A stretch of DNA of 64,000 nt from Patescibacteria group bacterium. GTDB taxonomy: Bacteria > Patescibacteriota > Patescibacteriia > Magasanikbacterales > GWA2-37-8. A program made the translations under genes and the position numbers. The notes beneath the pieces were generated by a model. The model was not told where the DNA came from. It did not search any database and saw nothing but the letters and a program-made list of their open reading frames with translations. This document shows, piece by piece, positions 1-64,000 of this stretch; the stretch's first letter is position 1, and each line of letters starts with the position of its first letter. The stretch covers positions 14,337 to 78,336 of the forward strand of contig JAKLGL010000002.1 of assembly GCA_022710645.1 (NCBI GenBank), in the 5' to 3' direction.

Positions 1-1753
1 TTTGACATTTTGTTTCTCCGGGTTTTAATTCTTCGCTGACTTTTTCTATCGGATCACCGGATGGAATCCAACGCGAGACGATAGGATGAGTGTAAAAACC
101 CTGTCGACCATCCGACTTACCCCAAAGTAAAAATTCCAATTTCTGTTTTTTAAAATCTATTTTTGTTTGCAACAAAAGATAACTGCCGGTGTCATTTTTA
201 AATCTAAAATCTAAAATAGGCTCGTAAAGCGCGGCATCGGTTCCGGGATTTTTATTTACCGGATCGGCATAATAACTGACGACCAAACTGTGGTTATGGC
301 GTTCTGTAATATCCATACCTGAATTCATCGCCATACGAAAAAGAGTTGTTCCGATTTGACACATTCCTCCGCCGATTTCTTTTTCTATTTTATCGCCTTT
401 TATCACTTCTTCCGGCAAATAACCGTTTTCTGCTGTAAAAGGTCCGGCATATTTAACAGCGGAAAATTCTTCATCCGGAGCTATCAGAGTTCCATTGAGA
501 CGCTCCACGGCATGCGCAATATTTTTTATACGATTACTATGACTGTCCAAGAAAGTAGAAATACCCGTACCCAAGAGGTCTTTGATCCCTAGATCGTTTA
601 TCTGGCCCAATTTCAACTCCGATTCTGTTTTTTCCACAATCAAACTTACCGCCGGAGTCGTTGTTCTTTGTTCGCAAGTTCGCTGTTTAAAATTATTTGT
701 TATTTCAGTTATAGATTTTTCTATATCCAAATTCAAACCTTTTTCTCCGCTTTTGAATTCTCGCACTTTTCCGTCAACAATAGAAAATTTCGGATTTTCA
801 ACCGGCACATCCACGATGCTTTTGACGCTTTGCAAATAAGCGACAATTTTTTCACGATTGAGATCAAAATACAAATTACCACCATCGTCTTTGTCGGCTG
901 ATAACCATTTACTTATCTCTCCGACGCGAATAGTAAAATCTTCCTCGTTTCCTTCCAGGTTTTTATAGCTCAGAGTCAAATCACCGCAATTGATCAATTT
1001 TTGTATTTGTTCTTGTCGATTCTGTAAATCTCCGGAAAGAACTTTTGGCAAGAATTGATGACGTTCTATTTTAACGGTTTCCAAATTTAGATTTTTCAAA
1101 TTTTTCGCCGTATCTTCGGTAATTTTGTCATAATCGAAAACTTGACCGATTTTTTCCGAAACAATTTCGTATTTAAGTGGCATCAGTGAAGTTATTTGTA
1201 TATCGGCATTATGAGCTTTATCTTCGCTTTTATCCAAAGATAAGCGTAAATTTTCCTTAAAATTAAAAGTATCAAATTTTAAATCAAATTCTGTTTTTTT
1301 GTTTTTTATCAAAAGCCATAATGGATCGACATATTGTCGCCAACCGGAACTCTCTCTACCGTAAGACATAACTTTATTTACAAATTCTTCGCTGTAAAAA
1401 TTGATAAGCGGCAAGCTATCTTCCCCTCTTATTAACACTGTCTCCACTTTGAAATCGCGACGATCGCCGTTTTCCAAAAGAAAATAATTCAAATCTTCGG
1501 CCATCAAACGATCATTGAGGTTGTCCACGAAATTTTTCAATTCCTCTTTTTTCATACCGCCCAAATCATAAGCGCCCAAAAATATTCCCGGATAAACGCG
1601 ATCAGTATAATATTTTTTATAAACAAAAACACTTGCGATAAAACAAGCGCCTAATACCAAAACAACGGCTAAAATTTTGAGAATTGTTTTTAGTCGTTTT
1701 CGAGGTTGTTCTTGCTGGAGAACTGGGATTTGCACACCCGGAATATTTTCCAT
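1..1753 (-). CDS. VanW-domain protein. N-terminal TM anchor. The start codon is at 1751-1753; the C-terminal end runs off the window start (partial).
   Basis: Minus-strand reading frame open from the ATG at 1751-1753 to position 1. Begins MENIPGVQIPV, followed by a hydrophobic segment. Contains GGGMCQIGTTLFRMAMNSGMDITERHNHS, which matches the VanW-family core. Absent from the ORF track because no stop falls in the window. Confidence 0.7.
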   Translation of the reverse strand, partial: MENIPGVQIPVLQQEQPRKRLKTILKILAVVLVLGACFIASVFVYKKYYTDRVYPGIFLGAYDLGGMKKEELKNFVDNLNDRLMAEDLNYFLLENGDRRDFKVETVLIRGEDSLPLINFYSEEFVNKVMSYGRESSGWRQYVDPLWLLIKNKKTEFDLKFDTFNFKENLRLSLDKSEDKAHNADIQITSLMPLKYEIVSEKIGQVFDYDKITEDTAKNLKNLNLETVKIERHQFLPKVLSGDLQNRQEQIQKLINCGDLTLSYKNLEGNEEDFTIRVGEISKWLSADKDDGGNLYFDLNREKIVAYLQSVKSIVDVPVENPKFSIVDGKVREFKSGEKGLNLDIEKSITEITNNFKQRTCEQRTTTPAVSLIVEKTESELKLGQINDLGIKDLLGTGISTFLDSHSNRIKNIAHAVERLNGTLIAPDEEFSAVKYAGPFTAENGYLPEEVIKGDKIEKEIGGGMCQIGTTLFRMAMNSGMDITERHNHSLVVSYYADPVNKNPGTDAALYEPILDFRFKNDTGSYLLLQTKIDFKKQKLEFLLWGKSDGRQGFYTHPIVSRWIPSGDPIEKVSEELKPGETKCQ

Positions 1754-1754
1754 A

Positions 1755-2192
1755 TTATTCTTCAACTATATATACGGGAATATTCACATCGCTTTTGGCT
1801 TTGGGGATACGAATAGTCAATAATCCGTTTCTATATTCCGCATTGGCATTTTCCACTTTTACATCCGTCGGCATGACTATACTGCGAGAAAATTTACCAA
1901 AATAACACTCTTTGTGATGATAATATGCGCCACTTGGGATATTACTATAGCGCTCTCCTTTGATAGTTAGTAGATCATTATGCAAATGTAATTCCAAATT
2001 TTTGGCCAATGTGCCAGCCATCGGACATAACACAATAATTTCAGTTTCCGTTTCCGCCACATCTGCGCTTAACTGCCCTATTTCATTATTATCTTCCGAT
2101 GTCAGAGGTTTAAAAAAATCCTCGGAAAAATAATTTTCTGGTTGCAAATCCAAATTCAAATTGATTTTAGTAAATTTATCCGACATATTCAT
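1755..2192 (-). CDS. Hsp20/alpha-crystallin small heat-shock protein
   Basis: AEYRNGLLTIRIPK C-terminal signature of the alpha-crystallin domain. Likely start is MNMSDKF (ATG at 2190-2192) rather than the upstream M of the ORF. Confidence 0.85.
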   Translation of the reverse strand: MNMSDKFTKINLNLDLQPENYFSEDFFKPLTSEDNNEIGQLSADVAETETEIIVLCPMAGTLAKNLELHLHNDLLTIKGERYSNIPSGAYYHHKECYFGKFSRSIVMPTDVKVENANAEYRNGLLTIRIPKAKSDVNIPVYIVEE

Positions 2193-2197
2193 ATTTA

Positions 2198-2223
2198 AAA
2201 ACCGCCTGTTTCCAAGCGGTTTT
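2198..2223 (-). terminator. Hairpin AAACCGCCTGTTTCCAAGCGGTTT between the small upstream ORF and the Hsp20 start; terminator or attenuator
   Basis: Near-perfect inverted repeat with a short T-run on the minus strand. Confidence 0.35.
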
Positions 2224-2255
2224 ATTATACAATAAATAAGAAAAAGAGGCAAAAC

Positions 2256-2525
2256 TTAGGCATTGGCAATAGTGCCTTTTTCACGAGCGCTTTTAAACAT
2301 AGATATTTGGTCTTCCACTCTTGTTAATCTGTCTATTTCAGCCGCAGACGGATTTACCTTGCTTAACAAATTACCTCTTTCTCGCAACAAATCTCCCAAG
2401 GCTTCCCTTGCTTCATTGTCAAAATCCGTAGATGATAAATCGATAACCGGAACATCCTCGGACATTCTGGCGTTTTTAAATTTGAAATTTTCCGCTCCGG
2501 TCGGAGCACCGTTAGAATCACGCAT
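2256..2525 (-). CDS. Small acidic hypothetical protein (89 aa ORF; the start may be the internal MSEDVPV)
   Basis: ORF only; no recognisable motif. Confidence 0.35.
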   Translation of the reverse strand: MRDSNGAPTGAENFKFKNARMSEDVPVIDLSSTDFDNEAREALGDLLRERGNLLSKVNPSAAEIDRLTRVEDQISMFKSAREKGTIANA

Positions 2526-2608
2526 AATTTACAATTTTAAATTTTATTTAAAAATAATAACATGTTTTACTTGAATTGACAAAATTTATGTCACAATAAC
2601 CGCTAATT

Positions 2609-4096
2609 TTATAATTTTATTTCTTTGGTTATCCCGATATTTTCCAGAAATTTTTTATCATGCGAAATTACCAACAAAACTCCTTCATAATTATTCAAAG
2701 CGCTTTCCAATTTCTCTATCCCTTCCATATCAAGGTTATTTGTCGGTTCGTCCAAAATCAAAAGTTGTGGAGGTTTATTTCCCGACAACAGACAAGCGAG
2801 AGCTGCGCGAATTCTTTCTCCCCCGCTCAAAATTTCGATTTTTTTATTTACATCAATACCGCGAAAAAGAAACCGCACCAACATTTCTTTGGAAATTCCT
2901 TCGGTCAAACCGGAAAGACGCACCATATTTGTCAATAAAGTTTCTTCTCCTTTTAGTACAGTCGTGTCTTGATCCAAATAAACGACATTTTCTACTCCGA
3001 TTTTAATTTCACCTTTTTGCGGAACCAATTGTCCGATTAATAATTTCGCCAACGTGGTTTTTCCCGAACCGTTTTTCCCGCTCAAACAAAGTCGTTCCGG
3101 TCCGTAAATTTCCAAATTAAAATCATTTAAAATCTTTTTTTCTCCGTAAGCAAAATCAATTCCGATTGCTTTTATTACCATCTTATTCTTCGGCACGTAA
3201 GTTTTTGGCAATTTGATAACAATTTCGTTTTCCGGAGATATTTGTTTTTTGATTTCTTCAACTTTTTTCGCAATTGAAGCCACTGTTTTTTGATGTGTTT
3301 TTGTCAAACGAGAAGCAGTGGCTTGCGCCGTGTCTTTCATCAAATTAAGCATGGACTTCGGCATACCTATTTTTTGTCTATCTGTAATCCCCTTTTTCAT
3401 CCTTTTTTGTTGTTTTTCTTCGGTTTTTTTCGCTTGTTTTTCCGCTTTTTCTTTTTTCTGTTTAGCGGATACGAATTGCCTTTTCAAAGCTTCTTTTTCA
3501 ACTTCTTTTTGATATTGGTAACTTTCGAAATTTCCACCATAAATTTTCAAACCTTGCGGAGTCAATTCCATAATTCTATCCATTAAGTTCAGGAGTTCGC
3601 GATCGTGACTCACTATCAACAAACCTTTTTTCCAATCTTTTATCATTTGATAAATCACTTCTTTAGACTCGGCATCCAAATTATTTGTCGGTTCATCCAA
3701 AATAATAAATTCGGGATTTGAAGATAAAATTTTCACCAAAGCGATTTTCATTTTTTCGCCTCCGCTAAGTTCGGAAATATTGCGATTAAAATCTACGTCT
3801 TCCAATTGAAATTTTTTTAATATTTTAAAATCCGGTTCATCCAAAAATTCACTAACGGTTTTATTCGTATTTAAACTGAAATCCTGAGGTAAATAAGCGA
3901 TATTTTCTCCGATTTTCAAAGAACCGTTACTCAAACTAATTTCTTTGACTAAAATTTTTAACAATGTCGTTTTTCCAACCCCATTTTCACCAACTAAGCC
4001 GGTTCTTTCTTTATCTAAACTAAAAGACAACTCAGAAAATATCCGCGTTGAATCGTCTAAACTATAGCTTAAATTGTTGACATCTATATAACCCAT
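2609..4096 (-). CDS. ABC-F family ATPase: tandem ABC domains with a K/E-rich linker (ribosome-associated translation factor or resistance type)
   Basis: Two Walker A motifs (GENGVGKTT, GKNGSGKTT), two ABC signatures (LSGGEKMKIA, LSGGERIRAA), no TM domain, charged inter-domain linker. Confidence 0.85.
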   Translation of the reverse strand: MGYIDVNNLSYSLDDSTRIFSELSFSLDKERTGLVGENGVGKTTLLKILVKEISLSNGSLKIGENIAYLPQDFSLNTNKTVSEFLDEPDFKILKKFQLEDVDFNRNISELSGGEKMKIALVKILSSNPEFIILDEPTNNLDAESKEVIYQMIKDWKKGLLIVSHDRELLNLMDRIMELTPQGLKIYGGNFESYQYQKEVEKEALKRQFVSAKQKKEKAEKQAKKTEEKQQKRMKKGITDRQKIGMPKSMLNLMKDTAQATASRLTKTHQKTVASIAKKVEEIKKQISPENEIVIKLPKTYVPKNKMVIKAIGIDFAYGEKKILNDFNLEIYGPERLCLSGKNGSGKTTLAKLLIGQLVPQKGEIKIGVENVVYLDQDTTVLKGEETLLTNMVRLSGLTEGISKEMLVRFLFRGIDVNKKIEILSGGERIRAALACLLSGNKPPQLLILDEPTNNLDMEGIEKLESALNNYEGVLLVISHDKKFLENIGITKEIKL

Positions 4097-4140
4097 AAAA
4101 AATCATCAAAAATATCACCTTGAATTATAGAATCTTTTCC

Positions 4141-4169
4141 TTGACTTAGCAAATATTTTTTGCTAAAAT
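4141..4169 (+). promoter_or_regulatory. Sigma70-like promoter upstream of tRNA-Ser: TTGACT, 17 nt spacer, TAAAAT, with a TGc extended -10
   Basis: Hexamers at 4141-4146 and 4164-4169 with 17-nt spacing. The tRNA starts 15 nt downstream. Confidence 0.5.
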
Positions 4170-4183
4170 TTCCCTACGCCTTT

Positions 4184-4276
4184 GGAGAGGTGGCTGAGTT
4201 GGTCGAAAGCGGCACACTGCTAATGTGTTGTCTCGTTCTCAAGACGGGACCCAGGGTTCGAATCCCTGCCTCTCCG
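4184..4276 (+). tRNA. tRNA-Ser (anticodon GCU), long variable arm, no encoded CCA
   Basis: Acceptor GGAGAGG/CCTCTCC, D-arm, anticodon loop CUGCUAA, long variable arm, T-loop GGTTCGAATCC. Confidence 0.9.
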
Positions 4277-4466
4277 CATAAAAAATCACCGTAAGGTGAT
4301 TTTTTTATACGGGGAGGAGAAAGCAAAAAGTTTTTCTTTCGTCGGGGTGAGAACGCCGGAGCGATATTTTATGAGCTTGTGAGCGAATAAAATCGCGAGG
4401 CGGTGGCTAGCCCGAGGAGTTGGAAAACGACGAGAGGCGAAGCCGAATCCCTGCCTGCCTCTCCGC
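4271..4466. repeat. Left copy of a roughly 195 bp imperfect direct repeat. It starts in the last bases of tRNA-Ser, includes a terminator hairpin (ATCACCGTAAGGTGAT plus T-run) and a structured segment, and ends in a second, degenerate copy of the tRNA 3' end (CGAATCCCTGCCTGCCTCTCCGC).
   Basis: Near-identical to 9232-9424 (a few substitutions/indels). Confidence 0.85.
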
Positions 4467-4513
4467 CAGATGTCCAAGTTCGAACCGAAGCAGAATAAGT
4501 GTTTTTGGACAAT

Positions 4514-4548
4514 AAAAAACCAATTTCTTAAAGAAGTTGGTTTTTTTA
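4514..4548. terminator. Bidirectional rho-independent terminator (ACCAATTTCTTAAAGAAGTTGGT flanked by A/T runs)
   Basis: Perfect 10-bp stem with U-runs on both strands; lies just downstream of the minus-strand REase gene. Confidence 0.5.
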
Positions 4549-4556
4549 TTACTATT

Positions 4557-5342
4557 TTATTGTTTCTTATTGAATCGTTTAAAATAATTATCTATCTCAT
4601 CCCTAAGTTCAATTCCTACTCGTTCAAAACAATCTAGTAAATCTTTATATGTACCCTTACCATCAAGAAAATCCCAAAATTCATCGGCTACTTTAAGCTC
4701 ATTATCTAAATCAAGCATTCCTCGCATTGTCCATCGAGTATAAGGTTCTGGTTCGTAGGGATTATATGGAATTGCGATAAATGTGTTTATGTCAGCTTTT
4801 GGATTATTTGCTAAAATCACAGCAACCCACTCAAGTAATGTTCTTTTAAACTCCTTGAATCCTCCGGCGTTAGGTTTTGCAGTTTTAATATCAAATAAAT
4901 AATAACCTCCGTCTTTTGACTCAAACATCAAATCCACTTTGGTAGGCTTTGCTTTTATCATCTCGCCAGATTGGCAAACTTTTCTTATTCGTTCTATTTC
5001 TTCTTTTTTGTTTGGTGATGTTGTCGCTGTCGTTAATCCGTCAATAATTTTCTGTATTTCTGCTTGTGCGCCAGTGCTTATCCGATCTCCGGCAGTAGCC
5101 TGACATGTAGCCATTTTGAAATTCTTTTGTGCTAGAGCCAAGCCAACTGGTTCAAAAATACTTGTTCCAAAATTAGTATTTAGAGAGTGGATAAATGAAT
5201 AAAGTGCAAGTCTATCTTTACCCAAAAGACGAGTATGGAAAGGCATCGAAGCCGGTTCCGGTTTGTAATTTTGGAATTTATTTCTGAGACTTGCTTTTAG
5301 TACATCCTCAACATTTTTAACTTGTTCTTTTGATAGTGCCAT
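4557..5342 (-). CDS. Type II restriction endonuclease, TdeIII-like family
   Basis: 261 aa. The N-terminal region (MPFHTRLLGKDRLALYSFIHSLNTNFGTSIFEPV) resembles the RE_TdeIII family from memory. Immediately downstream of, and co-oriented with, a DNA methyltransferase. Confidence 0.55.
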   Translation of the reverse strand: MALSKEQVKNVEDVLKASLRNKFQNYKPEPASMPFHTRLLGKDRLALYSFIHSLNTNFGTSIFEPVGLALAQKNFKMATCQATAGDRISTGAQAEIQKIIDGLTTATTSPNKKEEIERIRKVCQSGEMIKAKPTKVDLMFESKDGGYYLFDIKTAKPNAGGFKEFKRTLLEWVAVILANNPKADINTFIAIPYNPYEPEPYTRWTMRGMLDLDNELKVADEFWDFLDGKGTYKDLLDCFERVGIELRDEIDNYFKRFNKKQ

Positions 5343-5346
5343 AAAA

Positions 5347-6921
5347 TTATTTTGATTTAAAATGAAAAATTATTTCGGAATATGGATTCCTATCCCGTTC
5401 TGTTCGATTCAAAACAGGTCTTTTAAATTGATTTACAATCTTCATTCCAGATTTTTCAGCAATTTCTGGATAAAGATTATATTTATCGTTTGCAACAAGG
5501 AAAATATCGTAATTTTCCTTTAAATATTTCTTGCAATTATTTAGAACATCAGCTATTCCCTGAGCATATGATCTGCGAGCCTCCTGTCCTTGCCCTTTAT
5601 AAAGCGGACCGATTTCTAGATCATCCTTTCGTTTAAATCCGAGCAAATCGTAAGCATAAGCGTGTTGCTCGTGATAATCTATTTGTCCAACATAAGGAGG
5701 CGAGCAAAATATACCTGAGATTTTTTGTTTTTTAAGAATCTTTGCAAATTCCGGATTCTGCTTTTCAACTTTTTCAAAAATATCCACAGCTCTTGAATCA
5801 CCAGCAATAGCTGAGTAATGGACTGGTTTTCGCAATCTTTCAAATTCTTTTATTCTTGAAACAGTGTCGTAAGCATAGCGATTAAGCATTGTTTTGATTG
5901 AAAACAACGGCTTGCAAATCTTTTTATGCTTGTAGCAATAATATGTAGTTAATTGTGGTTCTTTTAGGGTAGCAAGATCACTATGTGTTGTAGCTCTGCA
6001 TGACCTAATTGTTCGACTTAAAATTAAAGCCAGAATCTTTTTTGTTTTTAAATCTTTCTCTTGTTTTATGGTATTGAAAACATGATCAATTTCTTTTCTC
6101 ACACTATCCATAAACCAAGTATCCAAAAATGACTCTGCTTTATCCTGTTTCAATTTTATTGAATATTTTTTAAGTAATTTTTGATAGGTAGGCAAAAACT
6201 CTTTTTCTTTCTCTGATGAAAACTTTTTTTCATCAAAATTTCCTTGGTTTATTTTGTATTTAAAATCTGAACCGGGAAAATGCTTGTTATTAAACTTTGC
6301 CAATTCTGCCAACAATTCAGTTTCAAACTCCTGGATTTTATTATCATGTTCAAAAGTATCAATAGCCGAAAGCATTTTCTTTATCGCCTTCTGTAAATAT
6401 TCATGATCGTAATTTGTTGCTTTACAACTTGCAATCATGCAATTAAATTCGGACACATCAATACCAACAGAATGAATACCCATTTCCAATGATTGGATAA
6501 TTGTTGTGCCAGAACCAAGAAAAGGGTCGAGAACTATATCACCATTTTTAAAATAAACTTCTTTTTTAAAATCATCTGTATGGGAATCAATAAAATATTC
6601 AACAAGTTGTGGAATATATTTCCCTTTATATGGATGTAATCGATGAACATGCTTTGTTGTATCTTTTTCTCTAAGATTATCGAAAGATAATGCCCAGTTT
6701 AAATCATCACCGAGTTGCTTCTTCCAATCAATCTCTCGTTTACCTTTCCATGATTCGTAATACTTTTTCAAATCATTCAAATCAATAAGGGTTGACCCAT
6801 TTTCTCCAAGTTTCTTAACCTTTCCATACTGAACAAGGTAAGAAATATTTGTTGGTGATACTTCTTTTTCAAGGTAATCCGTCGCCCATTTTGATGCTTC
6901 GTGTATTGTTACTAATGACAT
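5347..6921 (-). CDS. Type II DNA methyltransferase, amino-MTase (N4-cytosine or N6-adenine). Motif I is DPFLGSGTT and motif IV is SPPY.
   Basis: DPFLGSGTT (AdoMet binding) near residue 133 and FCSPPY near residue 400. The SPPY form favours N4C. Four-nt gap to the REase gene. Confidence 0.85.
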   Translation of the reverse strand: MSLVTIHEASKWATDYLEKEVSPTNISYLVQYGKVKKLGENGSTLIDLNDLKKYYESWKGKREIDWKKQLGDDLNWALSFDNLREKDTTKHVHRLHPYKGKYIPQLVEYFIDSHTDDFKKEVYFKNGDIVLDPFLGSGTTIIQSLEMGIHSVGIDVSEFNCMIASCKATNYDHEYLQKAIKKMLSAIDTFEHDNKIQEFETELLAELAKFNNKHFPGSDFKYKINQGNFDEKKFSSEKEKEFLPTYQKLLKKYSIKLKQDKAESFLDTWFMDSVRKEIDHVFNTIKQEKDLKTKKILALILSRTIRSCRATTHSDLATLKEPQLTTYYCYKHKKICKPLFSIKTMLNRYAYDTVSRIKEFERLRKPVHYSAIAGDSRAVDIFEKVEKQNPEFAKILKKQKISGIFCSPPYVGQIDYHEQHAYAYDLLGFKRKDDLEIGPLYKGQGQEARRSYAQGIADVLNNCKKYLKENYDIFLVANDKYNLYPEIAEKSGMKIVNQFKRPVLNRTERDRNPYSEIIFHFKSK

Positions 6922-6930
6922 AAGTTTATT

Positions 6931-7554
6931 TTAAAATTCTTTTCTTAATACTCCTACGACCTTTCCTTGAATGACAACATTTGATTCGTAAAATGGCTTC
7001 ATTGTTTGGTTTGCCGGAACAAGTTTTATCCTATCCTTTTCTCTGTATATTTTTTTGAGTGTTACTTCGTTTCTATCCGGCATATACGCTACCGCCTTTT
7101 CTCCATCATCTACTGATTGCTGATCTCTCACAACGACGATGTCTCCGTCCGATATTCCTTCTTCAATCATACTCAGACCAGAAACTTTGAGTGCGTAGTA
7201 ATCATGTCCCAGGGAAAGCATACTTCGCGGTACTTCTATTGGTTTTGGGTCGCGGATGGCTTCAATTGGACCACCAGCAGAAATAATTCCCATTAGAGGT
7301 ATCATTACTTCTGGAACCCTGTGGTTGTGCAAAGCGTTGATTGATCGTTTTTTTCCTTTATCCACCAAAAGAAGATTTTTACTTCGCAAAGAATAAACAT
7401 GCTGATGAATTGTTGGCACTGAACGCTTAAAAAACTTGGCTATTTCTACCAGTGAAGGTGAGAAACCATTTTCTTGGCGATATTCCCGTGCAAATTGTAG
7501 GATTTCGGCTTCCCGTTTTGTAGGTTTACCTATTCCAATACTTGACTTCTTCAT
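6931..7554 (-). CDS. lexA: LexA-type repressor (N-terminal winged HTH plus S24 peptidase domain)
   Basis: Ala-Gly autocleavage site in IISAGGPIEA, catalytic Ser in GLSM, Lys in VTLKKI, N-terminal HTH. Confidence 0.8.
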   Translation of the reverse strand: MKKSSIGIGKPTKREAEILQFAREYRQENGFSPSLVEIAKFFKRSVPTIHQHVYSLRSKNLLLVDKGKKRSINALHNHRVPEVMIPLMGIISAGGPIEAIRDPKPIEVPRSMLSLGHDYYALKVSGLSMIEEGISDGDIVVVRDQQSVDDGEKAVAYMPDRNEVTLKKIYREKDRIKLVPANQTMKPFYESNVVIQGKVVGVLRKEF

Positions 7555-7578
7555 ATACCTAGAATTATAATACCTAAA

Positions 7579-7604
7579 GATAACCTAAACAAGAGCGGGT
7601 TATC
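7579..7604. promoter_or_regulatory. Candidate operator: perfect 7-bp inverted repeat GATAACC-N12-GGTTATC in the divergent lexA / 7633-gene intergenic region. A TTATCCACA DnaA-box-like 9-mer overlaps its right arm.
   Basis: Inverted repeat seen directly, centred between divergently transcribed genes. Confidence 0.4.
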
Positions 7605-7632
7605 CACACTATTAATAAATTAACAAAACACT

Positions 7633-8202
7633 ATGGAACAAGACAAAGAAATTTCGGCAATGAATGAAATTATTGCCTCATTAAACAATTTGGATGATGG
7701 ACAAAGACAGAGGGTTATGAAATATGTACTTGAACGATTTGGTGCTACAACCAATTCCCTAACAAACCCCTCAACATTTTCTCCGGTGTCTCAACCCGCT
7801 CCTCAATTCGATGAACTTGGAAGCAGTCAAGCCACAAGAGTAATTGACATCAGAGCTTTTAAAGAAGAAAAATCCCCCCGTTCTGCTATTCAAATGGCGG
7901 TTCTGGTCGCGTTCTATCTCCAAGAACTAGCTCCTTCTGATGAAAGAAAAGCAACTGTAGATTCTGGAGATATAGAAAAATATTTTAAGCAAGCAAGCTA
8001 TAAATTGCCTTCTGGTAAAAATGGAGCTGCAGATACTCTCACAAACGCTAAAAAGGCGGGGTATTTAGAGATAGCTGACCGTGGTACATATAAACTAAAC
8101 CCTGTCGGATATAATCTCATCGCCCACAGTTTGCCCAATGGCGATAGCGAGCTAAGAAAAACCAGGACCAAGGTAAAAAAGGTAAAGAAAGCTAAAAAAT
8201 AG
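7633..8202 (+). CDS. Hypothetical protein, 189 aa. Possible winged-helix-like C-terminal region and a basic lysine-rich tail.
   Basis: ORF with a 2-nt gap to the downstream gene (operon). Ends KTRTKVKKVKKAKK. Confidence 0.6.
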   Translation: MEQDKEISAMNEIIASLNNLDDGQRQRVMKYVLERFGATTNSLTNPSTFSPVSQPAPQFDELGSSQATRVIDIRAFKEEKSPRSAIQMAVLVAFYLQELAPSDERKATVDSGDIEKYFKQASYKLPSGKNGAADTLTNAKKAGYLEIADRGTYKLNPVGYNLIAHSLPNGDSELRKTRTKVKKVKKAKK

Positions 8203-8204
8203 TT

Positions 8205-9017
8205 ATGGATTCTGCTAATGACAACCTAGCAGAAAAACTGAAAGCCACCGAAAAGCTACTAAAAAGAGTTAATTCAATAAAATCTAAGCAGCTCGGTTCG
8301 ACTTCGGTTAAAGATGAGATAAAGGCTTTTGTAAAAGCCTATTTTGAAATTTTACAGTCCGATTTAAAGAATCGAAATATTTCAACAGGTGATCTTGATA
8401 TTGCAATGCAAAATTTAATAACTCTTGCAAATACCAAAGCTCTCACCTCGAAGTACAAAACTCTACTCAAGAAAGTTAAAATGGAATTGGTAATAGTAGA
8501 ATCATCGGGAACATACACTAGTCGTAATAGAGACGCGGGAGTACTAAGTAATGGATATGAACAAGCTATATTGAAAATCCTAAATCAAATCGTTCCTGCT
8601 ATTGGTAATTCATATCAACAAGTTTTGAATGATCTGAATTCTCCAAGAATTTCATATAGAGGCACTGTTGCCGAAATAAGAGAGGTTTTAAGAGAAACTC
8701 TTGATTACCTCGCTCCAGATGAGGATGTCAAAAACATGAAAGATTTTAAACTTGAAAAAGATATGACAAAGCCAACAATGAAACAAAAGGTTCGTTATGT
8801 CTTGAGTAACCGAGGAAAGTCAGAAACTGCTACAAAATCTCCCGAGGATGCTGCTCATATTGTTGATGATGGTGTAGAGAGGTTGGTTAGATCAACTTAT
8901 AATCGTGGGTCGTTATCCACCCACACAACTACTTCTGACAGAGCGGAAGCATGCCAAATAAAAATGTATCTTGATACAGTTCTTTGTGAATTATTAGAGA
9001 TACATAGCAAAAACTAA
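8205..9017 (+). CDS. Hypothetical protein, 270 aa. N-terminal helical/coiled region. A C-terminal R-x5-H (RGSLSTH) may be a HEPN-like motif; this is tentative.
   Basis: ORF only; the motif was noted by eye. Confidence 0.6.
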   Translation: MDSANDNLAEKLKATEKLLKRVNSIKSKQLGSTSVKDEIKAFVKAYFEILQSDLKNRNISTGDLDIAMQNLITLANTKALTSKYKTLLKKVKMELVIVESSGTYTSRNRDAGVLSNGYEQAILKILNQIVPAIGNSYQQVLNDLNSPRISYRGTVAEIREVLRETLDYLAPDEDVKNMKDFKLEKDMTKPTMKQKVRYVLSNRGKSETATKSPEDAAHIVDDGVERLVRSTYNRGSLSTHTTTSDRAEACQIKMYLDTVLCELLEIHSKN

Positions 9018-9231
9018 GGAGCCACTCATAGTAGACGGGGTATATGCGTGACGAAAGTAAATTTACATAAAATAATCTATCTCATTCTTTCCCTTTGTTG
9101 ATTTCGGTTGAGGAACTTCAAACCATTCAGGATGTTGTTTAAACATATCTCGTAATTCTTTTATAATTGGATCAAGAGTCCAGATTGTGAACCGTCTAAA
9201 TTGCCGTTTTGGTTCTAATTTCGGGACATCA

Positions 9232-9424
9232 TCTCCGCATATAAAATCACCGTAAGGTGATTTTTTTATACGGGGAGGAGAAAGCAAAAAGTTTTGCTTT
9301 CGTCGGGATGAGAACGCCGGAGCGATATTTTATGAGCTTGTGAGCGAATAAAATCGCGAGGCGGTGGCTAGCCCGAGGAGTTGAAAAACGACGAGAAACG
9401 AAGCCGAATCCCTGCCTCTCCGCA
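9232..9424. repeat. Right copy of the roughly 195 bp direct repeat; ends in an exact copy of the tRNA-Ser 3' end (CGAATCCCTGCCTCTCCGCA)
   Basis: Alignment to 4271-4466. Confidence 0.85.
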
Positions 9425-9513
9425 TAAAAAACCTGCCTATAAAGGCAGATTTTATATTAATCTAAATAAACATTGAAACAGTCTTTTATTTAAAGTATAC
9501 TTAAAAATGCCTT

Positions 9514-10464
9514 ATGCTTTTAAATTACGAAAAAATCTTATCATTTTGGAATTTGGATTTTTCCGCCGTCAACGAAAATATTTCTTTTTATGGCAGTCCG
9601 GAAAGATCAAACTGGCGCGTCGCAATCACGAGTAAGACCGGTCAAATTTATATTTTGGAAAAAATAAACCCCTCTATTGCTCCACGTAAAGAAGAAATTG
9701 CGCAAAATATTCTTTTTCTCCAACAAAAGAACGCTTCTTTACCTCTTGTTGTTTATTTGAAAAATAAAGATGGCTCTTTTGTCAGTGAGATAGAAAACGA
9801 ATACTGGATTTTATCCCCTTTTATTGTCGGCATACCGCTTGATAGAATTTCCTATCTTGAAGATGGTTGGCGTGGTGAAATAATGGCGGATTTTATTTTA
9901 AATTTCAAAAACACGGCCGATAAAATTTTTATTGAACCAAAAAATATTTTTTCTCTACCCGAATATGTTGAAAAAATTTACGCGGATATGGAAAAATTCA
10001 ATCCGAATGAAAAAAAAGATTTGGAGCCGGTAATAAAACATTTACAAAAAAACTTCTTTCAAATTTACGATCAAATTCCGGTCGCTTTTTGTCATGGCGA
10101 TTATCATCCTATAAATATTATTTGGGGTGAAAATCGAATAAACGGCGTGATAGATTGGGAATTTTGCGGTTTCAAACCGGAAATGTACGACGCTGCCAAC
10201 ATGGTCGGATGTCTCGGGATGGAACATCCGGATACCTTGAATAAAAAAATAGTTTTAAATTTCTTACAAAAATTCAAACAAGCAAAATTTTTTTCTCCTT
10301 TGAGCTGGCAATATTTCATCGATACGATTATTGCGTTGCGTTTCGCTTGGTTGGCGGAATGGCTACGTAAAAAAGATATTGAGATGACAGAACTAGAGAT
10401 AGTCTATATTTTATCGCTTTTGGAAAACAAAGAAACCCTGAAAAAAAATTGGAAACTATTTTAA
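9514..10464 (+). CDS. Phosphotransferase family protein (APH/CotS/homoserine-kinase-type kinase fold)
   Basis: HGDYHPINIIW catalytic-loop-like motif followed by VIDWEFCG (Brenner motif and DxE). Confidence 0.7.
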   Translation: MLLNYEKILSFWNLDFSAVNENISFYGSPERSNWRVAITSKTGQIYILEKINPSIAPRKEEIAQNILFLQQKNASLPLVVYLKNKDGSFVSEIENEYWILSPFIVGIPLDRISYLEDGWRGEIMADFILNFKNTADKIFIEPKNIFSLPEYVEKIYADMEKFNPNEKKDLEPVIKHLQKNFFQIYDQIPVAFCHGDYHPINIIWGENRINGVIDWEFCGFKPEMYDAANMVGCLGMEHPDTLNKKIVLNFLQKFKQAKFFSPLSWQYFIDTIIALRFAWLAEWLRKKDIEMTELEIVYILSLLENKETLKKNWKLF

Positions 10465-10499
10465 AAAATACTCGTATCAAACGAGTATTTTTTAGTTCT

Positions 10500-11618
10500 T
10501 TAATTTATTTTGATTTTATCTCTCAGGTTCATTATCGGTTTTTCAAACAACCTATAAATTAAAAACGATAAACAAATTGTCAAAATCCAAAAAATAAAAA
10601 ATTTCAAATAAGCCAAGCCGTCAGTCGCAGATCCGATCAGGGTGTTCGGACCGAAAATCTGCGGCAATAACCATTGCCTGACTATGGTCAAATTCACCAA
10701 ATACATGGAATATGAAATAACACTGATAAAAGTAACAACTTTCACCAACCAACGATATTTGCAAATTTTCCATTCCGACAAAAAAGGTAAGAAAAGCAAG
10801 ACGGTCAAAGATTCAAAACCGTATTGCCAGACGGCGTTAAAACCAACAGAAGTAAACACGTGCGAATAAACGGATAAAACAACAAGAGAAATCGAGCCTA
10901 CTGTTAAACAAGTCTTTTTGTATTTATTCCACAATTCATTATAAAAAAAATACAGATAGGCTCCGATAACTCCGTACATCAAACCATCCAACCGATAAAC
11001 TACCACTTTACGATAATTGGCATCCCAATCCTCCGCCCCTATTCCCAGACTGAAACTGGCCCATCTCATCAATAAAGGTCCTATCAAAAAAACCAAAGCC
11101 GAATAAAGAACGGCTGTTTTTTTATCTTTGACCAATTTAAAAATAACAAAACATAAAACCGGGAATAACAAATAAAACCATTCTTCCACACACAAACTCC
11201 AGGCCTCGGGAAAAAAGATCGGATGAGGGCTCACCCAGTTTTGCAAGAAAAAAAGATACTGTCCAAATTTTTCCGGAAAACTTTCATTGACTGAATGGTG
11301 CTTTATTGCCAGAAAGAAAAGCACGAGAAAATAATTCGGCAAAGTGCGAAACCATCTCCTGATCCAAAAATTAAATAAATTTTTAAAATTCCATTCCTGA
11401 CGAACTATCAATTTCAAAAGAATACCGCCAATAAGGAAACCGCTCAAAACAAAAAAAATAGAAACACCATCAACCCCCGGCCAATTGGAAGAAAAAAACG
11501 TAAAAACTTTTCGCGGTAAAAGTATGATACCGTGGCTCAACACCACCAAAATTATCGCCACGGCGCGCATAATATCCAAACCAAAAACTCTTTGATTTTT
11601 TTCTTGATTATTTTCCAT
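10500..11618 (-). CDS. Acyltransferase family 3 (OafA-like) polytopic membrane protein
   Basis: VFGLDIMRAVAIILVVLSHG start of the acyltransferase_3 signature; about 10 TM segments. Start taken at MENNQEK. Confidence 0.8.
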   Translation of the reverse strand: MENNQEKNQRVFGLDIMRAVAIILVVLSHGIILLPRKVFTFFSSNWPGVDGVSIFFVLSGFLIGGILLKLIVRQEWNFKNLFNFWIRRWFRTLPNYFLVLFFLAIKHHSVNESFPEKFGQYLFFLQNWVSPHPIFFPEAWSLCVEEWFYLLFPVLCFVIFKLVKDKKTAVLYSALVFLIGPLLMRWASFSLGIGAEDWDANYRKVVVYRLDGLMYGVIGAYLYFFYNELWNKYKKTCLTVGSISLVVLSVYSHVFTSVGFNAVWQYGFESLTVLLFLPFLSEWKICKYRWLVKVVTFISVISYSMYLVNLTIVRQWLLPQIFGPNTLIGSATDGLAYLKFFIFWILTICLSFLIYRLFEKPIMNLRDKIKIN

Positions 11619-11716
11619 AAAAAATGACGAGTTTAGTATACCACAATATTTCCAATTTCCGCCAAAAAATTTGATTGTCAAATACATATTTCCCTATACT
11701 AAGCCAAATAAAACCA

Positions 11717-11745
11717 TTGACAAAATCAAGAAAATGTGCTATACT
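11717..11745 (+). promoter_or_regulatory. Consensus sigma70 promoter: TTGACA, 17 nt spacer, TATACT, with a TGc extended -10
   Basis: Hexamers at 11717-11722 and 11740-11745. A GGAG RBS and an ATG at 11795 lie downstream. Confidence 0.55.
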
Positions 11746-11794
11746 ACTCTGTTGTTTTAGTACCTTAAAATCTTTGGAAAATAGGAGAAAAACC

Positions 11795-12187
11795 ATGAAC
11801 AAAAAAGTCATCGTTGCTTTTGGCCTCTTTATCACCGTATTACTGCTTACCTACATCATCGGGGGATTTTACTGCGGCCACAAAACCGTTTACCGCGATC
11901 ACAACCTGATGGTGGCAAAAAACCAGCTTGAGAACATCAACTGGAAAAACTACTGTGAATTGAGAGAAAAAGACATCAAAGGAATAACCTCTTACAGTTT
12001 CGACTGTGGAGGTAAATTCGATGTCGAATCGGAAAAGTTCAAAACGGCGGTTGAAGACTTTGCCGCCAGAACTCACGGAATAGTTATTCTGAAACTCTAT
12101 ACCAGGTTATCCAACCAGGTATGGAACGAGGCCAGGATGGAGCCTATTTCCATCTGGGCGTTTGACGCCCTATGGCTGTTTCAGTAA
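11795..12187 (+). CDS. Hypothetical membrane-anchored protein, about 130 aa, start MNKKVIVAFGLF
   Basis: GGAG RBS 8 nt upstream of the ATG; N-terminal TM segment; terminator downstream. Confidence 0.55.
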   Translation: MNKKVIVAFGLFITVLLLTYIIGGFYCGHKTVYRDHNLMVAKNQLENINWKNYCELREKDIKGITSYSFDCGGKFDVESEKFKTAVEDFAARTHGIVILKLYTRLSNQVWNEARMEPISIWAFDALWLFQ

Positions 12188-12206
12188 CCTTTTCTCCATT
12201 CTTTAT

Positions 12207-12240
12207 AAGCCGCGCGTTTTGTCGCGGCTTTTTTTATTTT
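12207..12240 (+). terminator. Rho-independent terminator (GCCGCGCGTTTTGTCGCGGC plus T-run)
   Basis: GC-rich stem followed by 7 Ts. Confidence 0.6.
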
Positions 12241-12243
12241 TAA

Positions 12244-12274
12244 TTACAAAAAACCGGCAAGCACTGCTTGCCGG
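12244..12274 (-). terminator. Rho-independent terminator for the minus-strand gene (CCGGCAAGCACTGCTTGCCGG)
   Basis: Stem plus a T-run on the minus strand. Confidence 0.55.
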
Positions 12275-12293
12275 ATGAAGACAAAAAAAAGTC

Positions 12294-12731
12294 TCAAAAC
12301 TCAAAGGTTTTAGCTTCTCCGTTTTTGATAAGTTCTTCTTTTATCTTATCAATCATGGAGAAATCCAAAACTTTCAAAGTCTTGGTTTTTTCTTTTTTAA
12401 CCCCTACATAGGGATAGAAAATGATACTCGGCTTGAGAAATTCTTTAATCAGAATTCCCCAAATCCATTTGAGAAGCTTTTCTGTAAATTCAGCAGCCTC
12501 TACCTCTGTTTCAAAAGCGGCCAGATAAGAAAACAAAGTTTCATACTTACCAGTAGGTCCATAGGAAATGATTAATGAGAATCTCGAACTATCCCCTCTG
12601 CAGATACGAAACTCCAGGTTTTTAGGGGATGTAAAGATTGCGATCATCTGAACCAGGGAAATATCCCAGGATCTTTTCGGAGATTTTTTCATTTTTTCCT
12701 CCCAAAATGAAATGGTAAAAAGAACTAACAC
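12294..12731 (-). CDS. Hypothetical protein (start probably the internal MKKSPKRS)
   Basis: ORF only. Confidence 0.45.
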   Translation of the reverse strand: MLVLFTISFWEEKMKKSPKRSWDISLVQMIAIFTSPKNLEFRICRGDSSRFSLIISYGPTGKYETLFSYLAAFETEVEAAEFTEKLLKWIWGILIKEFLKPSIIFYPYVGVKKEKTKTLKVLDFSMIDKIKEELIKNGEAKTFEF

Positions 12732-12818
12732 GGGATTATAGCATACTTTTTTATTTTTGACAAGGGTGTTGAAAGATAACCTATTTTCGGTTATACTGGA
12801 AATACAAAAAAGAAAAAT

Positions 12819-14420
12819 ATGACTAAATTTATCAAAATTTTTCTCTTGATTTATAATATAATTTTTATCTTATTTTTTGTTTCCAACATCTTTGATTTTG
12901 ATTTTGGTTGGCATTTGCGATTCGGTAAAGAATGGTTGGAAAACGGATTTTTTCCTTATACTGACGGTTATACTTACCCTCATTTGGGTCAAATTTGGGT
13001 TAATCACGAATGGGGCGGAGACCTGCTGTATTGGATAATTTATAAAAACATCGGTTATTATCCGTTGGTTTTGGTAATTCCTCTTTTGGTTTTAGCCGCT
13101 TTTTGGATAGCTCAAAAAACTTACGGCAAATACGGTTTGGAAGCGACACTGGTAACGACTTTTCTGGTTTGGGCGGATTATCATATTTTTGCTCCTCGCT
13201 TAGCGATGTTTTCTCTGATTTTTTTCGCTATTTTTCTTTATACTTTGCAAAACATAGAAAAAACCAAACTTTATCGCTTTTGGCCGCTTCTTTTTTGGTT
13301 GTGGTCTTTTTTGCACGGAAGTTTCACGCTCGGTTTCATAGTTATCGGAATTTATTTCACCGGAAATTTATTAAATTGTTTCTTCCAAAAATATTATCCA
13401 AGATTGGTATTGGGACAATCTTGGAAAAAAGAAACTTTTTATAAAGTTTCGCTTTGGGGGTTGATTTCTTTGGTAGCTATTTTCATAAACCCTTACGGTT
13501 GGCTTTTGCCGAAAGAAACCGTTTCTTATTTTTTCTATGATTTTTACAAAACTCACGTGACTGAGTGGTTGGCGAGTAATACTTTTCCTATTTTTTGGAA
13601 GACCGGCTTGTTCATCGCGCCGGCTTTGGTGGCTGTGTTTTGGCAAGTGAAGAAAAAAGTTTTTTCCTGGGCGGAATTATTGCTTTTTTTGGGACTGCTT
13701 TACATATCTTTCAAATATAAACGTCAAGTGATTTATCTGGCTTTATTTTGTCAGCCACTTTTCAGTTCTTTTTTGGCGCAAATCAAAGAATCTTTCTTGG
13801 CAATTCCGAAATGGAAACTATTTTTGGAAAATAAAAACACAAAAATCACCGCTTTTGTCATCGGAATATTTCTAATACTTTATTCCTGTCAGCTCTATTT
13901 CCCTTATATCAAAATATACAAAGATGTCTGGCCCCATATAAAAGAAATCGGCCAATATATGCCCGTGGATGCCGTAGAATTTCTAAATCGGGAAATAAAT
14001 TCCGAATATAAAGTCAAAATCTTTAACGAATTCGGCTGGGGAGCCTATATGAATTGGACATTGCCGCAAGGTTTGGTTTTTCTAGACGGGAGAGGAACCG
14101 CCACTTGGAAAATACCAGGTTCAGATATCACAACTTTGGAGACTTACTATAACTGGCGTTATTATCAAAACAACGGTTTGAAAGAAATTGAAAAACAAAA
14201 CATCCAATATGTGATTTTGGAAAATATGAACTCCTTCACTCCACGAGTCAATCGCGTCAACAAATGGCTTTTCACTTCCGCAGCTTTGAAACACGCCACG
14301 ACTTTGGCCGATGACAAATTGGAAAAAGATTTGAAGATAAGCGAAGATTGGAAATTGATTTATACCGACGATCGCGCCAATATTTGGAAATATCAACCTA
14401 TTCAGCCCGAAACAAAGTAA
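12819..14420 (+). CDS. Large polytopic membrane protein, possibly a GT-C-type glycosyltransferase (ArnT/PMT-like)
   Basis: 533 aa, more than 12 predicted TM helices, a large C-terminal extracytoplasmic domain. The family assignment is weak. Confidence 0.6.
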   Translation: MTKFIKIFLLIYNIIFILFFVSNIFDFDFGWHLRFGKEWLENGFFPYTDGYTYPHLGQIWVNHEWGGDLLYWIIYKNIGYYPLVLVIPLLVLAAFWIAQKTYGKYGLEATLVTTFLVWADYHIFAPRLAMFSLIFFAIFLYTLQNIEKTKLYRFWPLLFWLWSFLHGSFTLGFIVIGIYFTGNLLNCFFQKYYPRLVLGQSWKKETFYKVSLWGLISLVAIFINPYGWLLPKETVSYFFYDFYKTHVTEWLASNTFPIFWKTGLFIAPALVAVFWQVKKKVFSWAELLLFLGLLYISFKYKRQVIYLALFCQPLFSSFLAQIKESFLAIPKWKLFLENKNTKITAFVIGIFLILYSCQLYFPYIKIYKDVWPHIKEIGQYMPVDAVEFLNREINSEYKVKIFNEFGWGAYMNWTLPQGLVFLDGRGTATWKIPGSDITTLETYYNWRYYQNNGLKEIEKQNIQYVILENMNSFTPRVNRVNKWLFTSAALKHATTLADDKLEKDLKISEDWKLIYTDDRANIWKYQPIQPETK

Positions 14421-15135
14421 GCGCCCACACTTCTATCGCACCGGCTTCCTTGCAAACTCTGGCCGCTTCTTGCAAAGTGGCACCGGTAGTAAAAACATCA
14501 TCAATCAAGACCACTCGTTTTTGCGGGAGGTTTTTTATTTTGAAAGCGTTTTTTATATTCTCCATTCTCTCCTCTCTTTTCAACTTGGCTTGTTGTTTGG
14601 TTTTTTTAACCCTTTCCAATAAATCCGTAACAACAAAATCTCGTTCGGGATAATATTCCCGGGCTTTAGCCAAAAATATTTCCGTCAATTCTTTCGCCTG
14701 ATTAAAACCGCGCCAGCGTTCGCGAACGGAAAATAAAGGAATAAAAGAAAAAGTCGTATTTTCCTCAAGCCAAAAATCATTTCGCCTAAAAACTTTATTT
14801 TTAGAAATCATTTCATACCACAAATTTTCCAAATCTTTCATAAAACCATATTTATAATCATGCAGTAGATCGGAAAGCGGAGAAGGTTCATAAAAAGGAA
14901 AGAACGAAATTACTCCATCAAGAAAAGACTCTTTTTGGCAACAACTACAAACAGAACCTTTTTTATTTTCTATTTTACAAATCGGACAACGCCAAATCCC
15001 TTCATTATCCAAAAAATGACGATGCTCAAGGCACCACCATTGCCCTTCCGCCCCGCAATCCACACATTTTTTGGGAAACAAAAAATCTTTTACCATTGGT
15101 AATTTTTCCAAAATAAATTTTATCATATTAAACAA
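14398..15135 (-). CDS. comF: ComF-family protein (phosphoribosyltransferase-type competence protein with an N-terminal Zn finger)
   Basis: CxxC pairs at the N-terminus; PRTase motif VVLIDDVFTTGATL. Confidence 0.8.
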   Translation of the reverse strand: MFNMIKFILEKLPMVKDFLFPKKCVDCGAEGQWWCLEHRHFLDNEGIWRCPICKIENKKGSVCSCCQKESFLDGVISFFPFYEPSPLSDLLHDYKYGFMKDLENLWYEMISKNKVFRRNDFWLEENTTFSFIPLFSVRERWRGFNQAKELTEIFLAKAREYYPERDFVVTDLLERVKKTKQQAKLKREERMENIKNAFKIKNLPQKRVVLIDDVFTTGATLQEAARVCKEAGAIEVWALTLFRAE

Positions 15136-15179
15136 AAATCCGTCCCGATTTTATATCGAGGCGGATTTTTTAAAAAATA

Positions 15180-15782
15180 TTATTTCCATTTTACATTATC
15201 CACCAACCAGCCTTCGCCGTTTCTAACCAAAGAAATCTCAGCTTCTTGATTGTAATTTTTTACAACTCCGCCATTATTTTCCTCGCGAGAAGTAATGGCG
15301 CGAATAGTCGCTTTTTCCGCCGTAATTTCTGTCACAGTAACACTGAAAGCCTCGGTTGTAACTCCGATAAACTCCTTGCCGGTATTCATACCTTCTATTC
15401 TTTTTGCAAAAACATTCCAAAGATCTTTCGTACTCAAAGACTCTAACTCTTTCAAATTTTGTCCGGGGTTATCCGTAGAATAAGATCCGTATCTTTCAAT
15501 AAAAATTTTAGCGATACTTTGCGCAGCCGATTTGATTTTTTCTTCTTCACTTAAAGGAGATACGGCAGGATTGATTCCTATTGCCGTCGGTACCGTACCA
15601 TTGGCAACAATGGCGGTATCGGTTTGACCGCCGACAGTTTGTTCTTGGTTATTCTGTGTATTCTCCCCGCTATCTGTATTTCTTTGTTTGGAAAAAACTA
15701 TCAAACCGACACTTATCGCCAAAATCAACAGAACCACTATGCTAATGATAATAAAAATTCTCGCTCTTAAAGTCAAATTCAT
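15180..15782 (-). CDS. Hypothetical TM-anchored secreted protein, candidate VirB8-like component
   Basis: N-terminal TM, roughly 170 aa extracytoplasmic domain, adjacent to VirB4. The VirB8 call is speculative. Confidence 0.5.
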   Translation of the reverse strand: MNLTLRARIFIIISIVVLLILAISVGLIVFSKQRNTDSGENTQNNQEQTVGGQTDTAIVANGTVPTAIGINPAVSPLSEEEKIKSAAQSIAKIFIERYGSYSTDNPGQNLKELESLSTKDLWNVFAKRIEGMNTGKEFIGVTTEAFSVTVTEITAEKATIRAITSREENNGGVVKNYNQEAEISLVRNGEGWLVDNVKWK

Positions 15783-15786
15783 ATTT

Positions 15787-17667
15787 TTATTCTTTATTTA
15801 ATAATTGTTCTTCAAATTCCTTTTTGGCTTTTTCAATGGCTAGTAATTGTTCCGGATTGGTGGTAACTATCTGATCTTCGAAATTAGAAGCCAAAACTTG
15901 AATACCGGCATGTTTACTCCCAGCAAAGAAAATACCTTGACCGACGGAAGAATTTAATAAAAACATCCTCTCACTATCGGTTAAAGCAAAAGACTTTTGC
16001 ACTAAATCTATGGCTGTCGGAGACTGTTTGAGCAATAATTGCAAAGCGGAATTGGTAACAATCGGCTGTCCGTATTGAGAACGTAAAAAGTCGTTAACAT
16101 CTTGAGTAATAGTGGTTATACCGAGATAATATTTACGACAACGTTTCACTAAAGCGAAGATAAAACTCGCGCTATCCTCTTGTTGCATCAACCACCAGGC
16201 TTCGTCTATCACCAAAATCCTTTTCTTGCGTTCCGAGCGAACTATATTCCAAATAAAATTAACAATAGTATAAATGGCCATTGGACGAAGTTCGGCTTCC
16301 AAATCACGAACACCAAAAACCATCAATTGATTATTCAAATCAACATTGGTCGGAGAGTTGAAAAGCCCGCTAAATGTGCCTTCGGTAAATTTATTTAATT
16401 TCAAAACCAGCTCTTCGGAATTGGTCATCCCCTCCAAAACTTCCTGTAAATCTTGCATGATAGGAGCTTGTACAGTATTCAAATCCGCATCTCGAGTAAT
16501 ATCTTTTTTGGCGTAAGTTTCCAAAAGAGCTTTATCAATAACGGAATCTTGTTGAGTGGTTAAACCGCCAAGCATAATTTTCAATAAACCTTTCACGGTA
16601 ATAATGGCGCTACGTATAACATCTTCAGTGCTCATTTCCAAATTTCCCGTTTGTTTTGGTAGATCAAACGGATTAATTTTCGCTTCCGAAGACAAAGAAA
16701 TATTCACGTAAGTTCCGCCGACAGCGTCACACAGATGTTTGTATTCCATTTCCGGATCTATAACTATAATATCTACCCCCATCATGAGCGAGCGTAATAT
16801 TTCCAATTTTATCGCATAACTTTTACCCGCGCCCGAACTGGCAAAAACCACCATATTGGCGTTTTGCAAAGAAAATCTGTCAAAAACTATCAAGCTGTTA
16901 TTGTGTAAATTGATACCGTAAAAAATCCCATTGTCGGAAGTAAGTTCGGCGGAAACAAACGGAAAAGATGCGGCTATAGGCGAAGAATTCAAGTTAAAAG
17001 GAATATACAACTCATCGTTACAAATCGGTAAAGTGGAATTAAAACCTTGCTCAGCTTGATAAAAAACCTTATGAGTGATGATGAGTTTTGAACCAAAAAT
17101 ACCTTCCACATCTTCTGAAAGTTGATCTAATTCTTTTTTATCTTTGGCATAGAGAGTAACATAAAAACAAAATTGAAAAAAATGTTCGGTACCTTGCGTC
17201 AGATTGTCGCGTAATTGTTCAATATCCCTCAAAGCGGTCTCGCGTAATGGGTCGCGCGGAGCGCCTTTTTCTCTATCAGCGCTCAATTGAGCTTCCAAAG
17301 CTCCAACTTTATTTTTCAACTGTTTCAAAATAACCGCTGATTTAACCGGATAAAAAAACATACCGATATCCATGGTTGAAGCCAGATTAATAACCGGCGA
17401 ACTCCAACCGATACTGATATAACGAGGATAAGCGGAAATAAAAATCGTTCGGCAATAAATGTCTCCCAATTGCAAAAAACTACTTTCAACTCTGAAAGCT
17501 GCCGGAGATATCAAATCACGAATGGAAACTTCGCTTTCCCGATAAACTCTTTCTTCCTGCAAAGTCAACAATTCCTCCTCTACTTTTTTCTTGAGTTGAC
17601 CCTGCTCTCTTTCGTAAATGGTAGTTTGATTTTTTTCTATTTTTCCGCTTATTGGTTTGAAAGCCAT
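15787..17667 (-). CDS. virB4: VirB4/TraE-family type IV secretion ATPase (Gram-positive PrgJ/TcpF-like)
   Basis: Walker A SSGAGKS, Walker B ILVIDEAWW, N-terminal LQLGDIYCRTIFISAYPRYISIGW motif typical of VirB4/TraE. Confidence 0.85.
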   Translation of the reverse strand: MAFKPISGKIEKNQTTIYEREQGQLKKKVEEELLTLQEERVYRESEVSIRDLISPAAFRVESSFLQLGDIYCRTIFISAYPRYISIGWSSPVINLASTMDIGMFFYPVKSAVILKQLKNKVGALEAQLSADREKGAPRDPLRETALRDIEQLRDNLTQGTEHFFQFCFYVTLYAKDKKELDQLSEDVEGIFGSKLIITHKVFYQAEQGFNSTLPICNDELYIPFNLNSSPIAASFPFVSAELTSDNGIFYGINLHNNSLIVFDRFSLQNANMVVFASSGAGKSYAIKLEILRSLMMGVDIIVIDPEMEYKHLCDAVGGTYVNISLSSEAKINPFDLPKQTGNLEMSTEDVIRSAIITVKGLLKIMLGGLTTQQDSVIDKALLETYAKKDITRDADLNTVQAPIMQDLQEVLEGMTNSEELVLKLNKFTEGTFSGLFNSPTNVDLNNQLMVFGVRDLEAELRPMAIYTIVNFIWNIVRSERKKRILVIDEAWWLMQQEDSASFIFALVKRCRKYYLGITTITQDVNDFLRSQYGQPIVTNSALQLLLKQSPTAIDLVQKSFALTDSERMFLLNSSVGQGIFFAGSKHAGIQVLASNFEDQIVTTNPEQLLAIEKAKKEFEEQLLNKE

Positions 17668-17676
17668 ATTTTTTGA

Positions 17677-18360
17677 TTAAGATTCAACCCTCATATAATC
17701 CACTGGCGCCAAAGGCTGATTTTGCGCAATATCCGGATTATAAGTAGAATAATATAATTCAATCAATGCTTGAGTATCCAAGCGTATAACATCAAGATTC
17801 ATCCCGGACAAACCGGCTTCTATCAATCTAACTCTGGCATCCAATTCTCCTTTTCTTTTTTTGAAAGTTTCTTCTTTCAAACGAATCAAATTTATCGGAT
17901 TCAAAGCATCGCCCAAACGAGACCAAAAACTTTTTTTCTTGTTAGTCATAGGATCGTAAGGCACCACAACATAAAATTGTTTTGAAGTGATATTACGCAA
18001 AGTCACCGTCTCATTGATAAAAGATATATAATCGGATATCTGGGCTTTCAGCAATTCGTTTTCTATCTGCTCCCGACGAGCTTGCAATGTCTCCATATAG
18101 GGCCTGATATTGAGTTGTCGAGATTGAATACAAATCTGCAAAGGGTGATCCAGAGAATTCAAAAACGAAACATAGGAAGAAATTATAGCCTGCTGTTCTT
18201 CTTCGTTGAGCAAACCGAAATTAACGCTACTAACCATCAATACCGCTCTTAAAGTACCGTCTTTCATCACCACAGTGTCATTCTTGACTTCCGAAATCGG
18301 CACATGAGCCTGAGAATTCGGTATACTTTTTTTCTTTTTTATCGATTGTTCGTTTTTCAT
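17677..18360 (-). CDS. Hypothetical T4SS-associated protein (227 aa)
   Basis: ORF between the PrgI-like and VirB4 genes with tight spacing. Confidence 0.55.
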   Translation of the reverse strand: MKNEQSIKKKKSIPNSQAHVPISEVKNDTVVMKDGTLRAVLMVSSVNFGLLNEEEQQAIISSYVSFLNSLDHPLQICIQSRQLNIRPYMETLQARREQIENELLKAQISDYISFINETVTLRNITSKQFYVVVPYDPMTNKKKSFWSRLGDALNPINLIRLKEETFKKRKGELDARVRLIEAGLSGMNLDVIRLDTQALIELYYSTYNPDIAQNQPLAPVDYMRVES

Positions 18361-18365
18361 AATTT

Positions 18366-18803
18366 TTAAATATTTTTTTCCTCCGGACCGTAATAACCTC
18401 CGGTATTAACTGCCAAAGATAGTTGCCTGATTCTGCTTCGGCTTATTTGAGGCGCGATTTGTTTTTTGGCCATAACCGGCAATTTGTGCAACTCTTGAAT
18501 AGATTTCAATTCCGCATCAGTATAACGTCTATCCCAAATACGTAAACTCGGCCGACGTAAAGTTTGAAAAATATTCAACAAAAAATAATGAAATGGCTGC
18601 CCGTTTATTTTCACAAATGCCAAAATTAAAGCCGAACCGCCAATAAGACAAAGTAAAAAAATAAACAAAGCCGTATCGGCCAATTTGTAAGCCACAAAAA
18701 TAACCAGAGAAGCGGTCAATAAAATCACAAACTGTCTGGTGGTAACCGGACCGATAATTTTATCTTCTACATCTATAAATTGCGGCACGACAAATTGATC
18801 CAT
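18366..18803 (-). CDS. PrgI/VirB3-like small membrane protein
   Basis: N-terminal VPQFIDVEDKIIGPVTTRQF followed by two TM helices, a pattern typical of PrgI-family proteins adjacent to VirB4. Confidence 0.6.
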   Translation of the reverse strand: MDQFVVPQFIDVEDKIIGPVTTRQFVILLTASLVIFVAYKLADTALFIFLLCLIGGSALILAFVKINGQPFHYFLLNIFQTLRRPSLRIWDRRYTDAELKSIQELHKLPVMAKKQIAPQISRSRIRQLSLAVNTGGYYGPEEKNI

Positions 18804-18807
18804 ATTT

Positions 18808-19836
18808 TTATATTTCCTTTTCCATTTTTATCAAAGATTTTATTTCTTGAAAACTTAGGTTGTCTTCTTTCTTGGGTAAACCGGACAACGGGATGCCTTT
18901 ATTCAAACTTTCGCAAACCGCTTCCAGATATTTTTTGTAAAGCGGACTTTGTTGCCAAGCTTCCAGTGCTTCCAAATACAAAAGAAAAGATTCTTCTTTG
19001 AGATTGATAAATTTTTGTTGCAAACGAGATGTCGCTTGTTCCAAATCCGAGGATAATCTTCGAAAGTCAATAACGGTAAAATTCTTTATTTCTTCTATTG
19101 GTCCGAAAGTGACATTTTTCGGAGGTAAAATATCCCCTATCGGAGAAGAACTGTTTATCTTATTCGCTTTTATCAATTGATTGATATTTTCCATTTTCGG
19201 CTCAGCTTTTTCTATCAAGTCGTCAAGCGATTTAATTTCTTTTATTTCTTTGTTGAACTTCGGTTTATGCACAAAAGAATTAAACGGCGAAGAGGAGCTT
19301 GGCAATATTTCTCCTTCAGGCATCGGCAACTGATTTTTCTTACCCGGAATTTTTTTTAAAGGTCCGTAAAATTCTTGTTTTTCTGAAGAAATACTCAAAA
19401 TTTTATCTTGAGCAATTTTGATAACTTCTTTTATTTGATTATTGTTTAAATCCGCCCCTCCCAAATAAACCGGCTGGCGCAAAACGTCGCTTAACTGCTC
19501 GGAATTTTTGATGTCTTTCAAAAATAAAATTATATTATTTTTCAAATTTGAAGCGGCCTGATCCGTCAATTTGAAAGAAAGTTTTTCCATCACCTCTTTG
19601 GCCTCTTCTTCTCTTTTATTGAAAGAACCGTGTTTTAAATTTTTTATTTCTTCATCTTCCAAAGGACTTTTTATATCTTCTTTTGTCCAAACATTTTGCG
19701 AAGAAACAACTTTTTCTTTTTCAACTTTAACAGTCGGCGAAACGGGTCGTTCATCGTTTTTTTTCAAATCGGAAATTTTCATCCTCGCGAATGTTCCGTC
19801 TTTCTTTTTAACCAAAATTGTTTTATCTTGATTCAT
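18808..19836 (-). CDS. Hypothetical charged protein (342 aa), in the same operon as the T4SS genes
   Basis: ORF with a 4-nt gap to the downstream gene. Confidence 0.55.
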   Translation of the reverse strand: MNQDKTILVKKKDGTFARMKISDLKKNDERPVSPTVKVEKEKVVSSQNVWTKEDIKSPLEDEEIKNLKHGSFNKREEEAKEVMEKLSFKLTDQAASNLKNNIILFLKDIKNSEQLSDVLRQPVYLGGADLNNNQIKEVIKIAQDKILSISSEKQEFYGPLKKIPGKKNQLPMPEGEILPSSSSPFNSFVHKPKFNKEIKEIKSLDDLIEKAEPKMENINQLIKANKINSSSPIGDILPPKNVTFGPIEEIKNFTVIDFRRLSSDLEQATSRLQQKFINLKEESFLLYLEALEAWQQSPLYKKYLEAVCESLNKGIPLSGLPKKEDNLSFQEIKSLIKMEKEI

Positions 19837-19842
19837 AATTTC

Positions 19843-20622
19843 TTATTGCGAAAAATCAAACATTTGTTCGGCAACTTTTTTCACTTCTTCGTCACTCAAT
19901 TTCTCTAAAGCTGTTTTTTCTATATATCCGGTATTCAATAACATTTCTCTCAACAAGGTCGGATTGGCAAATAATTCTTCTTTACTCATAGTAGTGCTTG
20001 TTCCCTGTCCAGATCCGGATAATTGCGTATTAAGCGCATTTTTAAATTCTACAGAATTAAAGACTTCCTGTCCGATCTGTTTCAATTCTTCGTCGGTTAC
20101 ACCAACCAATAAATCCTCGCTAATACCCGAAGAAATAAGAATCTTTTTAATTTGTACCGGATCGTTAAAATAATCGGCGGGATTTAGTATATAACCTTCG
20201 GACTGAGAATCTTTGATCCATGATTCCAAAATTTGTTCGGTTTTGGTTTCTCCGCTTTCTTGATTACAAGAAGATCCTTCGGCGCAAATAGGATTTTTCC
20301 CTTGCAATATTTCTTCTTTATCTTTTATACCGTCGCTGTCGGTATCTTCCAGATAGGCGCTGGTATCATATATATAAATCTCTTCAAAATCGTTCAAACC
20401 GTCTTTATCCGTATCTCGATAATGCAACGCTTCGGTCGGATCGCTAAATTTTTCTTTTATCAACGTACTCGGAACAGCATTACTCAAAGCATAAGGACGA
20501 TATAGATTATTTCTCAATTGAAAAAAACTCAAAACCAAAAATAGTACGGCAAAAATAAGCAAAAATACAAAACCGAACTTTTGCTCCAAAGTTAAGCCAG
20601 TTTTTTCCTGGTTTTCAGCCAT
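19843..20622 (-). CDS. TM-anchored protein with calcium-binding DxDxDG (thrombospondin-type-3/dockerin-like) repeats
   Basis: N-terminal TM; DTDKDGLNDFEE and DTDSDGIKDKEE motifs. Confidence 0.6.
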   Translation of the reverse strand: MAENQEKTGLTLEQKFGFVFLLIFAVLFLVLSFFQLRNNLYRPYALSNAVPSTLIKEKFSDPTEALHYRDTDKDGLNDFEEIYIYDTSAYLEDTDSDGIKDKEEILQGKNPICAEGSSCNQESGETKTEQILESWIKDSQSEGYILNPADYFNDPVQIKKILISSGISEDLLVGVTDEELKQIGQEVFNSVEFKNALNTQLSGSGQGTSTTMSKEELFANPTLLREMLLNTGYIEKTALEKLSDEEVKKVAEQMFDFSQ

Positions 20623-20720
20623 AATTAGATAAATTTTTTCACTTTTATATTATACCATTTTCTCATTTTTTGAGATAGTGGATAACTGAAACAAGGTAGC
20701 TAAAACAAAAACTCGCCAGA

Positions 20721-21590
20721 TTATGGCGAGTTTATTATTGAAAAAAGTCGCAACCATTCCTCTAGACTTAATTCTTGGGCGCGGATATTTTCGGGAAACT
20801 CCATTTTTGCAAAAGCTTCATCTACCGTTTTTTTGTTTTTATCGCCTAAATAATTTTTTAAATTTTTTATCAATAATTTACGTTTATTGATAAATCCGGC
20901 CCTAACAAAAGCAAAAAACTCTTTTTCATCTATTTTTGGCAATTTTTTTTTCAAAACTATTTTGATAACTGCTGAGTCAACTTTGGGCGCAGGATAAAAA
21001 TCATTCCTAGAAACAAATGCGATAATCTCTGGTTCGCCAAAATATTGAACAGAAATGCCCAAAACTGATAAATCTCCAGGTTTAGCACATATTCTCTCCC
21101 CTACTTCTTTTTGAACCATCACCACCATACTTTCCGGCTTATTTTCTTGTTCCAAAAAAAATCGAATTATTTGTGAAGTTATTTGATAAGGCAAATTCGC
21201 CACAACTTTATACTTTCCCATTTCTTCCGGTGACCTTAAGGACTTTGCAGATTTTATGGATTTTTGACTATTTAACACATTCCCCCAAATAATTTCCAAA
21301 TTTTTATACTCTTTTTGTTTTTCTTCCCAATAAGGTTGAATCTTTTTTTCTATTTCATAAGCCATTACTTTTCCCGCCTTTTCACAAAGCGAAAATGTCA
21401 AAACTCCGAACCCCGGACCAACTTCTATCACTTCGTCTTTTTTACTTACATCTCCGGCTTCAACCATTTTTTGCACTACTTCTTCGTTTAATAAAAAATT
21501 CTGCCCATACTGTTTGCTCGGACGAAGACCATATTTTTGACAGAGATGTTGAAGATAGTCGGGATTAAACAGTTTTTCCATACTTAACAT
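20721..21590 (-). CDS. rsmA: 16S rRNA (adenine1518/1519-N6)-dimethyltransferase
   Basis: YGQNFL motif plus the AdoMet motif VIEVGPGFGVLT. Confidence 0.9.
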   Translation of the reverse strand: MLSMEKLFNPDYLQHLCQKYGLRPSKQYGQNFLLNEEVVQKMVEAGDVSKKDEVIEVGPGFGVLTFSLCEKAGKVMAYEIEKKIQPYWEEKQKEYKNLEIIWGNVLNSQKSIKSAKSLRSPEEMGKYKVVANLPYQITSQIIRFFLEQENKPESMVVMVQKEVGERICAKPGDLSVLGISVQYFGEPEIIAFVSRNDFYPAPKVDSAVIKIVLKKKLPKIDEKEFFAFVRAGFINKRKLLIKNLKNYLGDKNKKTVDEAFAKMEFPENIRAQELSLEEWLRLFSIINSP

Positions 21591-22077
21591 AATAATTGAG
21601 ATAACGACAATCCCAAGTAATCAAATTGATTTTTTCATATTCTATCATACGCGACTTTTTCCAATATTTTCCTTCGGCATCTATATGATTTACTTCTACT
21701 CCCTTGTCAAAAATATTTTTTAACGTACCTAAAATGAAAATATCTTTTCTTTCATTCTCAATAATAACGGCACCGTAATACTTTTTAATCTGTTTAAATA
21801 TTTCCCACATGGTGTCGCCAAGCTTGATTTTATTTTTTATTTTCTTTAGTTGTCCTTCTTTTTTCATCATTTTCAAAACAAAATCCCGGCTTTTACTGGC
21901 ATAAACTCTTTTGACGAACTTTTTATTTATCACGGTATATCCGTCTATTTGCATTTCTCTTTCATTGGCTATTAATAAAAAATTTTTATTTTCTGCCAAT
22001 AAAATACCATCAGTATTATAATTACCGCAGCCACTTTCTCTTTGAACTCTGATCAATTTGTTCAAATATTTTTTCAT
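21565..22077 (-). CDS. Hypothetical protein (170 aa)
   Basis: ORF overlapping the rsmA start by 26 nt. Confidence 0.5.
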   Translation of the reverse strand: MKKYLNKLIRVQRESGCGNYNTDGILLAENKNFLLIANEREMQIDGYTVINKKFVKRVYASKSRDFVLKMMKKEGQLKKIKNKIKLGDTMWEIFKQIKKYYGAVIIENERKDIFILGTLKNIFDKGVEVNHIDAEGKYWKKSRMIEYEKINLITWDCRYLNYYVKYGKTV

Positions 22078-22090
22078 ATTGGATGATTAT

Positions 22091-23830
22091 TTATTTTAAT
22101 CCGGCATCGGTATACCTGTTACTCGCATTCCACATCAACCAACCGGCGTTTGCGTATTTTTCCACTACTTCTATTTGCGCGCGAATTTTTTCCGCATCAT
22201 AAACAGCTCCCATATCAAAAGCCTGGATCCACGGTCGAACTTGCGCTCTTTTACCTTCAAATTTAGGCGCTCCGATTTTCATTCCGTTTTCAAACACAAG
22301 ACCTGGATTTGCCGCAGGATTTATCAAACCCAAATGACCGGATGGGTAATGAGATGGATACATCATAGGACAAACATAGTCCACATTATCAACCGTATCC
22401 GCAATTCTCTGCCCGATAGACATATCATCAACCCCGTTTTTTTCCATTGTAAAACCAAATAAATCCAGAGAAATCCAAACAGGGTCATTTTTAAAATTAT
22501 TGTTTAAAAATCTATAAAACTCTCCCATCACTTCATATTTCTTTTTACTTTCTTCATCATAAAGCGTATCGGCCATATTACCATCAGACGGGAACCTCAC
22601 ATAATCAAAATTTATTTCATCAAAACCGAACTGTATTGCTTCTTTGGCAATCGCCAAATTATATTTCCACACTTCTTTTTTGGTCGGATCAACCCAGCTC
22701 AGACCTTTCTTGTCGCGCCACAATCCTCCACGTTGACTTTTAATAGCCCACTCCGGTTTTTTCTCGGCCAAAACCGGATCTTGAAAAACGGTTTGTCTGG
22801 CAATAACATAAATTTTTTCCGCGTGCAATTTTTCAATCAATTTTTTAACATCACCTAAACGATTATCTTTATTTTTTAACGACACCACCAAAGGAACCTG
22901 GCTATCATACAAAACCAAACCGCTGTAATCTTTGATATCAATCACTACGGCATTGAGCTCGGTTTTTTTGATTAAACTTATCATTTGCTCCATTTTTTTG
23001 GAACTCCCGGCCGAATAAGCGGTTAGATATATTCCTTTTACTTTTATCAAAGGATTTTTTACTCCCGCAAAATGGCGATTTTTTACATTTACCATCAGCA
23101 TGGCGTTATTCATACCTTCAATATACGAAACAGTAGAAGAAGACCAGACTAAAATAAAAAATCCGGAAAAAAAAGAAGCTATCGCCAGCAAACAAAAGTA
23201 AAAATAATCTTTTTTGTTTTCGGAAAGTTTTATCATGGTTTCACCTTGTCTTAATAATTGTATTTTATCAACTTCCACATTAACCAACGTAGTCGGTTTT
23301 CGCAAAGGTAAATCTTGTCCATCAACTAAAATATCGGGTTGTTTTTCTTGGTCGATAAAAGTGTTTGTGATATCTTCAAATTTATAAATTTCACTTTGCC
23401 CTGAAAGATTGGCTGAAGTCGCCACCAAAGGTCCACCGAGTTTAGCTGTAATTTCTCTTAAAAAACCGTTTGCGCTTACTCGCACAGCCAATTTACCCGA
23501 AGAAGAAACCACTCCGTATGGAAAGGCTTGCGGATTTTTACAATATCCTATGATAGTTAAAGGACCGGGCCAATATTTTTTCGCCAAATCGTTTAAATTT
23601 TTATTCCAAACCAAATATTTTTTCGCTTCTTCAATACTATCAACTATCACCAATAACGGCTTACTATAATCTCTTTTTTTTATTTGAAAAATTTTTTCCA
23701 CCGCCTCTTTATTTTTTGCGTCACAACCCAAACCATAGGAAGTTTCGGTCGGAAACACAACCGTTCGCCCAGCTTTTAACTCAACAATAATTTCATCGGT
23801 TTGATTTTTATTAAAAATTTTCACATTCAA
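22091..23830 (-). CDS. Fusion protein: N-terminal YrdC/Sua5 (TsaC) threonylcarbamoyl-AMP synthase domain, a TM helix, and a C-terminal glycoside-hydrolase-like TIM-barrel domain (GHL10/DUF4015-like)
   Basis: TsaC signature VFPTETSYGLGCDA...KPLLVIV at the N-terminus. A hydrophobic segment near residues 205-228. C-terminal FGFDEINFDYVRFP region. Confidence 0.75.
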   Translation of the reverse strand: MNVKIFNKNQTDEIIVELKAGRTVVFPTETSYGLGCDAKNKEAVEKIFQIKKRDYSKPLLVIVDSIEEAKKYLVWNKNLNDLAKKYWPGPLTIIGYCKNPQAFPYGVVSSSGKLAVRVSANGFLREITAKLGGPLVATSANLSGQSEIYKFEDITNTFIDQEKQPDILVDGQDLPLRKPTTLVNVEVDKIQLLRQGETMIKLSENKKDYFYFCLLAIASFFSGFFILVWSSSTVSYIEGMNNAMLMVNVKNRHFAGVKNPLIKVKGIYLTAYSAGSSKKMEQMISLIKKTELNAVVIDIKDYSGLVLYDSQVPLVVSLKNKDNRLGDVKKLIEKLHAEKIYVIARQTVFQDPVLAEKKPEWAIKSQRGGLWRDKKGLSWVDPTKKEVWKYNLAIAKEAIQFGFDEINFDYVRFPSDGNMADTLYDEESKKKYEVMGEFYRFLNNNFKNDPVWISLDLFGFTMEKNGVDDMSIGQRIADTVDNVDYVCPMMYPSHYPSGHLGLINPAANPGLVFENGMKIGAPKFEGKRAQVRPWIQAFDMGAVYDAEKIRAQIEVVEKYANAGWLMWNASNRYTDAGLK

Positions 23831-23873
23831 CTAACTTTATAACCCTGTCTACCGGCAGGCAGGTTTCAACTTT

Positions 23874-24941
23874 TTACTTTTTTATCCACTCCAAATATGC
23901 CCGTGAAAACGGCAACAACTCACCCTCGAGCAAACTTTCCGGGTCGGAAGTTTCAAAATCAGTTCGATGGTCTTTGGCCATATGATATGGATGCAATACA
24001 TAAGAACGTATTTGATTTCCCCACTCAGCACTTTTGTATTCTCCGCGCAATTCGTTTCTTTCTTTGGCCAAACGTTCTTCCTCCAACCGATGTAATTTGG
24101 CTTTGAGAATTTTCATCGCTGTTTCTTTGTTTTGTTGTTGCGAGCGTTCATTTTGACAAGACACGGAAATATTAGTTGGAATATGAACTATTCTAACAGC
24201 GCTATAGGTCGTATTCACACTTTGCCCGCCTTTGCCTCCACTCATAAAAGTATCTATGCGCAAATCTTTAGGGTCTAACTCTATTTTAACTTCTTCATCT
24301 AATTCCGGCATAATTTCTATTAATGCAAAAGAGGTGTGACGCATTTTTTCCGCATCAAAAGGAGAAATACGAACTAACCTATGAACACCGTGCTCGGATT
24401 TCAGATAGCCGTAAGCATAACGGCCTTTGATTTCCAAAGTTACGGATTTATAGCCGGCTTCTTGCCCGCGAGATTCGTCTAAAATCCTAGTTTTCCAACC
24501 CATTTTTTCACTAAAACGCAAAACCATTCGAAGCAACATTTCCGTCCAATCTTGAGCTTCTGTCCCTCCGCTACCGGCGTGCAAAGACACTATGGCGTTA
24601 TTTTTATCATAAGGACCGTTAAGCAATAAATATAGTTCGTATTCGGAAAACTCTTTTTCCAATTCTTCCGTTTGTTTTTCTATCTCTTCTTTCAAAACAG
24701 GGTCATTGGCTTGCGATAAATCCAATAAACCGTTTACTCGATCGGACAAATTTTCCCATTTATCAACTTCCTTTTTAATATCTTGATAATCTTGTGAAAT
24801 AGTTTGAGCGTTTTCAGGATTAGACCAAAAATCCGAAGCGGCCATTTCTTGCGATAATCGCTCCAGTTTATTTTTAAGTTCTTCAATCTTCAACAATTTT
24901 TTTCCTTCTTCAATTTTATTTTTTAATTCTTCTAAATTCAT
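23874..24941 (-). CDS. prfB: Peptide chain release factor 2 (contiguous ORF, no programmed frameshift)
   Basis: GGQ motif, SPF tripeptide (RF2-specific), N-terminal coiled region. Confidence 0.9.
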   Translation of the reverse strand: MNLEELKNKIEEGKKLLKIEELKNKLERLSQEMAASDFWSNPENAQTISQDYQDIKKEVDKWENLSDRVNGLLDLSQANDPVLKEEIEKQTEELEKEFSEYELYLLLNGPYDKNNAIVSLHAGSGGTEAQDWTEMLLRMVLRFSEKMGWKTRILDESRGQEAGYKSVTLEIKGRYAYGYLKSEHGVHRLVRISPFDAEKMRHTSFALIEIMPELDEEVKIELDPKDLRIDTFMSGGKGGQSVNTTYSAVRIVHIPTNISVSCQNERSQQQNKETAMKILKAKLHRLEEERLAKERNELRGEYKSAEWGNQIRSYVLHPYHMAKDHRTDFETSDPESLLEGELLPFSRAYLEWIKK

Positions 24942-24945
24942 AAAA

Positions 24946-25437
24946 TTAAAATATTTTATCCGCGCCAACCGTCACCAAAAGCGTCAAAATACCGGCAATA
25001 ACGATACCGGACAGCACATAAGGCCAAGATTTTTTGAAAGGTATGCCAAATACAAACGCCGCCAAAGCGCCAGTATAAGCTCCGGTTCCCAGGATCGGAA
25101 TTCCTATAAAAATCATCAAGCCTATCAGACCGTATTTTTGGTAATCATGAGCGAATTTTTCCTGAGCACGGTTCAAAGTGTTTACCCATTTGGAAGCCAA
25201 AAAACCTGATTTCTTGGAAATCCAAGCATGAAATTTGTCAGCCAATATTAAGATCAAAAGCACCGGTATAAAATTACCAATAATAGAAATCAACAACACT
25301 TCTACAGGGCGTAAATGATAAGCAAAAACTCCAACCGGTATGGATAAACGTAATTCTCCAAACGGTATCATGGACATAAAAAATGTCGCGATTTCCGGAG
25401 GAAATGAAGCAAAAAAATGAATGAGTTCTTTAAACAT
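24946..25437 (-). CDS. Small polytopic membrane protein (COG2426/small-multidrug-export-like)
   Basis: Four TM helices; weak family resemblance. Confidence 0.55.
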   Translation of the reverse strand: MFKELIHFFASFPPEIATFFMSMIPFGELRLSIPVGVFAYHLRPVEVLLISIIGNFIPVLLILILADKFHAWISKKSGFLASKWVNTLNRAQEKFAHDYQKYGLIGLMIFIGIPILGTGAYTGALAAFVFGIPFKKSWPYVLSGIVIAGILTLLVTVGADKIF

Positions 25438-25495
25438 AATTTAATTATTTTTTTATTTATTCTATCACAAAAATACAAAAAACAAAAATTGTTCT

Positions 25496-26770
25496 TTATA
25501 CCTCTTTTTTAATCAAAGAAGCGGAAGTTAAAAAAGCTAAGATAATCATTCCGCTGTAAGTGGTATAAAAATAATGATCAAAGAAGAAAGCTGTTAAAAC
25601 TATAATCCAAAGCGGTAAAATTGCTTTATTGTTTTTGAACACTTCACGAAAGAAATAAAAAGCCAAGCATAAAATCACTAACGCACCAATAATCCCCCAC
25701 TCCGCCAAAAACAAAAGATAAACATTATGCACTGGCTGATAAATCCAGGGAGTCAAAATAAGTTTCTGGCTGAAAAGCGCATAAACATAATTTCCCGGAC
25801 CAACACCCAATATAGGATGAGCTAAAAATATTTCTGAGAAATCTTTATATTGATCAAAACGTTCACTGATAGCCCTGGTTTCCAATCTGTTTTCCGCCAA
25901 AATCCTGGACTGCCAAAGAGGAAGACAGATTGTAGATAAAATTAAAATTAAAATTAACGGCGGGATTAAAATTTTCCAGTTTTTAGCTTTTTCCATTAAC
26001 AACCAAATAATCAAACCTGATAAAAGGGCGATAAAAGACGCTCGGGAAAAACTAAAAAACAAACCGGTAATAATAAGCAACTGTCCGACGGAAATAAACA
26101 TTTTTTCTTTGATCTTCGGAAAATAACCATAAAGAAACAAACCAACAATAAACGCAAGACTCAAATAAAATCCCAAATCATTGGGCCAGCCAAAACTGCC
26201 ATAAGCCCGCAGCCACCTGCCACCATCAGTTGCTTGCAAAACCGCCGCACCCAAGTCGCTTGGGTAATGCTCTGCTAACCCCAGCCATTTATTCTCCCAA
26301 GTGCGTTGGAAAACAAACTGTTCAATAGCCAAAAAACTTTGAACTATTCCCCCGCCCCAAAGTACCATCAATATCTGCCAAAAAGGAATTTTGTTTATCA
26401 ATAATGTCAAAGAAAAACAAGCAACACCAAGCAATAAAAATATTTTATATTCCGCCAACTCCCGATTTAGCGGAGCAACGAACAAATATAAAACCAAAAA
26501 AAATAAAAATAGCGCGGGACGAATTATTTTCATAATCCTTTCTTTTTTATCGCGCGCTTGATTGATATCTAACCAAAAAGTTTTATTTGAAATCAAACGG
26601 AAAAAAGTGATAATCACTATCAACCAAATCAAAATTTCTATCCCCGACAAACTTTGACTAAACCATTCAAAATAATATCCGCCTAAATATGCGGGTTTGT
26701 AAATCAGCCGAGTTTGAAAAGGAAAAAGAAAAATAACCAAAAAAGATAAAAATTTTACAAATTTATTCAT
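25496..26770 (-). CDS. O-antigen ligase/polymerase (Wzy_C) family membrane protein
   Basis: About 12 TM helices; FSFSRASFIALLSGLIIWLL motif region typical of the Wzy_C domain. Confidence 0.65.
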   Translation of the reverse strand: MNKFVKFLSFLVIFLFPFQTRLIYKPAYLGGYYFEWFSQSLSGIEILIWLIVIITFFRLISNKTFWLDINQARDKKERIMKIIRPALFLFFLVLYLFVAPLNRELAEYKIFLLLGVACFSLTLLINKIPFWQILMVLWGGGIVQSFLAIEQFVFQRTWENKWLGLAEHYPSDLGAAVLQATDGGRWLRAYGSFGWPNDLGFYLSLAFIVGLFLYGYFPKIKEKMFISVGQLLIITGLFFSFSRASFIALLSGLIIWLLMEKAKNWKILIPPLILILILSTICLPLWQSRILAENRLETRAISERFDQYKDFSEIFLAHPILGVGPGNYVYALFSQKLILTPWIYQPVHNVYLLFLAEWGIIGALVILCLAFYFFREVFKNNKAILPLWIIVLTAFFFDHYFYTTYSGMIILAFLTSASLIKKEV

Positions 26771-26806
26771 ACTAACTTTATTAACCTGCCTGTCGGTAGG
26801 CAAGCT

Positions 26807-27727
26807 TTATAAACTTTCAACTCGTTGTCGCCACTTTTCATAATATTCTTTTCTCTTGTCATTTTCATGAAACTTCAACATATTATCGTTTATAACTACA
26901 CCGGGAAAATTGAAATTTTTATCGCGGGTAGACATTTTTATTCTAGCCAATTGAGCTTCTTTGGCTTGTTTTTCCATCAAATCTCCATAAACGCCTTGCC
27001 ACATTTTTTCTAAAACATTTTTTATAAATAATTTAAATCGTCCGTTCTTTATTTCTTTGGCATAGATAGATAGTTCAGAAGAAAATTGAGGTAAATAATC
27101 AAACAGCCAGTCGTTATCGGCGATTATTTTCCGACGATAATCTTCAGGGTCGTAAATCGGAATCAACACAGCTAACCAATAAATCAAATAAACGTCTTCT
27201 TGAATAATTTTTATATTTTGTAAATTTAGAGAATCTTTGGAGATAAAGAACGACAAACAAACTCCGTTTTTGTTTTTATTAACTCTTTGACCAAACAACA
27301 ACAGAATAAGATTGGAAAAAAATCTTGCCAACCACAATCTTTTCGGATCGGTTATGATAAAAAAATCAATGTCGCTTTTTTGAGTTGCCGTGCCAAACGC
27401 CAAAGAATTACAGATAAATACAGTTTTAATAAAAGGTAGCCAACTTATTTTTTTACAAGCTCTTGCCGCTTTTTTTAACTTATTTTCATTTTCCAGAAGT
27501 CTCTGTCTACGAAATTCAACATTGTTTGACTTGTTCGGCAAAAAAAAGTACCCGTCTTGAAGAAAAATTTTTTGTTCTTTGAGTAAACCCTCTATAGTTA
27601 CTTCAAAATCGCACCGGGTCGTTTTTTGTTTCCATAAAAATTCAAACAACTCTTCTCTGGTCAAAGGATAAGAAAAAAGTTCGAAGAAAGACAATGTTTT
27701 TAAGATGGCATTTTTTATTTCATCCAT
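26807..27727 (-). CDS. Hypothetical protein with a minimal nucleotidyltransferase-like motif
   Basis: GTATQKSDIDFFI resembles the Pol-beta NTase GS...D.D core. Confidence 0.5.
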   Translation of the reverse strand: MDEIKNAILKTLSFFELFSYPLTREELFEFLWKQKTTRCDFEVTIEGLLKEQKIFLQDGYFFLPNKSNNVEFRRQRLLENENKLKKAARACKKISWLPFIKTVFICNSLAFGTATQKSDIDFFIITDPKRLWLARFFSNLILLLFGQRVNKNKNGVCLSFFISKDSLNLQNIKIIQEDVYLIYWLAVLIPIYDPEDYRRKIIADNDWLFDYLPQFSSELSIYAKEIKNGRFKLFIKNVLEKMWQGVYGDLMEKQAKEAQLARIKMSTRDKNFNFPGVVINDNMLKFHENDKRKEYYEKWRQRVESL

Positions 27728-27831
27728 AGTTATATTATATAATAATACATTCTGAAAGAAAATGAAAATATTAAAATATTTGAGTATTAATAATTTTAAA
27801 AACCCTCCGACGAGGCGGAAGGTTTTTAAAA

Positions 27832-28557
27832 TTATTTCTTATTTTGTTTTTTATATATCAGCACCTGTTGTCCCCATGTCAAAAGCGTGGAAAATAACCA
27901 ATAAAGAGTCAGTCCTGCCGGAAGTGTCGCACCGATAAATACAGTCATTGCCGGCATAAAATAAAGCATTTGTTTGTTCATCATAGCCATCATCTGTTCG
28001 TCTTTAGCCCCCTCATTTATATTCTTTGGTGGCTGTTTAACTAACATGGCTTTGGTTTGAAAAAATTGAGCCGCCCCCGCCAAAACCGCCAAAACTATAT
28101 TGGATTTAGCCATGTCAAAAATCCAAAAAGAAATATTATTTAATTTCCCCGGATTATACATGAAAGCATAAATGTCTTTACCCAAATTATCGGCTATTAA
28201 TCCGTCACGCATCACCATATACAATGCTATCAAAACCGGCAATTGAATAAGTAAAGGCAAACAAGAGGCAAAAGGGTTTACCTTATTTTCTTTATAGAGT
28301 TGCATCGTGGCCGCAGCTTGCTTTTGTTGATCGTTTTTATATTGCTGTTTAATTTCGGCAATTTTCGGCTGTAAATCTTGAACGGCTTTTTGCGATTTAA
28401 TAGAAGAAGACATCAAAGGATATACCGCTGCTCGAACTAAAACGGTTATCAACAAAATAACCACACCGATATCATGACCGGGAATAATATTGTAAAGCAA
28501 AACAAAAATATTCAAAATCGGCTGATACAAAATAACGTGAAAAAGATAAGAAAACAT
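27832..28557 (-). CDS. yidC: Membrane protein insertase YidC (short Gram-positive/Oxa1 type)
   Basis: 241 aa, 5 TM helices, conserved YidC core, C-terminal basic tail. Confidence 0.85.
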   Translation of the reverse strand: MFSYLFHVILYQPILNIFVLLYNIIPGHDIGVVILLITVLVRAAVYPLMSSSIKSQKAVQDLQPKIAEIKQQYKNDQQKQAAATMQLYKENKVNPFASCLPLLIQLPVLIALYMVMRDGLIADNLGKDIYAFMYNPGKLNNISFWIFDMAKSNIVLAVLAGAAQFFQTKAMLVKQPPKNINEGAKDEQMMAMMNKQMLYFMPAMTVFIGATLPAGLTLYWLFSTLLTWGQQVLIYKKQNKK

Positions 28558-28568
28558 ATGTTTGTTTT

Positions 28569-29768
28569 TTATTCTTCAACTTCTTCGGTTTCTTCAACTA
28601 TCGCTTCTTCATCGTTGATTTGTTGGTTACCGCCTTCATCTTTGACATTTATAGTCCAACCTGTCAAACGTGAAGCCAAGCGAACATTTTGTCCATTCTT
28701 TCCAATAGCCAAAGAAAATTGATCTGAAGGCACTGAAACTTCGGCGGTTTTTTCTTCTTCGTTCAAACTAACGGAATTTATTTTGGCCGGAGCCATAGCA
28801 TTCATAATATATACGGTAGCATCATCATTGTATTTGATAACATCTATTTTTTCTCCGTTTAGTTCTTCGATGATGGTATTGATACGTCCACCGCGTTGAC
28901 CGATACAAGAACCTATCGGGTCAATAGAACTATCATCGGTAGACACCGCGACTTTACTGCGATAACCGGCATCGCGAGCCAAACCTCTGATTTCTACCGA
29001 ACCGTCGGCGATTTCCGGGATTTCTTGACGAAATATTTCACGAACTAAATTTTCATGACTGCGAGAAAGTATTATCTCCGGACCGCGAACATTCATAGCT
29101 ACCGAAACGACATAAAATTTCATTTTGGCTCCCGGACGATAATGTTCATTGCGTACTTGTTCTTCAAGTAATAAAACACCGGTCACTTTTCCCAAATCCA
29201 CCAAAACCTTTCTGGATTCCGCGCGTTGAATCGTGCCAATAATAATCTTGCCTTCTTGATCTTTAAAATCTCCGAAAACCATATTCCTCTCGGCTTCGCG
29301 AATTTTCTGAATGATAACTTGTTTAGCTGTTTGAGCCGCCATACGACCAAATTCATGAGGAATTTCCAACGGAATTTCCAAAACATCGCCAAGTTTGGCT
29401 TTTTTATCATGTTCTTTCGCTTCTTTCAGCATTATTTCGGTTTTAGGATTAAATCGAGGCAAATCCGCAATTTCTTCTTCGGTAAGCTCTCGTCCTTCTT
29501 CACGAGCTTTTTCACGTCGAGCAAAAAGCTCTTCTTGAGCCTTTTCCAAAATTTCTTCTTCAATATCTTCCACTACGGTTTTAACATCCCACATTTCCAC
29601 ACCGGCGGTTTCCGGATCAAATTTTACTTTGATATTTTGTTGTTTATTGCCAAAATCTTTACGATAAGCGGCAGCCAAAGCAGCTTCTATTGTTTCCATA
29701 ACTACTTCAAAGGAAAGGTTTTTTTCCTCACAAAGAGCTTGGATGGCTTTTACGATTTCAGATGACAT
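28569..29768 (-). CDS. nusA: Transcription termination/antitermination factor NusA
   Basis: N-terminal domain, S1 and two KH domains; acidic C-terminus. Confidence 0.9.
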   Translation of the reverse strand: MSSEIVKAIQALCEEKNLSFEVVMETIEAALAAAYRKDFGNKQQNIKVKFDPETAGVEMWDVKTVVEDIEEEILEKAQEELFARREKAREEGRELTEEEIADLPRFNPKTEIMLKEAKEHDKKAKLGDVLEIPLEIPHEFGRMAAQTAKQVIIQKIREAERNMVFGDFKDQEGKIIIGTIQRAESRKVLVDLGKVTGVLLLEEQVRNEHYRPGAKMKFYVVSVAMNVRGPEIILSRSHENLVREIFRQEIPEIADGSVEIRGLARDAGYRSKVAVSTDDSSIDPIGSCIGQRGGRINTIIEELNGEKIDVIKYNDDATVYIMNAMAPAKINSVSLNEEEKTAEVSVPSDQFSLAIGKNGQNVRLASRLTGWTINVKDEGGNQQINDEEAIVEETEEVEE

Positions 29769-29887
29769 AAGATAAATAAATTAAAAAAATTAAAAATTGA
29801 AAGATTTTAAAATTTAGTATAAAAAAAGCAACTTTTTATCAAAGTGCTTATGTTTATATATTATCATAATTTAGCCATACTGTCAAA

Positions 29888-30502
29888 TTACGGCTTATTT
29901 CCGGCCAAAATCACTTTACCTTTGGGTGTATTACCTGAAATAACTACCCTGTCGCCAACGGATAAAAATTTGTAAATTTTCTCTGCGTTTTCATAAGCAA
30001 TATTTACACAACCGTGACTCATCGGTTTAATGCCAAATTGATTATGCCAATAAGCACCATGTAAATAAAAACTTTTTTTAAATTCCAAATTCCACTTGGT
30101 ATTGGGATAATTATAAGTACGCCCTTGATAATTAACTGTCGGTCTTTTGCGTAAAATTTTAAATTCTCCGTTAGGCGTATCCATGCCGACAACACCGGTT
30201 GAAACCGGAGCTTTACCGACTTGTACATTGTTCAAAAACCATTTTAACTGTTGGGTATTTTTATCAACCTCAACATGACGAGGCAAACTCTTATCCGCTT
30301 CGCCTTTGAGCGGGTTATAACCGTTTTCCACCTCCAAACCATCATCATATCCATCATTGTCTGAATCTTTATTTTGAATATCCGTGCCAAGTTGCAATTC
30401 CAATTCATCAGACAGACCATCCATATCAGTATCCAAAACATCCGCCGCAAACAAAGGTAACGGAAATAAAAATAACAAAGAAATAATTAATATACGAAAC
30501 AT
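29888..30502 (-). CDS. L,D-transpeptidase (YkuD domain) with signal peptide and Ca-binding DxDxDG repeats
   Basis: YkuD catalytic motif HGCVNIAYENAEKIY; signal peptide. Confidence 0.8.
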   Translation of the reverse strand: MFRILIISLLFLFPLPLFAADVLDTDMDGLSDELELQLGTDIQNKDSDNDGYDDGLEVENGYNPLKGEADKSLPRHVEVDKNTQQLKWFLNNVQVGKAPVSTGVVGMDTPNGEFKILRKRPTVNYQGRTYNYPNTKWNLEFKKSFYLHGAYWHNQFGIKPMSHGCVNIAYENAEKIYKFLSVGDRVVISGNTPKGKVILAGNKP

Positions 30503-30522
30503 AGTAATCTAAAATCATCAAT

Positions 30523-31356
30523 TCATTCCACTATTATATCACCTTTTTGATCTGTCCTCAAAACTTCCATACCCGCTCTTTGTAACCTTTTGAGAACTCG
30601 CTGGCTGGGATGGCCGTAACTATTTTTTCCAACGGAAATAATCGCTTTTTCCGCATCGACAGCTTTTAAAAAATTTTCCCCACTACTACTGTCACTGCCA
30701 TGATGTCCCACTTTAAGATAATCACTTTCAAAAGCCGAACAAACTTTGGTGGACGTCGGGCAATATTTCAAAAGCAGTTGGTTTTCCAAGTTATTTTCCA
30801 TATCCGCGGCAAAAAATACGGTGGTAGTATTATAAGTAAATTTGAAAACCAATGATGCATCATTATCCCCTTTCACCGGCAACGCGGGGTCGGGATTGAA
30901 AAATTCCAATTCAGCCCCATCCAAAACATATTTTGCATTGTTTTTTATTGTGAATATTTCCGCCCCCTCGGACAATAAAAGTCCTTTCCAAGACAAAAAC
31001 AAAGGTTCGTTTTCTTTTTCCAAAGTATTAACAAAAATATTTTTGACTTCATAACGTTTCAAAACATCCAAACATCCTCCGTAATGATCTTTATCCGGAT
31101 GGGTAACCAAAAGATAATCTATCTGTCTGTCAAAAAAATCAAACCTTTCCCCCAATTTACGTAAGATTTTTTGATCAGGTCCGCAATCAATCAAAATTTT
31201 GGCTCCGCTTTCTAAAAAAATCAAAGAAGCATCGCCTTGTCCGACATTCAAAAAAACCACCTGGAAACTAGGTGGTGGTAAAAATCTGAGGTAAATCAAC
31301 AAACCAACACAACAAAGTATAACCGCTAAAAATAAAATTTTTGATTTGAAAGACAC
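30523..31356 (-). CDS. Metallo-beta-lactamase-fold protein, ComEC C-terminal-domain-like, with N-terminal TM
   Basis: VVFLNVGQGDASLIFL...VTHPDKDHYGG (HxHxDH-like MBL motifs). Confidence 0.75.
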   Translation of the reverse strand: MSFKSKILFLAVILCCVGLLIYLRFLPPPSFQVVFLNVGQGDASLIFLESGAKILIDCGPDQKILRKLGERFDFFDRQIDYLLVTHPDKDHYGGCLDVLKRYEVKNIFVNTLEKENEPLFLSWKGLLLSEGAEIFTIKNNAKYVLDGAELEFFNPDPALPVKGDNDASLVFKFTYNTTTVFFAADMENNLENQLLLKYCPTSTKVCSAFESDYLKVGHHGSDSSSGENFLKAVDAEKAIISVGKNSYGHPSQRVLKRLQRAGMEVLRTDQKGDIIVE

Positions 31357-31367
31357 AGATTAAAAAT

Positions 31368-31979
31368 TTATTTCTTCGCCAATATAATTTGGTTTACCCA
31401 AACTTCGTTTTCATAAATCATTTCCTCTTTTTCAATAACAAAAGCCAATTGCGACAAAATTTCGCGGATTTTATCCGGACGATGGTAATAAGATTTTATC
31501 TGGATATCCCCGACTCCGGTTTTTACCACTGGTGGTTCTTTTTGATTTATATTGGTTACCAAAAATAATCCTCCGGGTTTGAGCACGCGATAAACTTCGT
31601 CAAAAAACCTGGTTGGATCTTTCAAGTGCACCACCAAAAAAGCCGCCGTAACAATATCAAAAATATTTTTTTCAAACGGCAAAGCCTCGGCATCCCCGAC
31701 AACGGTTTTGATTTTAGAATTTTTCTTTTTCAAAACTTCCAAAATTTTTTCCGAAACATCCAATGCCGTTACTTGTCCGCCGGCAAAAAACAAAGGCAAA
31801 CTTACCCTGCCCGTTCCCGCGCCGACATCCAGAATAACCTTGCCTTTCAAATTTTCCGATAAAAGCGACAAAAATTTACCTTTTTCAAAACTATCCAAAT
31901 ATTTTTCTTTTTTATCATAACCCTGCGCGGCCAAGTCATAACCCTCTTTAGAAAACAATACTTTTATTTTTTTAGACAT
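31368..31979 (-). CDS. Class I SAM-dependent methyltransferase
   Basis: VILDVGAGTGRVS motif I. Confidence 0.8.
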   Translation of the reverse strand: MSKKIKVLFSKEGYDLAAQGYDKKEKYLDSFEKGKFLSLLSENLKGKVILDVGAGTGRVSLPLFFAGGQVTALDVSEKILEVLKKKNSKIKTVVGDAEALPFEKNIFDIVTAAFLVVHLKDPTRFFDEVYRVLKPGGLFLVTNINQKEPPVVKTGVGDIQIKSYYHRPDKIREILSQLAFVIEKEEMIYENEVWVNQIILAKK

Positions 31980-32061
31980 AAAAATAAATTTCTAAACCCT
32001 AAGTCCTAAATTCTAAACAATATTCAATATTTGAATTTCTAGATTGTTTAGAACTTAGAAA

Positions 32062-33582
32062 TTAGAGCTTAGAGCTTTTTGTAATTATTAAAAATAATAA
32101 CATATAACACCCCAAACAAACCAAAAGCGGTATTCGCCAATTTATTACTGAAAAACCCAGACCTCCTATTTTCTCCCCAACCATTATAACATAGCTTAGA
32201 CCCAAATTGGTAATCCAAGCCGCGACTTGACCCAACGGATAAAAAACCACTGCCAAAAAAATAGATATAAAACTGAAAAACATTAAAAAAGGAATCAACC
32301 AAATTACCAAAACATTGGCCAAAACGGAAAACAAAGACAAATAGCCAAAGCTGTAAGAAATCAAAGGAAAAGTAAAGATTGTCGCGGCCACGGTCGGTAA
32401 CATAAATTCTTTGATGATAAAATCGAATTTTTTGTGAAATTTTTTGTATTTTATTTTTTCTTCCAAAAGAGGAGTAAAATATATCAAACCTATCGTTGCC
32501 AAAAAAGATAATTGGAATCCGACATCCCAAACCAAAATAAGAGGATTGACTAGAGCTAAAAGCGTCGCCGCATAAACCAAAAGCCGAAAAACATCGCTTT
32601 TACGCCCCATTTGCTGAGCTAACAATAAAAGTCCGCCCATCAAGCCAGCGCGCACGGCCGAAGCGGAAGCTCCGGTAAAAACCACAAACAAAAAAATCAA
32701 AACCAAACAAATCCAGAAAGCTTGTTGGCGGTAAAAACCAGCATAAATCAAAACCCCCATCAAAATCCAAACAATAATGGTGATATTATAACCGGACACT
32801 GCGACAATATGAGTGATACCGGCCCGACTCAGATTATCTTTGAGCTCAGTATCAAATCCACTCCGTTCTCCGTATAAAATACCGGCAGCCAAAGTGCTTT
32901 GCGGTTCAACCCATAACCGTTGCGTCAAACCGTTTAGCTGTTTTTTGAAAGATAAAATAGCTGACATAATTCTATTGCCCCTATTTTTTTCGAGCAAATC
33001 TATTTTTTGTGGATAACACACGGAATAAATATTGCGCAAGGCCAAAAATTTTTGGTAATTGAAATTATCTTTATTTTTGGGAGATTGCAAAACACACTCA
33101 ATCTGCAATTTATCTCCATATTCATACTCCGGATAAGATTGGCCTTTAAACAAAATCTTGCCGTAAGTTTTTTTATTTATTCCTTGTTTATCAATCAATA
33201 AATCGTCAGTTATCTCATATTCACGATAACCGACTTTTTTGTTCGGCTCATCGCTAATTATACCGACTATACCGTATTTATCACCATTGTAATAAGAAAT
33301 AAAATTTTCATTTATCTCCGGCAAATGGTAAAGAACCCGACAAATTCCTAAAATAAAAAACACCCCAATCAACAAAAACAACCTGATTATCTTTTTCTCA
33401 AAAAAAATCACGACAAAGAATAATAAAACAAAAATTGAAACGTAAAAATAAAATAGTGTCGTCCGTGGAATCTCTATGATGGAAAAAAGACCTGTTGCAA
33501 AAACAAAACAAAAACAAAACGCCAATAGCGTCTTGTTTTTTGATTTAATAATAGAAGACAAAAAATCTTTAACCCCTCCCAT
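32062..33582 (-). CDS. comEC: ComEC/Rec2 DNA-internalisation competence protein, lacking the C-terminal MBL domain
   Basis: Competence-domain motif GITHIVAVSGYNITII; about 10 TM helices; N-terminal DUF4131-like region. Confidence 0.8.
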   Translation of the reverse strand: MGGVKDFLSSIIKSKNKTLLAFCFCFVFATGLFSIIEIPRTTLFYFYVSIFVLLFFVVIFFEKKIIRLFLLIGVFFILGICRVLYHLPEINENFISYYNGDKYGIVGIISDEPNKKVGYREYEITDDLLIDKQGINKKTYGKILFKGQSYPEYEYGDKLQIECVLQSPKNKDNFNYQKFLALRNIYSVCYPQKIDLLEKNRGNRIMSAILSFKKQLNGLTQRLWVEPQSTLAAGILYGERSGFDTELKDNLSRAGITHIVAVSGYNITIIVWILMGVLIYAGFYRQQAFWICLVLIFLFVVFTGASASAVRAGLMGGLLLLAQQMGRKSDVFRLLVYAATLLALVNPLILVWDVGFQLSFLATIGLIYFTPLLEEKIKYKKFHKKFDFIIKEFMLPTVAATIFTFPLISYSFGYLSLFSVLANVLVIWLIPFLMFFSFISIFLAVVFYPLGQVAAWITNLGLSYVIMVGEKIGGLGFSVINWRIPLLVCLGCYMLLFLIITKSSKL

Positions 33583-33584
33583 AT

Positions 33585-33682
33585 GACTTTATAGACTTTA
33601 TGGACTTTATGGACTTTATGGACTTTATGGACTTTATGGACTTTATGGACTTTATGGACTTTATAGACTTTATGGACTTATA
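33585..33682. repeat. Tandem repeat of the 9-bp unit GGACTTTAT (about 11 copies). It fills the entire gap between the leuS stop and the comEC start.
   Basis: Directly visible: gactttata gactttatg gactttatg ... The array abuts the comEC ATG (33580-33582) and the leuS stop (33678-33680). Confidence 0.9.
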
Positions 33683-36179
33683 TAACTATATTCACCAACT
33701 TCCCTGGTACATAAATAACTTTCTTCGGCTCTTTTCCGTCTAACCATTTGATAATCTTGAAACTGCTTAAGGCCGCATTTTTTGCGTCTTCCTCCGTTAT
33801 TTCAGCGGTGGAAAAATCTATAGTATCACGAACTTTTCCATTAACCTGAATCACTAAACTTAAATTGTTTTCTTTGGACAATTCTTCATCATATTTCGGC
33901 CAAGCGCATTCCGCTAAAATATTTTTACCGCCGATATTATTCCATATTTCTTCGCACATATGGGGCGCAAAAGGAGAAAGCATCTTCAATAAAATTTCGT
34001 ATGCGTCTTTACAAATTTGGAGTTTTTTATTCATTTCATTGACAAGCTCCATCATTTTGGCGATAGCGGTGTTAAAACGCATATTATCAATATCATCTCC
34101 GACTTTTTTGAGAGTTTGATGAACGGTTTTAGACAAATCGTCTTTAAGCTTCTGATCTTTGGTAAGCGGAGGAATTATTTTTTCTTGTAAATTCCAAACG
34201 CGTTCCAAAAATCTTTTTACCCCTACCAAACCGTTGGTATCCCATACAGCGGCTTGATCAAAAGGACCCATAAACATAATGTAAGTACGGAAAGTATCAG
34301 CACCGTATTCCTTCACTACATCATCGGGATTGATAACATTTCCTTTACTCTTGCTCATTTTTTGTCCGTCAGAAGCCAAGATCATACCGTGGGCCGTGCG
34401 TTTTTTGTAAGGTTCACTGACCGGTACCAATCCCAAATCGTGTAAAAAGATATTCCAAAAACGAGAATACAACAGATGTAACACCACATGTTCCATCCCC
34501 CCATTATACCAATCAACCGGCATCCAATATTTCAATTTATCAGGAGAGGCAAATTGTTTATCGTTTTTAGGATCAATATAACGCAAAAAATACCAGGAAC
34601 TACCGGCCCAGTTAGGCATCGTGTCGGTTTCGCGTCGCGCCTTACTTCCGCAACGGGGACATTTCACTTCCACAAATTTCTTGACTTCGGACAGAGGCGA
34701 TTCTCCGTTGTCGGTCGGCTTGTAGTCTTTGACTTTCGGCAATTCAAGCGGTAATTCTTTCTCGGAAATAGCAATCCAACCAGGATTTAATTTTTCACCT
34801 TCATTGGTAAAATTTTTGGCATTAGCGCAAGCCTGACAATAAACCAACGGAATTGGTTCACCCCAATATCTTTGACGGGAAAAAACCCAATCGCGTAATT
34901 TATAATTTATTTTTTTACCACCGGCTTGAACTTCCGGACCGGACAACCATTCACAAATTTTTTCTTGCGCTTCTTTTGTTTTTAATCCATCCAAAAAATC
35001 GGAATTAATATTTTTCCCTTCTCCCGTAAAACACTCTTTTTCTTCTTCGGTTAAATTTTTATCATCCAAAGGTTCTAAAACTTTTTTTATCGGCAAACTG
35101 TATTTTTTAGCAAACTCAAAATCGCGTTCATCGTGCGCGGGTACGGCCATTACTATCCCGGTGCCGTAATTATTCAAAACATAATCGGCTACATATACCG
35201 GAATTGATTCGCCATTTACGGGATTTACCGCTTCCAACCCAGAAAGTTTGACACCAGTCTTATCTTTGTTTAGTTCGGTGCGTTCCAAGTCGGATTTTTT
35301 CTTACTATCATTGATATATTTTTCAATCTCATTCCAATTTTTGATATATTTTTTCCATGATTGTAATTTATCGTGTTCAGGTGCGATAGAAACATAGGTC
35401 ACACCAAACAAAGTATCGGCTCTGGTGGTAAACACTTCTATTTTTTCTGTAAGTATTCCTTCCTCTTCCGTTTCCACACCAAATAAAATACTAGCTCCAA
35501 TGCTTTTGCCTATCCAATTTTCCTGTTGAGTTTTTATTTGTGGTAAATAATCCACATCTTTGAGACCATCGAGTAATTTATCGGCATATTTGGTAATAGC
35601 CAACATCCATTGTTCTTTATTACGTTTTTCTACATCTCCACCACAACGTTCACATTTACCATTTACAACTTCTTCATTGGCCAAACCAATTTTACAACTT
35701 AAACACCAATTAATAGGCATATTGGTTTTGTAAGCCAAGCCGTGTTCAAAAAATTTCAAAAACAACCACTGAGTCCAACGATAATATTCCGGAGAAGATG
35801 TATCAACTACTCTATCCCAATCAAAAGAAAAACCAATCATCTTGAGTTGTTTGACGAAATTGGCAATATTTTCTTTTGTTACTTCTGCGGGTGGTCGTCC
35901 GGTTTTGATGGCATAATTTTCCGTCGGTAAACCAAAACTATCAAAGCCTATGGGAAATAAAACATTACAGCCGTCCATGCGTTTTTTACGCGACACTACA
36001 TCAAGCGCGGTATATGGTCGCGGATGACCGACATGCAAACCAGCACCGGATGGATATGGAAATTCCACCAAAGCATAATATTTGGGCTTCTCAGAAGTAT
36101 CGGGAGCATGAAAAACACTCTTTTCTTCCCAAACTTTCTGCCATTTTTTCTCAATTTTAGCAAAATTATATGATTTCAT
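33678..36179 (-). CDS. leuS: Leucyl-tRNA synthetase
   Basis: HVGH (HIGH) and KMSKS motifs; 833 aa. Confidence 0.95.
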   Translation of the reverse strand: MKSYNFAKIEKKWQKVWEEKSVFHAPDTSEKPKYYALVEFPYPSGAGLHVGHPRPYTALDVVSRKKRMDGCNVLFPIGFDSFGLPTENYAIKTGRPPAEVTKENIANFVKQLKMIGFSFDWDRVVDTSSPEYYRWTQWLFLKFFEHGLAYKTNMPINWCLSCKIGLANEEVVNGKCERCGGDVEKRNKEQWMLAITKYADKLLDGLKDVDYLPQIKTQQENWIGKSIGASILFGVETEEEGILTEKIEVFTTRADTLFGVTYVSIAPEHDKLQSWKKYIKNWNEIEKYINDSKKKSDLERTELNKDKTGVKLSGLEAVNPVNGESIPVYVADYVLNNYGTGIVMAVPAHDERDFEFAKKYSLPIKKVLEPLDDKNLTEEEKECFTGEGKNINSDFLDGLKTKEAQEKICEWLSGPEVQAGGKKINYKLRDWVFSRQRYWGEPIPLVYCQACANAKNFTNEGEKLNPGWIAISEKELPLELPKVKDYKPTDNGESPLSEVKKFVEVKCPRCGSKARRETDTMPNWAGSSWYFLRYIDPKNDKQFASPDKLKYWMPVDWYNGGMEHVVLHLLYSRFWNIFLHDLGLVPVSEPYKKRTAHGMILASDGQKMSKSKGNVINPDDVVKEYGADTFRTYIMFMGPFDQAAVWDTNGLVGVKRFLERVWNLQEKIIPPLTKDQKLKDDLSKTVHQTLKKVGDDIDNMRFNTAIAKMMELVNEMNKKLQICKDAYEILLKMLSPFAPHMCEEIWNNIGGKNILAECAWPKYDEELSKENNLSLVIQVNGKVRDTIDFSTAEITEEDAKNAALSSFKIIKWLDGKEPKKVIYVPGKLVNIVI

Positions 36180-36265
36180 AGAATAATTATGATTTTTGTT
36201 TACTATTTGATATTTTGCCTTAATTTTAAGAAAAAAGCAAGGTATGGCTAATTTTGGCTAAATTA

Positions 36266-36294
36266 TTGACAAAATCGCTAAAATATGCTATATT
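36266..36294 (+). promoter_or_regulatory. Consensus sigma70 promoter: TTGACA, 17 nt spacer, TATATT, with a TGc extended -10
   Basis: Hexamers at 36266-36271 and 36289-36294. A GGAGG RBS at 36422 precedes the ATG at 36433. Confidence 0.5.
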
Positions 36295-36432
36295 ATATTG
36301 TTATATTCCTTACTTGGGATATAATATAAATAGATAAAATTTGTTCTTTAACAATTGAAAGTTAGAAAATATAAGGAAAATTTATATATAGGGATATACA
36401 GCATTACAAACTTCTCATAATGGAGGAACATC

Positions 36433-38283
36433 ATGAGAAACTTTTTCGCCTTTGTGATCGCAGTTGCGATCACCCTTGCCTTCGTTGCTTGCGACAATGG
36501 TATCAGTCCGGTTGATAACACTAACATCACGGACAATGACAACGCCGTAAACGACGATACTACTGATGATGTCACGGACAATGACACTGTTACCTTGAAA
36601 CCGTTCACTATTAAGGGTGCGGTTGCCAAAGGCCCGCTCGTAAAAGGTTCGGCTCTGTATTTCACGATTCTTTCTGAAATTGGTGAACAGGAAGGGCTTA
36701 TCCTGAATGCTACCACCGATGATGACCTCGGCCGGTTTTCTTACAAAGTGACCGCTGATGTTTCCCCCAAAGTGGTTGGGAAAGTTTGCAAAATCAGTGC
36801 CACCGGTTATTTTTACGATGAGATCGGTGACAGATTGAGCAATGCGCCCGTCACTTTGGAAGCCCTGTTCCGGATTACGGACACAGAAGTGCAGGATGCC
36901 AGAATAAATCTTCTCACTCATATGACAGTCAAGCGTACGCTTGCGTTGATGAGTGATGGGACAATGCTTTTTGAGGATGCTCAGGCGCAAGCCGAAAGTG
37001 AACTCATCGCGGAAATGGGAGTTTTCTATGCTCCCTCGGATGAGGATCCTAAGAAAAAAGCCATTGAGATGGATCTGACCAAAGATCCCTATCCGTTGGC
37101 CATCGCTTGCATCTTCGGACAGAGTGCCTATAACATCGCCAAAGACAGTGCTGAATTTTATGGGAAGTATCAACAGCTTCTCAATGATACTGCTGCTGAT
37201 CTTTCTGATGGCGTGCTGACCGATAAGACAAAAGAAATCATCGTTGCTGGTGAACAGGCCCTAGATGCTGACGCATGCGCCGCTAACCTCAAGAATTATC
37301 TTGAGGAAAAAACCGGTGAAACTCAGACTCTACCCAACCCCAACGAATCCGTTGACACCAACAAAGATGGCGTTCCCAATGTCTCTGATCCGGATGTTGA
37401 TGGAGACGGGGTGCCAAACGAAGATGATTGTGTGATGGGAAAAACGGATTATAAGTTAGTTTTTGTAGCCAAAAGTGTTTTTTGCATATCAAAAAAAGAC
37501 AATACTTGGTCTTGTTACACTCTCTCACTTGGAAATGCTTATGGATGGGGAAATGAAACATGGAAAAATGATTTTTCCATGGTTGCTAGTGGCTCTTCAC
37601 ACTTTTGTGGTATAGATACGGAAAATATTTTATGGTGTTGGGGGCACATTGATGAATCAAGCCCTAATTACCAATCTACACCGATTGAAAATACTGGTAT
37701 ATGGAAAAACTTATGGGCCGGTCAAAATCGTTTATGTTCTATTTCGGATATGGATACTCTCTATTGTTGGCAGGGCTTAATGATTGGAGAAGGTATAAAA
37801 GCTAATGATGACACAAACTGGTCAAATTTATCACTCGGAAATGACAAATTCTATGCCATTAAAAGCGATGGGACACTCTGGGGTTGGAACTTCGAAGAAA
37901 TTCCTGTCCAAATCGGTACAGATCTCTGGAAATTCTTTTCGAACACTTCCCTTTATGCCGTCAAGACAGACGGCACACTCTGGTATGTCTCAGATTTTCT
38001 TTCTCCTGTTCAAGTCGGCACTGACACGGACTGGGAGTCTGTTTACGGCACTTGTGCTGTTAAGACAGATAATTCACTTTGGTGCTGGAATGAATCTGAT
38101 ATGACCCCGGCAACCAAAATTGATTCAATCGGTTGGTCCTGTGGACAATGGCAATTTATCTCTCACTACAAGAAGGTTGATGTAGAAACACAAGAACTTC
38201 TTTGTGGTCTCAAAACAGATGGTTCGCTTTGGTGTCTGAAGGACGGAGATCTTATCTACATTGAAAACCTCCCGCTAGAATAA
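36433..38283 (+). CDS. Lipoprotein with thrombospondin-type Ca-binding repeats and C-terminal RCC1-like beta-propeller repeats
   Basis: Signal peptide plus LAFVAC lipobox. DPDVDGDGVPNEDD motif. Four repeats of the form xAxKTDGTLWxW. Confidence 0.8.
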   Translation: MRNFFAFVIAVAITLAFVACDNGISPVDNTNITDNDNAVNDDTTDDVTDNDTVTLKPFTIKGAVAKGPLVKGSALYFTILSEIGEQEGLILNATTDDDLGRFSYKVTADVSPKVVGKVCKISATGYFYDEIGDRLSNAPVTLEALFRITDTEVQDARINLLTHMTVKRTLALMSDGTMLFEDAQAQAESELIAEMGVFYAPSDEDPKKKAIEMDLTKDPYPLAIACIFGQSAYNIAKDSAEFYGKYQQLLNDTAADLSDGVLTDKTKEIIVAGEQALDADACAANLKNYLEEKTGETQTLPNPNESVDTNKDGVPNVSDPDVDGDGVPNEDDCVMGKTDYKLVFVAKSVFCISKKDNTWSCYTLSLGNAYGWGNETWKNDFSMVASGSSHFCGIDTENILWCWGHIDESSPNYQSTPIENTGIWKNLWAGQNRLCSISDMDTLYCWQGLMIGEGIKANDDTNWSNLSLGNDKFYAIKSDGTLWGWNFEEIPVQIGTDLWKFFSNTSLYAVKTDGTLWYVSDFLSPVQVGTDTDWESVYGTCAVKTDNSLWCWNESDMTPATKIDSIGWSCGQWQFISHYKKVDVETQELLCGLKTDGSLWCLKDGDLIYIENLPLE

Positions 38284-38302
38284 TCTAACTTTCAATTCTC
38301 TC

Positions 38303-38332
38303 GCCCGTTCACTTCTGTGGACGGGCTTTTTT
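38303..38332 (+). terminator. Rho-independent terminator (GCCCGTTCACTTCTGTGGACGGGC plus TTTTTT)
   Basis: Stem-loop and U-run directly after the stop at 38283. Confidence 0.65.
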
Positions 38333-38398
38333 GTAAACATTAATCTTTTGCACGAATATACACAAATGAACTTTGAATATTGAATATTAGCTATTAAA

Positions 38399-38428
38399 AC
38401 ATCCCGATTTTATATCGGGATGTTTTTT
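38399..38428. terminator. Hairpin terminator ATCCCGATTTTATATCGGGAT plus T-run. It shares the 16-mer TCCCGATTTTATATCG with the hairpin at 15148.
   Basis: Perfect 8-bp stem; sits between convergent genes. Confidence 0.5.
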
Positions 38429-38488
38429 GATTTATTTATCTCTTTGTATTTTTATCACTTTATCAACATATAATCTTATCTCTTTCTC

Positions 38489-41400
38489 TTATGGGGTTGG
38501 TTCTTCAGCTGGTGGAGTCTCTTCTTCAGCTGGTGGTGTTGGTTCTTCAACTGGTGGTGTTGGTTCTTCAACTGGTGGGGTTGTGGTGACTATTTCTTCA
38601 GTAGTAGATGGTGTCTCAACCATCCCTTCTTCCCCTCCTTGTAAAGGAGGGGTCATCACCTCACCCTCGCCTCCTTCTTGAGGAGGGGCTGGGGGTGGTG
38701 TTACTACAAACTTTCTCTTTGCAATTACCATCCAATCAAAAGTAGAAGAAGATATACCACCATTTAATTCTTTAACCACAAAACCTGTGGCTAATTTTTC
38801 TTTGACATATATGCCACCACATTCACCTGTCAGAGTAATATTAACTTTGAGCGGCTGAGTTTCGTCAATGAGTTCGCAAGTATCAGTATCAAAATTGATA
38901 ATTGCTTCGCCATTTATGAGTTCTGATGAACTAGAAAATACAAATTCCGAATATGGTGATTGCATAGCAAACATTTCTTTGGTGTTACCATCGCTGGTTT
39001 GGATCCTGGTGATAAATTGACCATTTTCATCAATCGCCCATTTATTATCAACACCTGTAATATTTTTTACATTTAACAGTGCATAATTTTGTAAATCTAG
39101 ATCTCCGCCAGAATAAGTTAGACTTCCACCAGATTGTTGAACACTTAAAGTTGTAGAAACCGCTTCGCGTAAAGCCTCAATTTCCGCTTGTTGAACCTTG
39201 GCTACTTCTATTAAAAATGCCGTTAATTTTGGATAATCAACTGATTTATAGGTAGTACTTACATCAGTATAAACAAGTTCAGGTAAAACTAATTCTAATT
39301 CTTGAGCCACAACACCAATCTGTCTTCTATCATCATTTGTAGGATAAGTAGAAGTGTTCCAATAATAATATATTCCCCTTAAATTAGTTAAAGCTTCTAA
39401 AACATTTTTTTCAGCATTGATAGAAATAATTTCTTTTTTAAAACGAACATCTGATTGTGTACACGACCCAAAACTACTATATAATATGCCTGAATTATCA
39501 ACACAAACTTCATGAGTTCCGTTTCCACTTAAGTTAGTTATTTGAGCTGAGCCATTTATATAAACACCTAATTGACCAGACGCACCCGCATCGACAACTA
39601 ATCTCCAATTGGAAACATTTACAGCTCCGATACCTACTCTGGTAGCTGAGGTACCCGAACCACGGACATGCAAAGCCGGATTACTTGTTTGTCCAGAACC
39701 ACTAAAACCTATTCCTAAACTACTACTTATACTATTTGTATAATATTGACCCAAAGAAAATCCATAATTTATATTATTACTAACTTTTGCATTGTCGCCA
39801 ATTGCATAAGAAGATGTATTGTTCATTCCGATTGTTGCACCAGCTCCAAGAGCATAAGAAAAAACAGATCCTTCATCTACTATAGATTGCCAACCCAAGG
39901 CATAACTTGAACCACCTCTGCTCTTTGCTCCTTTTCCTATAGCAACTGCATGATTAACAAAATTGGGAAAACCTAACACAGTATAATAACCAGCCCAAGC
40001 CTCTTCACCAAAAGCAAATGAAGTAACACCCCCAGCTATTGCTTTATAACCAAAAGCGAAAGAATTATTACTTACTACATTACCAAATAAACCTCCACTT
40101 AAAATCTGGCTTTCTTCACCGCCGGCAAAAGAATAATATGCTAAATTTGTAGTTGTAACATTTTTACCAAAAGCTATTGAGTAGGCTCCACCAGCGTAAC
40201 TTCCTGTGCCAAGAGCAAAAGAACTTGTACCCATAGCAGTATTATTATTACCTATAGAAAAACTGCCTTGTTTTCCAAGAGCCGCAGAACCATAACCCAT
40301 TGCTATACTGCCATCATTATTAATACTAAAAACATTTATACCAGTTGAAGAAGCAAAACTAACTATAGATGAATTTCCATTTTCTGTATCTCCTACCACT
40401 CTAAAAGTTGAATTTAGACTATTCTGGCTACCCACAGCAAAAGAACCTCTTATATAAGAATTATTTGTACCTGGATGACCGACCAAAGAAACTCCAATAT
40501 TGTTTGTCGTGTCATATAGTTCTAACACACCCCACCATTTATTTCCAATATCTTGATTCATAACAAGAGCACCGCCAACACTAGATGTATTGCCAGTTAA
40601 AAGAATGCCGTCATAACTATTCATAGTATGGACATGTAATTTGGTCCAGGCAGTTGTCGTCCCAATCCCCACATTTCCATTATTATCAATTGTCATTTTT
40701 TCCGTTAAACTCCCTTCATTATTAGTATAAAAAGCTAAACGACCGGTGGAAGAGCTGGAACCATTCAAAAGACCGGCAATACTAGCAACTGTACTAGAAC
40801 TATTAGAACTAATATTTCCATAAGGATCGACACTAGAATTTATTATGGAAATAAAATCAATACCTGGTCCCATACCATCGGCAGAGCTGACGTTTCTTCT
40901 AGCCGAAACTTTAAGAGCCGTATATTTAGAATTACCGCTTGCACTTCTTTCAAAAATCGGAGCTTTATCATAAGACGTGGCTACAGTATGCAAAATTCCA
41001 CTTGGACTAGTTGTGCCAATACCAATATTTCCACCATCTTCAATGAATAAACGTGTAACTCCGTGTGTTCTAAAACCAATAGGTAAATAGCTACCCAATA
41101 CAGCATCGTTTGCAATATAATGAGCAAAACCTGTATAACCACTTGAAGATACGTTAGAAGAAATTGATAAAACTCCCGTACTACTAACAATGTCAATTGA
41201 ACCGCCTTCAACGTGTAATTTTGCCAAAGGTGTAGAAGTTCCGATACCCACCCTTCCGTTTTCTAATATATTTAAATTATTTGATCCTTCTCCGTTCGCT
41301 TGAGTATAAAAACCCAATCTTGTTCCGTTTTGTTTTATAGACCAAGTACTTGTGCCGATATTTAAATTATCCACCCAAAGAGCATTCCATCTAGTCGTAG

Positions 41401-42925
41401 AAGCGCCGAGATTATAAACACTCATATTTCCTGTTCCTCCAGTCATATCCGGAATAACGTTGCGTAAAGTAGAAGTGCCGGCTACAGATAATAAAGTTAA
41501 AGGACTAACTGTCCCAATCCCAACATTACCACCCATAATTGCCATTGTGTTTGAATTTGTAATTGTATTATAAGCATCACTTAAAGAAATACCGAAAGAA
41601 TCATTGCCGCTAATTGTCATTCTTCTTCCAAAAATCGTAGAATAATTACCAGAAATTGAACTATCTTCAGCACTTCCAATAAAGGAAAAACCGCCTGAAA
41701 TATTATTTGATCCACCATTTGCAATAAAAGATTTTGAACCAGATACTGTGTTATAAGTTCCACCCCCTATAGAAGAAGCTTCTGATCCAGATTCAATTTT
41801 ATTTTGATAACCACCAGCAATAAATGAAAATGTACCTGTGGTGCTATTTCCATTTCCAAATGCAGCGCTCCAATTACCAGCAACCACATTAGCATTCATC
41901 GCAATACCATATTTATTTGTTATAATTTTAAAAATACTACTCGTCACCCAATTTTCTCCTCCATTATTTACCAAAAGCTGTCCAATATCACCACTGGGCA
42001 ATCCCCCGCCCAAATCACTCCAAGCCGTTCCGTTGTAATATCTAAACTTGTGGGATGTTGTATTGTAATAAAGATGACCGTCTATATTATTAACACTATC
42101 CAATTCCATATTTGAGCCCAATCTCGGGATCAAAATACCACGTTGCGTTGAAGAAACTTCAAACGCCACGGATGTTGTGGAAACATTTATGTTATGGCCG
42201 ATTGCAACCTGTCCGGAATTGAAGACGACGAAAGAAGAAGTGGCTACGCCGTTTTTATTAAAATGTATAAGATCACCAGTACCTAATTGTATTCCTCTCA
42301 ACAATGCACTCGAAGTAAGATAAGTTGAAGTTATGCCAGTAATAAAATTGGAAACATTCGGAACACAAAAACCTACAGAACCGTTACACCCACTATAAGT
42401 TCCCGGTAAACCCTCATCAGTTGTACATGAAGCGCCGTCGTGAATTTCACAGGTCAAACCGTCGGCATTACAATCATAATATCCGGTTTTACAAACACTG
42501 CAATTTGTCGCTCCTGGTTGAGAAGCCCACTTACCGGCCACACATTCGGTTACACGATTCAAGGTATTGCAAGATGATGAAGGACTACACCAAAAACTTC
42601 CGCTATTATCACAATACGGAGCTGCCGCATCCAAATAATCACAATCCACAACATAACCACCATAAGTTCCACCTCCGTTATTATTTGTAGAATTTACCCC
42701 AGGAACCAAACCAAATAACGTTGAAGAATTATACCACTGAGCCACACTGCCACTTAAACCGCACATTACTTCGCCTGGTCCAGCCAATTGACCACTATAC
42801 GTAGTAGGGCATTGTTTAGGATCAGCTTTCCAATTTGCCGCTTTGGAAATATCAACAAAAAATACAAAAGCACCTAACACAAACAAAACAATCATTATTG
42901 TTTTTATCAAAAAGTCTATTCTCAT
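38489..42925 (-). CDS. Giant secreted fibre/adhesin-like protein (about 1480 aa): signal anchor, Cys-rich N-terminal module, GIGT-repeat region, peptidase S74 intramolecular-chaperone autoprocessing domain, Pro/Glu-rich C-terminal tail
   Basis: S74 chaperone signature SDVRFKKEIISINAEKNVLEALTNLRGIYYYWN...QIGVVAQELELVLPELV. Repeated (N/R)VGIGT motifs. C-terminal PPVEEPTPP repeats. Start chosen at MRIDFLIKTIMIV (ATG 42923-42925), which is paralogous to the N-terminus of the neighbouring gene. Confidence 0.8.
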   Translation of the reverse strand: MRIDFLIKTIMIVLFVLGAFVFFVDISKAANWKADPKQCPTTYSGQLAGPGEVMCGLSGSVAQWYNSSTLFGLVPGVNSTNNNGGGTYGGYVVDCDYLDAAAPYCDNSGSFWCSPSSSCNTLNRVTECVAGKWASQPGATNCSVCKTGYYDCNADGLTCEIHDGASCTTDEGLPGTYSGCNGSVGFCVPNVSNFITGITSTYLTSSALLRGIQLGTGDLIHFNKNGVATSSFVVFNSGQVAIGHNINVSTTSVAFEVSSTQRGILIPRLGSNMELDSVNNIDGHLYYNTTSHKFRYYNGTAWSDLGGGLPSGDIGQLLVNNGGENWVTSSIFKIITNKYGIAMNANVVAGNWSAAFGNGNSTTGTFSFIAGGYQNKIESGSEASSIGGGTYNTVSGSKSFIANGGSNNISGGFSFIGSAEDSSISGNYSTIFGRRMTISGNDSFGISLSDAYNTITNSNTMAIMGGNVGIGTVSPLTLLSVAGTSTLRNVIPDMTGGTGNMSVYNLGASTTRWNALWVDNLNIGTSTWSIKQNGTRLGFYTQANGEGSNNLNILENGRVGIGTSTPLAKLHVEGGSIDIVSSTGVLSISSNVSSSGYTGFAHYIANDAVLGSYLPIGFRTHGVTRLFIEDGGNIGIGTTSPSGILHTVATSYDKAPIFERSASGNSKYTALKVSARRNVSSADGMGPGIDFISIINSSVDPYGNISSNSSSTVASIAGLLNGSSSSTGRLAFYTNNEGSLTEKMTIDNNGNVGIGTTTAWTKLHVHTMNSYDGILLTGNTSSVGGALVMNQDIGNKWWGVLELYDTTNNIGVSLVGHPGTNNSYIRGSFAVGSQNSLNSTFRVVGDTENGNSSIVSFASSTGINVFSINNDGSIAMGYGSAALGKQGSFSIGNNNTAMGTSSFALGTGSYAGGAYSIAFGKNVTTTNLAYYSFAGGEESQILSGGLFGNVVSNNSFAFGYKAIAGGVTSFAFGEEAWAGYYTVLGFPNFVNHAVAIGKGAKSRGGSSYALGWQSIVDEGSVFSYALGAGATIGMNNTSSYAIGDNAKVSNNINYGFSLGQYYTNSISSSLGIGFSGSGQTSNPALHVRGSGTSATRVGIGAVNVSNWRLVVDAGASGQLGVYINGSAQITNLSGNGTHEVCVDNSGILYSSFGSCTQSDVRFKKEIISINAEKNVLEALTNLRGIYYYWNTSTYPTNDDRRQIGVVAQELELVLPELVYTDVSTTYKSVDYPKLTAFLIEVAKVQQAEIEALREAVSTTLSVQQSGGSLTYSGGDLDLQNYALLNVKNITGVDNKWAIDENGQFITRIQTSDGNTKEMFAMQSPYSEFVFSSSSELINGEAIINFDTDTCELIDETQPLKVNITLTGECGGIYVKEKLATGFVVKELNGGISSSTFDWMVIAKRKFVVTPPPAPPQEGGEGEVMTPPLQGGEEGMVETPSTTEEIVTTTPPVEEPTPPVEEPTPPAEEETPPAEEPTP

Positions 42926-42954
42926 GGTTGTTTTGGATCGTATTCTCATATATT

Positions 42955-45594
42955 TTATTTGCAACAACTTATAGCTTTGGAGCTCACACATGTGGAAAGC
43001 CAGCCTTGTCCTCCACCGACAGTGCCCGTATATTCCCAAAAAGCTCCTAGATAATTTAAAGATGAAGTGGTATATCCCCCGCAATCATTGGCATAAGCTG
43101 TATAACCAGGCGGGCCTTCGGCAATCCAAGCTTGAGGTAATCCGGAAAATTTACTAAAATTATTTACGCGAATGAAAGAAATTATTTCTCCACTAAAACA
43201 GAAATGATAACCTGGGTAATAATAATTACAAATAGCATTGGCTGCTTGGTATCCTTTTAAAATTCCAGAACTAAAATCTCCATTAGTGGTTATAGGCGTT
43301 GTAGTAACATCGGTTATCGGGACAACCCAACCCAAAGTCGGATCAAAACAATTTGTTCCATTAACATCACAATATAGATTCGATCTTATTCCTGAATTAT
43401 GAGTCGAAGTTGCTTGAAAAGCGACTTGGGCCGTGAATGTAGCGTTGGTCACATTCAAATTTGTAATTGTAGAAGATGTGATTGTAGCATTGGCAATTGT
43501 CGAAGTTCCGATATTTGCAGTAATGATAGTGGAGCTAACGATGGTCGCTTCGTCGGCAAATAGATTTTTAAACCATCCAGTCAACCAACGTAATAATGAA
43601 TTACCCAAACTATACGTTTCCGTAATTTCCGGCATAACATTGTGCATGGTCGATGTTTGAGTTATTAACATCTGACCGTCAACAGTCAAGGTCGCGCCAG
43701 GCGTGGTAGTACCTATACCAACATTTCCATCAAACGAAACTATTTTATTTTGATACCACCTAATAGTAGTACTATTATATGCATAACCTAAGTAGCCATA
43801 ATTGAAAGTATTATCATTTCCACGAGCTCCTATCTGATAAATAGTAGTGGAATCATCTTCTTGAAAATTTAACATAGCCCTAGCCCAACTTCCGATAGAT
43901 GGTGAATCATCTTTTCTAACAATGACACTTCCATTATTTAATAAAACACTGGTAAAATTACCATCAACTTCCAAAGAAGCTCTGGGGTTAACTGTGTTTA
44001 TACCAACATATCCACTAGTAGATGAAACAAAAATCGCCGACGTAGCTGTAAGAACATTTCCGTTTGAAGCATAATAGAGAATTTGTCCTCTCGTGCCGGA
44101 AGGAATCATTCCAAGTGATGAAGTGTTAGTCCATTCCGGATAGCCAGAGGAACTAACCATGAGAATTTGCCTTTGAACTCCGGCATTTCCGTTAAATCTC
44201 AAAACGCCGTTTTCAATATGCATCCCTCCTTCAACCATTAACATCGAATCCCAGCCGTCATCGCCGGTAGTTGAACCGATAGCTAAAGTACTGCTAGCAA
44301 AAAAAGAATGACCACTGGCTGCAAGCATAGTGTGCGGTTGAGAAGGATCAAAATTTTCATAATAAAGACCTACAGCCCCGTTGGACGTAACTCCGGTAAA
44401 ATCCATATTTCCAAAACCGCCTAATAGATTTCCATTGGATCCATAAATTCCAAAACCGCCATAAGTACCAACATCCATTTGCACATTAAGCGCATAATTT
44501 AAAGTCGTGGTATTAATACCCACTTTCCCATCCGCACCCCAAACTCCCAACGGAAAAGTTGTTGTCATATTAAACGTGTGTTGACCAGACCAAGAAAAAT
44601 CTTGCGTTGTACTGACAGTAAATTCATATCCACTCAAATTCAATCCGCTTCCGGCAGTGTACACTCCCCCGCCAGTATTTAATTTCGTCTCACCCCAATA
44701 AAGATCACCGTTGTAATTATAAAATTGATTAGGCGCGGACGAAGTGGCAGAGGTTGAAGTCATAAATACTGTGCCGTCATTTTTCACTATAAAAATATTT
44801 GACGAAGTCGCATTGCCAAAATTTATCAAATCGCCTTCACCATATTGTCTGCCCCAAAGCAGAGGTGAGGTGGTGGCAAATATAGCTTCAATACCAGTCA
44901 CAAAAGTTGAAGTGGCAATAATACACTGACAAGAGCCGTTATAAACACCTTGCAAACCTCCAGCTCCGGTACAAGTTGTCACTCCCACATTAACTTCGCA
45001 ACCATCACCGGCTCCAGGACCGGAGGCATTACAATCAACATAATTCGTATCGCATTGGCAAGTACAAGAAGCACCGATATTATTATTGGCTCCGACAGAA
45101 CAATTGGTAGAATTGGTTTGCACTTCGCAAACACTCGGCGTCGCATCACAATCTTGATAACCGGAAATACAATTATTTCCGCAAGCCGAAGTTCCCCAAA
45201 CATTTTCCGTACACACGGTTTCTTTGTGATTTGTTCCATAACAAGTTTCGTTTCGATCGCACCAAAAGTTTCCGTTATTATCGCAACGCGCTCCAGCTCC
45301 GTCGTCAGTAGCAAAACAATTTATCAAATAACCTCCGGAAAACGAACTTGAATAATTAACGTTGGAAGTAGAAGAAACCGATGGTGGAATCAAGCCGGCA
45401 GTGGTAAAACATTGAGCCGTACCGGACAAATCACCGCAAATATTTTGCGGTGTGCAGTTTTGTCCTGGAAATGACGGACTGGTAGCCGGACATAAAGCGG
45501 GATTAGTAACCCATAATTCCGCAGCTTTGGTAACATCAACAAAAAATATAAACAAACCAAACACAAACAACACGATCATTATCGTTTTCATCAT
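42955..45594 (-). CDS. Secreted Cys-rich fibre/adhesin-like protein (about 880 aa), paralog of the giant protein at the N-terminus and of the 411-aa protein at the C-terminus
   Basis: N-terminal MMKTIMIVLFVFGLFIFFVDVTKA signal anchor. Shared motif TGWFKNLFADEATIVSSTIITANIGTSTI. C-terminal domain ending ...GAFWE...CCK. Confidence 0.8.
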   Translation of the reverse strand: MMKTIMIVLFVFGLFIFFVDVTKAAELWVTNPALCPATSPSFPGQNCTPQNICGDLSGTAQCFTTAGLIPPSVSSTSNVNYSSSFSGGYLINCFATDDGAGARCDNNGNFWCDRNETCYGTNHKETVCTENVWGTSACGNNCISGYQDCDATPSVCEVQTNSTNCSVGANNNIGASCTCQCDTNYVDCNASGPGAGDGCEVNVGVTTCTGAGGLQGVYNGSCQCIIATSTFVTGIEAIFATTSPLLWGRQYGEGDLINFGNATSSNIFIVKNDGTVFMTSTSATSSAPNQFYNYNGDLYWGETKLNTGGGVYTAGSGLNLSGYEFTVSTTQDFSWSGQHTFNMTTTFPLGVWGADGKVGINTTTLNYALNVQMDVGTYGGFGIYGSNGNLLGGFGNMDFTGVTSNGAVGLYYENFDPSQPHTMLAASGHSFFASSTLAIGSTTGDDGWDSMLMVEGGMHIENGVLRFNGNAGVQRQILMVSSSGYPEWTNTSSLGMIPSGTRGQILYYASNGNVLTATSAIFVSSTSGYVGINTVNPRASLEVDGNFTSVLLNNGSVIVRKDDSPSIGSWARAMLNFQEDDSTTIYQIGARGNDNTFNYGYLGYAYNSTTIRWYQNKIVSFDGNVGIGTTTPGATLTVDGQMLITQTSTMHNVMPEITETYSLGNSLLRWLTGWFKNLFADEATIVSSTIITANIGTSTIANATITSSTITNLNVTNATFTAQVAFQATSTHNSGIRSNLYCDVNGTNCFDPTLGWVVPITDVTTTPITTNGDFSSGILKGYQAANAICNYYYPGYHFCFSGEIISFIRVNNFSKFSGLPQAWIAEGPPGYTAYANDCGGYTTSSLNYLGAFWEYTGTVGGGQGWLSTCVSSKAISCCK

Positions 45595-45686
45595 CAAATC
45601 AAATTGTGTTGCTGTCCTACTATACATATTTTCTTTTTTGTAGCTTTACAAACTTTATAACTTTATGAACTTTATAAACTTATTTT

Positions 45687-46922
45687 TTATTTACAACAAG
45701 CTATAGGTTTGGTAACACTACAATTTACTAACCAACCGGCGCCGCCGGTAGTATTTTCAAATTCCCAAAACGCGCCCAAAGCCGACGGACTGCTGGTAGT
45801 CCAACCGATACAATCATTGGCATTTGCCGTATATCCGGGCGGACCGTTGGCAATCCAAGCCGTTCCTGCAAAATTGGAAATATCGTTGTCATCATAAATC
45901 ATTTTGATAATATCCTCGGCAGTGCAAAAATGATATCCAATATATTGACTGCGACAAATATTATCAGCGGCTCTGTAACCGCGAAGTGTCCCGGTGGAAA
46001 AATAACCGTTGGTTACCCCGGTGGTCGTACTCATTTGTAAAGCGGTAGAACCCCAACCACTAACACTGGGATCAAAACAATTATTTCCATCTTTATCACA
46101 AATCTGTCCGGCCATGATAGTGTTTGAAACCGTCAAATTTTCCGTATAAAAATTGGAGGACGTGGCGTTAACGGCGTTTAAATACGTTATTGTCGAACTG
46201 GTAATTGTGGCGTTTTCAATAGTCGAGGTTCCGATATTAGCATTGATCAAAGTAGAACTCACAATAGTCGCTTCGTCGGCAAACAAATTTACAAACCACC
46301 CTGTTAACCATTTAAAAATTGAACTTCCTAAACTAAACAAACCATTGGTTTGAGGAATAATATTTTGAACCGTAGAAGTTTGAGTCACATTTAAATTACC
46401 ATTCACATTCATATCACCAGTGGTAGTTACACTATTAAAACTGATATTTCCCTCATTGTCCGTTACCGGAATATAAGCGGTCGTTGTCGGTGTAGAAGTG
46501 GCTTCCAAACCGTTTAAATATCTAGCATTAAAAGCATATGGCACTGTTGCGATATGTTTACGCGGAGACAAAACTTGTCCTTCAACCGTAACTTGCAAAT
46601 AAATTACATCGTTATTCTTAAATATTTCCGAATCAAGCGGAGTAGTGCCTGGATCTCCGAGTAATATACTAAACAAACCACTACTTGGAGTAACAGCATT
46701 GGTTGTCGCATAAAGCGCACTTCCGCCGGTTGAGGTATTAAACAATTCAAAGGTCATTGTCAAAGAAGTACTGGCGGAAATTCCGTTTTCCAAAATTTTA
46801 CCTTGATAACTGATAATTGAAGGTGGATTGGCAGCATCAGATTTAAGAGACAGTAAAACAAAAACTGTCACTACTGTCAGCAGTCCTATGACTAGTTTAA
46901 GTTTTGTACTGTAATTACCCAT
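45687..46922 (-). CDS. Secreted protein (411 aa), shorter paralog sharing the NLFADEATIVSST motif and the C-terminal Cys-rich ...CCK domain
   Basis: Signal anchor. C-terminal alignment to the 890-aa protein (GPPGYTA.ANDC.G.TTSS...LGAFWE...CCK). Confidence 0.75.
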   Translation of the reverse strand: MGNYSTKLKLVIGLLTVVTVFVLLSLKSDAANPPSIISYQGKILENGISASTSLTMTFELFNTSTGGSALYATTNAVTPSSGLFSILLGDPGTTPLDSEIFKNNDVIYLQVTVEGQVLSPRKHIATVPYAFNARYLNGLEATSTPTTTAYIPVTDNEGNISFNSVTTTGDMNVNGNLNVTQTSTVQNIIPQTNGLFSLGSSIFKWLTGWFVNLFADEATIVSSTLINANIGTSTIENATITSSTITYLNAVNATSSNFYTENLTVSNTIMAGQICDKDGNNCFDPSVSGWGSTALQMSTTTGVTNGYFSTGTLRGYRAADNICRSQYIGYHFCTAEDIIKMIYDDNDISNFAGTAWIANGPPGYTANANDCIGWTTSSPSALGAFWEFENTTGGAGWLVNCSVTKPIACCK

Positions 46923-47046
46923 ATTTAAATTGCAAGATTACAAGATTGCAATATTTAAAGATTAATAGCTTTTGCCGATTATTACTGTTCCCTCCTTGGA
47001 TGCATTTGGAACATCCAAAAGTAATAATCGCTAATAAACTATCAAC

Positions 47047-47259
47047 TTATTGTAAAAGACGATCAATACTCCCCTGAGTCAAAATATGAGCCAGCGATGT
47101 AAGTGTTTGTAATGTCGGATTAACATTAAAACCACCTTCCAATTTTGCCAAATTGGAAAGCCTCAAATCCGCACTGCGCGCCAACATTTCTTGAGATATC
47201 CCCTTGCTCAAACGTAAACGCTTGAGATTGGCGCTAAATTTTTTTGTATCTACTTTCAC
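47047..47259 (-). CDS. XRE-family (Cro/CI-type) HTH transcriptional regulator, 70 aa
   Basis: LKRLRLSKGISQEMLA helix-turn-helix. Located directly upstream of, and co-oriented with, the adhesin-like gene array. Confidence 0.7.
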   Translation of the reverse strand: MKVDTKKFSANLKRLRLSKGISQEMLARSADLRLSNLAKLEGGFNVNPTLQTLTSLAHILTQGSIDRLLQ

Positions 47260-47848
47260 ACGAATAACTTATATATCAATATAATGATAGTTATTAATAG
47301 AAAGCTATTTTTAGATATCAATTAATAAATAGCATTTTATAACTATCAATATATAGAATTATAATATCATAAAAATCGATTTTTCTGAAAATAAGAGGTG
47401 TGGATAACTATAAGTTTATAAAGTTTACCCCGTTAAATCCCCGTAGGGGTCTGCCTTTGGCAGAATTTAACAGGGGTAAATAAAGTCTATAAAGTCCGTA
47501 AAGTCCCAAAAATATCAACTAAACGACCGAAATGATCGGTAGAATTTTCAATTTTTAATTTTACAATTTTTAATGAATTTTCAATTTACATTAATTTGTC
47601 ATTCCCGCCTACGAGCGGGAATCCAGTGGTTTTTTTTATATTTCCTGGATCCCTGCTGCAGTTTATCCGCCTATGGCTGGCAGGGATGACACTGCAATCC
47701 CCCATCGGGGATCCCTCTTTTTTTACTATGATTATATTGATATCAATATAAAGATATATACCAAACAACAAAAAATCCCGTTTTCACGGGACTTTATGGA
47801 CCTTATAAACTTTATGGACCTGCCTACCGGCAGGCAGGCTTTACAGAC
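47260..47848. other. Complex structured intergenic region. It contains AT-rich ATCAATAT-type palindromes, one DnaA-box 9-mer (TGTGGATAA), inverted arrays of the 9-bp ACTTTATRG repeat (47481-47507 and 47789-47819) bracketing a roughly 280 bp segment with AATTTTCAATTT iterons, two strong hairpin terminators, and a copy of the CCTGCCTACCGGCAGGCAGG palindrome at 47827-47846.
   Basis: All elements read directly from the sequence. Confidence 0.6.
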
Positions 47849-48169
47849 TTAAATATTTTTATCAATCATTCCTTGTAATTTTTCTTTTTGCACTCCTCCG
47901 GTAACGGTTTCTACCGGTTGGCCGCCTTTAAAAACAATAAAAGTCGGAATACTCATGACATTATATTGACTGGCCACATCACTGTTTTCATCAACATTAC
48001 ATTTAACTATTTTGATATCCTTATCTTTGTTATCTTCTATCAATTCTCCCAAAACTCCGAGCATCATTTGGCAGGGTCCGCACCACGGAGCCCAAAAATC
48101 CACTAATACAGGAATATTTGAGTCTAAAACTTCCTCCTTAAAATTAGTTGAGCTTACATTATTTTCCAT
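47849..48169 (-). CDS. trxA: Thioredoxin
   Basis: WAPWCGPCQ active site. Confidence 0.9.
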   Translation of the reverse strand: MENNVSSTNFKEEVLDSNIPVLVDFWAPWCGPCQMMLGVLGELIEDNKDKDIKIVKCNVDENSDVASQYNVMSIPTFIVFKGGQPVETVTGGVQKEKLQGMIDKNI

Positions 48170-48176
48170 AAACAAA

Positions 48177-50189
48177 TTAATTAAATTCTAATTTTTTCTT
48201 TTTACTTTCTTCTTTATAAACTTCAAATACATCGCCTTCTTCAACTTTGAGTTTACCTTCATATTGCGCTCCGCATTCATTACCTTCCATTATCTCGCTT
48301 ACGCTCTGACGACCCATCTGTATTTGAGGTAATTTACCGATACCAATATGTTCACCTTTTCTTTTAATTCTAACTTTGGCATCTTTGATAATTTTTCCTT
48401 TTTCCACTCGACCGCCCAAAATTTGTTGATTTTTATCAGAACGAAAAATCTGCATTACTTTGAAAATACCAAGTTCGACAATCGTAACTTCGGGATTTAA
48501 CATTTTTTCAAGTTCTTCTTCGATATAATTGAGCATGTCATAAATAACCTTGTATTCTTTGAATTCTATACCTGTATTTCTGATCATTTCAGCAGCAAGT
48601 GGCATAGGAGTAACATGAAAAGCAAAAAGTTTAGCATTGGCAGTCTGTGCCAAAGTAACATCATCGGCTGTAATATTTCCCAAACCTTTTCCAACCACTC
48701 TGACAGACACTTCTTCGTTTTTCATTTTTTCAAAAGCGCCAATAATAGCTTCAAGCGACCCGAGCATGTCGGCTTTGATAACTACGTTAAAATATTTTTT
48801 ACCTTCTTCTTCGTTGGCGGAGTCATTGGAAATTTTCACTTTTTCCGCACCGGATTGTTGTACTCTTTTGGCTTTGACATCAATCAACTGGGCTTCATTT
48901 ACCGAACCGACATCCAAAACATCTCCGACTTGCGGCGCAACTTTAAAACCCAAAATTCTCACCGGTGTACTAGGACCGGCTTGCAAAATATTTTCTCCGC
49001 GATAATTTTTCATCGCGCGAACTTTGCCATATATTTCTCCGTTTACCACTAGAGGATCGTTGTTGATAAGCATTCCTGTTTGAACCAAAATCGTAGCTAC
49101 CGGACCCTCGCCTTTGTCAACATGAGCCTCAATAACCGTTCCGGCGGCAGACCTGTGCGGATTAGCGCGAATTTGTCCTTCATTAATATCAGCTAAAAGT
49201 AATAGGGTATCCAACAATTTATCTATATTCAAATTTTGTTTGGCGGAAATTTCCACCATTGGCACTTCACCGCCCCATTCTTCCGGAATAATACTGTATT
49301 GAGATAAGTCGGTACGCACTCGTTGAGGGTCGGCTCCTTCTTTATCTATTTTGTTTATCGCTACGATAAAAGGAAGTTTAGCGGCTTTGATAATATTTAT
49401 AGCTTCCACAGTTTGCGGTTTTACACCATCATCGGCTGCAACCACCAAAATGGCGATGTCGGCAACTTTTGCACCTCGGGATCTCATCACAGTAAAAGCT
49501 TCATGACCCGGGGTATCAATAAAAGTAATCGGGCGTTTTTCTTTGGATTTAGGATCGGTCCAAACTACTTGATAAGCACCAATATGTTGAGTAATACCGC
49601 CGGATTCGGTATCAATCACATTGGTATGACGAACCGCATCCAATAATTTGGTCTTTCCATGATCTACATGACCCATCACCACAATAACGGGAGCGCGAGG
49701 AGTTGTGGCTTCTTGCGTCAAAATATTTTCCAATTTGGTCACATGATGGCTATCTTTTTCTTCGTCTTTATTTTCAGCTCTATCAACTTTGAAACCCAAA
49801 TCTTCGGCAATTATCACAGCCGTATCATAATCCAAATTTTCATTTTGCGAAACCAAAATACCATTTTTCATCAATTCCACAATGAGTTTATTCAAAGGCA
49901 AATCCAAAAGTACGGACAATTCTTTAACTGTAATTTTATCCGGAATTTTTACCACCAAATCGCTTTGCTGACGCATTTCTTTTTCCAATTCTTTTTGTTT
50001 TTCTTTTTCTTTTTTTTCTCTTTCTTCCAAAACAAATTTTATGCGACGCCATTCTTTTTGAATTTGGTTGGCGACTCTGTCATCAACTTTTACCGCTCGT
50101 GCACCAATATCAAAACCAAACTCTGGCAAAACTTGCAAAAGCTTCTGAGGATGAATTTTGAGTTGTCTGGCTAAATCGGTTACATTCAT
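48177..50189 (-). CDS. infB: Translation initiation factor IF-2
   Basis: G domain motifs GHVDHGKT, DTPGH, NKID; start at MNVTDLARQ. Confidence 0.9.
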   Translation of the reverse strand: MNVTDLARQLKIHPQKLLQVLPEFGFDIGARAVKVDDRVANQIQKEWRRIKFVLEEREKKEKEKQKELEKEMRQQSDLVVKIPDKITVKELSVLLDLPLNKLIVELMKNGILVSQNENLDYDTAVIIAEDLGFKVDRAENKDEEKDSHHVTKLENILTQEATTPRAPVIVVMGHVDHGKTKLLDAVRHTNVIDTESGGITQHIGAYQVVWTDPKSKEKRPITFIDTPGHEAFTVMRSRGAKVADIAILVVAADDGVKPQTVEAINIIKAAKLPFIVAINKIDKEGADPQRVRTDLSQYSIIPEEWGGEVPMVEISAKQNLNIDKLLDTLLLLADINEGQIRANPHRSAAGTVIEAHVDKGEGPVATILVQTGMLINNDPLVVNGEIYGKVRAMKNYRGENILQAGPSTPVRILGFKVAPQVGDVLDVGSVNEAQLIDVKAKRVQQSGAEKVKISNDSANEEEGKKYFNVVIKADMLGSLEAIIGAFEKMKNEEVSVRVVGKGLGNITADDVTLAQTANAKLFAFHVTPMPLAAEMIRNTGIEFKEYKVIYDMLNYIEEELEKMLNPEVTIVELGIFKVMQIFRSDKNQQILGGRVEKGKIIKDAKVRIKRKGEHIGIGKLPQIQMGRQSVSEIMEGNECGAQYEGKLKVEEGDVFEVYKEESKKKKLEFN

Positions 50190-50289
50190 ATAATAAGGTA
50201 ATGAAATTATAAAGGTAATCATTAGAAAAGTCAAATATTTGGGCTGGCTTTAGAAAAAATCAAACAAAGCGATTATTTTGGCCAAGTTA

Positions 50290-50318
50290 TTGACAAATTT
50301 GCAAAAATATACTAATAT
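50290..50318 (+). promoter_or_regulatory. Consensus sigma70 promoter: TTGACA, 17 nt spacer, TAATAT
   Basis: Hexamers at 50290-50295 and 50313-50318. An AAGGTGA RBS precedes the ATG at 50376. Confidence 0.5.
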
Positions 50319-50375
50319 ATACCGGTTCCAATCGGAACAACGTGTTTTTTAACAACTTCACAAAAAAGGTGAAAC

Positions 50376-50720
50376 ATGGAAGAGATGTTGCTGAACCTTC
50401 AAAAACAGGGTTTTTGCCCTATTACAAGGAAAAAACTTACAGACACAGAAGTTATCCGCTTCGTTGGCAAAGAAAAAACTATTTTTCTCGCAAAAGAAGC
50501 GGTGGAAATGGCGGCGAAAGAACTTCGTCTTGACAGTCCTCCTTATCAAATAACTTCTGTTATGGAACGGAACGCCGGTATTGTCGGCGTGATAAGTTAT
50601 AAGACGGTTAAGAGGAATCTGGCTGCTCAGCTCTATGTAAACACAAAATTGACAGTTCGCGAACTGATTGACAAACCCGATGACATGCGGCCGAGCCGCG
50701 GTGGCTACAACAGGCCATAA
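50376..50720 (+). CDS. Hypothetical protein (114 aa)
   Basis: RBS plus ORF plus downstream terminator. Confidence 0.55.
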   Translation: MEEMLLNLQKQGFCPITRKKLTDTEVIRFVGKEKTIFLAKEAVEMAAKELRLDSPPYQITSVMERNAGIVGVISYKTVKRNLAAQLYVNTKLTVRELIDKPDDMRPSRGGYNRP

Positions 50721-50748
50721 TAAACACAAATAAACACAGTTCTTTATC

Positions 50749-50777
50749 GAGCCCCCAATTTATGGGGGCTTTTTTAT
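50749..50777 (+). terminator. Rho-independent terminator (AGCCCCCAATTTATGGGGGCT plus T-run)
   Basis: Stem-loop and U-run. Confidence 0.65.
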
Positions 50778-50825
50778 TTAAAATGCTATTTACTTATTTT
50801 TTACTCCCGTTTATAGTATTGTCAT

Positions 50826-51593
50826 ATGAAAATAATCACTAAAAATAATTTTGAACTCAAACCAAATACTTTTGTGTTGGTTGATAAGCCGGTAAACTGG
50901 ACTAGTTTTGATGTGGTTGGTTATTTACGAAAACTATTTCGCCAACAATATCCGGATTTAAAAAAAGTCAAAGTTGGTCATGCGGGCACACTTGATCCTT
51001 TTGCTACCGGACTTTTGATTGTTGCTTTGGGACGCGAAGCTACGCGAGAAATTGAAAATTTCAAAAACTTAAATAAAACTTACGAAGCGACTATCAAACT
51101 TGGGGAAATATCTAACACGGGAGATAATACAGGTAATATTCAACCTTACAAATTAAGTGGCTTAAACAAAATAATCTTCAATCTAAAAACCTGCCTGCCG
51201 GCAGGCAGATCTAAAATCTTAAATAAAACTGGACAGACACCCGCCAAAACTGAAGTAGAAAAAGTACTTGCTAAATTTATTGGCCCTCAAAAACAAACTC
51301 CTCCAATGTTTTCCGCCAAAAAAGTCAATGGTCAGAGACTTTACGATTTAGCACGCAAAGGTAAAGAAATAAAAAGAAAAGCAAACAAAATTGAAATTTT
51401 TCATATAAACATTTTAGACTATCAATATCCATTTCTAACAATCAAAGTTATCTGCTCCCCCGGCACCTATATCCGCACCTTAGCCGAAGATATCGGAAAA
51501 AAACTCAAAATCGGAGCATACTGCCAAGAACTGAAACGTACCGACATAGGACATTACAAATTGAATGATGCCATAGAATTACCTTTGAAATAA
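50826..51593 (+). CDS. truB: tRNA pseudouridine(55) synthase TruB, with a roughly 25 aa insertion relative to the canonical TruB spacing that coincides with an embedded palindromic repeat
   Basis: GHAGTLDP catalytic-Asp motif; the length and order of motifs match TruB. Confidence 0.9.
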   Translation: MKIITKNNFELKPNTFVLVDKPVNWTSFDVVGYLRKLFRQQYPDLKKVKVGHAGTLDPFATGLLIVALGREATREIENFKNLNKTYEATIKLGEISNTGDNTGNIQPYKLSGLNKIIFNLKTCLPAGRSKILNKTGQTPAKTEVEKVLAKFIGPQKQTPPMFSAKKVNGQRLYDLARKGKEIKRKANKIEIFHINILDYQYPFLTIKVICSPGTYIRTLAEDIGKKLKIGAYCQELKRTDIGHYKLNDAIELPLK

Positions 51594-51599
51594 ACAAAA

Positions 51600-51628
51600 T
51601 TGACAAAGTAACCTGTTTATGATAAGAT
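51600..51628 (+). promoter_or_regulatory. Sigma70-like promoter: TTGACA, 17 nt spacer, TAAGAT, at the start of a roughly 270 nt leader upstream of rny
   Basis: Hexamer spacing only. Confidence 0.35.
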
Positions 51629-51908
51629 AAGTATACAAAATTAATTCATTAACAATCCAGATTCCGGAGGTTGAAGACCCATATCGCTGTTTATGAATTT
51701 ATCCTTTTGTAACAGAAATCCGATTGATTATGTTAAATTTAAATCTTAATAACAAAACTTCGAATTCAGCTCTGTTGAGCCAAAAAATATTTTTGGCAGT
51801 TTTGTAATTCTTAAGATAAAAGGATAAAAAGCAGCTTTATTTGGCCAATAATAAGCCAATTATTTCTTTAACTTCCCAAAATTTTGGGATTTTTTTATTT
51901 AATCACAT

Positions 51909-53435
51909 ATGAATACTTTATACGCCGTTGGCGGATCTATTTTGTGCCTTATCGCCGGTACCATTATCGGTTATTATTGGCGCAAAAAAACCGCTTTAAA
52001 AGCCGCTAATTCGGCTGAGGCTCGTGCGGAAAAAATGCTTGAAGAAGCAAAAAGCAAACACCAATCTTTAGTTTTGGAGGCCAAAGAAAAAGCTGTCCAA
52101 ATCATCGACGAAGCCAAAAAAGAAGAAAAACAAATAAGACAAGAGCTCTCTGCCACTCAACAACGTTTGGAAAAAAGAGAAAACATGTTTGATCAAAAAC
52201 TTTTAGAGCTTCAAGATAAACAACAAAAAATTCAAGAGAAAGTTGATTTAGTAAATAAAGTAAAAGAAGATATAGAAAAAATCAAAGTTCAACAAGAACA
52301 AAAATTGCAACAAATCGCCAATTTGACTCCGGAACAAGCCAAGGAAGAACTATTTCGCAAAATAGAATCCGACTCTCAAACCGATTTAATGGGTCGGGTA
52401 ATGAAAGTAGAAAAAGAAAGCAGTGAAGTTTACGAAGATAAAGCTCGTGAAATCATAGTCGGGGCTATTCAACGTTGCGCTTCATCCCACGCCGCGGAAA
52501 CAACTTCAACAGCCGTAACTTTACCAAGTGAAGAAATGAAAGGACGTATTATCGGTAAAGAGGGTCGCAATATCAAAGCTATCGAAAAACTCACAGGTTG
52601 TGAATTGATTATTGACGATACTCCCGAAACTATAACCGTATCCGGTTTTTCTCCTATACGCCGTCAGGTAGCCAAACTTGCTTTGGAAAAATTAATGGAA
52701 GATGGACGTATTCAACCTGCACGCATTGAAGAATTTGTAGAAAAGGCAAAACAAGATTTAGCTCTCGATATCAAAAAAGCCGGAGAAGAAGCCCTTTACA
52801 AACTGGGCATAACCGGTTTAGATCCAAAAATGGTAAGTATTGTCGGACGTCTTAAATATCGTACTTCTTACGGTCAAAATATATTAAATCATTCCATGGA
52901 AGTAGCCTACCTTTCAGCTCTTATCGCCGGAGAATTAAAATTAGACGAAGCTAAAGCAAAGAAATGCGGTTTCTTTCACGATATCGGAAAATCAGTTGAT
53001 CAAGAAACTCAAGGTTCTCATCCGGAAATAGGTTATGCCTTACTTAAAAAATTCAATATTGATGAAGAAATCGCACAAGCAGCTTTAACTCATCACATGG
53101 ATAAAACTTATAACATCTTTTCCACCATAGTAAAAGCTGCGGATGCTATCTCTTCTTCACGCGTAGGAGCTCGCAAAGACAGTTATGAACAATTTGTCGC
53201 TCGTTTGGAGGAACTGGAAAAAGTGGCAAGCGGTTTTCCGGGTATTGAAAAAGTTTACGCTATTCAAGCCGGACGCGAAGTTAGAATTTTTGTAAAACCA
53301 AATGAAATTGACGATTATGCTGCTTATCAATTGGCCAAAGATGTTTGTCGTAAAATTGAACAAGAACTACAATATCCTGGAGAAATACGCGTTACTATAA
53401 TTCGTGAAACTCGCGTTGTAGAATACGCTAAGTAA
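51909..53435 (+). CDS. rny: Ribonuclease Y
   Basis: N-terminal TM, coiled coil, KH domain, HD domain (HSMEV...FFHDIGK). Confidence 0.9.
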   Translation: MNTLYAVGGSILCLIAGTIIGYYWRKKTALKAANSAEARAEKMLEEAKSKHQSLVLEAKEKAVQIIDEAKKEEKQIRQELSATQQRLEKRENMFDQKLLELQDKQQKIQEKVDLVNKVKEDIEKIKVQQEQKLQQIANLTPEQAKEELFRKIESDSQTDLMGRVMKVEKESSEVYEDKAREIIVGAIQRCASSHAAETTSTAVTLPSEEMKGRIIGKEGRNIKAIEKLTGCELIIDDTPETITVSGFSPIRRQVAKLALEKLMEDGRIQPARIEEFVEKAKQDLALDIKKAGEEALYKLGITGLDPKMVSIVGRLKYRTSYGQNILNHSMEVAYLSALIAGELKLDEAKAKKCGFFHDIGKSVDQETQGSHPEIGYALLKKFNIDEEIAQAALTHHMDKTYNIFSTIVKAADAISSSRVGARKDSYEQFVARLEELEKVASGFPGIEKVYAIQAGREVRIFVKPNEIDDYAAYQLAKDVCRKIEQELQYPGEIRVTIIRETRVVEYAK

Positions 53436-53589
53436 AGCCATTTTTTGACTGTCTCACAGACTCATAATTTTGACTTTTTAAATCAAAACATAGGCCTGTG
53501 GATAATATTTTGCCTTTCTATAGCCAAAATATTTAATCTGTGATATCATAATAATAGAAATTTAAGTATTTAATTTAATTTATTTTTCT

Positions 53590-53871
53590 ATGAACAAAGC
53601 AGAATTAGCTCAAGTTCTATCTGAAAAATTGAACATTTCCAAGAAGGAGGCCGAGGATTTTGTTAATACAACCGTAGACACCATTATAGACACCATGAAA
53701 AAAGGTGAAGAAGTGGTCTTAACAGGTTTTGGTGCTTTCAGTGTGAAAGTTCGCGCTGGTCGCACTGGTGTTAATCCGCAAAATCCGACTGAAAAAATTC
53801 AAATTCCGGCTGTAAAAGTTCCGAAATTTAAAGCCGGTAAAGCTCTCAAAGACGCTTTGAAAGCTTCATAA
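53590..53871 (+). CDS. hup: DNA-binding protein HU
   Basis: MNKAELAQVL..., GFGAFSV, RAGRTGVNPQN HU signature. Confidence 0.9.
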   Translation: MNKAELAQVLSEKLNISKKEAEDFVNTTVDTIIDTMKKGEEVVLTGFGAFSVKVRAGRTGVNPQNPTEKIQIPAVKVPKFKAGKALKDALKAS

Positions 53872-53884
53872 TCAATTCAAAATA

Positions 53885-53919
53885 AAAAATATCCCGACTT
53901 TTAGTCGGGATATTTTTTA
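53885..53919 (+). terminator. Rho-independent terminator (ATATCCCGACTTTTAGTCGGGATAT plus TTTTTT)
   Basis: Stem-loop and U-run. Confidence 0.65.
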
Positions 53920-53971
53920 TTAAAATCTTGACATTTAATAAAAGACTTGTTATAATAATCTTCGTTAATTT

Positions 53972-54043
53972 GGCCTCATCGTCTAATGGTTAGGACACCA
54001 CGCTTTCAATGTGGTAATAGGGGTTCGATTCCCCTTGGGGCTA
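53972..54043 (+). tRNA. tRNA-Glu (anticodon UUC), no encoded CCA
   Basis: Cloverleaf: acceptor GGCCTCA/TGGGGCT (two G.U pairs), D-arm GTCT..AGGAC, anticodon loop CTTTCAA, T-loop GGGGTTCGATTCCCC. Confidence 0.8.
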
Positions 54044-54194
54044 CGGGCAAAATAAAGAACCAGCGTTTTAGCTGGTTTTTTGTTTTGTCCGTATTTGTCC
54101 GGGGAATCGAAGGGTGCGAATGAGCAAGGAGCGATAGCGACATAGCGAGATGACGAAAATATATCAGTGACATATTTTCGGGCACCCCGGACGC

Positions 54195-54211
54195 GATTCC
54201 CCTTGGGGCTA
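54195..54211 (+). repeat. Exact 17-nt copy of the tRNA-Glu 3' end (GATTCCCCTTGGGGCTA), 168 nt downstream of the original. The intervening 54044-54194 is a GC-richer hairpin-rich segment.
   Basis: Exact match between 54027-54043 and 54195-54211. Confidence 0.85.
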
Positions 54212-54293
54212 CAAATAATAAAAAGATTTGATTTCAAACCAAGTCTTTTTATTATATTAACAAATACTTTATTCTAGAGTATTATATCCCCAT

Positions 54294-54878
54294 ATGATAG
54301 AATCCAACCAGGAATACGAAAAACAAACATTTACCGGCTTGAATTTATCCTCAGCTAAAATAAATTCCAGTATTTTTACCGCCTGTATTTTTAAAAAATG
54401 CAATTTCTTTCAATCCAATTTATCTAATAATTCTTTTATTGATTGTTCTTTTGTCGATTGCGATATTAGTATGACGACACTCAAAGAAACACATTTTAAT
54501 AACACTACTTTTAAAAACTGTAAACTGATGGGAAATAATTTTGAATTTTGCAGGATTGATTTCAGTTTCTCGGCAAATTTTCTTAGTTGTGTTTTGGAAT
54601 TAACAAATTTTGGCGGAGTAAAAATGCATGGAGTTAGTTTCAAAGGTTCAAATTTAAAAAAAGCCGGTTTTATCAGAGCTAAACTGACAAAATGCGATTT
54701 TAGCGAATGTGATTTTGAAGAAGCGGTTTTTGATGTCGCCGATCTTACCGAATCCGATTTTAGACAAGCATTTAATTACGCTATCGACCCGAACAAAAAT
54801 ATTTTGAAAAAAGCGATTTTCTCCATGCCGGACGTCGTCGGTTTACTGAGATATCTAGATATTAAAATCGAAAATTAA
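54294..54878 (+). CDS. Pentapeptide-repeat protein (Qnr/MfpA/McbG-like fold)
   Basis: Tandem A(D/N)LxX-type pentapeptides throughout (CDFSECDFEEAVFDVADLTESDF and similar). Confidence 0.75.
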   Translation: MIESNQEYEKQTFTGLNLSSAKINSSIFTACIFKKCNFFQSNLSNNSFIDCSFVDCDISMTTLKETHFNNTTFKNCKLMGNNFEFCRIDFSFSANFLSCVLELTNFGGVKMHGVSFKGSNLKKAGFIRAKLTKCDFSECDFEEAVFDVADLTESDFRQAFNYAIDPNKNILKKAIFSMPDVVGLLRYLDIKIEN

Positions 54879-54906
54879 AAAACCGCCAATTAATTTTGAC
54901 GGTTTT

Positions 54907-56676
54907 TTATTTCTCCAATTCCGCGCTGACCTCCAACCATTCTTCTTCTCCTTCTTCCAAAAGCTTTACTATCTCCCCCATCCGCTCATAATCTATCAAA
55001 AGAAATTTCTGAGAATTACAGATTTGTCTTTTTAATAATTTTTCTTGTTCTTTTCGAAGTTCTTGTAAATTTTCTTCTATCCTTTTCAGCTTTCTTTTCA
55101 AAATTTTATTTTCCTCAAATTTTTGTCTTTTGTCGTTTTCATTTTGACCGTTCTCTTCTTTTGAATTTGGTTTTACTTCCGCTTCTTCTTTATCTACTTC
55201 TTGCTCCAAACGATAAACATATTCTTCGAAATTATATGGCAAGCGAAGAACTTTGCCGTCTTTTACTTCCACTATCAAAGTAGCGACAGAATTGATAAAC
55301 GTGCGGTTGTGGGAAATAAAAATAACCGAACCGACAAAATCCTGTAATGCTCTGCCCAGCGCTTCCACGGTTTCAAAATCCAAATGGTTGGTAGGTTCGT
55401 CAAGCAACAATACATTGCTTTTGGTCAATAATAAACCGGCCAGACAAAGTCGAGCTTTTTCTCCACCGGATAATACGCCGATTTCTTTTTCCAAATCATC
55501 TTCGTGAAAGAGAAAATTACCGGCCATTTTCAAAACTTCTTCATCGGGAATATCGCCCGAAGCGTTGGATCGTAAATAATGCCAAACTTTTTCTTTAAAA
55601 TTAAGTCCGGCCGGCACGTGCTGAGCGTAATAAGCCATTTTCATACCGTAGGACCATTTGACCGTACCGCCAAGCAGTTTCAATTCCCCTGCCAATGTTT
55701 TGAGCAAAGTTGTCTTACCTTGTCCGTTATCTCCGACAATCGCCACTTTTTCACCTTTATCAATATCCAAATTTATATTTTCCGCTACAATTTTATCTTT
55801 GTAACCGATAGACAAATTTTCCGTTCTCACTAAACTTCCTTTTTTATATTCCACTCCCGGAATCAAAATTCTGACACGTTCAAGTTTGTCATCAATTTCC
55901 ACTTTTTCCAATCTTTCTATCGCTTTTATTTTACTTTGCGCTTGTTTGGCTTTGGAAGCTTTGTAACGAAAACGATCTACAAAAGCCTGGAGATGTTTTT
56001 GTTCGCGATCTATTTTTTTATTATACAATTTTGCAAAAGCCAAACGTTCATCTTTGTATTCCAAAAACTCATCTATCGGTCGCGGATAAAAAAATATTTT
56101 TCCGCGTTCCACTTCCAAAGTTTGTTCGCAGGTTCTCTTCAAAAACTCGCGATCATGCGATACAACCATGTAAGCGCCTTTGTAATTTATCAAAAATCTC
56201 TCCAATAAAAGTTGTGTATGCACATCCAAAAAGTTTGTCGGTTCATCAAGCAAAAAAATATTCGGCTCAGTTAGTAACATCACAGTCAATTTCAAGCGCA
56301 TCAAATAACCGCCGGATAAAGCGGATATCTTTTTATCTAAATATTCTTTGGTCAAACCAAATTTAAAAGCGATTTTTGCGCAACGCCAAGTTTCTTTTTG
56401 TGAACTATTTTCCAAATATTCCAAAACCGTTTGATCGCCATCGATAACTTCGTGTTGTTGTAGATATCCCAAGTGTGCAATAGAATGCAAAAAAATACCA
56501 CCACTATCAGGTTGTTCTTCACCCACGATGATTTTGAACAAAGTAGATTTCCCCGCCCCGTTCCGACCGATTACACCGATTTTTTGTTTTTCATTCACCG
56601 TCAAATCCGTAGCCTCAAAAACAACCTGTCGGCCGTAAGCTTTGGATAATTTTTCAATTGTCAGAAATGTGGACAT
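54907..56676 (-). CDS. ABC-F family ATPase (tandem ABC domains plus C-terminal coiled-coil extension)
   Basis: Walker A GRNGAGKST and GDNGQGKTT; signatures LSGGYLMRL and LSGGEKARL; no TM. Confidence 0.85.
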   Translation of the reverse strand: MSTFLTIEKLSKAYGRQVVFEATDLTVNEKQKIGVIGRNGAGKSTLFKIIVGEEQPDSGGIFLHSIAHLGYLQQHEVIDGDQTVLEYLENSSQKETWRCAKIAFKFGLTKEYLDKKISALSGGYLMRLKLTVMLLTEPNIFLLDEPTNFLDVHTQLLLERFLINYKGAYMVVSHDREFLKRTCEQTLEVERGKIFFYPRPIDEFLEYKDERLAFAKLYNKKIDREQKHLQAFVDRFRYKASKAKQAQSKIKAIERLEKVEIDDKLERVRILIPGVEYKKGSLVRTENLSIGYKDKIVAENINLDIDKGEKVAIVGDNGQGKTTLLKTLAGELKLLGGTVKWSYGMKMAYYAQHVPAGLNFKEKVWHYLRSNASGDIPDEEVLKMAGNFLFHEDDLEKEIGVLSGGEKARLCLAGLLLTKSNVLLLDEPTNHLDFETVEALGRALQDFVGSVIFISHNRTFINSVATLIVEVKDGKVLRLPYNFEEYVYRLEQEVDKEEAEVKPNSKEENGQNENDKRQKFEENKILKRKLKRIEENLQELRKEQEKLLKRQICNSQKFLLIDYERMGEIVKLLEEGEEEWLEVSAELEK

Positions 56677-56791
56677 ATATGTGAAAGAATATCAAATCCG
56701 AAGTTTTATGTAAAGAAAAAACCCTCGTATATCATTTGCTAAAAGCATTTGAAATACGAAGGTGTGAAATTAAGAAACCAAAGATGATTTC

Positions 56792-57196
56792 TTATGACTT
56801 GTTTTTTAAAAATATATTAGCAGTAATTGCCGCACGTAGCTCCTTGGAATTCTTATCCTTTTGACTATATGATGCATCAAATTTATCTTTACTATTTTTG
56901 ATTCCTTCGAGTAATTTTTGCACATCTTCTACCGACCACCCATCAAAACTTTTATTTAGTGTTTCGAGCATACTAGGATTGTCGTAATTAAATTTGTCTT
57001 TATATATTTTGTTAAATTCAGCTTGTTTATCTGTATTTTTAGATGTTAGGGTTGCAATATAAGTTTCTAGTTCTCCTACAAGTTCTTCATATTTATAACT
57101 ATTATCGTAGTAAGGATTATTAACATAAAAATCAACTCTGTCGTCAATTTTACTTCCCTCTTCTTCTTTAATTGAAATTTCTTCTTGTTTAGACAT
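56792..57196 (-). CDS. Hypothetical Lys/Asp/Tyr-rich protein (134 aa)
   Basis: ORF only. Confidence 0.45.
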   Translation of the reverse strand: MSKQEEISIKEEEGSKIDDRVDFYVNNPYYDNSYKYEELVGELETYIATLTSKNTDKQAEFNKIYKDKFNYDNPSMLETLNKSFDGWSVEDVQKLLEGIKNSKDKFDASYSQKDKNSKELRAAITANIFLKNKS

Positions 57197-57316
57197 ATAG
57201 TTATCTTTTAATTAAAAATTAACTTTCTTTATTCATAGTATATACTTTTGTATTACCTTAGTCAACAAATAATGTATTCATGCCACTAATAATTTTATAA
57301 AATAATTTCACAAATT

Positions 57317-58162
57317 CTATGACTTAGCCAATTTTTCTTTAATCACAGCTAACTCTTCACCCGCTTTAAACGGGGAATACATATTGTGTTTGATCTTTTT
57401 TATCCCATTTTCTAAACTTACTTTCAAAACAGAAAGACAATATTGTTTCAAGGCCTGTTTGATTTTTTCCAGATCTTTTTCATTAAACACATCTTCTTTT
57501 AACCCCAAAAAATTATTTTTATAATTTATATAATCAATAACCATTTTCTTTTTCAAATCTTTGTCTATTAGTTGGTAAACTATTTTTGCCAACATATCAT
57601 CTTCCATAGCATCTTTGTACAAACTCGGCAAATTCTTGTTTCCGTGAAAAATAAAATCTTTGGAAGCGGAAAAATTGGGATTGAGTATGAGATTGTAAGC
57701 AAAAAGAAAATAATCTAAAGCATACAACTGCATCTGATTTTCCAAAAGATTCAAATCGTATTTTTTAACCTCATCTTTTCCGTGTTTCTTCAAAAATAAA
57801 TCAGAATTGTTATTGGAAGCCCAAAAAGGGGTTTTTTGGGAAATCAACAAATCTATTTCTTTTATTATATTAAAGGAATCATCTATTTTATTACCAAGAG
57901 AAACTGAAATAACTTTTTTTAATTCTACCAAAAATTCATACTCTTTAAATTTTTCCTTTTCTAATATTTTAATCATTTTTTTAACATCTTTTCCTAATTT
58001 AGTATCGGAAAGTTTTTGTGCATCAAGTGCCTTAAGCATGTCAGAAAAAAGATTAAAAAGTGAATTTTTAAAATCTTTTTGCAAAGTTTCTTCTAATACA
58101 AAAAATGGGCAATTTTTGATTACTTGGAGCTTTTCTATTATCATTTCTAAAGGATTTTCCAT
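57317..58162 (-). CDS. Hypothetical protein (281 aa)
   Basis: ORF only; divergent from the ECF sigma gene. Confidence 0.5.
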   Translation of the reverse strand: MENPLEMIIEKLQVIKNCPFFVLEETLQKDFKNSLFNLFSDMLKALDAQKLSDTKLGKDVKKMIKILEKEKFKEYEFLVELKKVISVSLGNKIDDSFNIIKEIDLLISQKTPFWASNNNSDLFLKKHGKDEVKKYDLNLLENQMQLYALDYFLFAYNLILNPNFSASKDFIFHGNKNLPSLYKDAMEDDMLAKIVYQLIDKDLKKKMVIDYINYKNNFLGLKEDVFNEKDLEKIKQALKQYCLSVLKVSLENGIKKIKHNMYSPFKAGEELAVIKEKLAKS

Positions 58163-58292
58163 AAATAAACGTTATATATAATAAAACTATTATATCAACA
58201 ATATACTACAAAGACAACTTTTTCTTGTAACATTCCCCCTCTCTGCTGTATTATACCTTTGTAGTAAAAAGTAAATTAACCCCTACTAATTT

Positions 58293-58820
58293 ATGACTAT
58301 ACAAGAAGAACTGTCTTTGGTGGAAAACGCCAAAGCCGGCAGTAAAAACGCCGTATCCCTGCTTTGGGACGATATCACCCCGAAGCTTTACGGTTATTTA
58401 ATGAACACTCTGCACGATAAAACTTTGGCCGACGACATTTTGCAAGAGACTTGGCTCAAAGCTATTTCCTCTTTGAATAAATTCCAACCAAAGGGTGTGA
58501 AATTCAGCTCGTGGCTTTTCGCCATCGCTCGCAACGAATGCCGACAATATTGGCGTAAAAACGGAAAAACTGTAATTTTGGAAGAAGATAACAGTATGGA
58601 AAAAACTCCGGATACTTTTATCGTCAAAGAAAATTTAAACGACAAAATATTAGTAGATGAAATTTTGAAAAAACTTCCGGAAATAGATCAAGAAATTTTA
58701 CGTTTACATTATATTTCCGAATTTTCTTTTAAAGAAATCGCGCAAATATTGAACATTTCTCCGCTTAACGCTCGTTTACGTTCTTTTCGCGCTTTATCCA
58801 AAGCCCGCGCAATTCTTTAA
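58293..58820 (+). CDS. ECF-type RNA polymerase sigma-70 family factor
   Basis: Region 2 (DILQETWLKAISSLNKFQ...FSSWLFAIARN) and region 4 HTH (ILRLHYISEFSFKEIAQILNISPLNARLRSFRA). Confidence 0.85.
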   Translation: MTIQEELSLVENAKAGSKNAVSLLWDDITPKLYGYLMNTLHDKTLADDILQETWLKAISSLNKFQPKGVKFSSWLFAIARNECRQYWRKNGKTVILEEDNSMEKTPDTFIVKENLNDKILVDEILKKLPEIDQEILRLHYISEFSFKEIAQILNISPLNARLRSFRALSKARAIL

Positions 58821-58848
58821 TTTAAAAACAAAATAATTTTAAAACCAT

Positions 58849-60093
58849 ATGTTTAATAAAAAAATATCCGCTAACTTCACACGTTGGGGAGAAAAAACAA
58901 AAAAACTTCCCGATAATAACGAAGCGTTAAAACAAAAAATACTAGACTCTTTACAACCTGTTCATGAAATAGCCAAAAAGAAAAAACCTTTCGCTTTCCG
59001 TTGGTTATTCTTAACCGCTGTGCCGGCCTTAGCGCTGTTTTTAACAATTAGTGTTTGGCAAAATTCCAGAATAGAATCTCTTTCATCTGTGGAATCTGTT
59101 GATTTTTATGAAGGAGAACAAGCAGGTCAAACCGCTTCCTATGATGCAAATCTCGGTTTAAGTAAGTCTATACAAGCAACCGGGCTCGCTCAAGAAGAAT
59201 CTTTTGTGGAAAGAATCGCTGACAAAATCAGTATGCCTGAACCCGAGCCGATGATCGGACAACCTTCTATCTATTATTATAACGAAAGTTCGGATATCAC
59301 TGACACGCGCGAATATCTCAAAACAACTTTTGGTTTAAATATCAAAACTCGCAATGTGGAAAAAATGCACACTCGCCTCAAAACTATTATCCGCGGTTAT
59401 GACGGTCGCATAGACAACGCTAATCTGAATGAAAAATATGCCAGCATCGGTTTTGTTTTACCGAAATCCGCTTATGAATCTTTTGTTGAGGAAGTTACTG
59501 AAATGTTTCCGGAAAAATTCATTACCGTTTACAAAAACAGCACCAATTTATTGGGGCAAAAACAAAATATTGAAAAACAAACGGAATATACCAGCTCTAC
59601 TTTGGAAAATTTAAAAACCGAACGGGCCGATAATATCAAAAAATATGATGAAAAAATCGCTTCTTTGAATAAAGAAATTTCTCGTTTGGACAATTCCATG
59701 TATGCTTTGGTAGCTCAAAGAAAAACCGTTTCTTCAACCGATACGGAAACTCTCAAAAAAATAAACGACCAAATAAATTATTTGAGTCGCGTACGTACCG
59801 AACGCACTTCCGAATTAATGAGAGCCATGACTCAGCATGAAAAAGATTTGGATTATTTTGACAACCAGATAAAAAATACGGAAAATAATTTGATTGAACT
59901 TGGCAAACAAGATACAAAATTGATAAATAATGTAGAAACAGTCAACGGAACAATCACAATAAGATGGATAAGTTTGTTTCAAATTGTAAATTTGTATATA
60001 CCGATTTACAAAACATTGATCACTGTTTGTATTTTAATAATAATCGGTTATATTTTCCTTGGACGTAAAACAAAAGAAATAGAATTGCCTTAA
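58849..60093 (+). CDS. Putative anti-sigma factor / DUF4349-like membrane protein with coiled coil
   Basis: Immediately downstream of the ECF sigma gene; N-terminal TM, coiled-coil middle, C-terminal TM. Confidence 0.55.
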   Translation: MFNKKISANFTRWGEKTKKLPDNNEALKQKILDSLQPVHEIAKKKKPFAFRWLFLTAVPALALFLTISVWQNSRIESLSSVESVDFYEGEQAGQTASYDANLGLSKSIQATGLAQEESFVERIADKISMPEPEPMIGQPSIYYYNESSDITDTREYLKTTFGLNIKTRNVEKMHTRLKTIIRGYDGRIDNANLNEKYASIGFVLPKSAYESFVEEVTEMFPEKFITVYKNSTNLLGQKQNIEKQTEYTSSTLENLKTERADNIKKYDEKIASLNKEISRLDNSMYALVAQRKTVSSTDTETLKKINDQINYLSRVRTERTSELMRAMTQHEKDLDYFDNQIKNTENNLIELGKQDTKLINNVETVNGTITIRWISLFQIVNLYIPIYKTLITVCILIIIGYIFLGRKTKEIELP

Positions 60094-60104
60094 ATAAAAT
60101 CAGA

Positions 60105-60137
60105 TAAAAAAATACCCGTCAAAAGCGGGTATTTTTG
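60105..60137 (+). terminator. Rho-independent terminator (AATACCCGTCAAAAGCGGGTATT plus T-run)
   Basis: Stem-loop and U-run. Confidence 0.65.
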
Positions 60138-60206
60138 TTACTTATCCCCAAGCATGATTTTTGCTAAAATGAGACAAAAAAACGCCAAAAATACGTTTTA
60201 AAATCA

Positions 60207-60235
60207 TTTAAAAATAGACAAAAATATGCTATAAT
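60207..60235 (+). promoter_or_regulatory. Promoter with a strong extended -10 (TGcTATAAT) and a weak -35 (TTTAAA)
   Basis: TATAAT at 60230-60235 preceded by TGC; 17-nt spacing to TTTAAA. Confidence 0.45.
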
Positions 60236-60239
60236 ACTT

Positions 60240-60848
60240 CATAGCTAACAAAAGCTTAGAGTCTGATTTTGCCTGGGGGCACTGTCGGACCCACTCGTTC
60301 TTTAACCCCCGAAAAAATGTATCGTTAGTATAAGGTAGAATTGTCTTTTCGTCTTACCAAATCTTTTAATATATTTTCTCTTTCCGGTTTTTTTCTTTTG
60401 TTTTTTGTAACTTTTAATCGATTATCGGATATCGGACAAGTTCCGAAAAACAATTCTTCTTTTTTTCTTTATGTTGAGAACTAACTAAAAAGTTCTCGAC
60501 TGAAGCTCGTCAGGTTTTGGTTGTAAACTAATCAGAAGTTTACGCCCTAAACCCGTAAGGTTTTCAGTTGGTATCGCTGTGGCGATTCCCGATTGAAACT
60601 CGCGAGTTTTCGGGTTATTCCGTAAAGATACAGTTGTATTTCTGCAAAAAATACCGACACCTCAATTGTCGAAAAATTGAGGGTTTGCACCAAGAGCGCG
60701 GTTTGATTGATTTGATTCTTGCGTCTATTTTGACTGCAATGAATCTTTTCTTTTAACCGCCACTCCCAAGTCCAAACCTTAAAGTGTTTTTTCTTTCTTT
60801 ATCATCGATACTTTTTTACCCGGCGCTTTCGCCGGTTTTTTGTTTTTT
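60240..60848 (+). ncRNA. Candidate roughly 600 nt structured non-coding RNA of unknown class
   Basis: No ORF longer than 10 codons on the + strand. Upstream promoter; terminal intrinsic terminator at 60820-60848 (CCGGCGCTTTCGCCGG plus U-run). Multiple strong internal hairpins, including AAACTCGCGAGTTT and CCTCAATTgtcgaaaAATTGAGG. Confidence 0.3.
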
Positions 60849-60852
60849 AAAT

Positions 60853-60892
60853 ATAATAAAAAATCCCGTCTCTTCAGAGAGAAGGACGGGAA
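60853..60892 (-). terminator. Rho-independent terminator for the minus-strand gene 60910-61527 (TCCCGTCTCTTCAGAGAGAAGGACGGGA)
   Basis: Stem-loop with a U-run on the minus strand. Confidence 0.55.
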
Positions 60893-60909
60893 ATTTAAAA
60901 AATAATTAA

Positions 60910-61527
60910 TTAAGGTTTTACTTCGATTTGCGCCGCTCCCCCACCATCACAAGTAATATAACTTTTTCCCAATTTATCGGCAGTGACTATGGTATAACTG
61001 TAAGCTCCTATGTTATACAACCTGCTCATAAAAACTATTTTTCTTGTTTTATTATCTCTATTATCAAGCATAATTTTTGCACCTTTCTTTACCACCAAAG
61101 AACCGGGACTACCATGACAATTTAAAAATTGAAAATAATAACCAGAAGTTTGATAGGAATTTCTGGCTTTCAAATAATCACTAGTGGCCGATAAAGAAGT
61201 AGAGGAAGTTTTAACAGTAGAGGCTTTTTTAATAACAGTCGTCTTTTTAATCGCCGTACCAGTAGTAGTGGTTACACTGTCTATTGTACTGGTAACAACA
61301 TCATCAACAACCTGAGTTGAACTGCTATTATTCCAAAAATCATAAGGGGTATCTTCTATTACTTTATTTTCACTTTTAAAAGTATGGAGGAGCCAATAAA
61401 CCAAAGAAATTGCTACCAAAATAAAAACCAAAACTATGGTAAAATAAGGTCTTTTATCGGGATTTTTAGAGTCGTTTTCCGGATTCGAATTGGAGCCCGA
61501 CAGATTGTTTAAATTGTTTAATTCCAT
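60910..61527 (-). CDS. Hypothetical TM-anchored Ser/Thr-rich secreted protein (205 aa)
   Basis: N-terminal TM; S/T-rich linker. Confidence 0.55.
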   Translation of the reverse strand: MELNNLNNLSGSNSNPENDSKNPDKRPYFTIVLVFILVAISLVYWLLHTFKSENKVIEDTPYDFWNNSSSTQVVDDVVTSTIDSVTTTTGTAIKKTTVIKKASTVKTSSTSLSATSDYLKARNSYQTSGYYFQFLNCHGSPGSLVVKKGAKIMLDNRDNKTRKIVFMSRLYNIGAYSYTIVTADKLGKSYITCDGGGAAQIEVKP

Positions 61528-61638
61528 ATTTTTTGATTAATTATTACTTTTATTTAAATTAGCATAGATATTCGGAAAGGTCAATTGCTTTAACCATCTT
61601 GACTTTTGGGGAAAATAATATATAATATTTACACCTAC

Positions 61639-61712
61639 GTCAGGGTAGCTCAGTTGGTGAGAGCGAAGGATTCATAACCCTTAGGTCGGGAGTTCGACTC
61701 TCCCCCCTGACA
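61639..61712 (+). tRNA. tRNA with anticodon CAU (elongator Met or lysidine-Ile2), no encoded CCA
   Basis: Acceptor GTCAGGG/CCCTGAC, D-arm TAGCTCAGTTGGTGAGAGC, anticodon loop TTCATAA, T-loop GGGAGTTCGACTCTCCC. G1-C72 is paired, so it is not an initiator. Confidence 0.8.
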
Positions 61713-61835
61713 CTTCTGTCCACCCCGTCGCCCCGGTCTCGGACACCTGCGGTTTCCGACGGTCGCTAGCGCTCCCTGCCTTCCACCATCGGGGTGTCCA
61801 GCCGTCCGCCTACGGCGTCCGTATTTTGTAAACTG
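61713..61835 (+). other. GC-rich (about 65-70%) highly self-complementary element between tRNA-CAU and the tsaD start, in an otherwise roughly 35% GC locus
   Basis: Base composition and complementary segments (GGACACC/GGTGTCC, CCCCG/CGGGG, CCGACGG/CCGTC) read directly. Confidence 0.5.
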
Positions 61836-61839
61836 TTTT

Positions 61840-62838
61840 ATGAAAATTTTAGCTATTGAAAGTTCATGTGATGACACTTCAGTCGCCCTGGTAGATTGCT
61901 CTGCAAAGGGTTTTTTTGTAATTGAAGAAAAAACCGCTTCGCAAATAAATCTCCATAAAAAATACGGCGGGGTTATCCCGGAAATCGCCGGCAGACTTCA
62001 TGCGGAAAAAATAGTTCCGTTGATAGAAGAAGTTTTGAAAAAAGGCAAACCCGATGTCATAGCCGTAGCTTCCGGTCCCGGTCTTATCACCGGTCTTATC
62101 GTGGGCGTTGAAACAGCTCGCAATCTTTCTTATTTTTTCAAAAAACCCCTTGTATCTGTGAATCATCTTGAAGGACATATTCATTCTGTTGAAATTAAAT
62201 CTAAAATAGTTTACCCGGCATTAGCTCTTATAGTAAGTGGTGGACACACCGAACTGATTTTGATAAAAAAACCCGGAACTTATAAATTAATCGGAGCTAC
62301 TCTTGATGACGCGGCCGGAGAATGTTTTGACAAGGTCGCCAAAATGTTAAATCTCACTTATCCCGGCGGACCGAAAATTTCCGCTTTCGCGCAAAAAGGA
62401 AATCGCCAAGCTATTGACCTGCCTCGCCCGATGTTAAATCAAAATAATTTTAATTTCAGTTTTTCCGGACTCAAAACCGCGGCTCTTTACCACTTACAAA
62501 AAAATCCGATTAAAAACGAAAAAGAATTAAACGATTTTTGTGCTTCGCTTGAAGAATCTATTATTGAGGTGTTAACCGAAAAAACCATTCGCGCCGGTTT
62601 AAAATACAAAACAAAAAGCATTATTCTTTCCGGCGGTGTTTCCGCAAACAAATATTTGCGTGAAACTTTGAGCAGAAAAACAAAAGAAAAATTGGGATTA
62701 AATTTATTAGTTCCGGAATTTCAATATTGTATGGATAACGCGGTAATGTCGGCTATCGCCGGGTATTACAAAGCCAAAAAAAAGAAATTTACTGATTGGA
62801 AAAAAATCAAAGCCGATCCAACTTGGGAAATAGGTTAG
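61840..62838 (+). CDS. tsaD: tRNA N6-adenosine threonylcarbamoyltransferase TsaD (Kae1/Gcp)
   Basis: MKILAIESSCDDTSVALVD start, HxxGH metal site (HLEGHIHS), overall length. Confidence 0.9.
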   Translation: MKILAIESSCDDTSVALVDCSAKGFFVIEEKTASQINLHKKYGGVIPEIAGRLHAEKIVPLIEEVLKKGKPDVIAVASGPGLITGLIVGVETARNLSYFFKKPLVSVNHLEGHIHSVEIKSKIVYPALALIVSGGHTELILIKKPGTYKLIGATLDDAAGECFDKVAKMLNLTYPGGPKISAFAQKGNRQAIDLPRPMLNQNNFNFSFSGLKTAALYHLQKNPIKNEKELNDFCASLEESIIEVLTEKTIRAGLKYKTKSIILSGGVSANKYLRETLSRKTKEKLGLNLLVPEFQYCMDNAVMSAIAGYYKAKKKKFTDWKKIKADPTWEIG

Positions 62839-62886
62839 ATCTAATTAAAACAAACTCAAAAATAAAAGTCCTGCTACACAGGACTT

Positions 62887-63702
62887 TTATTTTTGACATT
62901 TAGGACAATAAACTGTTCCCCTACCACCCAATCTACTTTCCAATAAAATGCTTTTGCATTTCAAACAAGGCAATCCTTTTCGTCCATAGACTTTCAATTT
63001 ATCAACGTAACTACCTTTTTTGCCGTAACAATCCAGATAATCATCGGCTGTAGTTCCCCCACACTTTATCGAAGTTTGTAAAATCGTACGTAGTCCTTTA
63101 TAAAGTTTTTTGACTTCTTCTTTTTTTAAAGTCTCCATCTTTCTATCCGGTAAAATACCCGCATAAAAGCAAGCTTCTTGCGCATAAATATTACCAATTC
63201 CGGCAATAAATTTTTGATCAAGCAATATTTGTTTAATTTTACTTTTTGGTTTAGACAATAGTAAATTTTCAAATTTTTTCAAAGTAAAATTTTTGTCAAG
63301 CGGTTCCGGACCATAATCTTTTCCCAACAATTTTGACAATTCTTCTGCTTTTATTAATTTTAAATAGCCAAATTTACGAACGTCTTTGAAATTTAATTGG
63401 TTTTCACCACTCAATTTTAAAATCAAGTGAGTGTGTTTATCTTTAGGAATATTCCAAAGATATTTACCAGTCATTTTCAGATGAGTTAACAAAACATAAT
63501 CGTTGTTTAATTCCAAAATCAATAATTTAGCGCGACGATTAACTCGATTTATTTTTGCGCCTGTTAATATTTTCAAAAACTTATTTTTCGGTAAATTTAT
63601 CATTTTCTGCGGACCAAAAAATTCAGCAAAAATAATCTTTTTTCCTGCAACTAATTTATTTAACTGAGATTTAATTGTTTCTACTTCTGGTAATTCCGGC
63701 AT
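62887..63702 (-). CDS. mutM: Formamidopyrimidine-DNA glycosylase (Fpg/Nei family)
   Basis: N-terminal MPELPEVE, C-terminal zinc finger CLKC...CPKC. Start taken at MPELPEVE, not the upstream M. Confidence 0.85.
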   Translation of the reverse strand: MPELPEVETIKSQLNKLVAGKKIIFAEFFGPQKMINLPKNKFLKILTGAKINRVNRRAKLLILELNNDYVLLTHLKMTGKYLWNIPKDKHTHLILKLSGENQLNFKDVRKFGYLKLIKAEELSKLLGKDYGPEPLDKNFTLKKFENLLLSKPKSKIKQILLDQKFIAGIGNIYAQEACFYAGILPDRKMETLKKEEVKKLYKGLRTILQTSIKCGGTTADDYLDCYGKKGSYVDKLKVYGRKGLPCLKCKSILLESRLGGRGTVYCPKCQK

Positions 63703-63722
63703 AACAAATAAAATTTTCAATT

Positions 63723-63998
63723 TTATAACATTATCTTCCCTTCTCCAACTATTTCTTCCAATTCTTTCTGAAGTTCATCTCCAAATTTAATTTTATATTG
63801 TGTCTTAATCGTATTGCTTCCCACTCGCAAATATACTTGGGATTCCCCCGGATATTTAGCTAAAATATTTTTAATAATATCGGACTTTTCTTTTACTTCC
63901 GCCAAAGTTAAATTCAAAGTAATACTGTCTTCGTTTTCCGTTTTTTCTTCATATTCTTCGTATTCTTCACGGTTGCGAGATGACAAAACTTGACCCAT
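63723..63998 (-). CDS. Hypothetical acidic protein (91 aa ORF ending 2 nt from the window end; may be the C-terminal part of a longer gene)
   Basis: ORF only; the N-terminus cannot be resolved. Confidence 0.35.
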   Translation of the reverse strand: MGQVLSSRNREEYEEYEEKTENEDSITLNLTLAEVKEKSDIIKNILAKYPGESQVYLRVGSNTIKTQYKIKFGDELQKELEEIVGEGKIML

Positions 63999-64000
63999 GG

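Follow-up and report, generated by a model that had tools for sequence, protein, structure and literature searches.

Among described systems, the proteins considered here come closest to the mosaic adhesive trimer (MAT) fibres of Bdellovibrio bacteriovorus (Caulton et al. 2024, Nat Microbiol; PDB 8OND, 8OJN, 8OKS; PMC10769870). In Bdellovibrio, MATs are presented singly, and the C-type-lectin tip of one of them, Bd2740, with agkisacucetin and IX/X-BP as its reported structural neighbours, has been read as an adhesive tip. Neither CPR bacteria nor DPANN archaea are in the published list of MAT-bearing taxa (PMC10769870).

Three further comparisons bear on single domains. Phage tail fibres and tailspikes such as the K1F endosialidase (3GW6), T5 pb1 (4UW8) and T4-like gp37 carry a C-terminal chaperone domain (PF13884, MEROPS S74), while in the eukaryotic MYRF the S74/ICA domain is followed by further domains. 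Protein-binding tips with a C-type-lectin-like domain (CTLD) are found in the Bordetella phage Mtd, the snake-venom IX/X-BP, agkisacucetin and endostatin / Leptospira Len (DUF1554).

For the majority of CPR bacteria and DPANN archaea, we know of no mechanism of host recognition and attachment. In Saccharibacteria, type IV pili are implicated in host contact, and there are few candidates elsewhere. Searches of the literature, whose coverage was incomplete, turned up no description of fibres of the S74 or MAT type from either CPR or DPANN.

The locus and its genomic setting

The array lies on a metagenome-assembled genome (MAG) of an ultra-small, uncultured bacterium, Candidatus Magasanikbacteria (CPR/Patescibacteria), in a window of 64,000 nucleotides, which is the whole stretch of DNA that was analysed. 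In agreement with the initial annotation, the region 38489-47259 holds three consecutive, co-directional minus-strand ORFs, here called genes A, B and C, which lie 3' of a 70-aa XRE gene (Table 1). Protein A is recorded with its exact sequence in NCBI GCA_035454185.1, protein B is listed at NCBI as a hypothetical protein of Candidatus Magasanikbacteria, and the raw ORF of gene C starts at a TTG at 43084. On inspection of the sequences, all three N-termini are signal-peptide-like, with predicted sites SKA/A, TKA/A and SDA/A, and C matches tail-fibre PHROGs (down to 7e-19). The earlier description of the proteins as exported, Cys-rich and similar to phage tail fibres is supported.

The setting is chromosomal, with the order nusA…LeuRS, array, Trx-IF2; nusA, YkuD, MBL, methyltransferase, ComEC, LeuRS, thioredoxin, IF2, TruB and RNase Y make up the flanks, and no phage structural, integration/integrase or lysis genes were found among the neighbour genes inspected. 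The same site and gene order are kept in four genomes in all, the source and three others, and the number of fibre genes at the site in these genomes is 3, 3, 3 and 4. Because of the housekeeping flanks and the conserved synteny, a prophage origin, which the initial annotation had raised as the reading opposed to its own, is rejected; the array is chromosomal and non-prophage.

Table 1. Features of the fibre array and its upstream DNA (positions in the window; residues of the respective protein)
Feature	Position	Strand	Residues	Description	Basis
Palindromic GC-rich hairpin	38396-38426	.		between gene C and the convergent gene for an RCC1 lipoprotein; candidate bidirectional terminator at the end of the array	terminator scan
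Gene C	38489-42949	-	1486 aa	signal peptide, B_N, long shaft, S74 chaperone, post-chaperone β domain, acidic Pro-rich tail	ORF
C tail	38492-38713	-	1413-1486	Pro/Glu/Thr-rich, low complexity	sequence
C post-chaperone module	38714-39148	-	1268-1412	linker and β-sandwich domain; shows the highest conservation within C	
C Peptidase_S74 intramolecular chaperone domain	39149-39454	-	1166-1267	predicted self-cleavage motif SDVRFK at 39437-39454	
C shaft	39455-42004	-	316-1165	YadA-head-like repeats, four V/IGIGTxxPxxxL motifs; fastest-diverging part	
C Cys-rich N-module (B_N)	42005-42835	-	39-315		BLASTP against B (35% identity, E 9e-32); HMM matches
Gene B	42955-45594 (45627 from upstream ATG)	-	879 aa (890 from upstream ATG)	signal peptide, Cys-rich N-module, variable shaft, modelled CTLD end	ORF
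B CTLD end	42958-43374	-	741-879		A-B similarity; local HMM match 2e-63
B Cys-rich N-module (B_N)	44575-45522	-	25-340	22 Cys; common with C	
Gene A	45687-46922	-	411 aa	signal peptide (aa 1-29), MAT_N-like β domain, short stalk, modelled C-type-lectin-like end	ORF
A CTLD	45690-46097	-	276-411	C-terminal Cys-rich domain ending in CCK; common with B	Foldseek
A N-terminal β-sandwich domain	46518-46835	-	30-135	related by sequence to Bdellovibrio MAT N-domain	NCBIfam, AF2
Conserved hairpin, XRE-A intergenic	46961-47046	-		long; GGAGGG in internal loop	inverted repeat I11
XRE-family HTH_3 regulator	47047-47259	-	70 aa	GTG start	Pfam HTH_3, E 1.2e-7, 32.1 bits (cut-off 23)
Promoter/operator block upstream of XRE	47260-47410	-		conserved	promoter scan, inverted repeat I1, motif enrichment

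Three mosaic proteins with two kinds of N-terminal module

The initial annotation took A, B and C for paralogues that share N-termini, Cys-rich modules and one motif. This was not borne out by pairwise comparison. A and B both end in a Cys-rich domain with CCK as its last residues (50% identity over 286 aa, E 1e-75), as had been noticed before, and they share the motif NLFADEATIV, which is found in these two only and not in all three. B and C share the signal peptide MKTIMIVLFV and an N-terminal Cys-rich module of about 280 aa, here called B_N, and nothing else, so the shared N-terminus holds for this pair; A has its own signal peptide and an N-domain unrelated to the B/C module (hhalign probability 0.05%, on which homology of A-type with B-type N-modules was rejected). 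The only similarity between A and C is one short motif (E 5e-4). Since each sharing is limited to the C-terminal part of A and B or the N-terminal part of B and C, the three proteins are pairwise mosaics of modules with two unrelated N-terminal modules, not full paralogues. The earlier observation of the array is thus confirmed in part and its interpretation partly supported; it missed that the S74 domain is followed by a highly conserved β domain, that the CCK end models as a C-type-lectin-like fold, and that the CCK end and the Cys-rich N-module are tied together by a conserved gene order.

The N-domain of A appears related to that of MATs, as it matches NCBIfam NF053851 (Bdello_MAT_N) with an E-value of 2.4e-6 and 27.5 bits, under the NCBI membership cut-off of 60; the same model is matched by 23 of 39 relatives (best E 8.9e-13). 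In B and C, no NCBIfam match to this domain was found at E<=0.1. Two confident domains are present in the AF2 monomer model of A, with pLDDT >90 for the N-domain. The shafts are of low confidence in the AF2 monomer models.

B_N is present in 63 of the 193 homologues collected, joined to many different C-terminal parts, and its Cys columns are nearly invariant in the homologue alignment. NCBIfam and Pfam hold no match for this module or for the post-chaperone domain of C, nor did either give support to the idea that the C..GY.DC…CE repeats of B_N belong to a known Cys-repeat model.

The CCK domain models as a C-type-lectin-like fold, with C-type lectin CRDs and endostatin as the best Foldseek matches in the PDB (probability 0.93-0.98, E from 8.5e-3) and agkisacucetin and IX/X-BP among its structural neighbours, while one relative weakly matches DUF1554 and the LenA/LenB endostatin-like model. 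The domain resembles the protein-binding CTLD tips also in the absence of the Ca-dependent sugar-binding motifs EPN/QPD and WND from a 12-sequence alignment, in which GPPGY, NDC, GxW and CC are invariant. It differs from them in its eight Cys, including the terminal CC-K/R, in its place at the extreme C-terminus (149 of the top 150 representatives) and at the sequence level, where A and B have no Pfam match, Lectin_C included, and the CTLD profile has 0 matches to PDB sequences at E<=10. In total, 1093 representative clusters (50% identity) carry the domain.

An internal S74 chaperone and diverging shafts

The GIGT repeats and the Pro/Glu-rich tail that had been described for the largest protein were found again, with the V/IGIGT motif present four times in C; B has three motifs of the VGINT/VGIGT type. 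Two segments of the C shaft, aa 622-777 and aa 535-607, align to the structures of Bdellovibrio MAT Bd2133 (8OND_A; E 7.3e-7 for aa 622-777) and 8OJN, and together with the Bdello_MAT_N match of A this homology lends support to the earlier adhesin reading. A YadA-type trimeric autotransporter is not indicated: YadA_head reaches 18.9 bits against a cut-off of 25, no anchor domain was found, and C has a Pro/Glu-rich end.

The shaft leads into a Peptidase_S74 domain (PF13884; Pfam match at aa 1166-1227, E 1.1e-12, with 48.4 bits above the gathering score of 22) in which the motif S1166-D-V-R-F-K1171 (SDxxxK) is intact, so that the S74 assignment stands together with its Ser-Lys pair. SDVRFK aligns to SSDRRIKK of PDB 6F45_A, and SDxRxK is retained in most homologues. 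Structure prediction of the monomer gives a chaperone-like fold of moderate confidence with 181 BFVD matches at E<=1e-3, mostly S74/IMC tail-fibre proteins; 3GW6 is a weak match in the PDB search with the C model (E 0.097). C is like phage tail fibres and tailspikes in its SDxxxK S74 domain, the long helix that follows and the PHROG and BFVD matches, and unlike them in that it is encoded among housekeeping genes of a cellular chromosome, begins with a putative Sec signal peptide and continues for about 220 residues after the chaperone.

The module that comes next shows 86-91% identity across three syntenic genomes and a pLDDT of 85-93, and also occurs after Peptidase_G2-type chaperone domains in other CPR giant proteins. 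Its β domain finds the tailspike of cyanophage Pam1 by Foldseek (7EEA, E 4e-4). The tail is disordered in the model, and homologues have tails of like composition. An S74 chaperone can thus be internal and have a strongly conserved module after it, and this conservation fits poorly with a part that is simply discarded after cleavage. The arrangement recalls MYRF, as cleavage at an internal S74 domain would part the N-terminal trimer from a C-terminal part, which in MYRF has its own role. In MYRF, however, the C-terminal part is membrane-anchored, whereas C is without a transmembrane segment after S74, and the biology of the two is unrelated.

Comparison with orthologues shows conserved ends with fast-diverging shafts, and the genes diversify much faster than their neighbours, which supports the diversification proposed initially. 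In B the ends are 83-87% identical and the middle 43%, the shaft of C falls to 28-43%, and the flanking IF2, RNase Y and Trx reach 92-97%.

A regulator restricted to one sublineage

The initial annotation placed an XRE regulator with palindrome-rich upstream DNA at the head of the array. This is correct for the present locus, where the XRE gene lies upstream of the array in four syntenic genomes and its product is 94% identical in the sister genome (L004/L005). In about 20 other loci from other CPR classes no XRE-like ORF was found upstream of the first gene, which led to the rejection of XRE as a general partner of the cassette; it accompanies the array only in one Magasanikbacteria sublineage. 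The upstream block contains a promoter-like site in the promoter scan (-35 TTCAGA at 47384-47389, TG-extended -10 TATTAT at 47361-47366), half-sites TTGATA / ATCAATAT repeated in dyad symmetry over 47269-47364, and TTATCCACA at 47399-47407. The ATCAATAT sites are enriched upstream of XRE, as four of the 11 window-wide matches fall within about 600 nt there, against 5 expected in the whole window, and a palindrome lies at 47734-47749. Over about 110 nt the block is near-identical in the four-genome alignment, while the DNA further upstream is unalignable. RNAalifold on four sequences gave 34 pairs for the hairpin between XRE and A, 11 of them with compensatory changes. By way of the TTGATA/ATCAATAT repeats, the XRE protein may repress the promoter of its own gene and, with it, the genes for the fibres that run in the same direction.

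A gene-order rule across CPR and DPANN

A genome scan for CTLD loci, run with a trimmed CTLD alignment, revealed a rule that is new here: genes ending in the CTLD are followed by genes starting with B_N. A B_N-headed ORF stands directly after a CTLD-ending ORF in 49 of 54 assessable cases, which come from many CPR classes and two DPANN archaeal loci. The converse is also found: when five B_N-headed genes were picked independently of the CTLD, the gene immediately upstream ended in this domain each time (5/5). The exceptions include the second gene of one locus (L041) and the two loci discussed below. Some of the "base" proteins have just 175-190 aa, made up of a hydrophobic N-terminus, about 40 aa and the CTLD. 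On one IMG/VR contig (L008), genes of both types, one with the CTLD and one headed by B_N, lie close to a baseplate-hub-like gene, and their reading as phage fibres is weakened by the signal peptides on both proteins; a back-translated PLLWGxQxGxGDL pattern had no match in IMG/VR.

Models of fibre function and assembly

Taken by its sequence, the array probably encodes a set of exported cell-surface fibres, similar to MATs and phage tail fibres and built from interchangeable modules, which would serve in host contact. The MAT-like kind is deduced from the homologies of the modules, namely 8OND, Bdello_MAT_N, Peptidase_S74, the PHROGs, the BFVD folds and CTLD neighbours as for Bd2740. Like the MATs, the proteins have a signal peptide, one conserved end with a diversified remainder, several copies per genome, a β-helical shaft with the VG(I)G/N-T-x-x-P-x-x-x-L motif, and two classes of tip, S74 and non-S74, the latter including a C-type-lectin fold, modelled for A and B, without Ca-binding motif; the life of Bdellovibrio by contact with other cells may be counted as a further likeness. 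The differences are that an N-domain of the MAT kind, scoring under the NCBI cut-off, is present in A alone while B and C begin with the unrelated 22-Cys module, that S74 in C is non-terminal with a conserved β-sandwich and an acidic Pro-rich tail after it, that a strict order of CTLD end and B_N start holds between genes, and that the bearers are CPR bacteria and DPANN archaea.

In the resulting model, A, B and C would be exported by Sec and fold with disulphides outside the cell as fibres that are very probably trimeric. Trimerisation of C would be aided by the S74 domain, which would then cut itself at Ser1166 and expose the tip of the shaft as a binding surface. The fibres would contact a surface or another cell, such as the host of the presumed episymbiont (a lifestyle assumed for the source MAG from its phylum), and specificity would come from the variable shafts.

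The gene-order rule suggests how these pieces might be joined. CTLD and B_N may form a cognate socket-and-plug pair for the serial assembly of fibres, a proposal we put at slightly below an even chance, in which each CTLD end would serve as the socket that receives the B_N module of the following protein. A base protein with an anchor and a CTLD would hold a B_N-headed fibre and proteins with both modules, like B, would act as extension pieces, so that A holds B and B holds C in a jointed extracellular fibre anchored by A (four pieces in L007) and capped by a variable, chaperone-matured tip. This suggestion is drawn from the order in 49/54 and 5/5 cases across many CPR classes and two DPANN loci; the bases of 175-190 aa, which are too short to reach out as adhesins, and the lack of EPN/QPD…WND, as in protein-binding CTLDs, were also counted in its favour. 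An analogy is offered by the long tail fibre of T4 (gp34-gp35-gp36-gp37), where the genes are likewise consecutive, the products join head to tail and the last has a chaperone-dependent distal tip. There is no sequence relationship to this fibre, however, the joining in the array is deduced from gene order, and its exported proteins would assemble outside the cell. The gene order could also reflect co-expression or the DNA linkage of conserved ends instead of physical docking. Because the segments coding for a CTLD and for the next B_N lie side by side on the chromosome, docking and linkage could not be told apart by correlated divergence of the two.

In a strict MAT model, A, B and C would be independent adhesins, that is, separate trimeric fibres each held by its own N-module, with the CTLDs and the S74-exposed tip as distal ligand sites and adjacency explained by co-regulation plus duplication and recombination. 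We consider this possible, with the odds rather against it. It agrees with the single presentation of MATs and the adhesive reading of the Bd2740 lectin tip in Bdellovibrio (PMC10769870), with the existence of CTLD-ending genes that stand without B_N next to them (in L013, and in L044 as a tandem of three), and with the 86 of the top 150 CTLD representatives in which neither N-module was detected. The pairing of CTLD and B_N is nevertheless two-way and near-universal, the short bases could hardly reach a partner cell, and no retention mechanism is known for B_N. Furthermore, with 83-92% identity, compared with 43% in the middle, the CTLD belongs to the best-conserved parts, which is unexpected for a tip that sets host specificity.

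A role in the delivery of effectors or toxins, with the fibre as a scaffold from which the S74 cut sets free a C-terminal piece, made up of chaperone, β domain and acidic tail, that is active on neighbour cells, is improbable. No other part of C is as conserved as the post-chaperone module, which is found behind two types of self-cleaving chaperone, and one B_N-headed relative (P0183) bears a pretoxin-HINT domain typical of polymorphic toxins, but toxin, enzyme or immunity domains were not detected in A, B and C with Pfam and NCBIfam, no small immunity-like gene follows C, and the β domain is similar to domains at the C-terminus of tailspikes and lectins and not to enzymes. That the genes are receptor-binding proteins of a prophage, tailocin or other phage-derived particle is very improbable, for although the S74 domain, the tail-fibre PHROG and BFVD matches and the contig L008 speak for it, the housekeeping neighbours, the site shared by four genomes and the signal peptides of all five proteins concerned, which are superfluous for virion proteins that assemble in the cytoplasm, speak against it.

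Implications for host contact

With conserved joints and fast-evolving shafts in MAT- and tail-fibre-like proteins, the locus is a concrete candidate for host contact in CPR and DPANN, and it extends the MAT concept beyond predators. The array occupies a fixed hot spot on the chromosome, and the pair of genes at its core is found again in DPANN and in many classes of CPR. Should the fibres serve in host contact, their variable parts would be expected to follow host range. Docking of the CTLD and B_N, if real, would amount to a new route by which cells put together modular fibres on the outside from pieces that are exported separately, and the two-part system would be a host-contact apparatus shared by ultra-small episymbionts from two domains of life.

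Genomic Setting of the Fibre Genes

The window, which contains the three fibre genes A, B and C, matches contig DAOTEN010000004.1 of the NCBI MAG GCA_035454185.1, and protein B is labelled Candidatus Magasanikbacteria bacterium at NCBI; taxon labels throughout are those given in the MAG records. The fibre genes and the small regulator gene XRE are co-directional, with spacings of 124 nt between XRE and A, about 60-90 nt between A and B, and 5 nt between B and C. In a terminator scan, the thioredoxin gene upstream of the array is followed by a terminator-like hairpin and C by a palindromic one, so XRE and the three fibre genes may plausibly be transcribed as one unit that starts with XRE. The array is surrounded by housekeeping genes (nusA, L,D-transpeptidase, MBL hydrolase, methyltransferase, ComEC, LeuRS, thioredoxin, IF2, TruB, RNase Y). 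No phage genes were found among them. An Rfam search of the window returned tRNA genes as the sole matches.

Features of the fibre locus, in window coordinates
Feature	Position	Strand	Basis or remark
RCC1 lipoprotein gene	36433-38283	+	convergent to C
Gene C, 1486 aa	38489-42949	-	ORF
Post-S74 module of C (linker and beta-sandwich)	38714-39148	-	followed by Pro/Glu/Thr-rich tail
Gene B, 879 aa	42955-45594	-	ORF
Gene A, 411 aa	45687-46922	-	ORF
Conserved hairpin between XRE and A	46961-47046	-	GGAGGG in internal loop
XRE (HTH_3), 70 aa	47047-47259	-	ORF and domain match
DnaA-box-like TTATCCACA	47399-47407	-	perfect match
Inverted repeats, 33 nt	47475-47507 and 47788-47820		85% complementary
Palindrome ATATTGATATCAATAT, 16 nt	47734-47749		perfect
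TruB	50826-51593	+	

Modules of the Fibre Proteins

The three proteins had been described as paralogues, which is inaccurate, as A and B have only their last 286 residues in common (50% identity, E 1e-75), B and C only their first ~280 (35% identity, E 9e-32), and A and C one short motif. The Cys-rich N-module that B and C have in common, here called B_N, is unrelated to the N-domain of A by profile comparison. The N-domain of A (aa 30-135) is a confident beta-sandwich in an AF2 monomer model and matches the NCBIfam model Bdello_MAT_N ("mosaic adhesive trimer family chimeric fiber protein") with an E-value of 2.4e-6, below NCBI's cut-off; the same model is matched by 23 of 39 relatives, at best with 8.9e-13.

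The shaft of C can be aligned with the solved Bdellovibrio MAT fibre Bd2133 (crystal structure 8OND, E 7.3e-7) and with 8OJN, over VGIGTxxPxxxL units which the initial annotation had listed as GIGT repeats. Three units of this type occur in B, and C matches tail-fibre PHROGs. The initial annotation is further correct on the presence of GIGT motifs, of a Pro/Glu tail, of the ending in CCK and of an enrichment of ATCAATAT.

The C-terminal domain that A and B share, ending in CCK and referred to as CTLD, is modelled with a pLDDT of 85-90 (AF2 monomer). Its best PDB folds are C-type lectin domains (mannose-receptor CRD4, IX/X-BP, agkisacucetin, mincle) and endostatin, at high probability and with weak E-values. 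The Ca/sugar motifs of C-type lectins are absent from it, and a search of Pfam and PDB sequences gave zero sequence-level matches.

The S74 domain proposed for C is genuine (Pfam E 1.1e-12, aa 1166-1227) and carries the catalytic Ser-Lys motif (S1166-D-V-R-F-K1171), which is retained in most homologues. SDVRFK aligns with SSDRRIKK in a solved phage long-tail-fibre chain, and this part of the monomer model has 181 viral fold matches, S74 tail-fibre proteins being dominant. Beyond S74, the model shows a linker that leads into a beta-sandwich of high confidence (aa ~1299-1412), and the acidic, Pro-rich tail is disordered. In fold, the sandwich is similar to domains at the C-terminal end of tailspikes and depolymerases (7EEA, E 4e-4) and to an H-type lectin; it is the best-conserved piece of C in all three genome comparisons, at 86-91% identity. 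It is also found in other giant proteins of CPR bacteria, there behind self-cleaving chaperone domains of the Peptidase_G2 type, and is thus an independent module whose role is under constraint. This agrees poorly with a piece that would simply be discarded upon cleavage. Modules of this type are also C-terminal in the collected homologues P0063, P0065, P0067-P0069, P0073, P0079-P0081 and P0084.

Similarity to the Mosaic Adhesive Trimer Fibres

The Bdellovibrio MAT family comprises fibres that are trimeric and displayed on the cell surface. They have a signal peptide, an invariant N-domain of ~130 aa that retains the fibre on the cell, and a beta-helical shaft; their tips are mosaic, with S74 present in 13 and lacking in 8, and a C-type-lectin fold is among those that lack it (PMC10769870). 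MATs were tabulated there from other organisms, namely predators and Omnitrophica, with CPR and DPANN not among them (PMC10769870). Protein A agrees with the family description, being MAT-like, short and devoid of S74, and the CTLD of A and B has the same fold neighbours as Caulton et al. reported for the C-type-lectin tip of the MAT Bd2740 (PMC10769870). By contrast, B agrees in shaft motif and tip, and C in shaft and S74 tip, but both deviate in the N-domain. The array is therefore classified, by its domain content, as MAT-like and set apart from plain MAT members.

A Gene-Order Rule for CTLD and B_N

Searching GTDB species representatives with a trimmed CTLD alignment gave 36 loci labelled Magasanik-, Falkow-, Moran-, Peri-, Parcu-, Shapiro- and Staskawiczbacteria, some record-labelled "uncultured Gammaproteobacteria". 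When local module HMMs were mapped on all ORFs of the non-redundant loci, a same-strand B_N-headed ORF directly followed the CTLD-ending ORF in 49 of 54 assessable cases, and each of the 49 B_N-headed ORFs had a CTLD-ending ORF before it, in loci picked via CTLD. As an independent check, five B_N-headed proteins were picked by the N-module alone, and all five genes have a CTLD-ending gene directly upstream. The pair also occurs in a Woesearchaeota MAG and on a contig bearing a proteasome gene. The common cassette has two genes, one for a protein with an anchor and a CTLD end, followed by one for a B_N-headed giant protein, and the lineage of the window has an extra middle protein with both modules, B. 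Some first genes encode only 175-190 aa, consisting of a hydrophobic N-terminus, ~40 residues and CTLD. A CTLD profile search of 1.84 billion representatives gave 1093 clusters; among the best 150 of these, CTLD lies at the extreme C-terminus in 149, with a MAT_N-like domain in 51 and B_N in 12.

The C-terminal parts of B_N-headed proteins differ widely, so B_N may present varied payloads. In one such protein (P0183, L047 4601-7486) there is a pretoxin-HINT domain of the kind typically seen in polymorphic toxins, and in another (P0090, L025) there are kelch repeats. P0212 and P0231 end in CTLD and start with a segment of cytoplasmic DNA-binding-like appearance (…YISLSDASK…SQEYLSLLARKGKL…GRNW…), without signal peptide, MAT_N or B_N. 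The viral-classed contig IMGVR_UViG_3300037722_000435 encodes a CTLD protein (187 aa, 7773-8336) and a B_N-headed protein (659 aa, 9086-11062) separated by an HNH endonuclease gene, with a baseplate-hub-like gene nearby. Both proteins bear signal peptides, so that, instead of being parts of the virion, they may represent host DNA or cargo for export.

Variation Across Syntenic Genomes

The site IF2-Trx-XRE-[fibres]-RCC1 lipoprotein-LeuRS is present in three further genomes, Logan SRR26159228 (L004), NCBI GCA_036744835.1 (L006) and ENA ERZ724082 (L007), with three, three and four fibre genes, respectively. Compared with L004, IF2, RNase Y, Trx and XRE are 92-97% identical and A 86%; B reaches 87% in the N-module, 43% in the middle and 83% in CTLD, and C 61% in the N-module, 29-33% in the shaft, 39% in S74 and 86% in the post-chaperone domain. 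These region-wise identities bear out the diversification suggested initially and locate it: the ends are constant and the shafts diversify.

The RCC1 lipoprotein, with Asp-rich TSP3-like and RCC1 repeats, has a counterpart at the same position in all three genomes, and its 59% identity in L004 marks it, too, as a fast-evolving surface protein of this site. TruB is 76% identical to its L004 counterpart, versus 96-97% for the adjoining RNase Y and IF2. In L006, the third of the fibre genes, running from B_N over S74 to the post-chaperone module, is an intact 1454-codon frame at 13519-17880, where the deposited calls hold small opposite-strand ORFs only, which looks like an annotation gap. L007 carries an Eco57I-type restriction-modification gene, an ORF of 171 aa and another small HTH gene (5223-7403) between thioredoxin and XRE; its XRE, having a GTG start, was missed by the gene caller.

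Regulator and Intergenic Elements

About 110 nt directly 5' of the XRE start codon are near-identical in four syntenic genomes, and beyond this block their DNA does not align. Within the conserved block lie a -10 with TG extension and TTGATA/ATCAATAT half-sites that are repeated and arranged with dyad symmetry; L007 has one additional 28-nt unit. This arrangement is consistent with a repressor that controls its own gene. In other CPR classes, and also in the Magasanikbacteria genome L009, the corresponding genes have no XRE upstream, so XRE is a lineage-specific addition and lies outside the core of the system.

The DnaA-box-like site lies ~35 nt upstream of the XRE promoter -10 and is kept in 4/4 syntenic genomes; it is probably not an origin, because the cumulative GC skew has no turning point there. 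The 16-nt palindrome, just past the thioredoxin terminator, shares its half-site with the XRE operator repeat, and back-to-back ATCAATAT occupies the equivalent position in L005 and L007. The long hairpin between XRE and A has 34 pairs, 11 with compensatory changes (RNAalifold, 4 sequences), and no T-run follows it; a role in RNA processing or attenuation is possible. The inverted repeats flank ~280 nt of the Trx-XRE spacer, possibly a small inserted element, since the spacer measures ~590 nt in the window versus ~316 nt in the sister genome L005.

A Model of the Fibres

Judging by what is established for S74 proteins and MAT fibres, A, B and C are likely to be exported trimeric surface fibres that contact other cells. 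Their N-termini look like cleavable signal peptides, so export would occur by Sec; the cysteines would then be oxidised outside the cell and trimers would form. The S74 domain of C would aid trimer folding and subsequently cleave at Ser1166, exposing the shaft tip.

How the three proteins relate to each other is a separate matter. The main rival explanation takes each as an independent adhesin with CTLD as a ligand-binding tip, a role that has been proposed for the MAT Bd2740. A prophage or tailocin origin is unlikely given the housekeeping context, and toxin delivery is unlikely too.

We suggest, tentatively and as somewhat less than an even bet, that CTLD is the docking site for the B_N of the next protein; this draws on the order of the genes, on which parts are conserved, on how short some of the bases are and on the missing sugar-binding motifs. 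A, B and C would then make up one jointed fibre, held by the MAT_N-like domain of A.

Follow-up and report, generated by a model that had tools for sequence, protein, structure and literature searches.

The spacer between an XRE-family regulator gene and trxA in a Candidatus Magasanikbacteria genome (589 bases, positions 47260-47848) is rich in palindromes and direct repeats, which raises the question of whether it is a mobile element, a replication control region, or regulatory DNA. A first-pass annotation had proposed a MITE or a plasmid/phage-type iteron control region, and nearly all of the sequence features listed there were found again at their positions. All positions refer to the window, i.e., the whole stretch of 64,000 nucleotides that was analyzed, and handles such as L004 designate loci compared with it.

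The spacer is likely a mosaic of the promoter and operators of the XRE gene, the terminator of trxA, and small repeats between them, and not a single mobile element (Table 1). Overall, the region is ordinary regulatory DNA together with small repeats, mostly of known type. Its pieces are gained and lost independently among relatives. The outer blocks, consisting of the left block (47260-47407) and the trxA end on the right, would have ordinary regulatory roles. The middle tract of about 320 bp (47408-47724) would represent free space that has gathered very small repeated DNAs, each of independent origin. These are 9-mer tandem repeats of the ATAAAGTCC type, which occur lineage-wide and normally begin at a stop codon, a nested palindrome of 57 bp, AATTTTC heptamers, and an inverted doublet of NTS/dRS3-like hairpins of about 95 bp. 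A fifth small repeat, the 20-bp CCTGCC palindrome, lies outside the middle tract and would have been inserted into the right array in the trxA 3' UTR (47819-47838). Promoter, operators, and terminators are putative assignments from sequence and conservation. For annotation, this amounts to a correction, in which the spacer is described as XRE promoter and operators, trxA terminator, and small repeats and not as a transposon or an origin.

Table 1. Features of the XRE-trxA spacer and its flanking genes, in window coordinates.
Feature	Position	Strand	Details
XRE-family HTH gene, 70 aa, GTG start	47047..47259	-	Pfam HTH_3, E=1.2e-7
Putative operator cluster, XRE leader	47262..47358		TATCAATAT / ATATTGATA half-sites and variants
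Probable XRE promoter	47361..47389	-	-35 TTCAGA (47389-47384), 17 nt, -10 TATTAT (47366-47361); consensus scan
TTATCCACA box, DnaA-box-like	47399..47407	-	9 nt upstream of -35
Degenerate 8/9-mer units	47408..47427	+	ATAAGTTT ATAAAGTTT; left of nested palindrome
Nested palindrome (three-way junction)	47424..47480		57 bp; TTTACCCCGTTAAAT (CCCCGTAGGGG) T (CTGCCTTTGGCAG) AATTTAACAGGGGTAAA
Left 9-mer array	47480..47506	+	ATAAAGTCT ATAAAGTCC GTAAAGTCC
Small GC hairpin (47524-47540), then AT-rich heptamers AATTTTC	47524..47590	+	4.4 copies (TRF)
Inverted doublet of NTS/dRS3-like hairpins	47597..47692		~95 bp
NTS-like arm 1	47597-47629		TGTCATTCCCGC-CTACGA-GCGGGAATCCAGTGG; T-rich spacer 47630-47643 after it
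NTS-like arm 2	47644-47692		GTCATCCCTGC-(23 nt)-GCAGGGATCCAGG, as read on the - strand
Hairpin ATCCCCCATCGGGGAT and T-run	47697..47722	+	hairpin itself 47697-47712
Block C, second operator-like palindrome cluster	47725..47760		includes TATTGATATCAATA
trxA intrinsic terminator (predicted)	47772..47795	-	AAAGTCCCG-TGAAAA-CGGGATTTT, then TTGTTG
Right 9-mer array, trxA 3' UTR	47789..47818	-	ATAAAGTTT ATAAGGTCC ATAAAGTCC in trxA sense
20-bp palindrome	47819..47838		CCTGCCTACCGGCAGGCAGG (also given as CCTGCCTRCCGGYAGGCAGG); splits right array
trxA (thioredoxin)	47849..48175	-	Pfam Thioredoxin, E=7e-32

Probable regulatory blocks at the two ends of the spacer

In the left block, the TTATCCACA box would be followed by the -35 and -10 elements and by a leader dense in TATCAATAT-type palindromes. 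TATCAATAT occurs seven times in the window (1.1 expected), and four of these copies are located in the spacer. In a comparison of 29 XRE loci, operator 8-mers reach 12.8 per kb upstream of the XRE homologues versus 0.20 per kb elsewhere, and at least two of them lie within the 200 bp upstream in 24 of these loci. Because of this 63-fold enrichment, the ATCAATAT palindromes are very probably operators of the XRE protein. The canonical operator form of distant relatives, ACTATCAATATATTGATATCAATATATTGATAG, immediately follows the -10 element. The segment at 47361-47389 is the probable XRE promoter, and relatives have TTGACA-17-TATACT at the matching position. In the AT-rich spacer, promoter-like hexamer pairs are at chance level (6 found, 6.8 expected), and five terminator-like sites were found where 1.0 is expected.

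The exact DnaA-box 9-mer TGTGGATAA reported upstream of the arrays is present at 47399-47407 and occurs four times in the window (0.6 expected). The related motif TTATCC[AC]C precedes the XRE homologue in 20 of the 29 loci (45-fold enriched), typically 7-9 nt upstream of a recognizable TTGACA-like -35 as judged by eye. Downstream of the XRE gene, fibre/adhesin-like genes follow here and in most of about 30 XRE loci examined. Judged from conservation, the 70-aa HTH protein most likely binds the leader palindromes and represses its own gene and the downstream fibre/adhesin genes. The HTH_3 match, together with operator palindromes and a promoter layout that are conserved in 24 of the 29 loci, points to an autoregulated locus of the XRE/Cro type. 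As in Cro/CI-type (XRE, HTH_3) autoregulated promoters, a small HTH_3 gene lies directly downstream of the promoter, tandem perfect palindromes follow the -10 element, and the layout is kept together with the gene. In contrast to these promoters, the locus has an additional DnaA-box-like 9-mer, which is conserved and lies shortly before the -35 element, and a second operator-like cluster 370-470 bp away that adjoins the trxA terminator. The result is a well footprinted operator/promoter layout for a repressor whose gene precedes fibre/adhesin genes, with possible relevance to the attachment of these epibionts to their hosts.

At the right end, the TAA stop codon of trxA falls within the first degenerate repeat unit, TAAGTCTGTAAAG, and the trxA message would end in a short tandem-repeat tract and the predicted intrinsic terminator at 47772-47795. 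At the corresponding position, the terminators of relatives are built on another stem. An exact-protein look-up of TrxA gave no match because the public gene call begins at a later ATG. The terminator is adjoined by block C, which contains the reported TATTGATATCAATA palindrome (47735-47748), is conserved in L004, L005, L018, L098, and L100, and is duplicated in L098. Block C may serve in looping or as a second promoter. The hairpin ATCCCCCATCGGGGAT, which had been read as a strong terminator, does exist with its T-run but is restricted to this genome. The aligned sequence of L004, L100, and L098 (ATCCCC..CCCC..GGATC) is unable to form it, and the hairpin is probably not a conserved terminator. 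Counting against the mosaic account, block C and the position-conserved GC hairpin followed by AATTTTTAATTT hint at additional regulatory parts that are not covered by it.

Small repeats between the regulatory blocks

L004 is the closest complete relative (85% identity of IF-2). It retains 47262-47409 with 86% identity, block C, and the AATTTTTAAT tract. Missing from L004 are the left array and the palindrome belonging to it, the NTS-like doublet, and the CCTGCC palindrome, and GTTAAAA heptamers stand where the right array would follow trxA. The first-pass annotation had regarded a single copy conserved in place as the mark of regulatory DNA. The left 150 bp and block C (47725-47760) show this pattern, and the middle does not. 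In L005, an insertion of 3.67 kb between the spacer blocks carries genes for a methylase of the Eco57I type, an endonuclease similar to PvuII, and a C-protein, and the equivalent spacer of L119 has taken up an ssn-like gene with NTS arrays. Owing to this type II restriction-modification cassette and the ssn-like gene, the spacer can be regarded as an insertion-tolerant site.

The ATAAAGTCC arrays represent a short tandem repeat that occurs throughout the lineage. Thirteen arrays were counted in 409 kb of Magasanikbacteria loci, 12 of them intergenic. Ten of the 13 begin at most 13 nt from a co-directional stop codon (35 nt where a palindrome intervenes), all in sense orientation, and the unit RTAAAGTYY is retained across species with an IF-2 identity of only 57-85%. 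Arrays of this type follow the trxA stop codon in L008, L014, L017, and L018. Elsewhere in the window, ATAAAGTCC arrays fill whole intercistronic gaps at 33585-33679 (10.6 copies, from leuS to the next gene) and at 45644-45683, and several relatives have them as well. Degenerate units also flank the palindrome at 47424-47480 and the CCTGCC palindrome, and those at 47408-47427 are missing at this position in L004, L097, and L098. The view that the segment is bounded by its arrays does not agree with this distribution. In L002, an independent assembly of the same strain, the contig breaks within the left array at 47495. A special role of such arrays in viral contigs was considered; the 16 matches fall into very diverse contigs including giant-virus bins and were judged uninformative, because any 9-mer unit may form arrays in so large a collection. 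The stop-codon and sense rule together with the conservation of the unit across species also counts against the mosaic account, as it suggests a function that the term "filler" leaves unexplained.

The nested palindrome at 47424-47480 has a DNA fold of -19.6 kcal/mol (z=-6.4). The same outer stem with other inner hairpins is found at different positions in L098 (418-482) and L100 (182-231). To the right of the left array, the small GC hairpin and the heptamer stretch (47524-47590) are terminator-like on the + strand, and L004, L097, and L098 each have their own, different GC hairpin followed by AATTTTTAATTT. Of the three iterons described in this stretch, AATTTTCAATTT is exact at 47543 and 47576, and the third copy carries an inserted base. 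When AATTTTCAATTT is searched as a 12-mer with one mismatch allowed, 19 sites are found in the window versus 9 expected, i.e., about twofold over chance.

Further to the right in the middle tract lies the hairpin doublet. NTS/dRS3 repeats and Ssn-related motifs (SRM) are hairpin repeats targeted by SsnA, a GIY-YIG nuclease that acts on single-stranded DNA (Chenal et al. 2025, Nat Commun, PMC11893778). Characteristic of such repeats is the vicinity of a small GIY-YIG gene with a single domain (cd10448, Ssn), which frequently has copies on its two sides. Arm 1 (47597-47629) has an ATTCCC..GGGAAT-type stem with the oriented flanks GTCAT.. and ..ATCYRG; it reads TGTCATTCCCGC CTACGA GCGGGAATCCAG, and its stem and flanks are identical to those of the published NTS CGTCATTCCCGCGMAVGCGGGAATCYRG (PMC11893778). 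The hairpin ATTCCCGC..GCGGGAAT, which had been listed as a terminator, was confirmed at 47600-47622 and is followed by T8. A regex of the strict published SRM pattern HGTCWYN(0-2)YYVSBRHN(0-5)WNVSBRGN(0-2)RNCYNB had no match anywhere in the window, because the loops of both arms are non-canonical (6 nt and 23 nt instead of GMAV). The doublet folds with z=-3.8 and is missing at this site in L004 and L100. Elsewhere, L005 and L098 carry canonical doublets with GAAR loops. By appearance, the copies with this loop in L005, L099/L100, and L119 are canonical, the regex of the SRM pattern having been run on the window.

In L119, a 98-aa GIY-YIG ORF (3386-3682; PF01541, E=1.5e-13) is located 320 bp upstream of the XRE homologue, and NTS copies, six in tandem and one inverted, flank it. 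Homologous ORFs adjoin NTS copies in L206, L167, and L141, and a further homologue is present in L098. L104 also has a homologue, but NTS copies were not found there. A PDB search with the L119 protein revealed no significant relative, and no ssn-like gene was found within the 64-kb window. The doublet is probably non-autonomous and REPIN-like, derived from the type of repeat that in relatives borders small nuclease genes of the GIY-YIG (Ssn) type.

Neisseria NIMEs and NTS/dRS3 are among the closest known systems. The likeness to the NTS/SRM system consists in the NTS stem and both oriented flanks of arm 1, and the single-domain GIY-YIG gene of L119 with copies on both sides corresponds to the NTS-ssnA-NTS layout (PMC11893778). 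Differences are the host, which belongs to the CPR/Patescibacteria, a group absent from the main text of that paper, as well as the arrangement as an inverted doublet, the non-canonical loops, and the absence of an ssn gene from the 64-kb window. With REPINs (Bertels and Rainey 2011, PMC3116915) and bacterial MITEs, the doublet shares two imperfect palindromes in inverted orientation with a short spacer, a fold that comprises the whole unit, the non-coding nature, and the presence or absence at a given site among relatives. Unlike REPINs, it occurs in one copy only in this 64-kb window, and the partner enzyme in relatives is a GIY-YIG nuclease and not a RAYT tyrosine transposase. The NTS/Ssn system would thereby be extended to Candidatus Magasanikbacteria, with non-autonomous doublets in streamlined CPR genomes.

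Single-element, origin, and RNA-level readings of the spacer

The reading as a single MITE with the two 9-mer arrays as terminal inverted repeats is effectively refuted and has become highly improbable. Its starting point was correct: the arrays at 47480-47506 (+) and 47789-47819 (-) are inverted, show a complementarity of 85% over 33 nt, and enclose 280 nt; hairpins abound in the interior, and the absence of a credible ORF was confirmed. The longest ORF is a 61-aa minus-strand frame of translated repeat hairpins (VIPA.., ..GND..) that is not conserved in L004. The arrays have the form of terminal inverted repeats, though each of them consists of a dispersed tandem repeat found by itself at other sites, and their inverted orientation would follow from one array lying in sense after trxA and the other on the far side of the spacer. 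Neither the 64-kb window nor the related loci (about 400 kb) contain a second copy of the core (47507-47788), which the first-pass annotation had suggested to search for, and there is no target-site duplication in the form of a direct repeat outside the arrays. L008 has two further inward-pointing array pairs, and these enclose unrelated intergenic cores of 25 bp and 117 bp. The suggested strain comparison revealed no presence or absence of the segment as a whole; L004, L098, and L100 share interior sub-blocks without one or both arrays. L004 keeps core sub-blocks without the left array and has another repeat on the right, so the segment does not move as a unit. Miniature mobile-type DNA is nevertheless contained in the spacer, as had been suspected, but in different pieces with different ends, namely the NTS-like doublet (47597-47692) and two small palindromes. 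Still less probable is an iteron-type replication or partition control region of plasmid or phage type, or a chromosomal origin, in which the AATTTTCAATTT repeats and the 9-mers would serve as iterons and a DnaA box would be provided by TGTGGATAA. The direct repeats, the AT-rich tract, and the one exact DnaA-box 9-mer, which is conserved in relatives, are compatible with it, but no rep, dnaA, dnaN, or par genes are located nearby, the GC skew is negative across the whole window without a switch, and the AATTTTC repeats are barely above chance. The single box lies at a roughly constant distance, typically 7-9 nt, upstream of the XRE -35 element in many unrelated contexts, which is a promoter architecture. 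oriC was rejected on GC skew and gene content; one DnaA-box-like site is present and no clustered sites.

Two further readings concern functions of the small repeats at the RNA level. That the middle encodes sRNAs or other RNA-level regulatory elements is improbable; such an element could be a transcript on the + strand, driven by a promoter divergent from XRE and ending at the hairpins with T-runs, or a protein-binding RNA in the trxA 3' UTR with the repeated AUAAAGUCC as binding sites. A + strand promoter-like sequence (TTTATA-18-TATAAT, 47336-47365) is conserved in L004, but such hexamers are no more frequent than expected by chance. GC hairpins with a T-rich tract after them keep their position in L004, L097, and L098 with differing stems, RNA folds reach z of about -3.1 to -3.7, and the arrays are strictly sense-oriented after stop codons. 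Against this reading, the structured parts are those pieces that come and go among relatives and recur elsewhere as DNA repeats on either strand, and in Rfam, the spacer has no match at or above a gathering score, and the whole window has only those of three tRNAs. A sub-threshold RsmY match on the - strand (29.2 bits versus a gathering score of 57), which would indicate an RsmY/CsrB-type protein-sponge sRNA, was rejected together with a sub-threshold rimP-leader match, as both depend on the CCTGCC palindrome together with the terminator; this palindrome, which forms the hairpin aligned to RsmY, is missing in L018 and L004. A tRNA/tmRNA scan found nothing in the spacer. Small ORFs were likewise discarded: the 39/61-aa minus-strand ORF (47586-47771) consists of translated NTS hairpins and has no counterpart in L004, a 29-aa ORF of L004 and L100 is not in the window, and a 7-codon ORF after AAGAGGTG is not conserved. 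A better candidate, possible although still rather doubtful and compatible with a mosaic, is that the 9-mer arrays have a function in 3' UTRs or between cistrons, for example in termination, in the stability of the mRNA, or in translating the gene that follows, and are not products of neutral slippage. Their start at co-directional stop codons in sense, the unit kept across species, and the completely filled gaps argue for such a function, as does the reverse complement AACUUUAU, of which the L008 HU gene has four copies in its 5' UTR and which presumably resembles the translational enhancer epsilon of phage T7, UUAACUUUA. However, the near-perfect array of 10.6 copies looks like recent slippage, L004 has the different repeat GTTAAAA after trxA, and unrelated viral contigs carry similar arrays. 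In addition, the unit contains TAA, so that an array growing into the 3' end of a gene creates a stop codon itself, which partly explains the positional rule.

The 20-bp CCTGCC palindrome

Within the mosaic, the 20-bp palindrome is the most unusual item. The CCTGCC palindrome listed in the first-pass annotation was confirmed at 47819-47838. This copy differs from the perfect palindrome CCTGCCTGCCGGCAGGCAGG by one transition, and three further copies are located in the window at 23844, 26785, and 51190. In truB, a clean in-frame indel of 21 nt (seven extra codons) corresponds to the palindrome and is present in the window and in L003 and absent in L004. Copies of a local repeat with and without the palindrome occur within one contig in L074/L075, and in L080 the palindrome forms an extra arm, in the variable loop, of a predicted tRNA-Met. 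Because of these three cases, the palindrome can be regarded as an insertion. It is embedded in 7-9-mer arrays, and L018 has a similar array after trxA without it. It has the properties of sequences resembling small dispersed repeats (SDRs), being a short dispersed hairpin that is cleanly inserted, in many cases into tandem repeats, and whose sites are unoccupied in orthologues or paralogues. A target-site duplication was rejected, as adjacent direct repeats, which are enriched (7.5% versus 0.3% in shuffled pairs), were found at a minority of copies only and mostly reflect the surrounding tandem arrays; the insertions in truB and L074/L075 are clean and without duplication.

Exact copies are present in 47 IMG/VR viral contigs with 33-70% GC, versus 1 and 0 for permuted control palindromes. 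ORFs clustered within 1.5 kb of the 47 viral copies yielded no partner gene, as only phage structural proteins common to related phages were found, no Ssn-like gene co-occurring with the palindrome was detected, and a full-text literature search for the 20-mer returned no paper. It is conceivable, as a tentative reading, that CCTGCCTGCCGGCAGGCAGG is an ultra-small mobile element with an unspecified mechanism that crosses phylum boundaries. It would occur in CPR bacteria and viral contigs and insert cleanly without an obligatory target duplication, with local hairpin loops, tRNA loops, short tandem arrays, and in-frame sites such as that in truB as landing sites. The surrounding 7-9-bp arrays could be either preferred landing sites or footprints of insertion. 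The habit of a hairpin nested in a loop is also seen in the NTS arms and the 57-bp palindrome, and this shared habit would point to a general single-stranded-DNA/hairpin-loop route by which tiny palindromes spread. A palindrome truly mobile across phyla would be among the smallest mobile DNAs known. For CPR and phage metagenomes, gene calling may be affected by the arrays and the palindrome, since they break short-read assemblies and insert into genes and tRNAs.

SDRs are reportedly embedded in heptameric STRR tandem repeats of Nostocaceae. The layout is similar here, with hairpins of 20-57 bp inside 7-9-bp tandem arrays and clean insertions that also occur inside other repeats (CCTGCC palindrome, 47424-47480 palindrome). 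Unlike the SDRs of Nostocaceae, with which it was compared by layout and not by sequence, the 20-mer is found in another phylum and is unchanged in contigs of 33-70% GC including phages. Rickettsia palindromic elements (RPEs) insert in frame into protein-coding and RNA genes. The 20-bp palindrome resembles them by its in-frame position in truB and its occurrence in a predicted tRNA variable loop; it differs from them in being 5-7 times shorter and not confined to one genus, and it has no sequence relationship to them. The SDR work of Elhai et al. 2008 (Genome Res 18:1484) is cited in PMC5861425 and PMC3116915, and PMC5861425 states that SDRs had been described from Nostocaceae only.

Block structure of the trxA-XRE spacer

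The window originates from a genome of Candidatus Magasanikbacteria (CPR/Patescibacteria). Relatives of its IF-2 (48177-50234) occur in Candidatus Magasanikbacteria MAGs at 96-57% identity, among them a 906-kb contig, L004, with an 85% identical IF-2. The window is matched at 100% identity by one contig from ENA (L001) and one from Logan (L002). The entire 589 bp from the HTH_3 (XRE) gene to trxA were analysed, which a first-pass annotation had read as a MITE bounded by inverted 9-mer arrays or as an iteron control region. Nearly all features listed there are found in the sequence, including the inverted arrays (47480-47506, plus, and 47789-47819, minus; 85% complementary across 33 nt, 280 nt apart), the two T-run hairpins, the palindromes TATTGATATCAATA and CCTGCC (the latter at 47819-47838), and the exact TGTGGATAA 9-mer (DnaA box) at 47399-47407. 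Of three claimed AATTTTCAATTT iterons, two are exact copies and the third has an inserted base; AATTTTC heptamer repeat is the more fitting description of this stretch. There are more terminator-like sites than expected (5 vs 1.0), and the number of promoter-like hexamer pairs (6 vs 6.8 expected) does not depart from chance. TATCAATAT occurs seven times in the window against 1.1 expected, with four of these copies within the spacer.

Blocks, their conservation and their patterns of presence and absence were established by sequence comparison with relatives including L004 and the related contigs L005, L018, L097, L098 and L100. The segment 47262-47409, through GGTGTGGATAACT inclusive, is kept (86% in L004). 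In the window, it is directly followed by about 110 bp consisting of 9-mers, a 57-bp palindrome and further 9-mers, which are absent from L004, L097 and L098. All three contigs, like the window, have a GC hairpin followed by a AATTTTTAATTT-type sequence, with differing stems, and the double hairpin of the window (47597-47692) corresponds to AATATCC heptamers in L004 and L100. A palindrome-rich block beside the trxA terminator (47725-47795) is kept in L004, L005, L018, L098 and L100. The trxA stop codon is followed by 9-mers split by the CCTGCC palindrome in the window, by 9-mers only in L018, by three GTTAAAA units in L004, and by a doublet resembling the Neisseria transformation sequence (NTS) in L005. 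The latter also carries a 3.67-kb insertion, a restriction-modification cassette, between the kept segment and the palindrome-rich block.

Blocks are thus gained and lost separately, a pattern which is that of an insertion-tolerant spacer and not of one element. The reading as a single MITE is wrong: BLAST with the spacer as query, run against the window and every related locus, gave no second copy of the interior, whose parts have histories of their own. The suggestion of miniature mobile DNA is right in part, mobile-type DNA being present in the form of the NTS-type doublet and small palindromes, and not as an array-bounded unit. The middle of the spacer probably represents tolerated filler made up of slippage-prone short tandem repeats and small-palindrome insertions, and trxA transcription would terminate at 47795-47772.

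Features of the spacer and its surroundings (window coordinates unless L005 is named)
Feature	Position	Strand	Sequence or content	Remark
XRE gene	47047-47259	minus	HTH_3, 70 aa	
Leader	47262-47358		several operator half-sites	
Putative -10-type element	47366-47361		TATTAT	
Putative -35-type element	47389-47384		TTCAGA	
Promoter-proximal box	47407-47399		TTATCCACA	window counterpart of common layout
57-bp element	47424-47480		outer stem TTTACCCCGTTAAAT/ATTTAACAGGGGTAAA, two mini-hairpins inside	fold z=-6.4
NTS-like arm 1	47597-47629		TGTCATTCCCGC-CTACGA-GCGGGAATCCAGTGG	"first terminator" of the first-pass annotation
NTS-like arm 2, inverted	47644-47692	minus	GTCATCCCTGC-(23 nt)-GCAGGGATCCAGG	
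trxA	47849-48175	minus		infB directly upstream
9-mer array	33585-33679	minus-strand sense	10.6 copies, nearly perfect ATAAAGTCC	whole gap from leuS stop to next gene
9-mer array	45644-45683		4 copies	between two fibre-like genes
Type II restriction-modification cassette	L005 8954-11855		Eco57I-type methylase (726 aa), PvuII-like endonuclease (171 aa), HTH_3 controller (C-protein, 75 aa)	exactly in the trxA-XRE spacer

Predicted promoter and operators of the XRE gene, and its neighbours

The upstream regions of 29 XRE homologues from metagenomes and MAGs (proteins 54-100% identical) have a common layout, in which TTATCCACA is followed, typically after 7-9 nt, by TTGACA and, after about 17 nt, by TATACT and at once ATCAATATATTGATATCAATATATTGATAG. 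A TTATCC[AC]C box is found in 20 of these loci (45-fold enrichment), and 24 have at least two operator 8-mers in the upstream 200 bp, where such 8-mers reach a density of 12.8 per kb vs 0.20 per kb in the rest of the loci. By this likeness, the left block of the spacer is the predicted XRE promoter with its operators. Cro/CI-type repressors usually bind palindromic operators at their own promoter. Based on this behaviour and on the conserved footprint, we infer that the XRE protein binds TATCAATAT-type palindromes, through which it would repress its own promoter, while the TTATCCACA box would bind a further factor. The earlier suggestion that the palindromes are XRE operators agrees with the footprint and is right in part.

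The conservation of the box within the promoter layout identifies the DnaA box as a promoter-proximal site of XRE loci and not as an origin mark, and GC skew is negative across the whole window with no switch. The reading as an iteron region is also wrong. Exact or nearly exact TGTGGATAA boxes are also found in gaps that contain promoters, at 7600-7608 and 53497-53505 of the window and at 2679-2687 of the related contig L008, one of them upstream of the HU gene in window and L008 alike. The lineage may use DnaA-box-like sites as a promoter-proximal element in general.

Downstream of the XRE gene, most of about 30 loci examined encode homologues of a 411-aa protein (45687-46922), which weakly matches the N-terminal part of the mosaic adhesive trimer fibres of Bdellovibrio, and next in line larger tail-fibre-like proteins. 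These genes are likely the regulated targets of XRE. A secreted fibre/adhesin-like family is encoded 3' of the XRE gene in the window (38489-46922) and in the XRE loci L097-L125; its members have a conserved Cys- and Trp-rich C-terminal domain in common, and the larger neighbours contain PTL_trimer and Peptidase_S74 domains. Possibly, these proteins are host-attachment machinery under XRE control.

NTS-like doublet and nested palindrome

The GIY-YIG single-stranded DNA nuclease SsnA targets the NTS, CGTCATTCCCGCGMAVGCGGGAATCYRG, within which lies dRS3, ATTCCC-N8-GGGAAT (PMC11893778). Arm 1 agrees with the NTS in the stem and both oriented flanks, and the pair of arms folds as a single unit (z=-3.8). 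The strict published Ssn-related motif (SRM) pattern matches neither window arm because their loops are non-canonical, and no ssn-like gene was found within the 64-kb window. GAAR-loop copies that look canonical occur at other sites in relatives: L005 has one doublet immediately behind the trxA stop and another at 13600-13671, L098 has a doublet, and in L099/L100 they occur singly. In the XRE locus L119, 320 bp separate the end of a 98-aa, Ssn-like GIY-YIG ORF (PF01541, E=1.5e-13) from the XRE homologue, which lies downstream. NTS-like hairpins border this ORF (3190-3710), six of them in tandem with a 32-nt period to one side and a single inverted copy to the other, as in the NTS-ssnA-NTS layout of PMC11893778. 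Homologues of this ORF are encoded in L104 (230-487, between XRE and fibre gene) and L098 (2045-2329), likewise next to XRE homologues, and those in viral contigs adjoin NTS copies. The exact stem pattern is present in more than 120 IMG/VR contigs, and the repeat is therefore very widespread. The doublet is filed as a putative NTS/SRM-type, REPIN-like non-autonomous repeat, and this type of inserted palindrome would belong to the Ssn/NTS system. With the T-rich spacer after arm 1, the doublet resembles a terminator and may function as such. The other T-run hairpin (47697-47722) is probably incidental; the sequence aligned to it in relatives does not form this hairpin. The outer stem of the 57-bp element recurs with other inner hairpins at different positions in L098 (418-482) and L100 (182-231).

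The 20-bp palindrome and the 9-mer arrays

The locus itself is ordinary; the cross-taxon 20-bp palindrome and the stop-codon-anchored 9-mer arrays merit separate study. The palindrome, CCTGCCTRCCGGYAGGCAGG, has four window copies (23844, 26785, 47819 and 51190), all flanked by 7-9-bp repeat units. The copies at 23844-23863 and 26785-26804, with 2-3 substitutions each and TAAAG-type flanking units, are located in very short gaps between co-directional genes. In truB (50826-51593), a clean in-frame 21-nt insertion, ACCTGCCTGCCGGCAGGCAGA, at 51189-51209 adds TCLPAGR; it is present in the window and, with three substitutions, in the related contig L003, and L004 has the otherwise alignable site without it. 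Its context is ATCTAAA-type heptamer repeats in the hypervariable TruB linker, where protein alignment revealed other long inserts in relatives (..ARASVGMT.. in L013; ..CHPEF.. and ..MLKQVQHD.. in L014). These look like read-through palindromic repeats, which suggests repeated in-frame colonisation of truB by small hairpin elements.

Exact matches to the 20-mer come from 47 IMG/VR contigs (GC 0.33-0.70), compared with 1 and 0 matches for two permuted control palindromes. The viral copies often lie inside local tandem repeats, whose unit varies by contig, or at the tips of local inverted repeats, and one contig (L074/L075) has both filled and empty copies of its local repeat. In L080 (2239-2330), the palindrome forms an extra arm of a tRNA-Met, within its variable loop, and ARAGORN still predicts this tRNA. 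It also occupies a D-loop-like position of a tRNA-like sequence in L091 (~500-560) and lies in a partial tRNA in L052 (~8570-8660), both without an ARAGORN call. In the viral contig L094 (3916-3980), copies of the palindrome are arrayed head to tail, CATGCCTACCGGCAGGCAGGC recurring every 21 nt. No partner gene was found in the neighbourhood of the viral-contig copies, and a full-text search of the accessible literature found no paper containing the 20-mer. The closest described phenomenon we know comes from Nostocaceae, in which small dispersed repeats (SDRs) lie within heptamer arrays, as reportedly described by Elhai et al. in 2008. According to PMC5861425, SDR-like repeats had not been found outside Nostocaceae.

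The 9-mer arrays are a dispersed tandem repeat and not element ends. Their unit also makes up the two window arrays at 33585-33679 and 45644-45683. RTAAAGTYY arrays are located behind the trxA stop codon of L008, L014, L017 and L018 as well as at other places in L004, L008 and L100. In 409 kb of loci, 12 of 13 arrays are intergenic, and ten start at most 13 nt from a co-directional stop codon (35 nt with the 20-bp palindrome intervening), every one in the TAA-containing sense orientation. The leuS stop codon TAA is part of the first unit of its array, which is followed by a gene for a 506-aa membrane protein. The remaining three of the 13 are inward-pointing "partner" arrays on the far side of an intergenic core. 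Inward-pointing pairs also occur in L008 with cores of just 25 bp and 117 bp; the inverted pair of the spacer is therefore a recurrent outcome of repeat placement in spacers.

L002 (SRR5007146), a second, independent assembly of the same strain that is identical across 10.4 kb, ends at window position 47495 within the left array, as expected of repeats. Many metagenome contigs with XRE homologues start just 100-700 bp upstream of the gene, and these repeats appear to break short-read assemblies. In L008 (2555-2620), four tandem reverse-complement units (AAACUUUAU) lie in the HU gene's 5' UTR between promoter and Shine-Dalgarno sequence; this unit presumably resembles the phage T7 epsilon translational enhancer UUAACUUUA.

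What the first reader, a model, noticed from the sequence alone, without database searches (positions are those of the whole stretch)
51181..51216. Dispersed near-perfect palindrome CCTGCCTRCCGGYAGGCAGG at four sites, one embedded in-frame inside truB and flanked by an 8-bp direct repeat
Copies lie at 23846-23866, 26784-26804, 47827-47846 and 51190-51208. The three intergenic copies are each flanked by CTTTAT-like words. The truB copy is a perfect 18-bp palindrome (CTGCCTGCCGGCAGGCAG) flanked by ATCTAAAA direct repeats and falls in a region where this TruB is about 25 aa longer than the canonical spacing between the TGD.G and F.G..Q.PP motifs. This resembles a REP/MITE-like miniature element that can land in coding sequence and be tolerated.
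Basis: seen in the sequence. Interest (0 to 1): 0.6.

Follow-up and report, generated by a model that had tools for sequence, protein, structure and literature searches.

The report
Mobile 20-bp palindrome linked to GIY-YIG nuclease
The four sites are solo copies of a 20-base palindrome that gets inserted into genomes (here even in-frame into truB), occurs unchanged in many bacterial phyla and phages, and elsewhere sits almost invariably beside a tiny GIY-YIG nuclease gene inside a broken tRNA-Leu copy, which points to an undescribed hairpin-plus-nuclease mobile system.

Summary
Four copies of CCTGCCTRCCGGYAGGCAGG ("PAL") lie in this 64-kb Magasanikbacteria (CPR) window, against 0 expected by chance.

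Relatives supply clean empty sites:
- an exact 20-nt indel with no target duplication in the prfB–sua5 spacer;
- a 21-nt (7-codon) indel in truB.

The "ATCTAAAA direct repeat" already exists in the empty truB alleles, so it is not a target-site duplication. PAL accounts for only 7 of the ~26 extra TruB residues. Those residues fall in the only low-confidence loop of the AlphaFold model.

It inserts into its own loop, into ORFs and into tRNA fragments.

New finding: PAL is tightly linked to a subfamily of ~80-aa stand-alone GIY-YIG (UPF0213/Slx1-like) nucleases. Of 80 loci chosen only by homology to that protein, 73 carry PAL. It sits at stem–loop junctions of a disrupted tRNA-Leu copy, next to an intact tRNA-Leu.

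Best reading: PAL is a non-autonomous hairpin element. That the structure-specific nuclease moves it is inferred, not shown. No description of this was found in the searchable literature.

The parts
23844..23863 (.). PAL copy 1 (CCTGTCTACCGGCAGGCAGG), in the 43-nt spacer between prfB (RF2, 23874-24968, -) and the Sua5/YrdC-domain gene (22091-23830, -).
   Evidence: The relative L130 has the same spacer without it: AAAGTTGAAA|GTTATAAAGTTAG against AAAGTTGAAA[20 nt]GTTATAAAGTTAG. This is an exact 20-nt indel with no duplication.
26785..26804 (.). PAL copy 2 (CCTGCCTGTCGGTAGGCAAG). It lies 2 nt after the stop of the 306-aa gene (26807-27727, -) and about 14 nt before the ATG of the Wzy_C-type gene.
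   Evidence: The syntenic spacer in L129 is 15 nt long and has no PAL.
47819..47838 (.). PAL copy 3 (CCTGCCTACCGGCAGGCAGG), in the 3' UTR of thioredoxin (47849-48175, -), between the stop codon and the terminator-like hairpin at 47795-47772.
   Evidence: It is absent from the syntenic spacers of L121 and L123, which carry other GC-rich hairpins instead.
51189..51209 (.). A 21-nt insertion in truB: A plus PAL copy 4 (CCTGCCTGCCGGCAGGCAGA). It encodes T122-C-L-P-A-G-R128.
   Evidence: Empty alleles are in L121 and L127; a decayed copy is in L123.
50826..51593 (+). truB ORF (255 aa, TruB_N + TruB_C_2), host of PAL copy 4.
   Evidence: AlphaFold mean pLDDT is 87.6, and the only stretch below 50 is residues 123-135.
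51144..51245 (+). Clade-specific variable segment of TruB (residues 107-140), built largely of 7-nt repeat units (ATCTWMA). It is an indel hot spot that in relatives carries other palindromic modules.
51181..51188 (+). Left ATCTAAAA word. It is part of a tandem repeat that already exists in PAL-free alleles, so it is not a TSD.
51209..51216 (+). Right ATCTAAAA word. Its first A is the mutated last base of PAL, which is G in L123.
47772..47795 (-). Terminator-like hairpin with a T-run downstream of PAL copy 3. This hairpin, not PAL, is the likely thioredoxin terminator.

Best explanation
The four sites are solo copies of a 20-bp GC-rich palindromic DNA element (PAL; perfect form CCTGCCTGCCGGCAGGCAGG; an 8-bp stem with a CCGG loop when single-stranded).

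SHOWN
- PAL is gained or lost as an exact 20-nt unit with no target-site duplication. Inside ORFs the unit is 21 nt (PAL plus one base), the only size class that keeps the frame.
- It has no stop codon in any of the six frames.
- It prefers a purine at -1 and G/T at +1.
- It lands mostly in permissive DNA: spacers, 3' UTRs, junk tandem repeats, loops of other hairpins including its own loop, pseudo-tRNA fragments, and surface loops of proteins.
- Copies decay by point mutation after insertion.
- The identical 20-mer is present in many phyla and in viral contigs.
- Its recurrent 'home' is a module with this layout: a disrupted tRNA copy (nearly always tRNA-Leu) carrying PAL at a stem-loop junction of the D, anticodon or T arm, then an ~80-aa stand-alone GIY-YIG (UPF0213/Slx1-like) nuclease gene, then an intact copy of the same tRNA.

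INFERRED
- The small structure-specific nuclease recognises hairpin or stem-loop DNA. It cuts at single-strand/double-strand junctions, and PAL hairpins are excised and re-ligated (or copied during repair) at such nicks.
- It acts preferentially in cis, which would explain the pile-up of PALs in the adjacent tRNA fragment, and occasionally in trans, which would give solo copies such as the four here.
- Phages carrying the module, and the universal conservation of tRNA-Leu, would explain the cross-phylum spread.

In this window PAL has no evident host function. In truB it adds 7 residues to a disordered surface loop.
For: Reality and non-randomness: 4 copies against 0 in shuffles.

Insertion anatomy:
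- exact 20-nt indel in the prfB-sua5 spacer;
- 21-nt indel in truB, with empty alleles that share identical flanks;
- exact 20-nt insertions in duplicated tRNA fragments when compared with the intact copy in the same locus;
- the in-frame copies in ribosomal protein S6 (LPAGRQG) and in a membrane protein need 21 nt;
- 11 perfect tandem 21-nt units in L177.

Decay: P0002 carries CCTGCCTGCCGACAAGCAGG and P0009 carries CCTGCCTGCCAATAGGCAAGG at the same truB site.

They come from many phyla including cultured isolates. A further 48 stretches are in viral contigs.

Target preference: -1 is G or A in 56/58 oriented copies and +1 is G or T in 53/58. PAL lies outside long ORFs 47% of the time against a 10.6% background. 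It is nested in its own loop in at least 5 of 175 sites.

Tolerance in TruB: the only stretch with pLDDT below 50 is residues 123-135. The insertion lies in a segment absent from Thermotoga TruB.

Nuclease link:
- 9 of 10 GIY-YIG ORFs in PAL-ascertained loci lie within 150 nt of a PAL;
- all loci fetched through three GIY-YIG proteins have PAL in the D-loop of an upstream tRNA-Leu fragment;
- 73 of 80 metagenome loci chosen only by GIY-YIG homology carry PAL, and most of the rest carry nested or shortened PAL variants or other palindromes at the same positions;
- 52 of the 53 downstream tRNAs are tRNA-Leu;
- PAL positions cluster at cloverleaf stem-loop junctions;
- PAL density is 0.8 per kb in these loci against 3 hits in 120 kb of control loci.

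Protein identity: Pfam GIY-YIG. The closest solved structures are the UPF0213 proteins 1zg2 and 1ywl, followed by the SLX1 structure-specific endonuclease.
Against: - No GIY-YIG (or Y1 transposase) homologue lies in the 64-kb window or in about 120 kb of relatives' loci. The link to this genome is therefore indirect.
- One PAL-rich 29.5-kb viral contig (L159/L168/L170) has at least 6 PALs and no GIY-YIG ORF.
- Solo PAL sites show only a modest excess of hairpin-loop targets (10.8% against 5.9%, p = 0.02). The truB and prfB sites are not hairpins.
- The 80 loci are the hits closest to a query built from PAL-linked proteins, so the association is shown for that subfamily and not for all UPF0213 proteins.
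- An 80-aa hydrolytic nuclease has no known strand-transfer activity. No biochemical data exist, and how the 20-mer is copied is unexplained.
- In a few modules other palindromes occupy the same tRNA positions (L054, L224). This fits 'any hairpin will do' as well as it fits a PAL-specific enzyme.
- The polarity of the truB event (gain or precise loss) is unresolved, because the TruB tree is star-like and mosaic.
Confidence: 0.55

Rival explanations
1. PAL is an inert passenger of a tRNA-Leu-targeting free-standing homing endonuclease gene. A hairpin in the leftover tRNA fragment breaks the endonuclease's own recognition site, or breaks the direct repeat that would otherwise delete the gene, and it is co-converted with the gene during homing. 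Solo copies arise through host processes such as template switching at hairpins, short-homology gene conversion between repeat-filled spacers, or filler DNA at breaks. They are not made by the nuclease.
For: - The module layout (tRNA fragment, ORF, regenerated intact tRNA) is what insertion of a homing-type gene with target regeneration would leave.
- Other palindromes can occupy the same positions (L054, L224).
- The PAL flanks in the window share ATAAAG-type repeat words that could support ectopic conversion.
- Flanks are enriched in tandem repeats: 8.6% against 3.0% for intergenic controls.
Against: - The intact downstream tRNA keeps the same D-arm sequence, so disrupting only the fragment gives no immunity.
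- Several PALs accumulate in a single fragment, always at structural junctions.
- Insertions are exact 20-mers into sites that share no homology with other PAL flanks, for example truB, S6 and hsdS.
- The sequence stays identical across phyla although the flanks are unrelated.
Confidence: 0.22
2. PAL is a REP-type element mobilised by an IS200/IS605-like Y1 (RAYT) transposase acting on single-stranded hairpins.
For: - Its anatomy fits: a 20-bp palindrome, no target duplication, mostly extragenic, sometimes inside genes including truB, as reported for REPs and RPEs (Di Nocera 2013, PMC3733652).
- A Y1_Tnp ORF (Pfam E = 1e-23) lies within 8 kb of PAL in 3 of 120 loci, and PAL is 26 nt upstream of it in L047.
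Against: - Only 1 of 3 Y1 ORFs is adjacent to PAL, and none is flanked by PAL on both sides.
- There is no terminal GTAG/CGTC tag; GTAG occurs only inside one arm, in a subset of copies.
- There is no conserved target tetranucleotide.
- REP sequences are lineage-specific, whereas PAL is identical across phyla.
- No Y1 homologue lies in the window or in relatives' loci.
- The GIY-YIG association is far stronger.
Confidence: 0.08
3. PAL is a host cis-regulatory or structural site, such as a terminator, an RNA-stability hairpin, or an operator for a conserved dimeric DNA-binding protein, and it is maintained by selection for that function.
For: - It is a perfect dyad, conserved across phyla in the way parS is.
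- Three of the four window copies sit just downstream of stop codons.
- It forms a stable hairpin.
Against: - No T-run follows it, and the scan calls a different hairpin as the thioredoxin terminator.
- Copies sit in tight intra-operon spacers directly before start codons.
- Close relatives lack the copies at the same sites.
- Copies decay.
- It also occurs inside ORFs, inside pseudo-tRNAs, nested in itself, and as tandem arrays.
- It matches no Rfam family.
Confidence: 0.05
4. PAL is an artefact: an adapter or linker, or a chimeric assembly junction.
For: A perfect palindrome seen in MAGs from many different studies could suggest a technical origin.
Against: - Orthologous copies in independent samples have diverged by point mutation at the same truB site and keep the frame.
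- It is present in genomes of cultured isolates (Winogradskyella, Olivibacter, Flagellimonas).
- Its placement inside tRNA fragments next to one gene family is position-specific.
Confidence: 0.01

Closest known systems
REP / REPIN elements with RAYT (TnpA-REP) genes
   Same: Both are short GC-rich extragenic palindromes dispersed as non-autonomous copies. Both have a 'home' copy beside a single-copy nuclease-type gene. Both are occasionally inserted inside genes; truB is a documented host of REPs in Stenotrophomonas, Erythrobacter and Sphingopyxis (PMC3733652). Neither makes a target-site duplication.
   Different: PAL has no terminal GTAG/CGTC tag. The partner gene is a GIY-YIG (UPF0213/Slx1-like) hydrolytic nuclease, not a Y1 HUH transposase. 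The sequence is identical across phyla rather than lineage-specific. The home copy lies inside a disrupted tRNA-Leu gene.
Rickettsia palindromic elements (RPE; Ogata et al. 2000, from my own knowledge; RPE-1 in R. conorii truB is cited in PMC3733652)
   Same: Both are selfish palindromic DNA inserted in-frame into essential genes, truB among them, and tolerated in surface-exposed segments.
   Different: RPEs are about 100-150 bp and restricted to Rickettsia. No associated enzyme is known for them. PAL is 20 bp, crosses phyla, and is linked to a nuclease gene.
Organellar GC clusters and palindromic repeats (yeast mitochondrial GC clusters and Neurospora PstI palindromes, from my own knowledge; Volvox, Lobosphaera and Fusarium palindromic repeats appear in the list)
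   Same: Both are small GC-rich palindromes that invade AT-rich compact genomes. Both land in spacers and sometimes in ORFs, nest into one another, and have an unknown mobilising enzyme.
   Different: Those elements are organellar and lineage-restricted. They show no conserved gene association and no tRNA-Leu/GIY-YIG module.
IS200/IS605-family elements and their gene-less derivatives (PATEs)
   Same: Both are single-strand hairpin-based. Both insert without target duplication and can be excised precisely.
   Different: IS200/IS605 elements need two different subterminal hairpins plus guide sequences, and they insert 3' of a fixed tetra- or pentanucleotide. PAL is a single 20-nt hairpin with only an R|K preference.
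Free-standing GIY-YIG homing endonuclease genes (T4 Seg proteins and I-TevI relatives; PMC2988022 appears in the list)
   Same: Both involve a GIY-YIG gene inserted next to or into a highly conserved target gene, with that gene's function preserved. Both are carried by phages and occur across wide phyletic ranges.
   Different: The protein here is the bare ~80-aa catalytic domain of the Slx1/UPF0213 branch, with no DNA-binding domain (PMC1564403). The module always carries a conserved palindrome inside a duplicated tRNA fragment. That palindrome also exists as hundreds of solo copies.

Membership tests
REP (GTAG/CGTC-tagged repetitive extragenic palindromes, REP/RAYT systems) | A 20-40-bp imperfect palindrome, repeated and mainly extragenic. 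| tested here: met
   PAL is a 20-bp palindrome with 4 copies in 64 kb, 3 of them extragenic. Across loci it lies outside long ORFs 47% of the time against a 10.6% background.
REP (GTAG/CGTC-tagged repetitive extragenic palindromes, REP/RAYT systems) | A conserved GTAG or CGTC tetranucleotide at one terminus of the repeat (PMC3733652). | tested here: not met
   The termini are CCTG...CAGG. GTAG occurs only internally (positions 12-15) and in about one third of copies.
REP (GTAG/CGTC-tagged repetitive extragenic palindromes, REP/RAYT systems) | Association with a RAYT (Y1 transposase) gene flanked by the repeats. | tested here: not met
   Y1_Tnp ORFs occur in 3 of 120 loci. Only one is adjacent to PAL, and none is flanked on both sides. 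None is in the window.
REP (GTAG/CGTC-tagged repetitive extragenic palindromes, REP/RAYT systems) | A repeat sequence specific to a species or genus. | tested here: not met
   The identical 20-mer is found in Bacteroidota, Patescibacteria, Omnitrophota, Planctomycetota, Nitrospirota, Chloroflexota, proteobacterial MAGs and viral contigs.
MITE | A 70-300-bp element with 15-30-bp terminal inverted repeats. | tested here: not met
   The whole unit is 20 bp. The flanks beyond it are not conserved.
MITE | A target-site duplication of fixed length. | tested here: not met
   The indels are exact 20-nt units without duplication. The ATCTAAAA repeat already exists in the empty truB alleles.
IS200/IS605-derived hairpin elements | Insertion 3' of a fixed tetra- or pentanucleotide target, with no TSD. 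| tested here: not met
   The absence of a TSD is met. However, only positions -1 (R) and +1 (K) are biased, and there is no conserved tetranucleotide.
Rho-independent terminator | A GC-rich stem-loop followed directly by a T-run on the transcribed strand. | tested here: not met
   No T-run follows PAL on the gene strand. The scan does not call PAL and calls the neighbouring hairpin at 47795-47772 instead.
tRNA intron (the idea that PAL in tRNA genes is spliced out) | The interrupted tRNA is the functional copy, so the insert must be removed from the RNA. | tested here: not met
   Most PAL-bearing tRNA sequences examined are partial or duplicated copies lying next to an intact copy of the same tRNA. 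No intact neighbouring copy was established for the phage tRNA-Met of L163.
GIY-YIG / tRNA-Leu / PAL module (defined here) | A stand-alone ~80-aa GIY-YIG ORF within about 150 nt of PAL. | tested here: not met
   This is met in the related loci. It is not met in the window: no GIY-YIG homologue lies in the 64 kb, so the window copies are solo copies.
GIY-YIG / tRNA-Leu / PAL module (defined here) | The same palindrome sequence as in the modules. | tested here: met
   The window copies differ from the module consensus CCTGCCTGCCGGCAGGCAGG at 1-3 positions, and the variants (A8, T13, T5) also occur in modules.
GIY-YIG / tRNA-Leu / PAL module (defined here) | The genome that carries solo PALs also encodes the nuclease. 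| not testable with these tools

The most novel reading that the evidence does not exclude
PAL together with the ~80-aa UPF0213/Slx1-like GIY-YIG protein forms a previously unrecognised kind of prokaryotic mobile system. In this reading a structure-specific hydrolytic nuclease, rather than a transposase, excises and re-inserts (or seeds copying of) a bare 20-nt DNA hairpin at stem-loop junctions. The system lives inside a duplicated tRNA-Leu gene, is carried between phyla by phages, and has scattered solo hairpins through thousands of genomes, including into essential genes such as truB and rpsF. A bolder variant, which the evidence does not exclude, is that the transcript of the tRNA-fragment-plus-PAL serves as an RNA partner (handle plus guide) for the domain-only nuclease.
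Probability: 0.35. Interest if true: 0.9.

Novelty: new variant of a known kind. Interest (0 to 1): 0.75.

Why it matters
Short palindromic repeats such as REPs, RPEs and organellar GC clusters are common, but for most of them the mobilising machinery is unknown.

Here a single 20-bp hairpin is:
- identical across very distant phyla;
- caught in clean presence/absence states with no target duplication;
- tied to one small gene family whose function has been open since the structural-genomics era (UPF0213/YhbQ-like, the prokaryotic Slx1 branch).

This gives a directly testable hypothesis for what these minimal GIY-YIG proteins do and for how a bare hairpin can move.

It also bears on annotation. 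PAL and its relatives create spurious 'LPAGRQ/CLPAGR' peptides, inflate ORFs, break tRNA predictions, and mark duplicated tRNA-Leu fragments.

For the window itself the practical message is modest. The truB insertion is a tolerated 7-residue addition to a disordered loop, and the three intergenic copies have no evident regulatory role.

Tried and rejected
- Target-site duplication. Rejected: the empty truB alleles keep both ATCTAAAA words, and the prfB spacer and tRNA cases show exact 20-nt indels.
- PAL as a spliced tRNA insert or new intron. Rejected: ARAGORN finds the intact tRNA next door, and the PAL-bearing copies are fragments.
- General targeting of hairpin loops. Only a weak excess was found (10.8% against 5.9%). 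It is kept only for tRNA fragments and for self-nesting.
- Flanking tandem repeats as a cause. They are about 3-fold enriched over intergenic controls, but they also exist at empty sites (L130, L121). They probably mark permissive junk DNA.
- Extension of the palindrome into the flanks or longer TIR-bearing variants. None was found.
- Neighbour-gene clustering around PAL. Only common families and 3 Y1 transposases turned up.
- TruB phylogeny to polarise gain against loss. The tree is star-like and mosaic, so this stayed unresolved.
- Rfam. Only tRNAs, plus one group I intron in L174.
- Protein-pattern scan of viral contigs. It returned only the two loci already known.
- tblastn of the nuclease against INPHARED phages and PLSDB plasmids. 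No hit at 1e-6.
- NCBIfam and PADLOC. There is no curated family or defence assignment.
- Literature. Eight searches, including the exact 20-mer, PAL-type peptides, and GIY-YIG with tRNA-Leu, found no description.
- Type IIS site numerology (ACCTGC) and DNA-uptake-sequence ideas. Considered and dropped because the clean 20-nt indels do not fit them.
Full report
**1. The observation**

The window is from a Candidatus Magasanikbacteria (CPR/Patescibacteria) genome. It has about 36% G+C and a compact gene arrangement.

The pattern CCTGCCTRCCGGYAGGCAGG, here called PAL, matches at 23844-23863, 26785-26804, 47819-47838 and 51190-51209 with 0-2 mismatches. One hundred dinucleotide-preserving shuffles gave no match even at 3 mismatches. 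The window holds no further copy at up to 5 mismatches.

The perfect form folds as an 8-bp stem with a CCGG loop, at -8 kcal/mol as DNA. It contains no stop codon in any frame on either strand, which can be read directly from the sequence.

**2. PAL is an inserted unit: empty sites**

*truB.* Thirty related TruB proteins were aligned.
- Ours reads NLKT-CLPAGR-SKILNK.
- P0002 (76% identity) reads NLKT-CLPTSR-SKILNK.
- P0003, P0004/5 and P0007 (75-78% identity) read NLKS-KILNK.

At the DNA level:
- window: AATCTAAAA[ACCTGCCTGCCGGCAGGCAGA]TCTAAAATC
- L123: AATCTAAAA[ACCTGCCTGCCGACAAGCAGG]TCAAAAATC
- L121: AATCTAAAATCTAAAATC
- L127: AATCTAAAATCAAAAATC

The difference is therefore exactly 21 nt, PAL plus one A. 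The ATCTAAAA 'direct repeat' is present in the empty alleles as part of a 7-nt tandem repeat. A TSD model (8 + 20 = 28 nt) would also break the frame.

*prfB to sua5 spacer, minus strand.*
- window: AAAGTTGAAA[CCTGCCTGCCGGTAGACAGG]GTTATAAAGTTAG
- L130: AAAGTTGAAAGTTATAAAGTTAG

This is an exact 20-nt indel with no duplication. L131 has only a 3-nt spacer at this position. The spacer itself is a heptamer array, (AAAGTWG)n.

*Thioredoxin 3' UTR.* The copy at 47819 is absent from L121 and L123, which carry other GC-rich hairpins there. PAL is not the terminator. A separate hairpin with a T-run follows it at 47795-47772.

**3. What PAL does to TruB**

Compared with Thermotoga TruB (1r3e), residues 107-140 replace 8 residues. 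PAL supplies only residues 122-128.

The rest of the segment is a clade-specific variable region that PAL-free orthologues also have. In other relatives this region carries other palindromic modules:
- an AT-rich module, KYWILNLFS..NIQY;
- a GC-rich module, PDHWIPAFAGMT;
- in P0009, a decayed PAL (LPANRQG) next to the AT-rich module.

The AlphaFold model is confident overall (mean pLDDT 87.6). Its single stretch below 50 is residues 123-135, which covers the PAL peptide and the residues that follow it. The insertion therefore sits in a disordered surface loop.

The TruB tree is star-like and the insertion states are intermixed. Whether the PAL-free alleles are ancestral or precise losses remains open.

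REPs and RPE-1 inside truB of other bacteria are already on record (PMC3733652).

**4. PAL outside this window**

My own arithmetic gives roughly 2 chance matches for such a 20-mer in 596 Gb. The hits come from:
- Bacteroidota, including cultured Winogradskyella, Olivibacter and Flagellimonas;
- many CPR lineages;
- Omnitrophota and Planctomycetota;
- Bdellovibrionales, and uncultured gamma- and delta-proteobacterial MAGs;
- Nitrospirota, Chloroflexota and Ignavibacteria.

The viral collection gave 48 further stretches. The flanks are unrelated between copies.

Features across about 175 non-redundant sites:
- A base preference at the junctions. In 58 copies that can be oriented by the GGTAGG variant, -1 is G or A in 56 and +1 is G or T in 53.
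- An excess outside long ORFs, 47% against 10.6%.
- In-frame copies in real genes. In-frame copies in ribosomal protein S6 (L068) and a membrane protein (L060) both read LPAGRQG and need 21 nt to stay in frame.
- Self-nesting in PAL's own loop, C|CGG or CCG|G (L020, L026, L059, L065 and others).
- Insertion into the loop of a terminator (L111).
- A perfect 11-copy tandem array of a 21-nt unit (L177).
- Only a weak general preference for hairpin loops, 10.8% against 5.9%, p = 0.02.

**5. tRNA cases**

PAL first appeared to interrupt tRNA genes in L021, L044, L052 and L093. In L044, L052 and L093 the interrupted sequence is a duplicated 5' fragment lying just upstream of an intact copy of the same tRNA.

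Comparing each fragment with its intact copy gives further exact 20-nt insertions without duplication. This removes any need for splicing.

**6. The unexpected link to a nuclease**

In L052 and L093 a small GIY-YIG ORF lies between the tRNA fragment and the intact tRNA. Three tests followed.

*Profile search of all ORFs in the PAL-ascertained loci.* It found 10 such ORFs, and 9 of them lie within 150 nt of a PAL.

*Reverse test with single proteins.* A protein search with these ORFs found more than 6,900 clusters, mostly named 'GIY-YIG nuclease family protein' or 'putative endonuclease', from Bacteroidota, Patescibacteria, Omnitrophota and Ignavibacteria. Loci were fetched through three of these proteins. 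All of them show the same layout:
- GCCCGGGTGGCGGAA[PAL]TTGGTAGACGCACTGGACT ... ORF ... intact tRNA-Leu(CAA)
- GCCCGGATGGCGAA[PAL]ATTGGTAAAC ... ORF ... intact tRNA-Leu(CAG)

*Reverse test at scale.* A metagenome scan with the protein alignment returned 80 loci chosen only by protein homology.
- 73 of them contain PAL at up to 4 edits.
- Most of the others carry nested or shortened PAL variants. L224, like L054, carries other palindromes at the same positions. Only L215 has nothing.
- 52 of the 53 tRNAs just downstream are tRNA-Leu.
- Within the disrupted tRNA copy PAL sits at a few positions:
  - 23 at the 3' end of the D-loop (GGTAGA|CGC);
  - 17 inside the D-loop (GGCGRAA|yTGG);
  - 4 at the 5' end of the anticodon loop (ACGA|CTCAAAA);
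  - 9 at the T-stem/T-loop junction (GAG|TTCGAAT).
- Several fragments carry two or three PALs.
- Control loci hold 3 PAL-like hits in 120 kb, against 0.8 per kb in these loci.

*Caveat.* The 80 loci are the hits closest to a query built from PAL-linked proteins. The association is therefore shown for this subfamily only.

*What the protein is.* It is the bare GIY-YIG domain (Pfam PF01541). Its closest solved relatives are the UPF0213 proteins 1zg2 and 1ywl, followed by the eukaryotic SLX1 structure-specific endonuclease. This is the 'minimal' prokaryotic Slx1 branch, whose function is unknown (PMC1564403). It has no curated NCBIfam family and no PADLOC assignment.

**7. Interpretation**

Shown:
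- PAL is a discrete, inserted, decaying DNA unit found across phyla.
- Its recurrent genomic home is the module of tRNA-Leu fragment, PAL, GIY-YIG ORF and intact tRNA-Leu.

Inferred, at about 0.35-0.45:
- The structure-specific nuclease acts on hairpin or stem-loop DNA and is responsible for placing PAL at single-strand/double-strand junctions.
- It does so preferentially in cis. This would explain both the pile-up next to its own gene and the junction positions.
- It acts occasionally in trans, giving solo copies such as the four in this window.
- Selection then keeps only the copies that fall in permissive places.
- Phage-borne modules (L149, L174) and the universality of tRNA-Leu would explain the spread.

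The main rival, at about 0.2, is that PAL merely rides with a tRNA-Leu-targeting homing-type gene and that solo copies come from host recombination or slippage.

A REP/RAYT reading is weak. Y1 transposases occur in 3 of 120 loci with only one adjacent to PAL, there is no terminal GTAG tag, and the sequence is not lineage-specific. Terminator or operator readings and an artefact are unlikely.

Against the favoured mechanism:
- no GIY-YIG gene lies in the window or in relatives' loci;
- one PAL-rich viral contig lacks it;
- no chemistry is known by which an 80-aa hydrolase would copy a hairpin.

**8. Novelty and verdict**

The general kind is known: small palindromic selfish repeats, sometimes inside genes, sometimes with an associated enzyme gene. 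Three points appear to be new:
- the identity of the 20-mer across phyla;
- the clean insertion anatomy without a TSD;
- the near-obligate association with a UPF0213/Slx1-like GIY-YIG gene inside a duplicated tRNA-Leu.

Eight full-text searches, including the exact sequence, found no description. That library does not cover the subscription literature.

For the window itself the feature is a set of four solo, apparently neutral copies. The wider system they reveal is the interesting part.

Noticed in passing
window 4278-4470 and 9261-9430: A repeat of about 170 nt (TTTTTTATACGGGGAGGAGAAAGC...GAATCCCTGCCTCTCCGC) occurs twice, about 5 kb apart. Each copy ends with a copy of the 3' end of tRNA-Ser(GCT) (4184-4277). 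This looks like att-type repeats bracketing an integrated element of about 5 kb that holds the ORFs at 4557-9017.
   Followed up: partly
window 61716-61822: A GC-rich, hairpin-rich stretch of about 110 nt lies directly after tRNA-Met (61639-61713). It has no Rfam match and its nature is unknown.
   Followed up: no
window 47260-47848: The noncoding region of about 590 bp downstream of thioredoxin is packed with other GC-rich hairpins: 47439-47455; 47603-47620 (GTCATTCCCGC..GCGGGAATCC, the 'IPA.AGM/RFRGND' peptide type); and 47699-47715. Relatives carry different hairpins at the same place.
   Followed up: partly
window 38659-38701: Another GC-rich palindrome-like element (CCTCACCCTCGCCTCCTTCTTGAGGAGGGGCTGGGGGTGG) lies in-frame in the C-terminal tail of the 1531-aa ORF, encoding TPPPAPPQEGGEGEV. 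Similar sequences flank PAL in L098, L157 and L158.
   Followed up: partly
window 23831-23873; L130 6072-6114; L129 6075-6239: Intergenic spacers that are 3 nt long in one relative (L131) have grown elsewhere into 7-9-nt tandem arrays, (AAAGTWG)n and (TCCATAAAG)n. PAL and other hairpins sit inside these arrays.
   Followed up: partly
TruB relatives P0006-P0018, P0051; L125, L126, L128: The same TruB loop carries other palindromic modules in relatives: an AT-rich one (KYWILNLFS..NIQY), a GC-rich one (PDHWIPAFAGMT), and nested combinations in P0051. P0015-P0017 have a second insert near the N-terminus, LTEKMRLGKVHPVKSGEAGLP.
   Followed up: partly
L174 1182-1416: The tRNA copy downstream of the GIY-YIG ORF in this viral contig contains a group I intron (Rfam RF00028, E = 7.5e-21). 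One locus thus combines a tRNA fragment with PAL, a GIY-YIG gene, and an intron-bearing tRNA.
   Followed up: no
L177 3911-4142: Eleven perfect tandem copies of a 21-nt PAL unit (CCATGCCTACCGGCAGGCAGG) run to the end of the fetched locus. On one strand they read (MACLPVG)n. Several in-frame PAL copies lie in neighbouring ORFs.
   Followed up: partly
L089 2751-4892: PAL plus a GIY-YIG domain are inserted, without stop codons, into the middle of a type I restriction specificity (HsdS-like) ORF.
   Followed up: no
L021 4020-4225: A complete tRNA-Met gene lies between the 5' part (which carries PAL in the D-arm) and the 3' part of another tRNA-like gene whose acceptor halves, GTCAGGG...CCCTGAC, match each other.
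   Followed up: no
L163 2284-2303 (viral contig): PAL sits between the anticodon arm and the T-arm (the variable-loop position) of an otherwise complete phage tRNA-Met. There it would mimic a long variable arm. L134 has the same insertion with an adjacent deletion.
   Followed up: no
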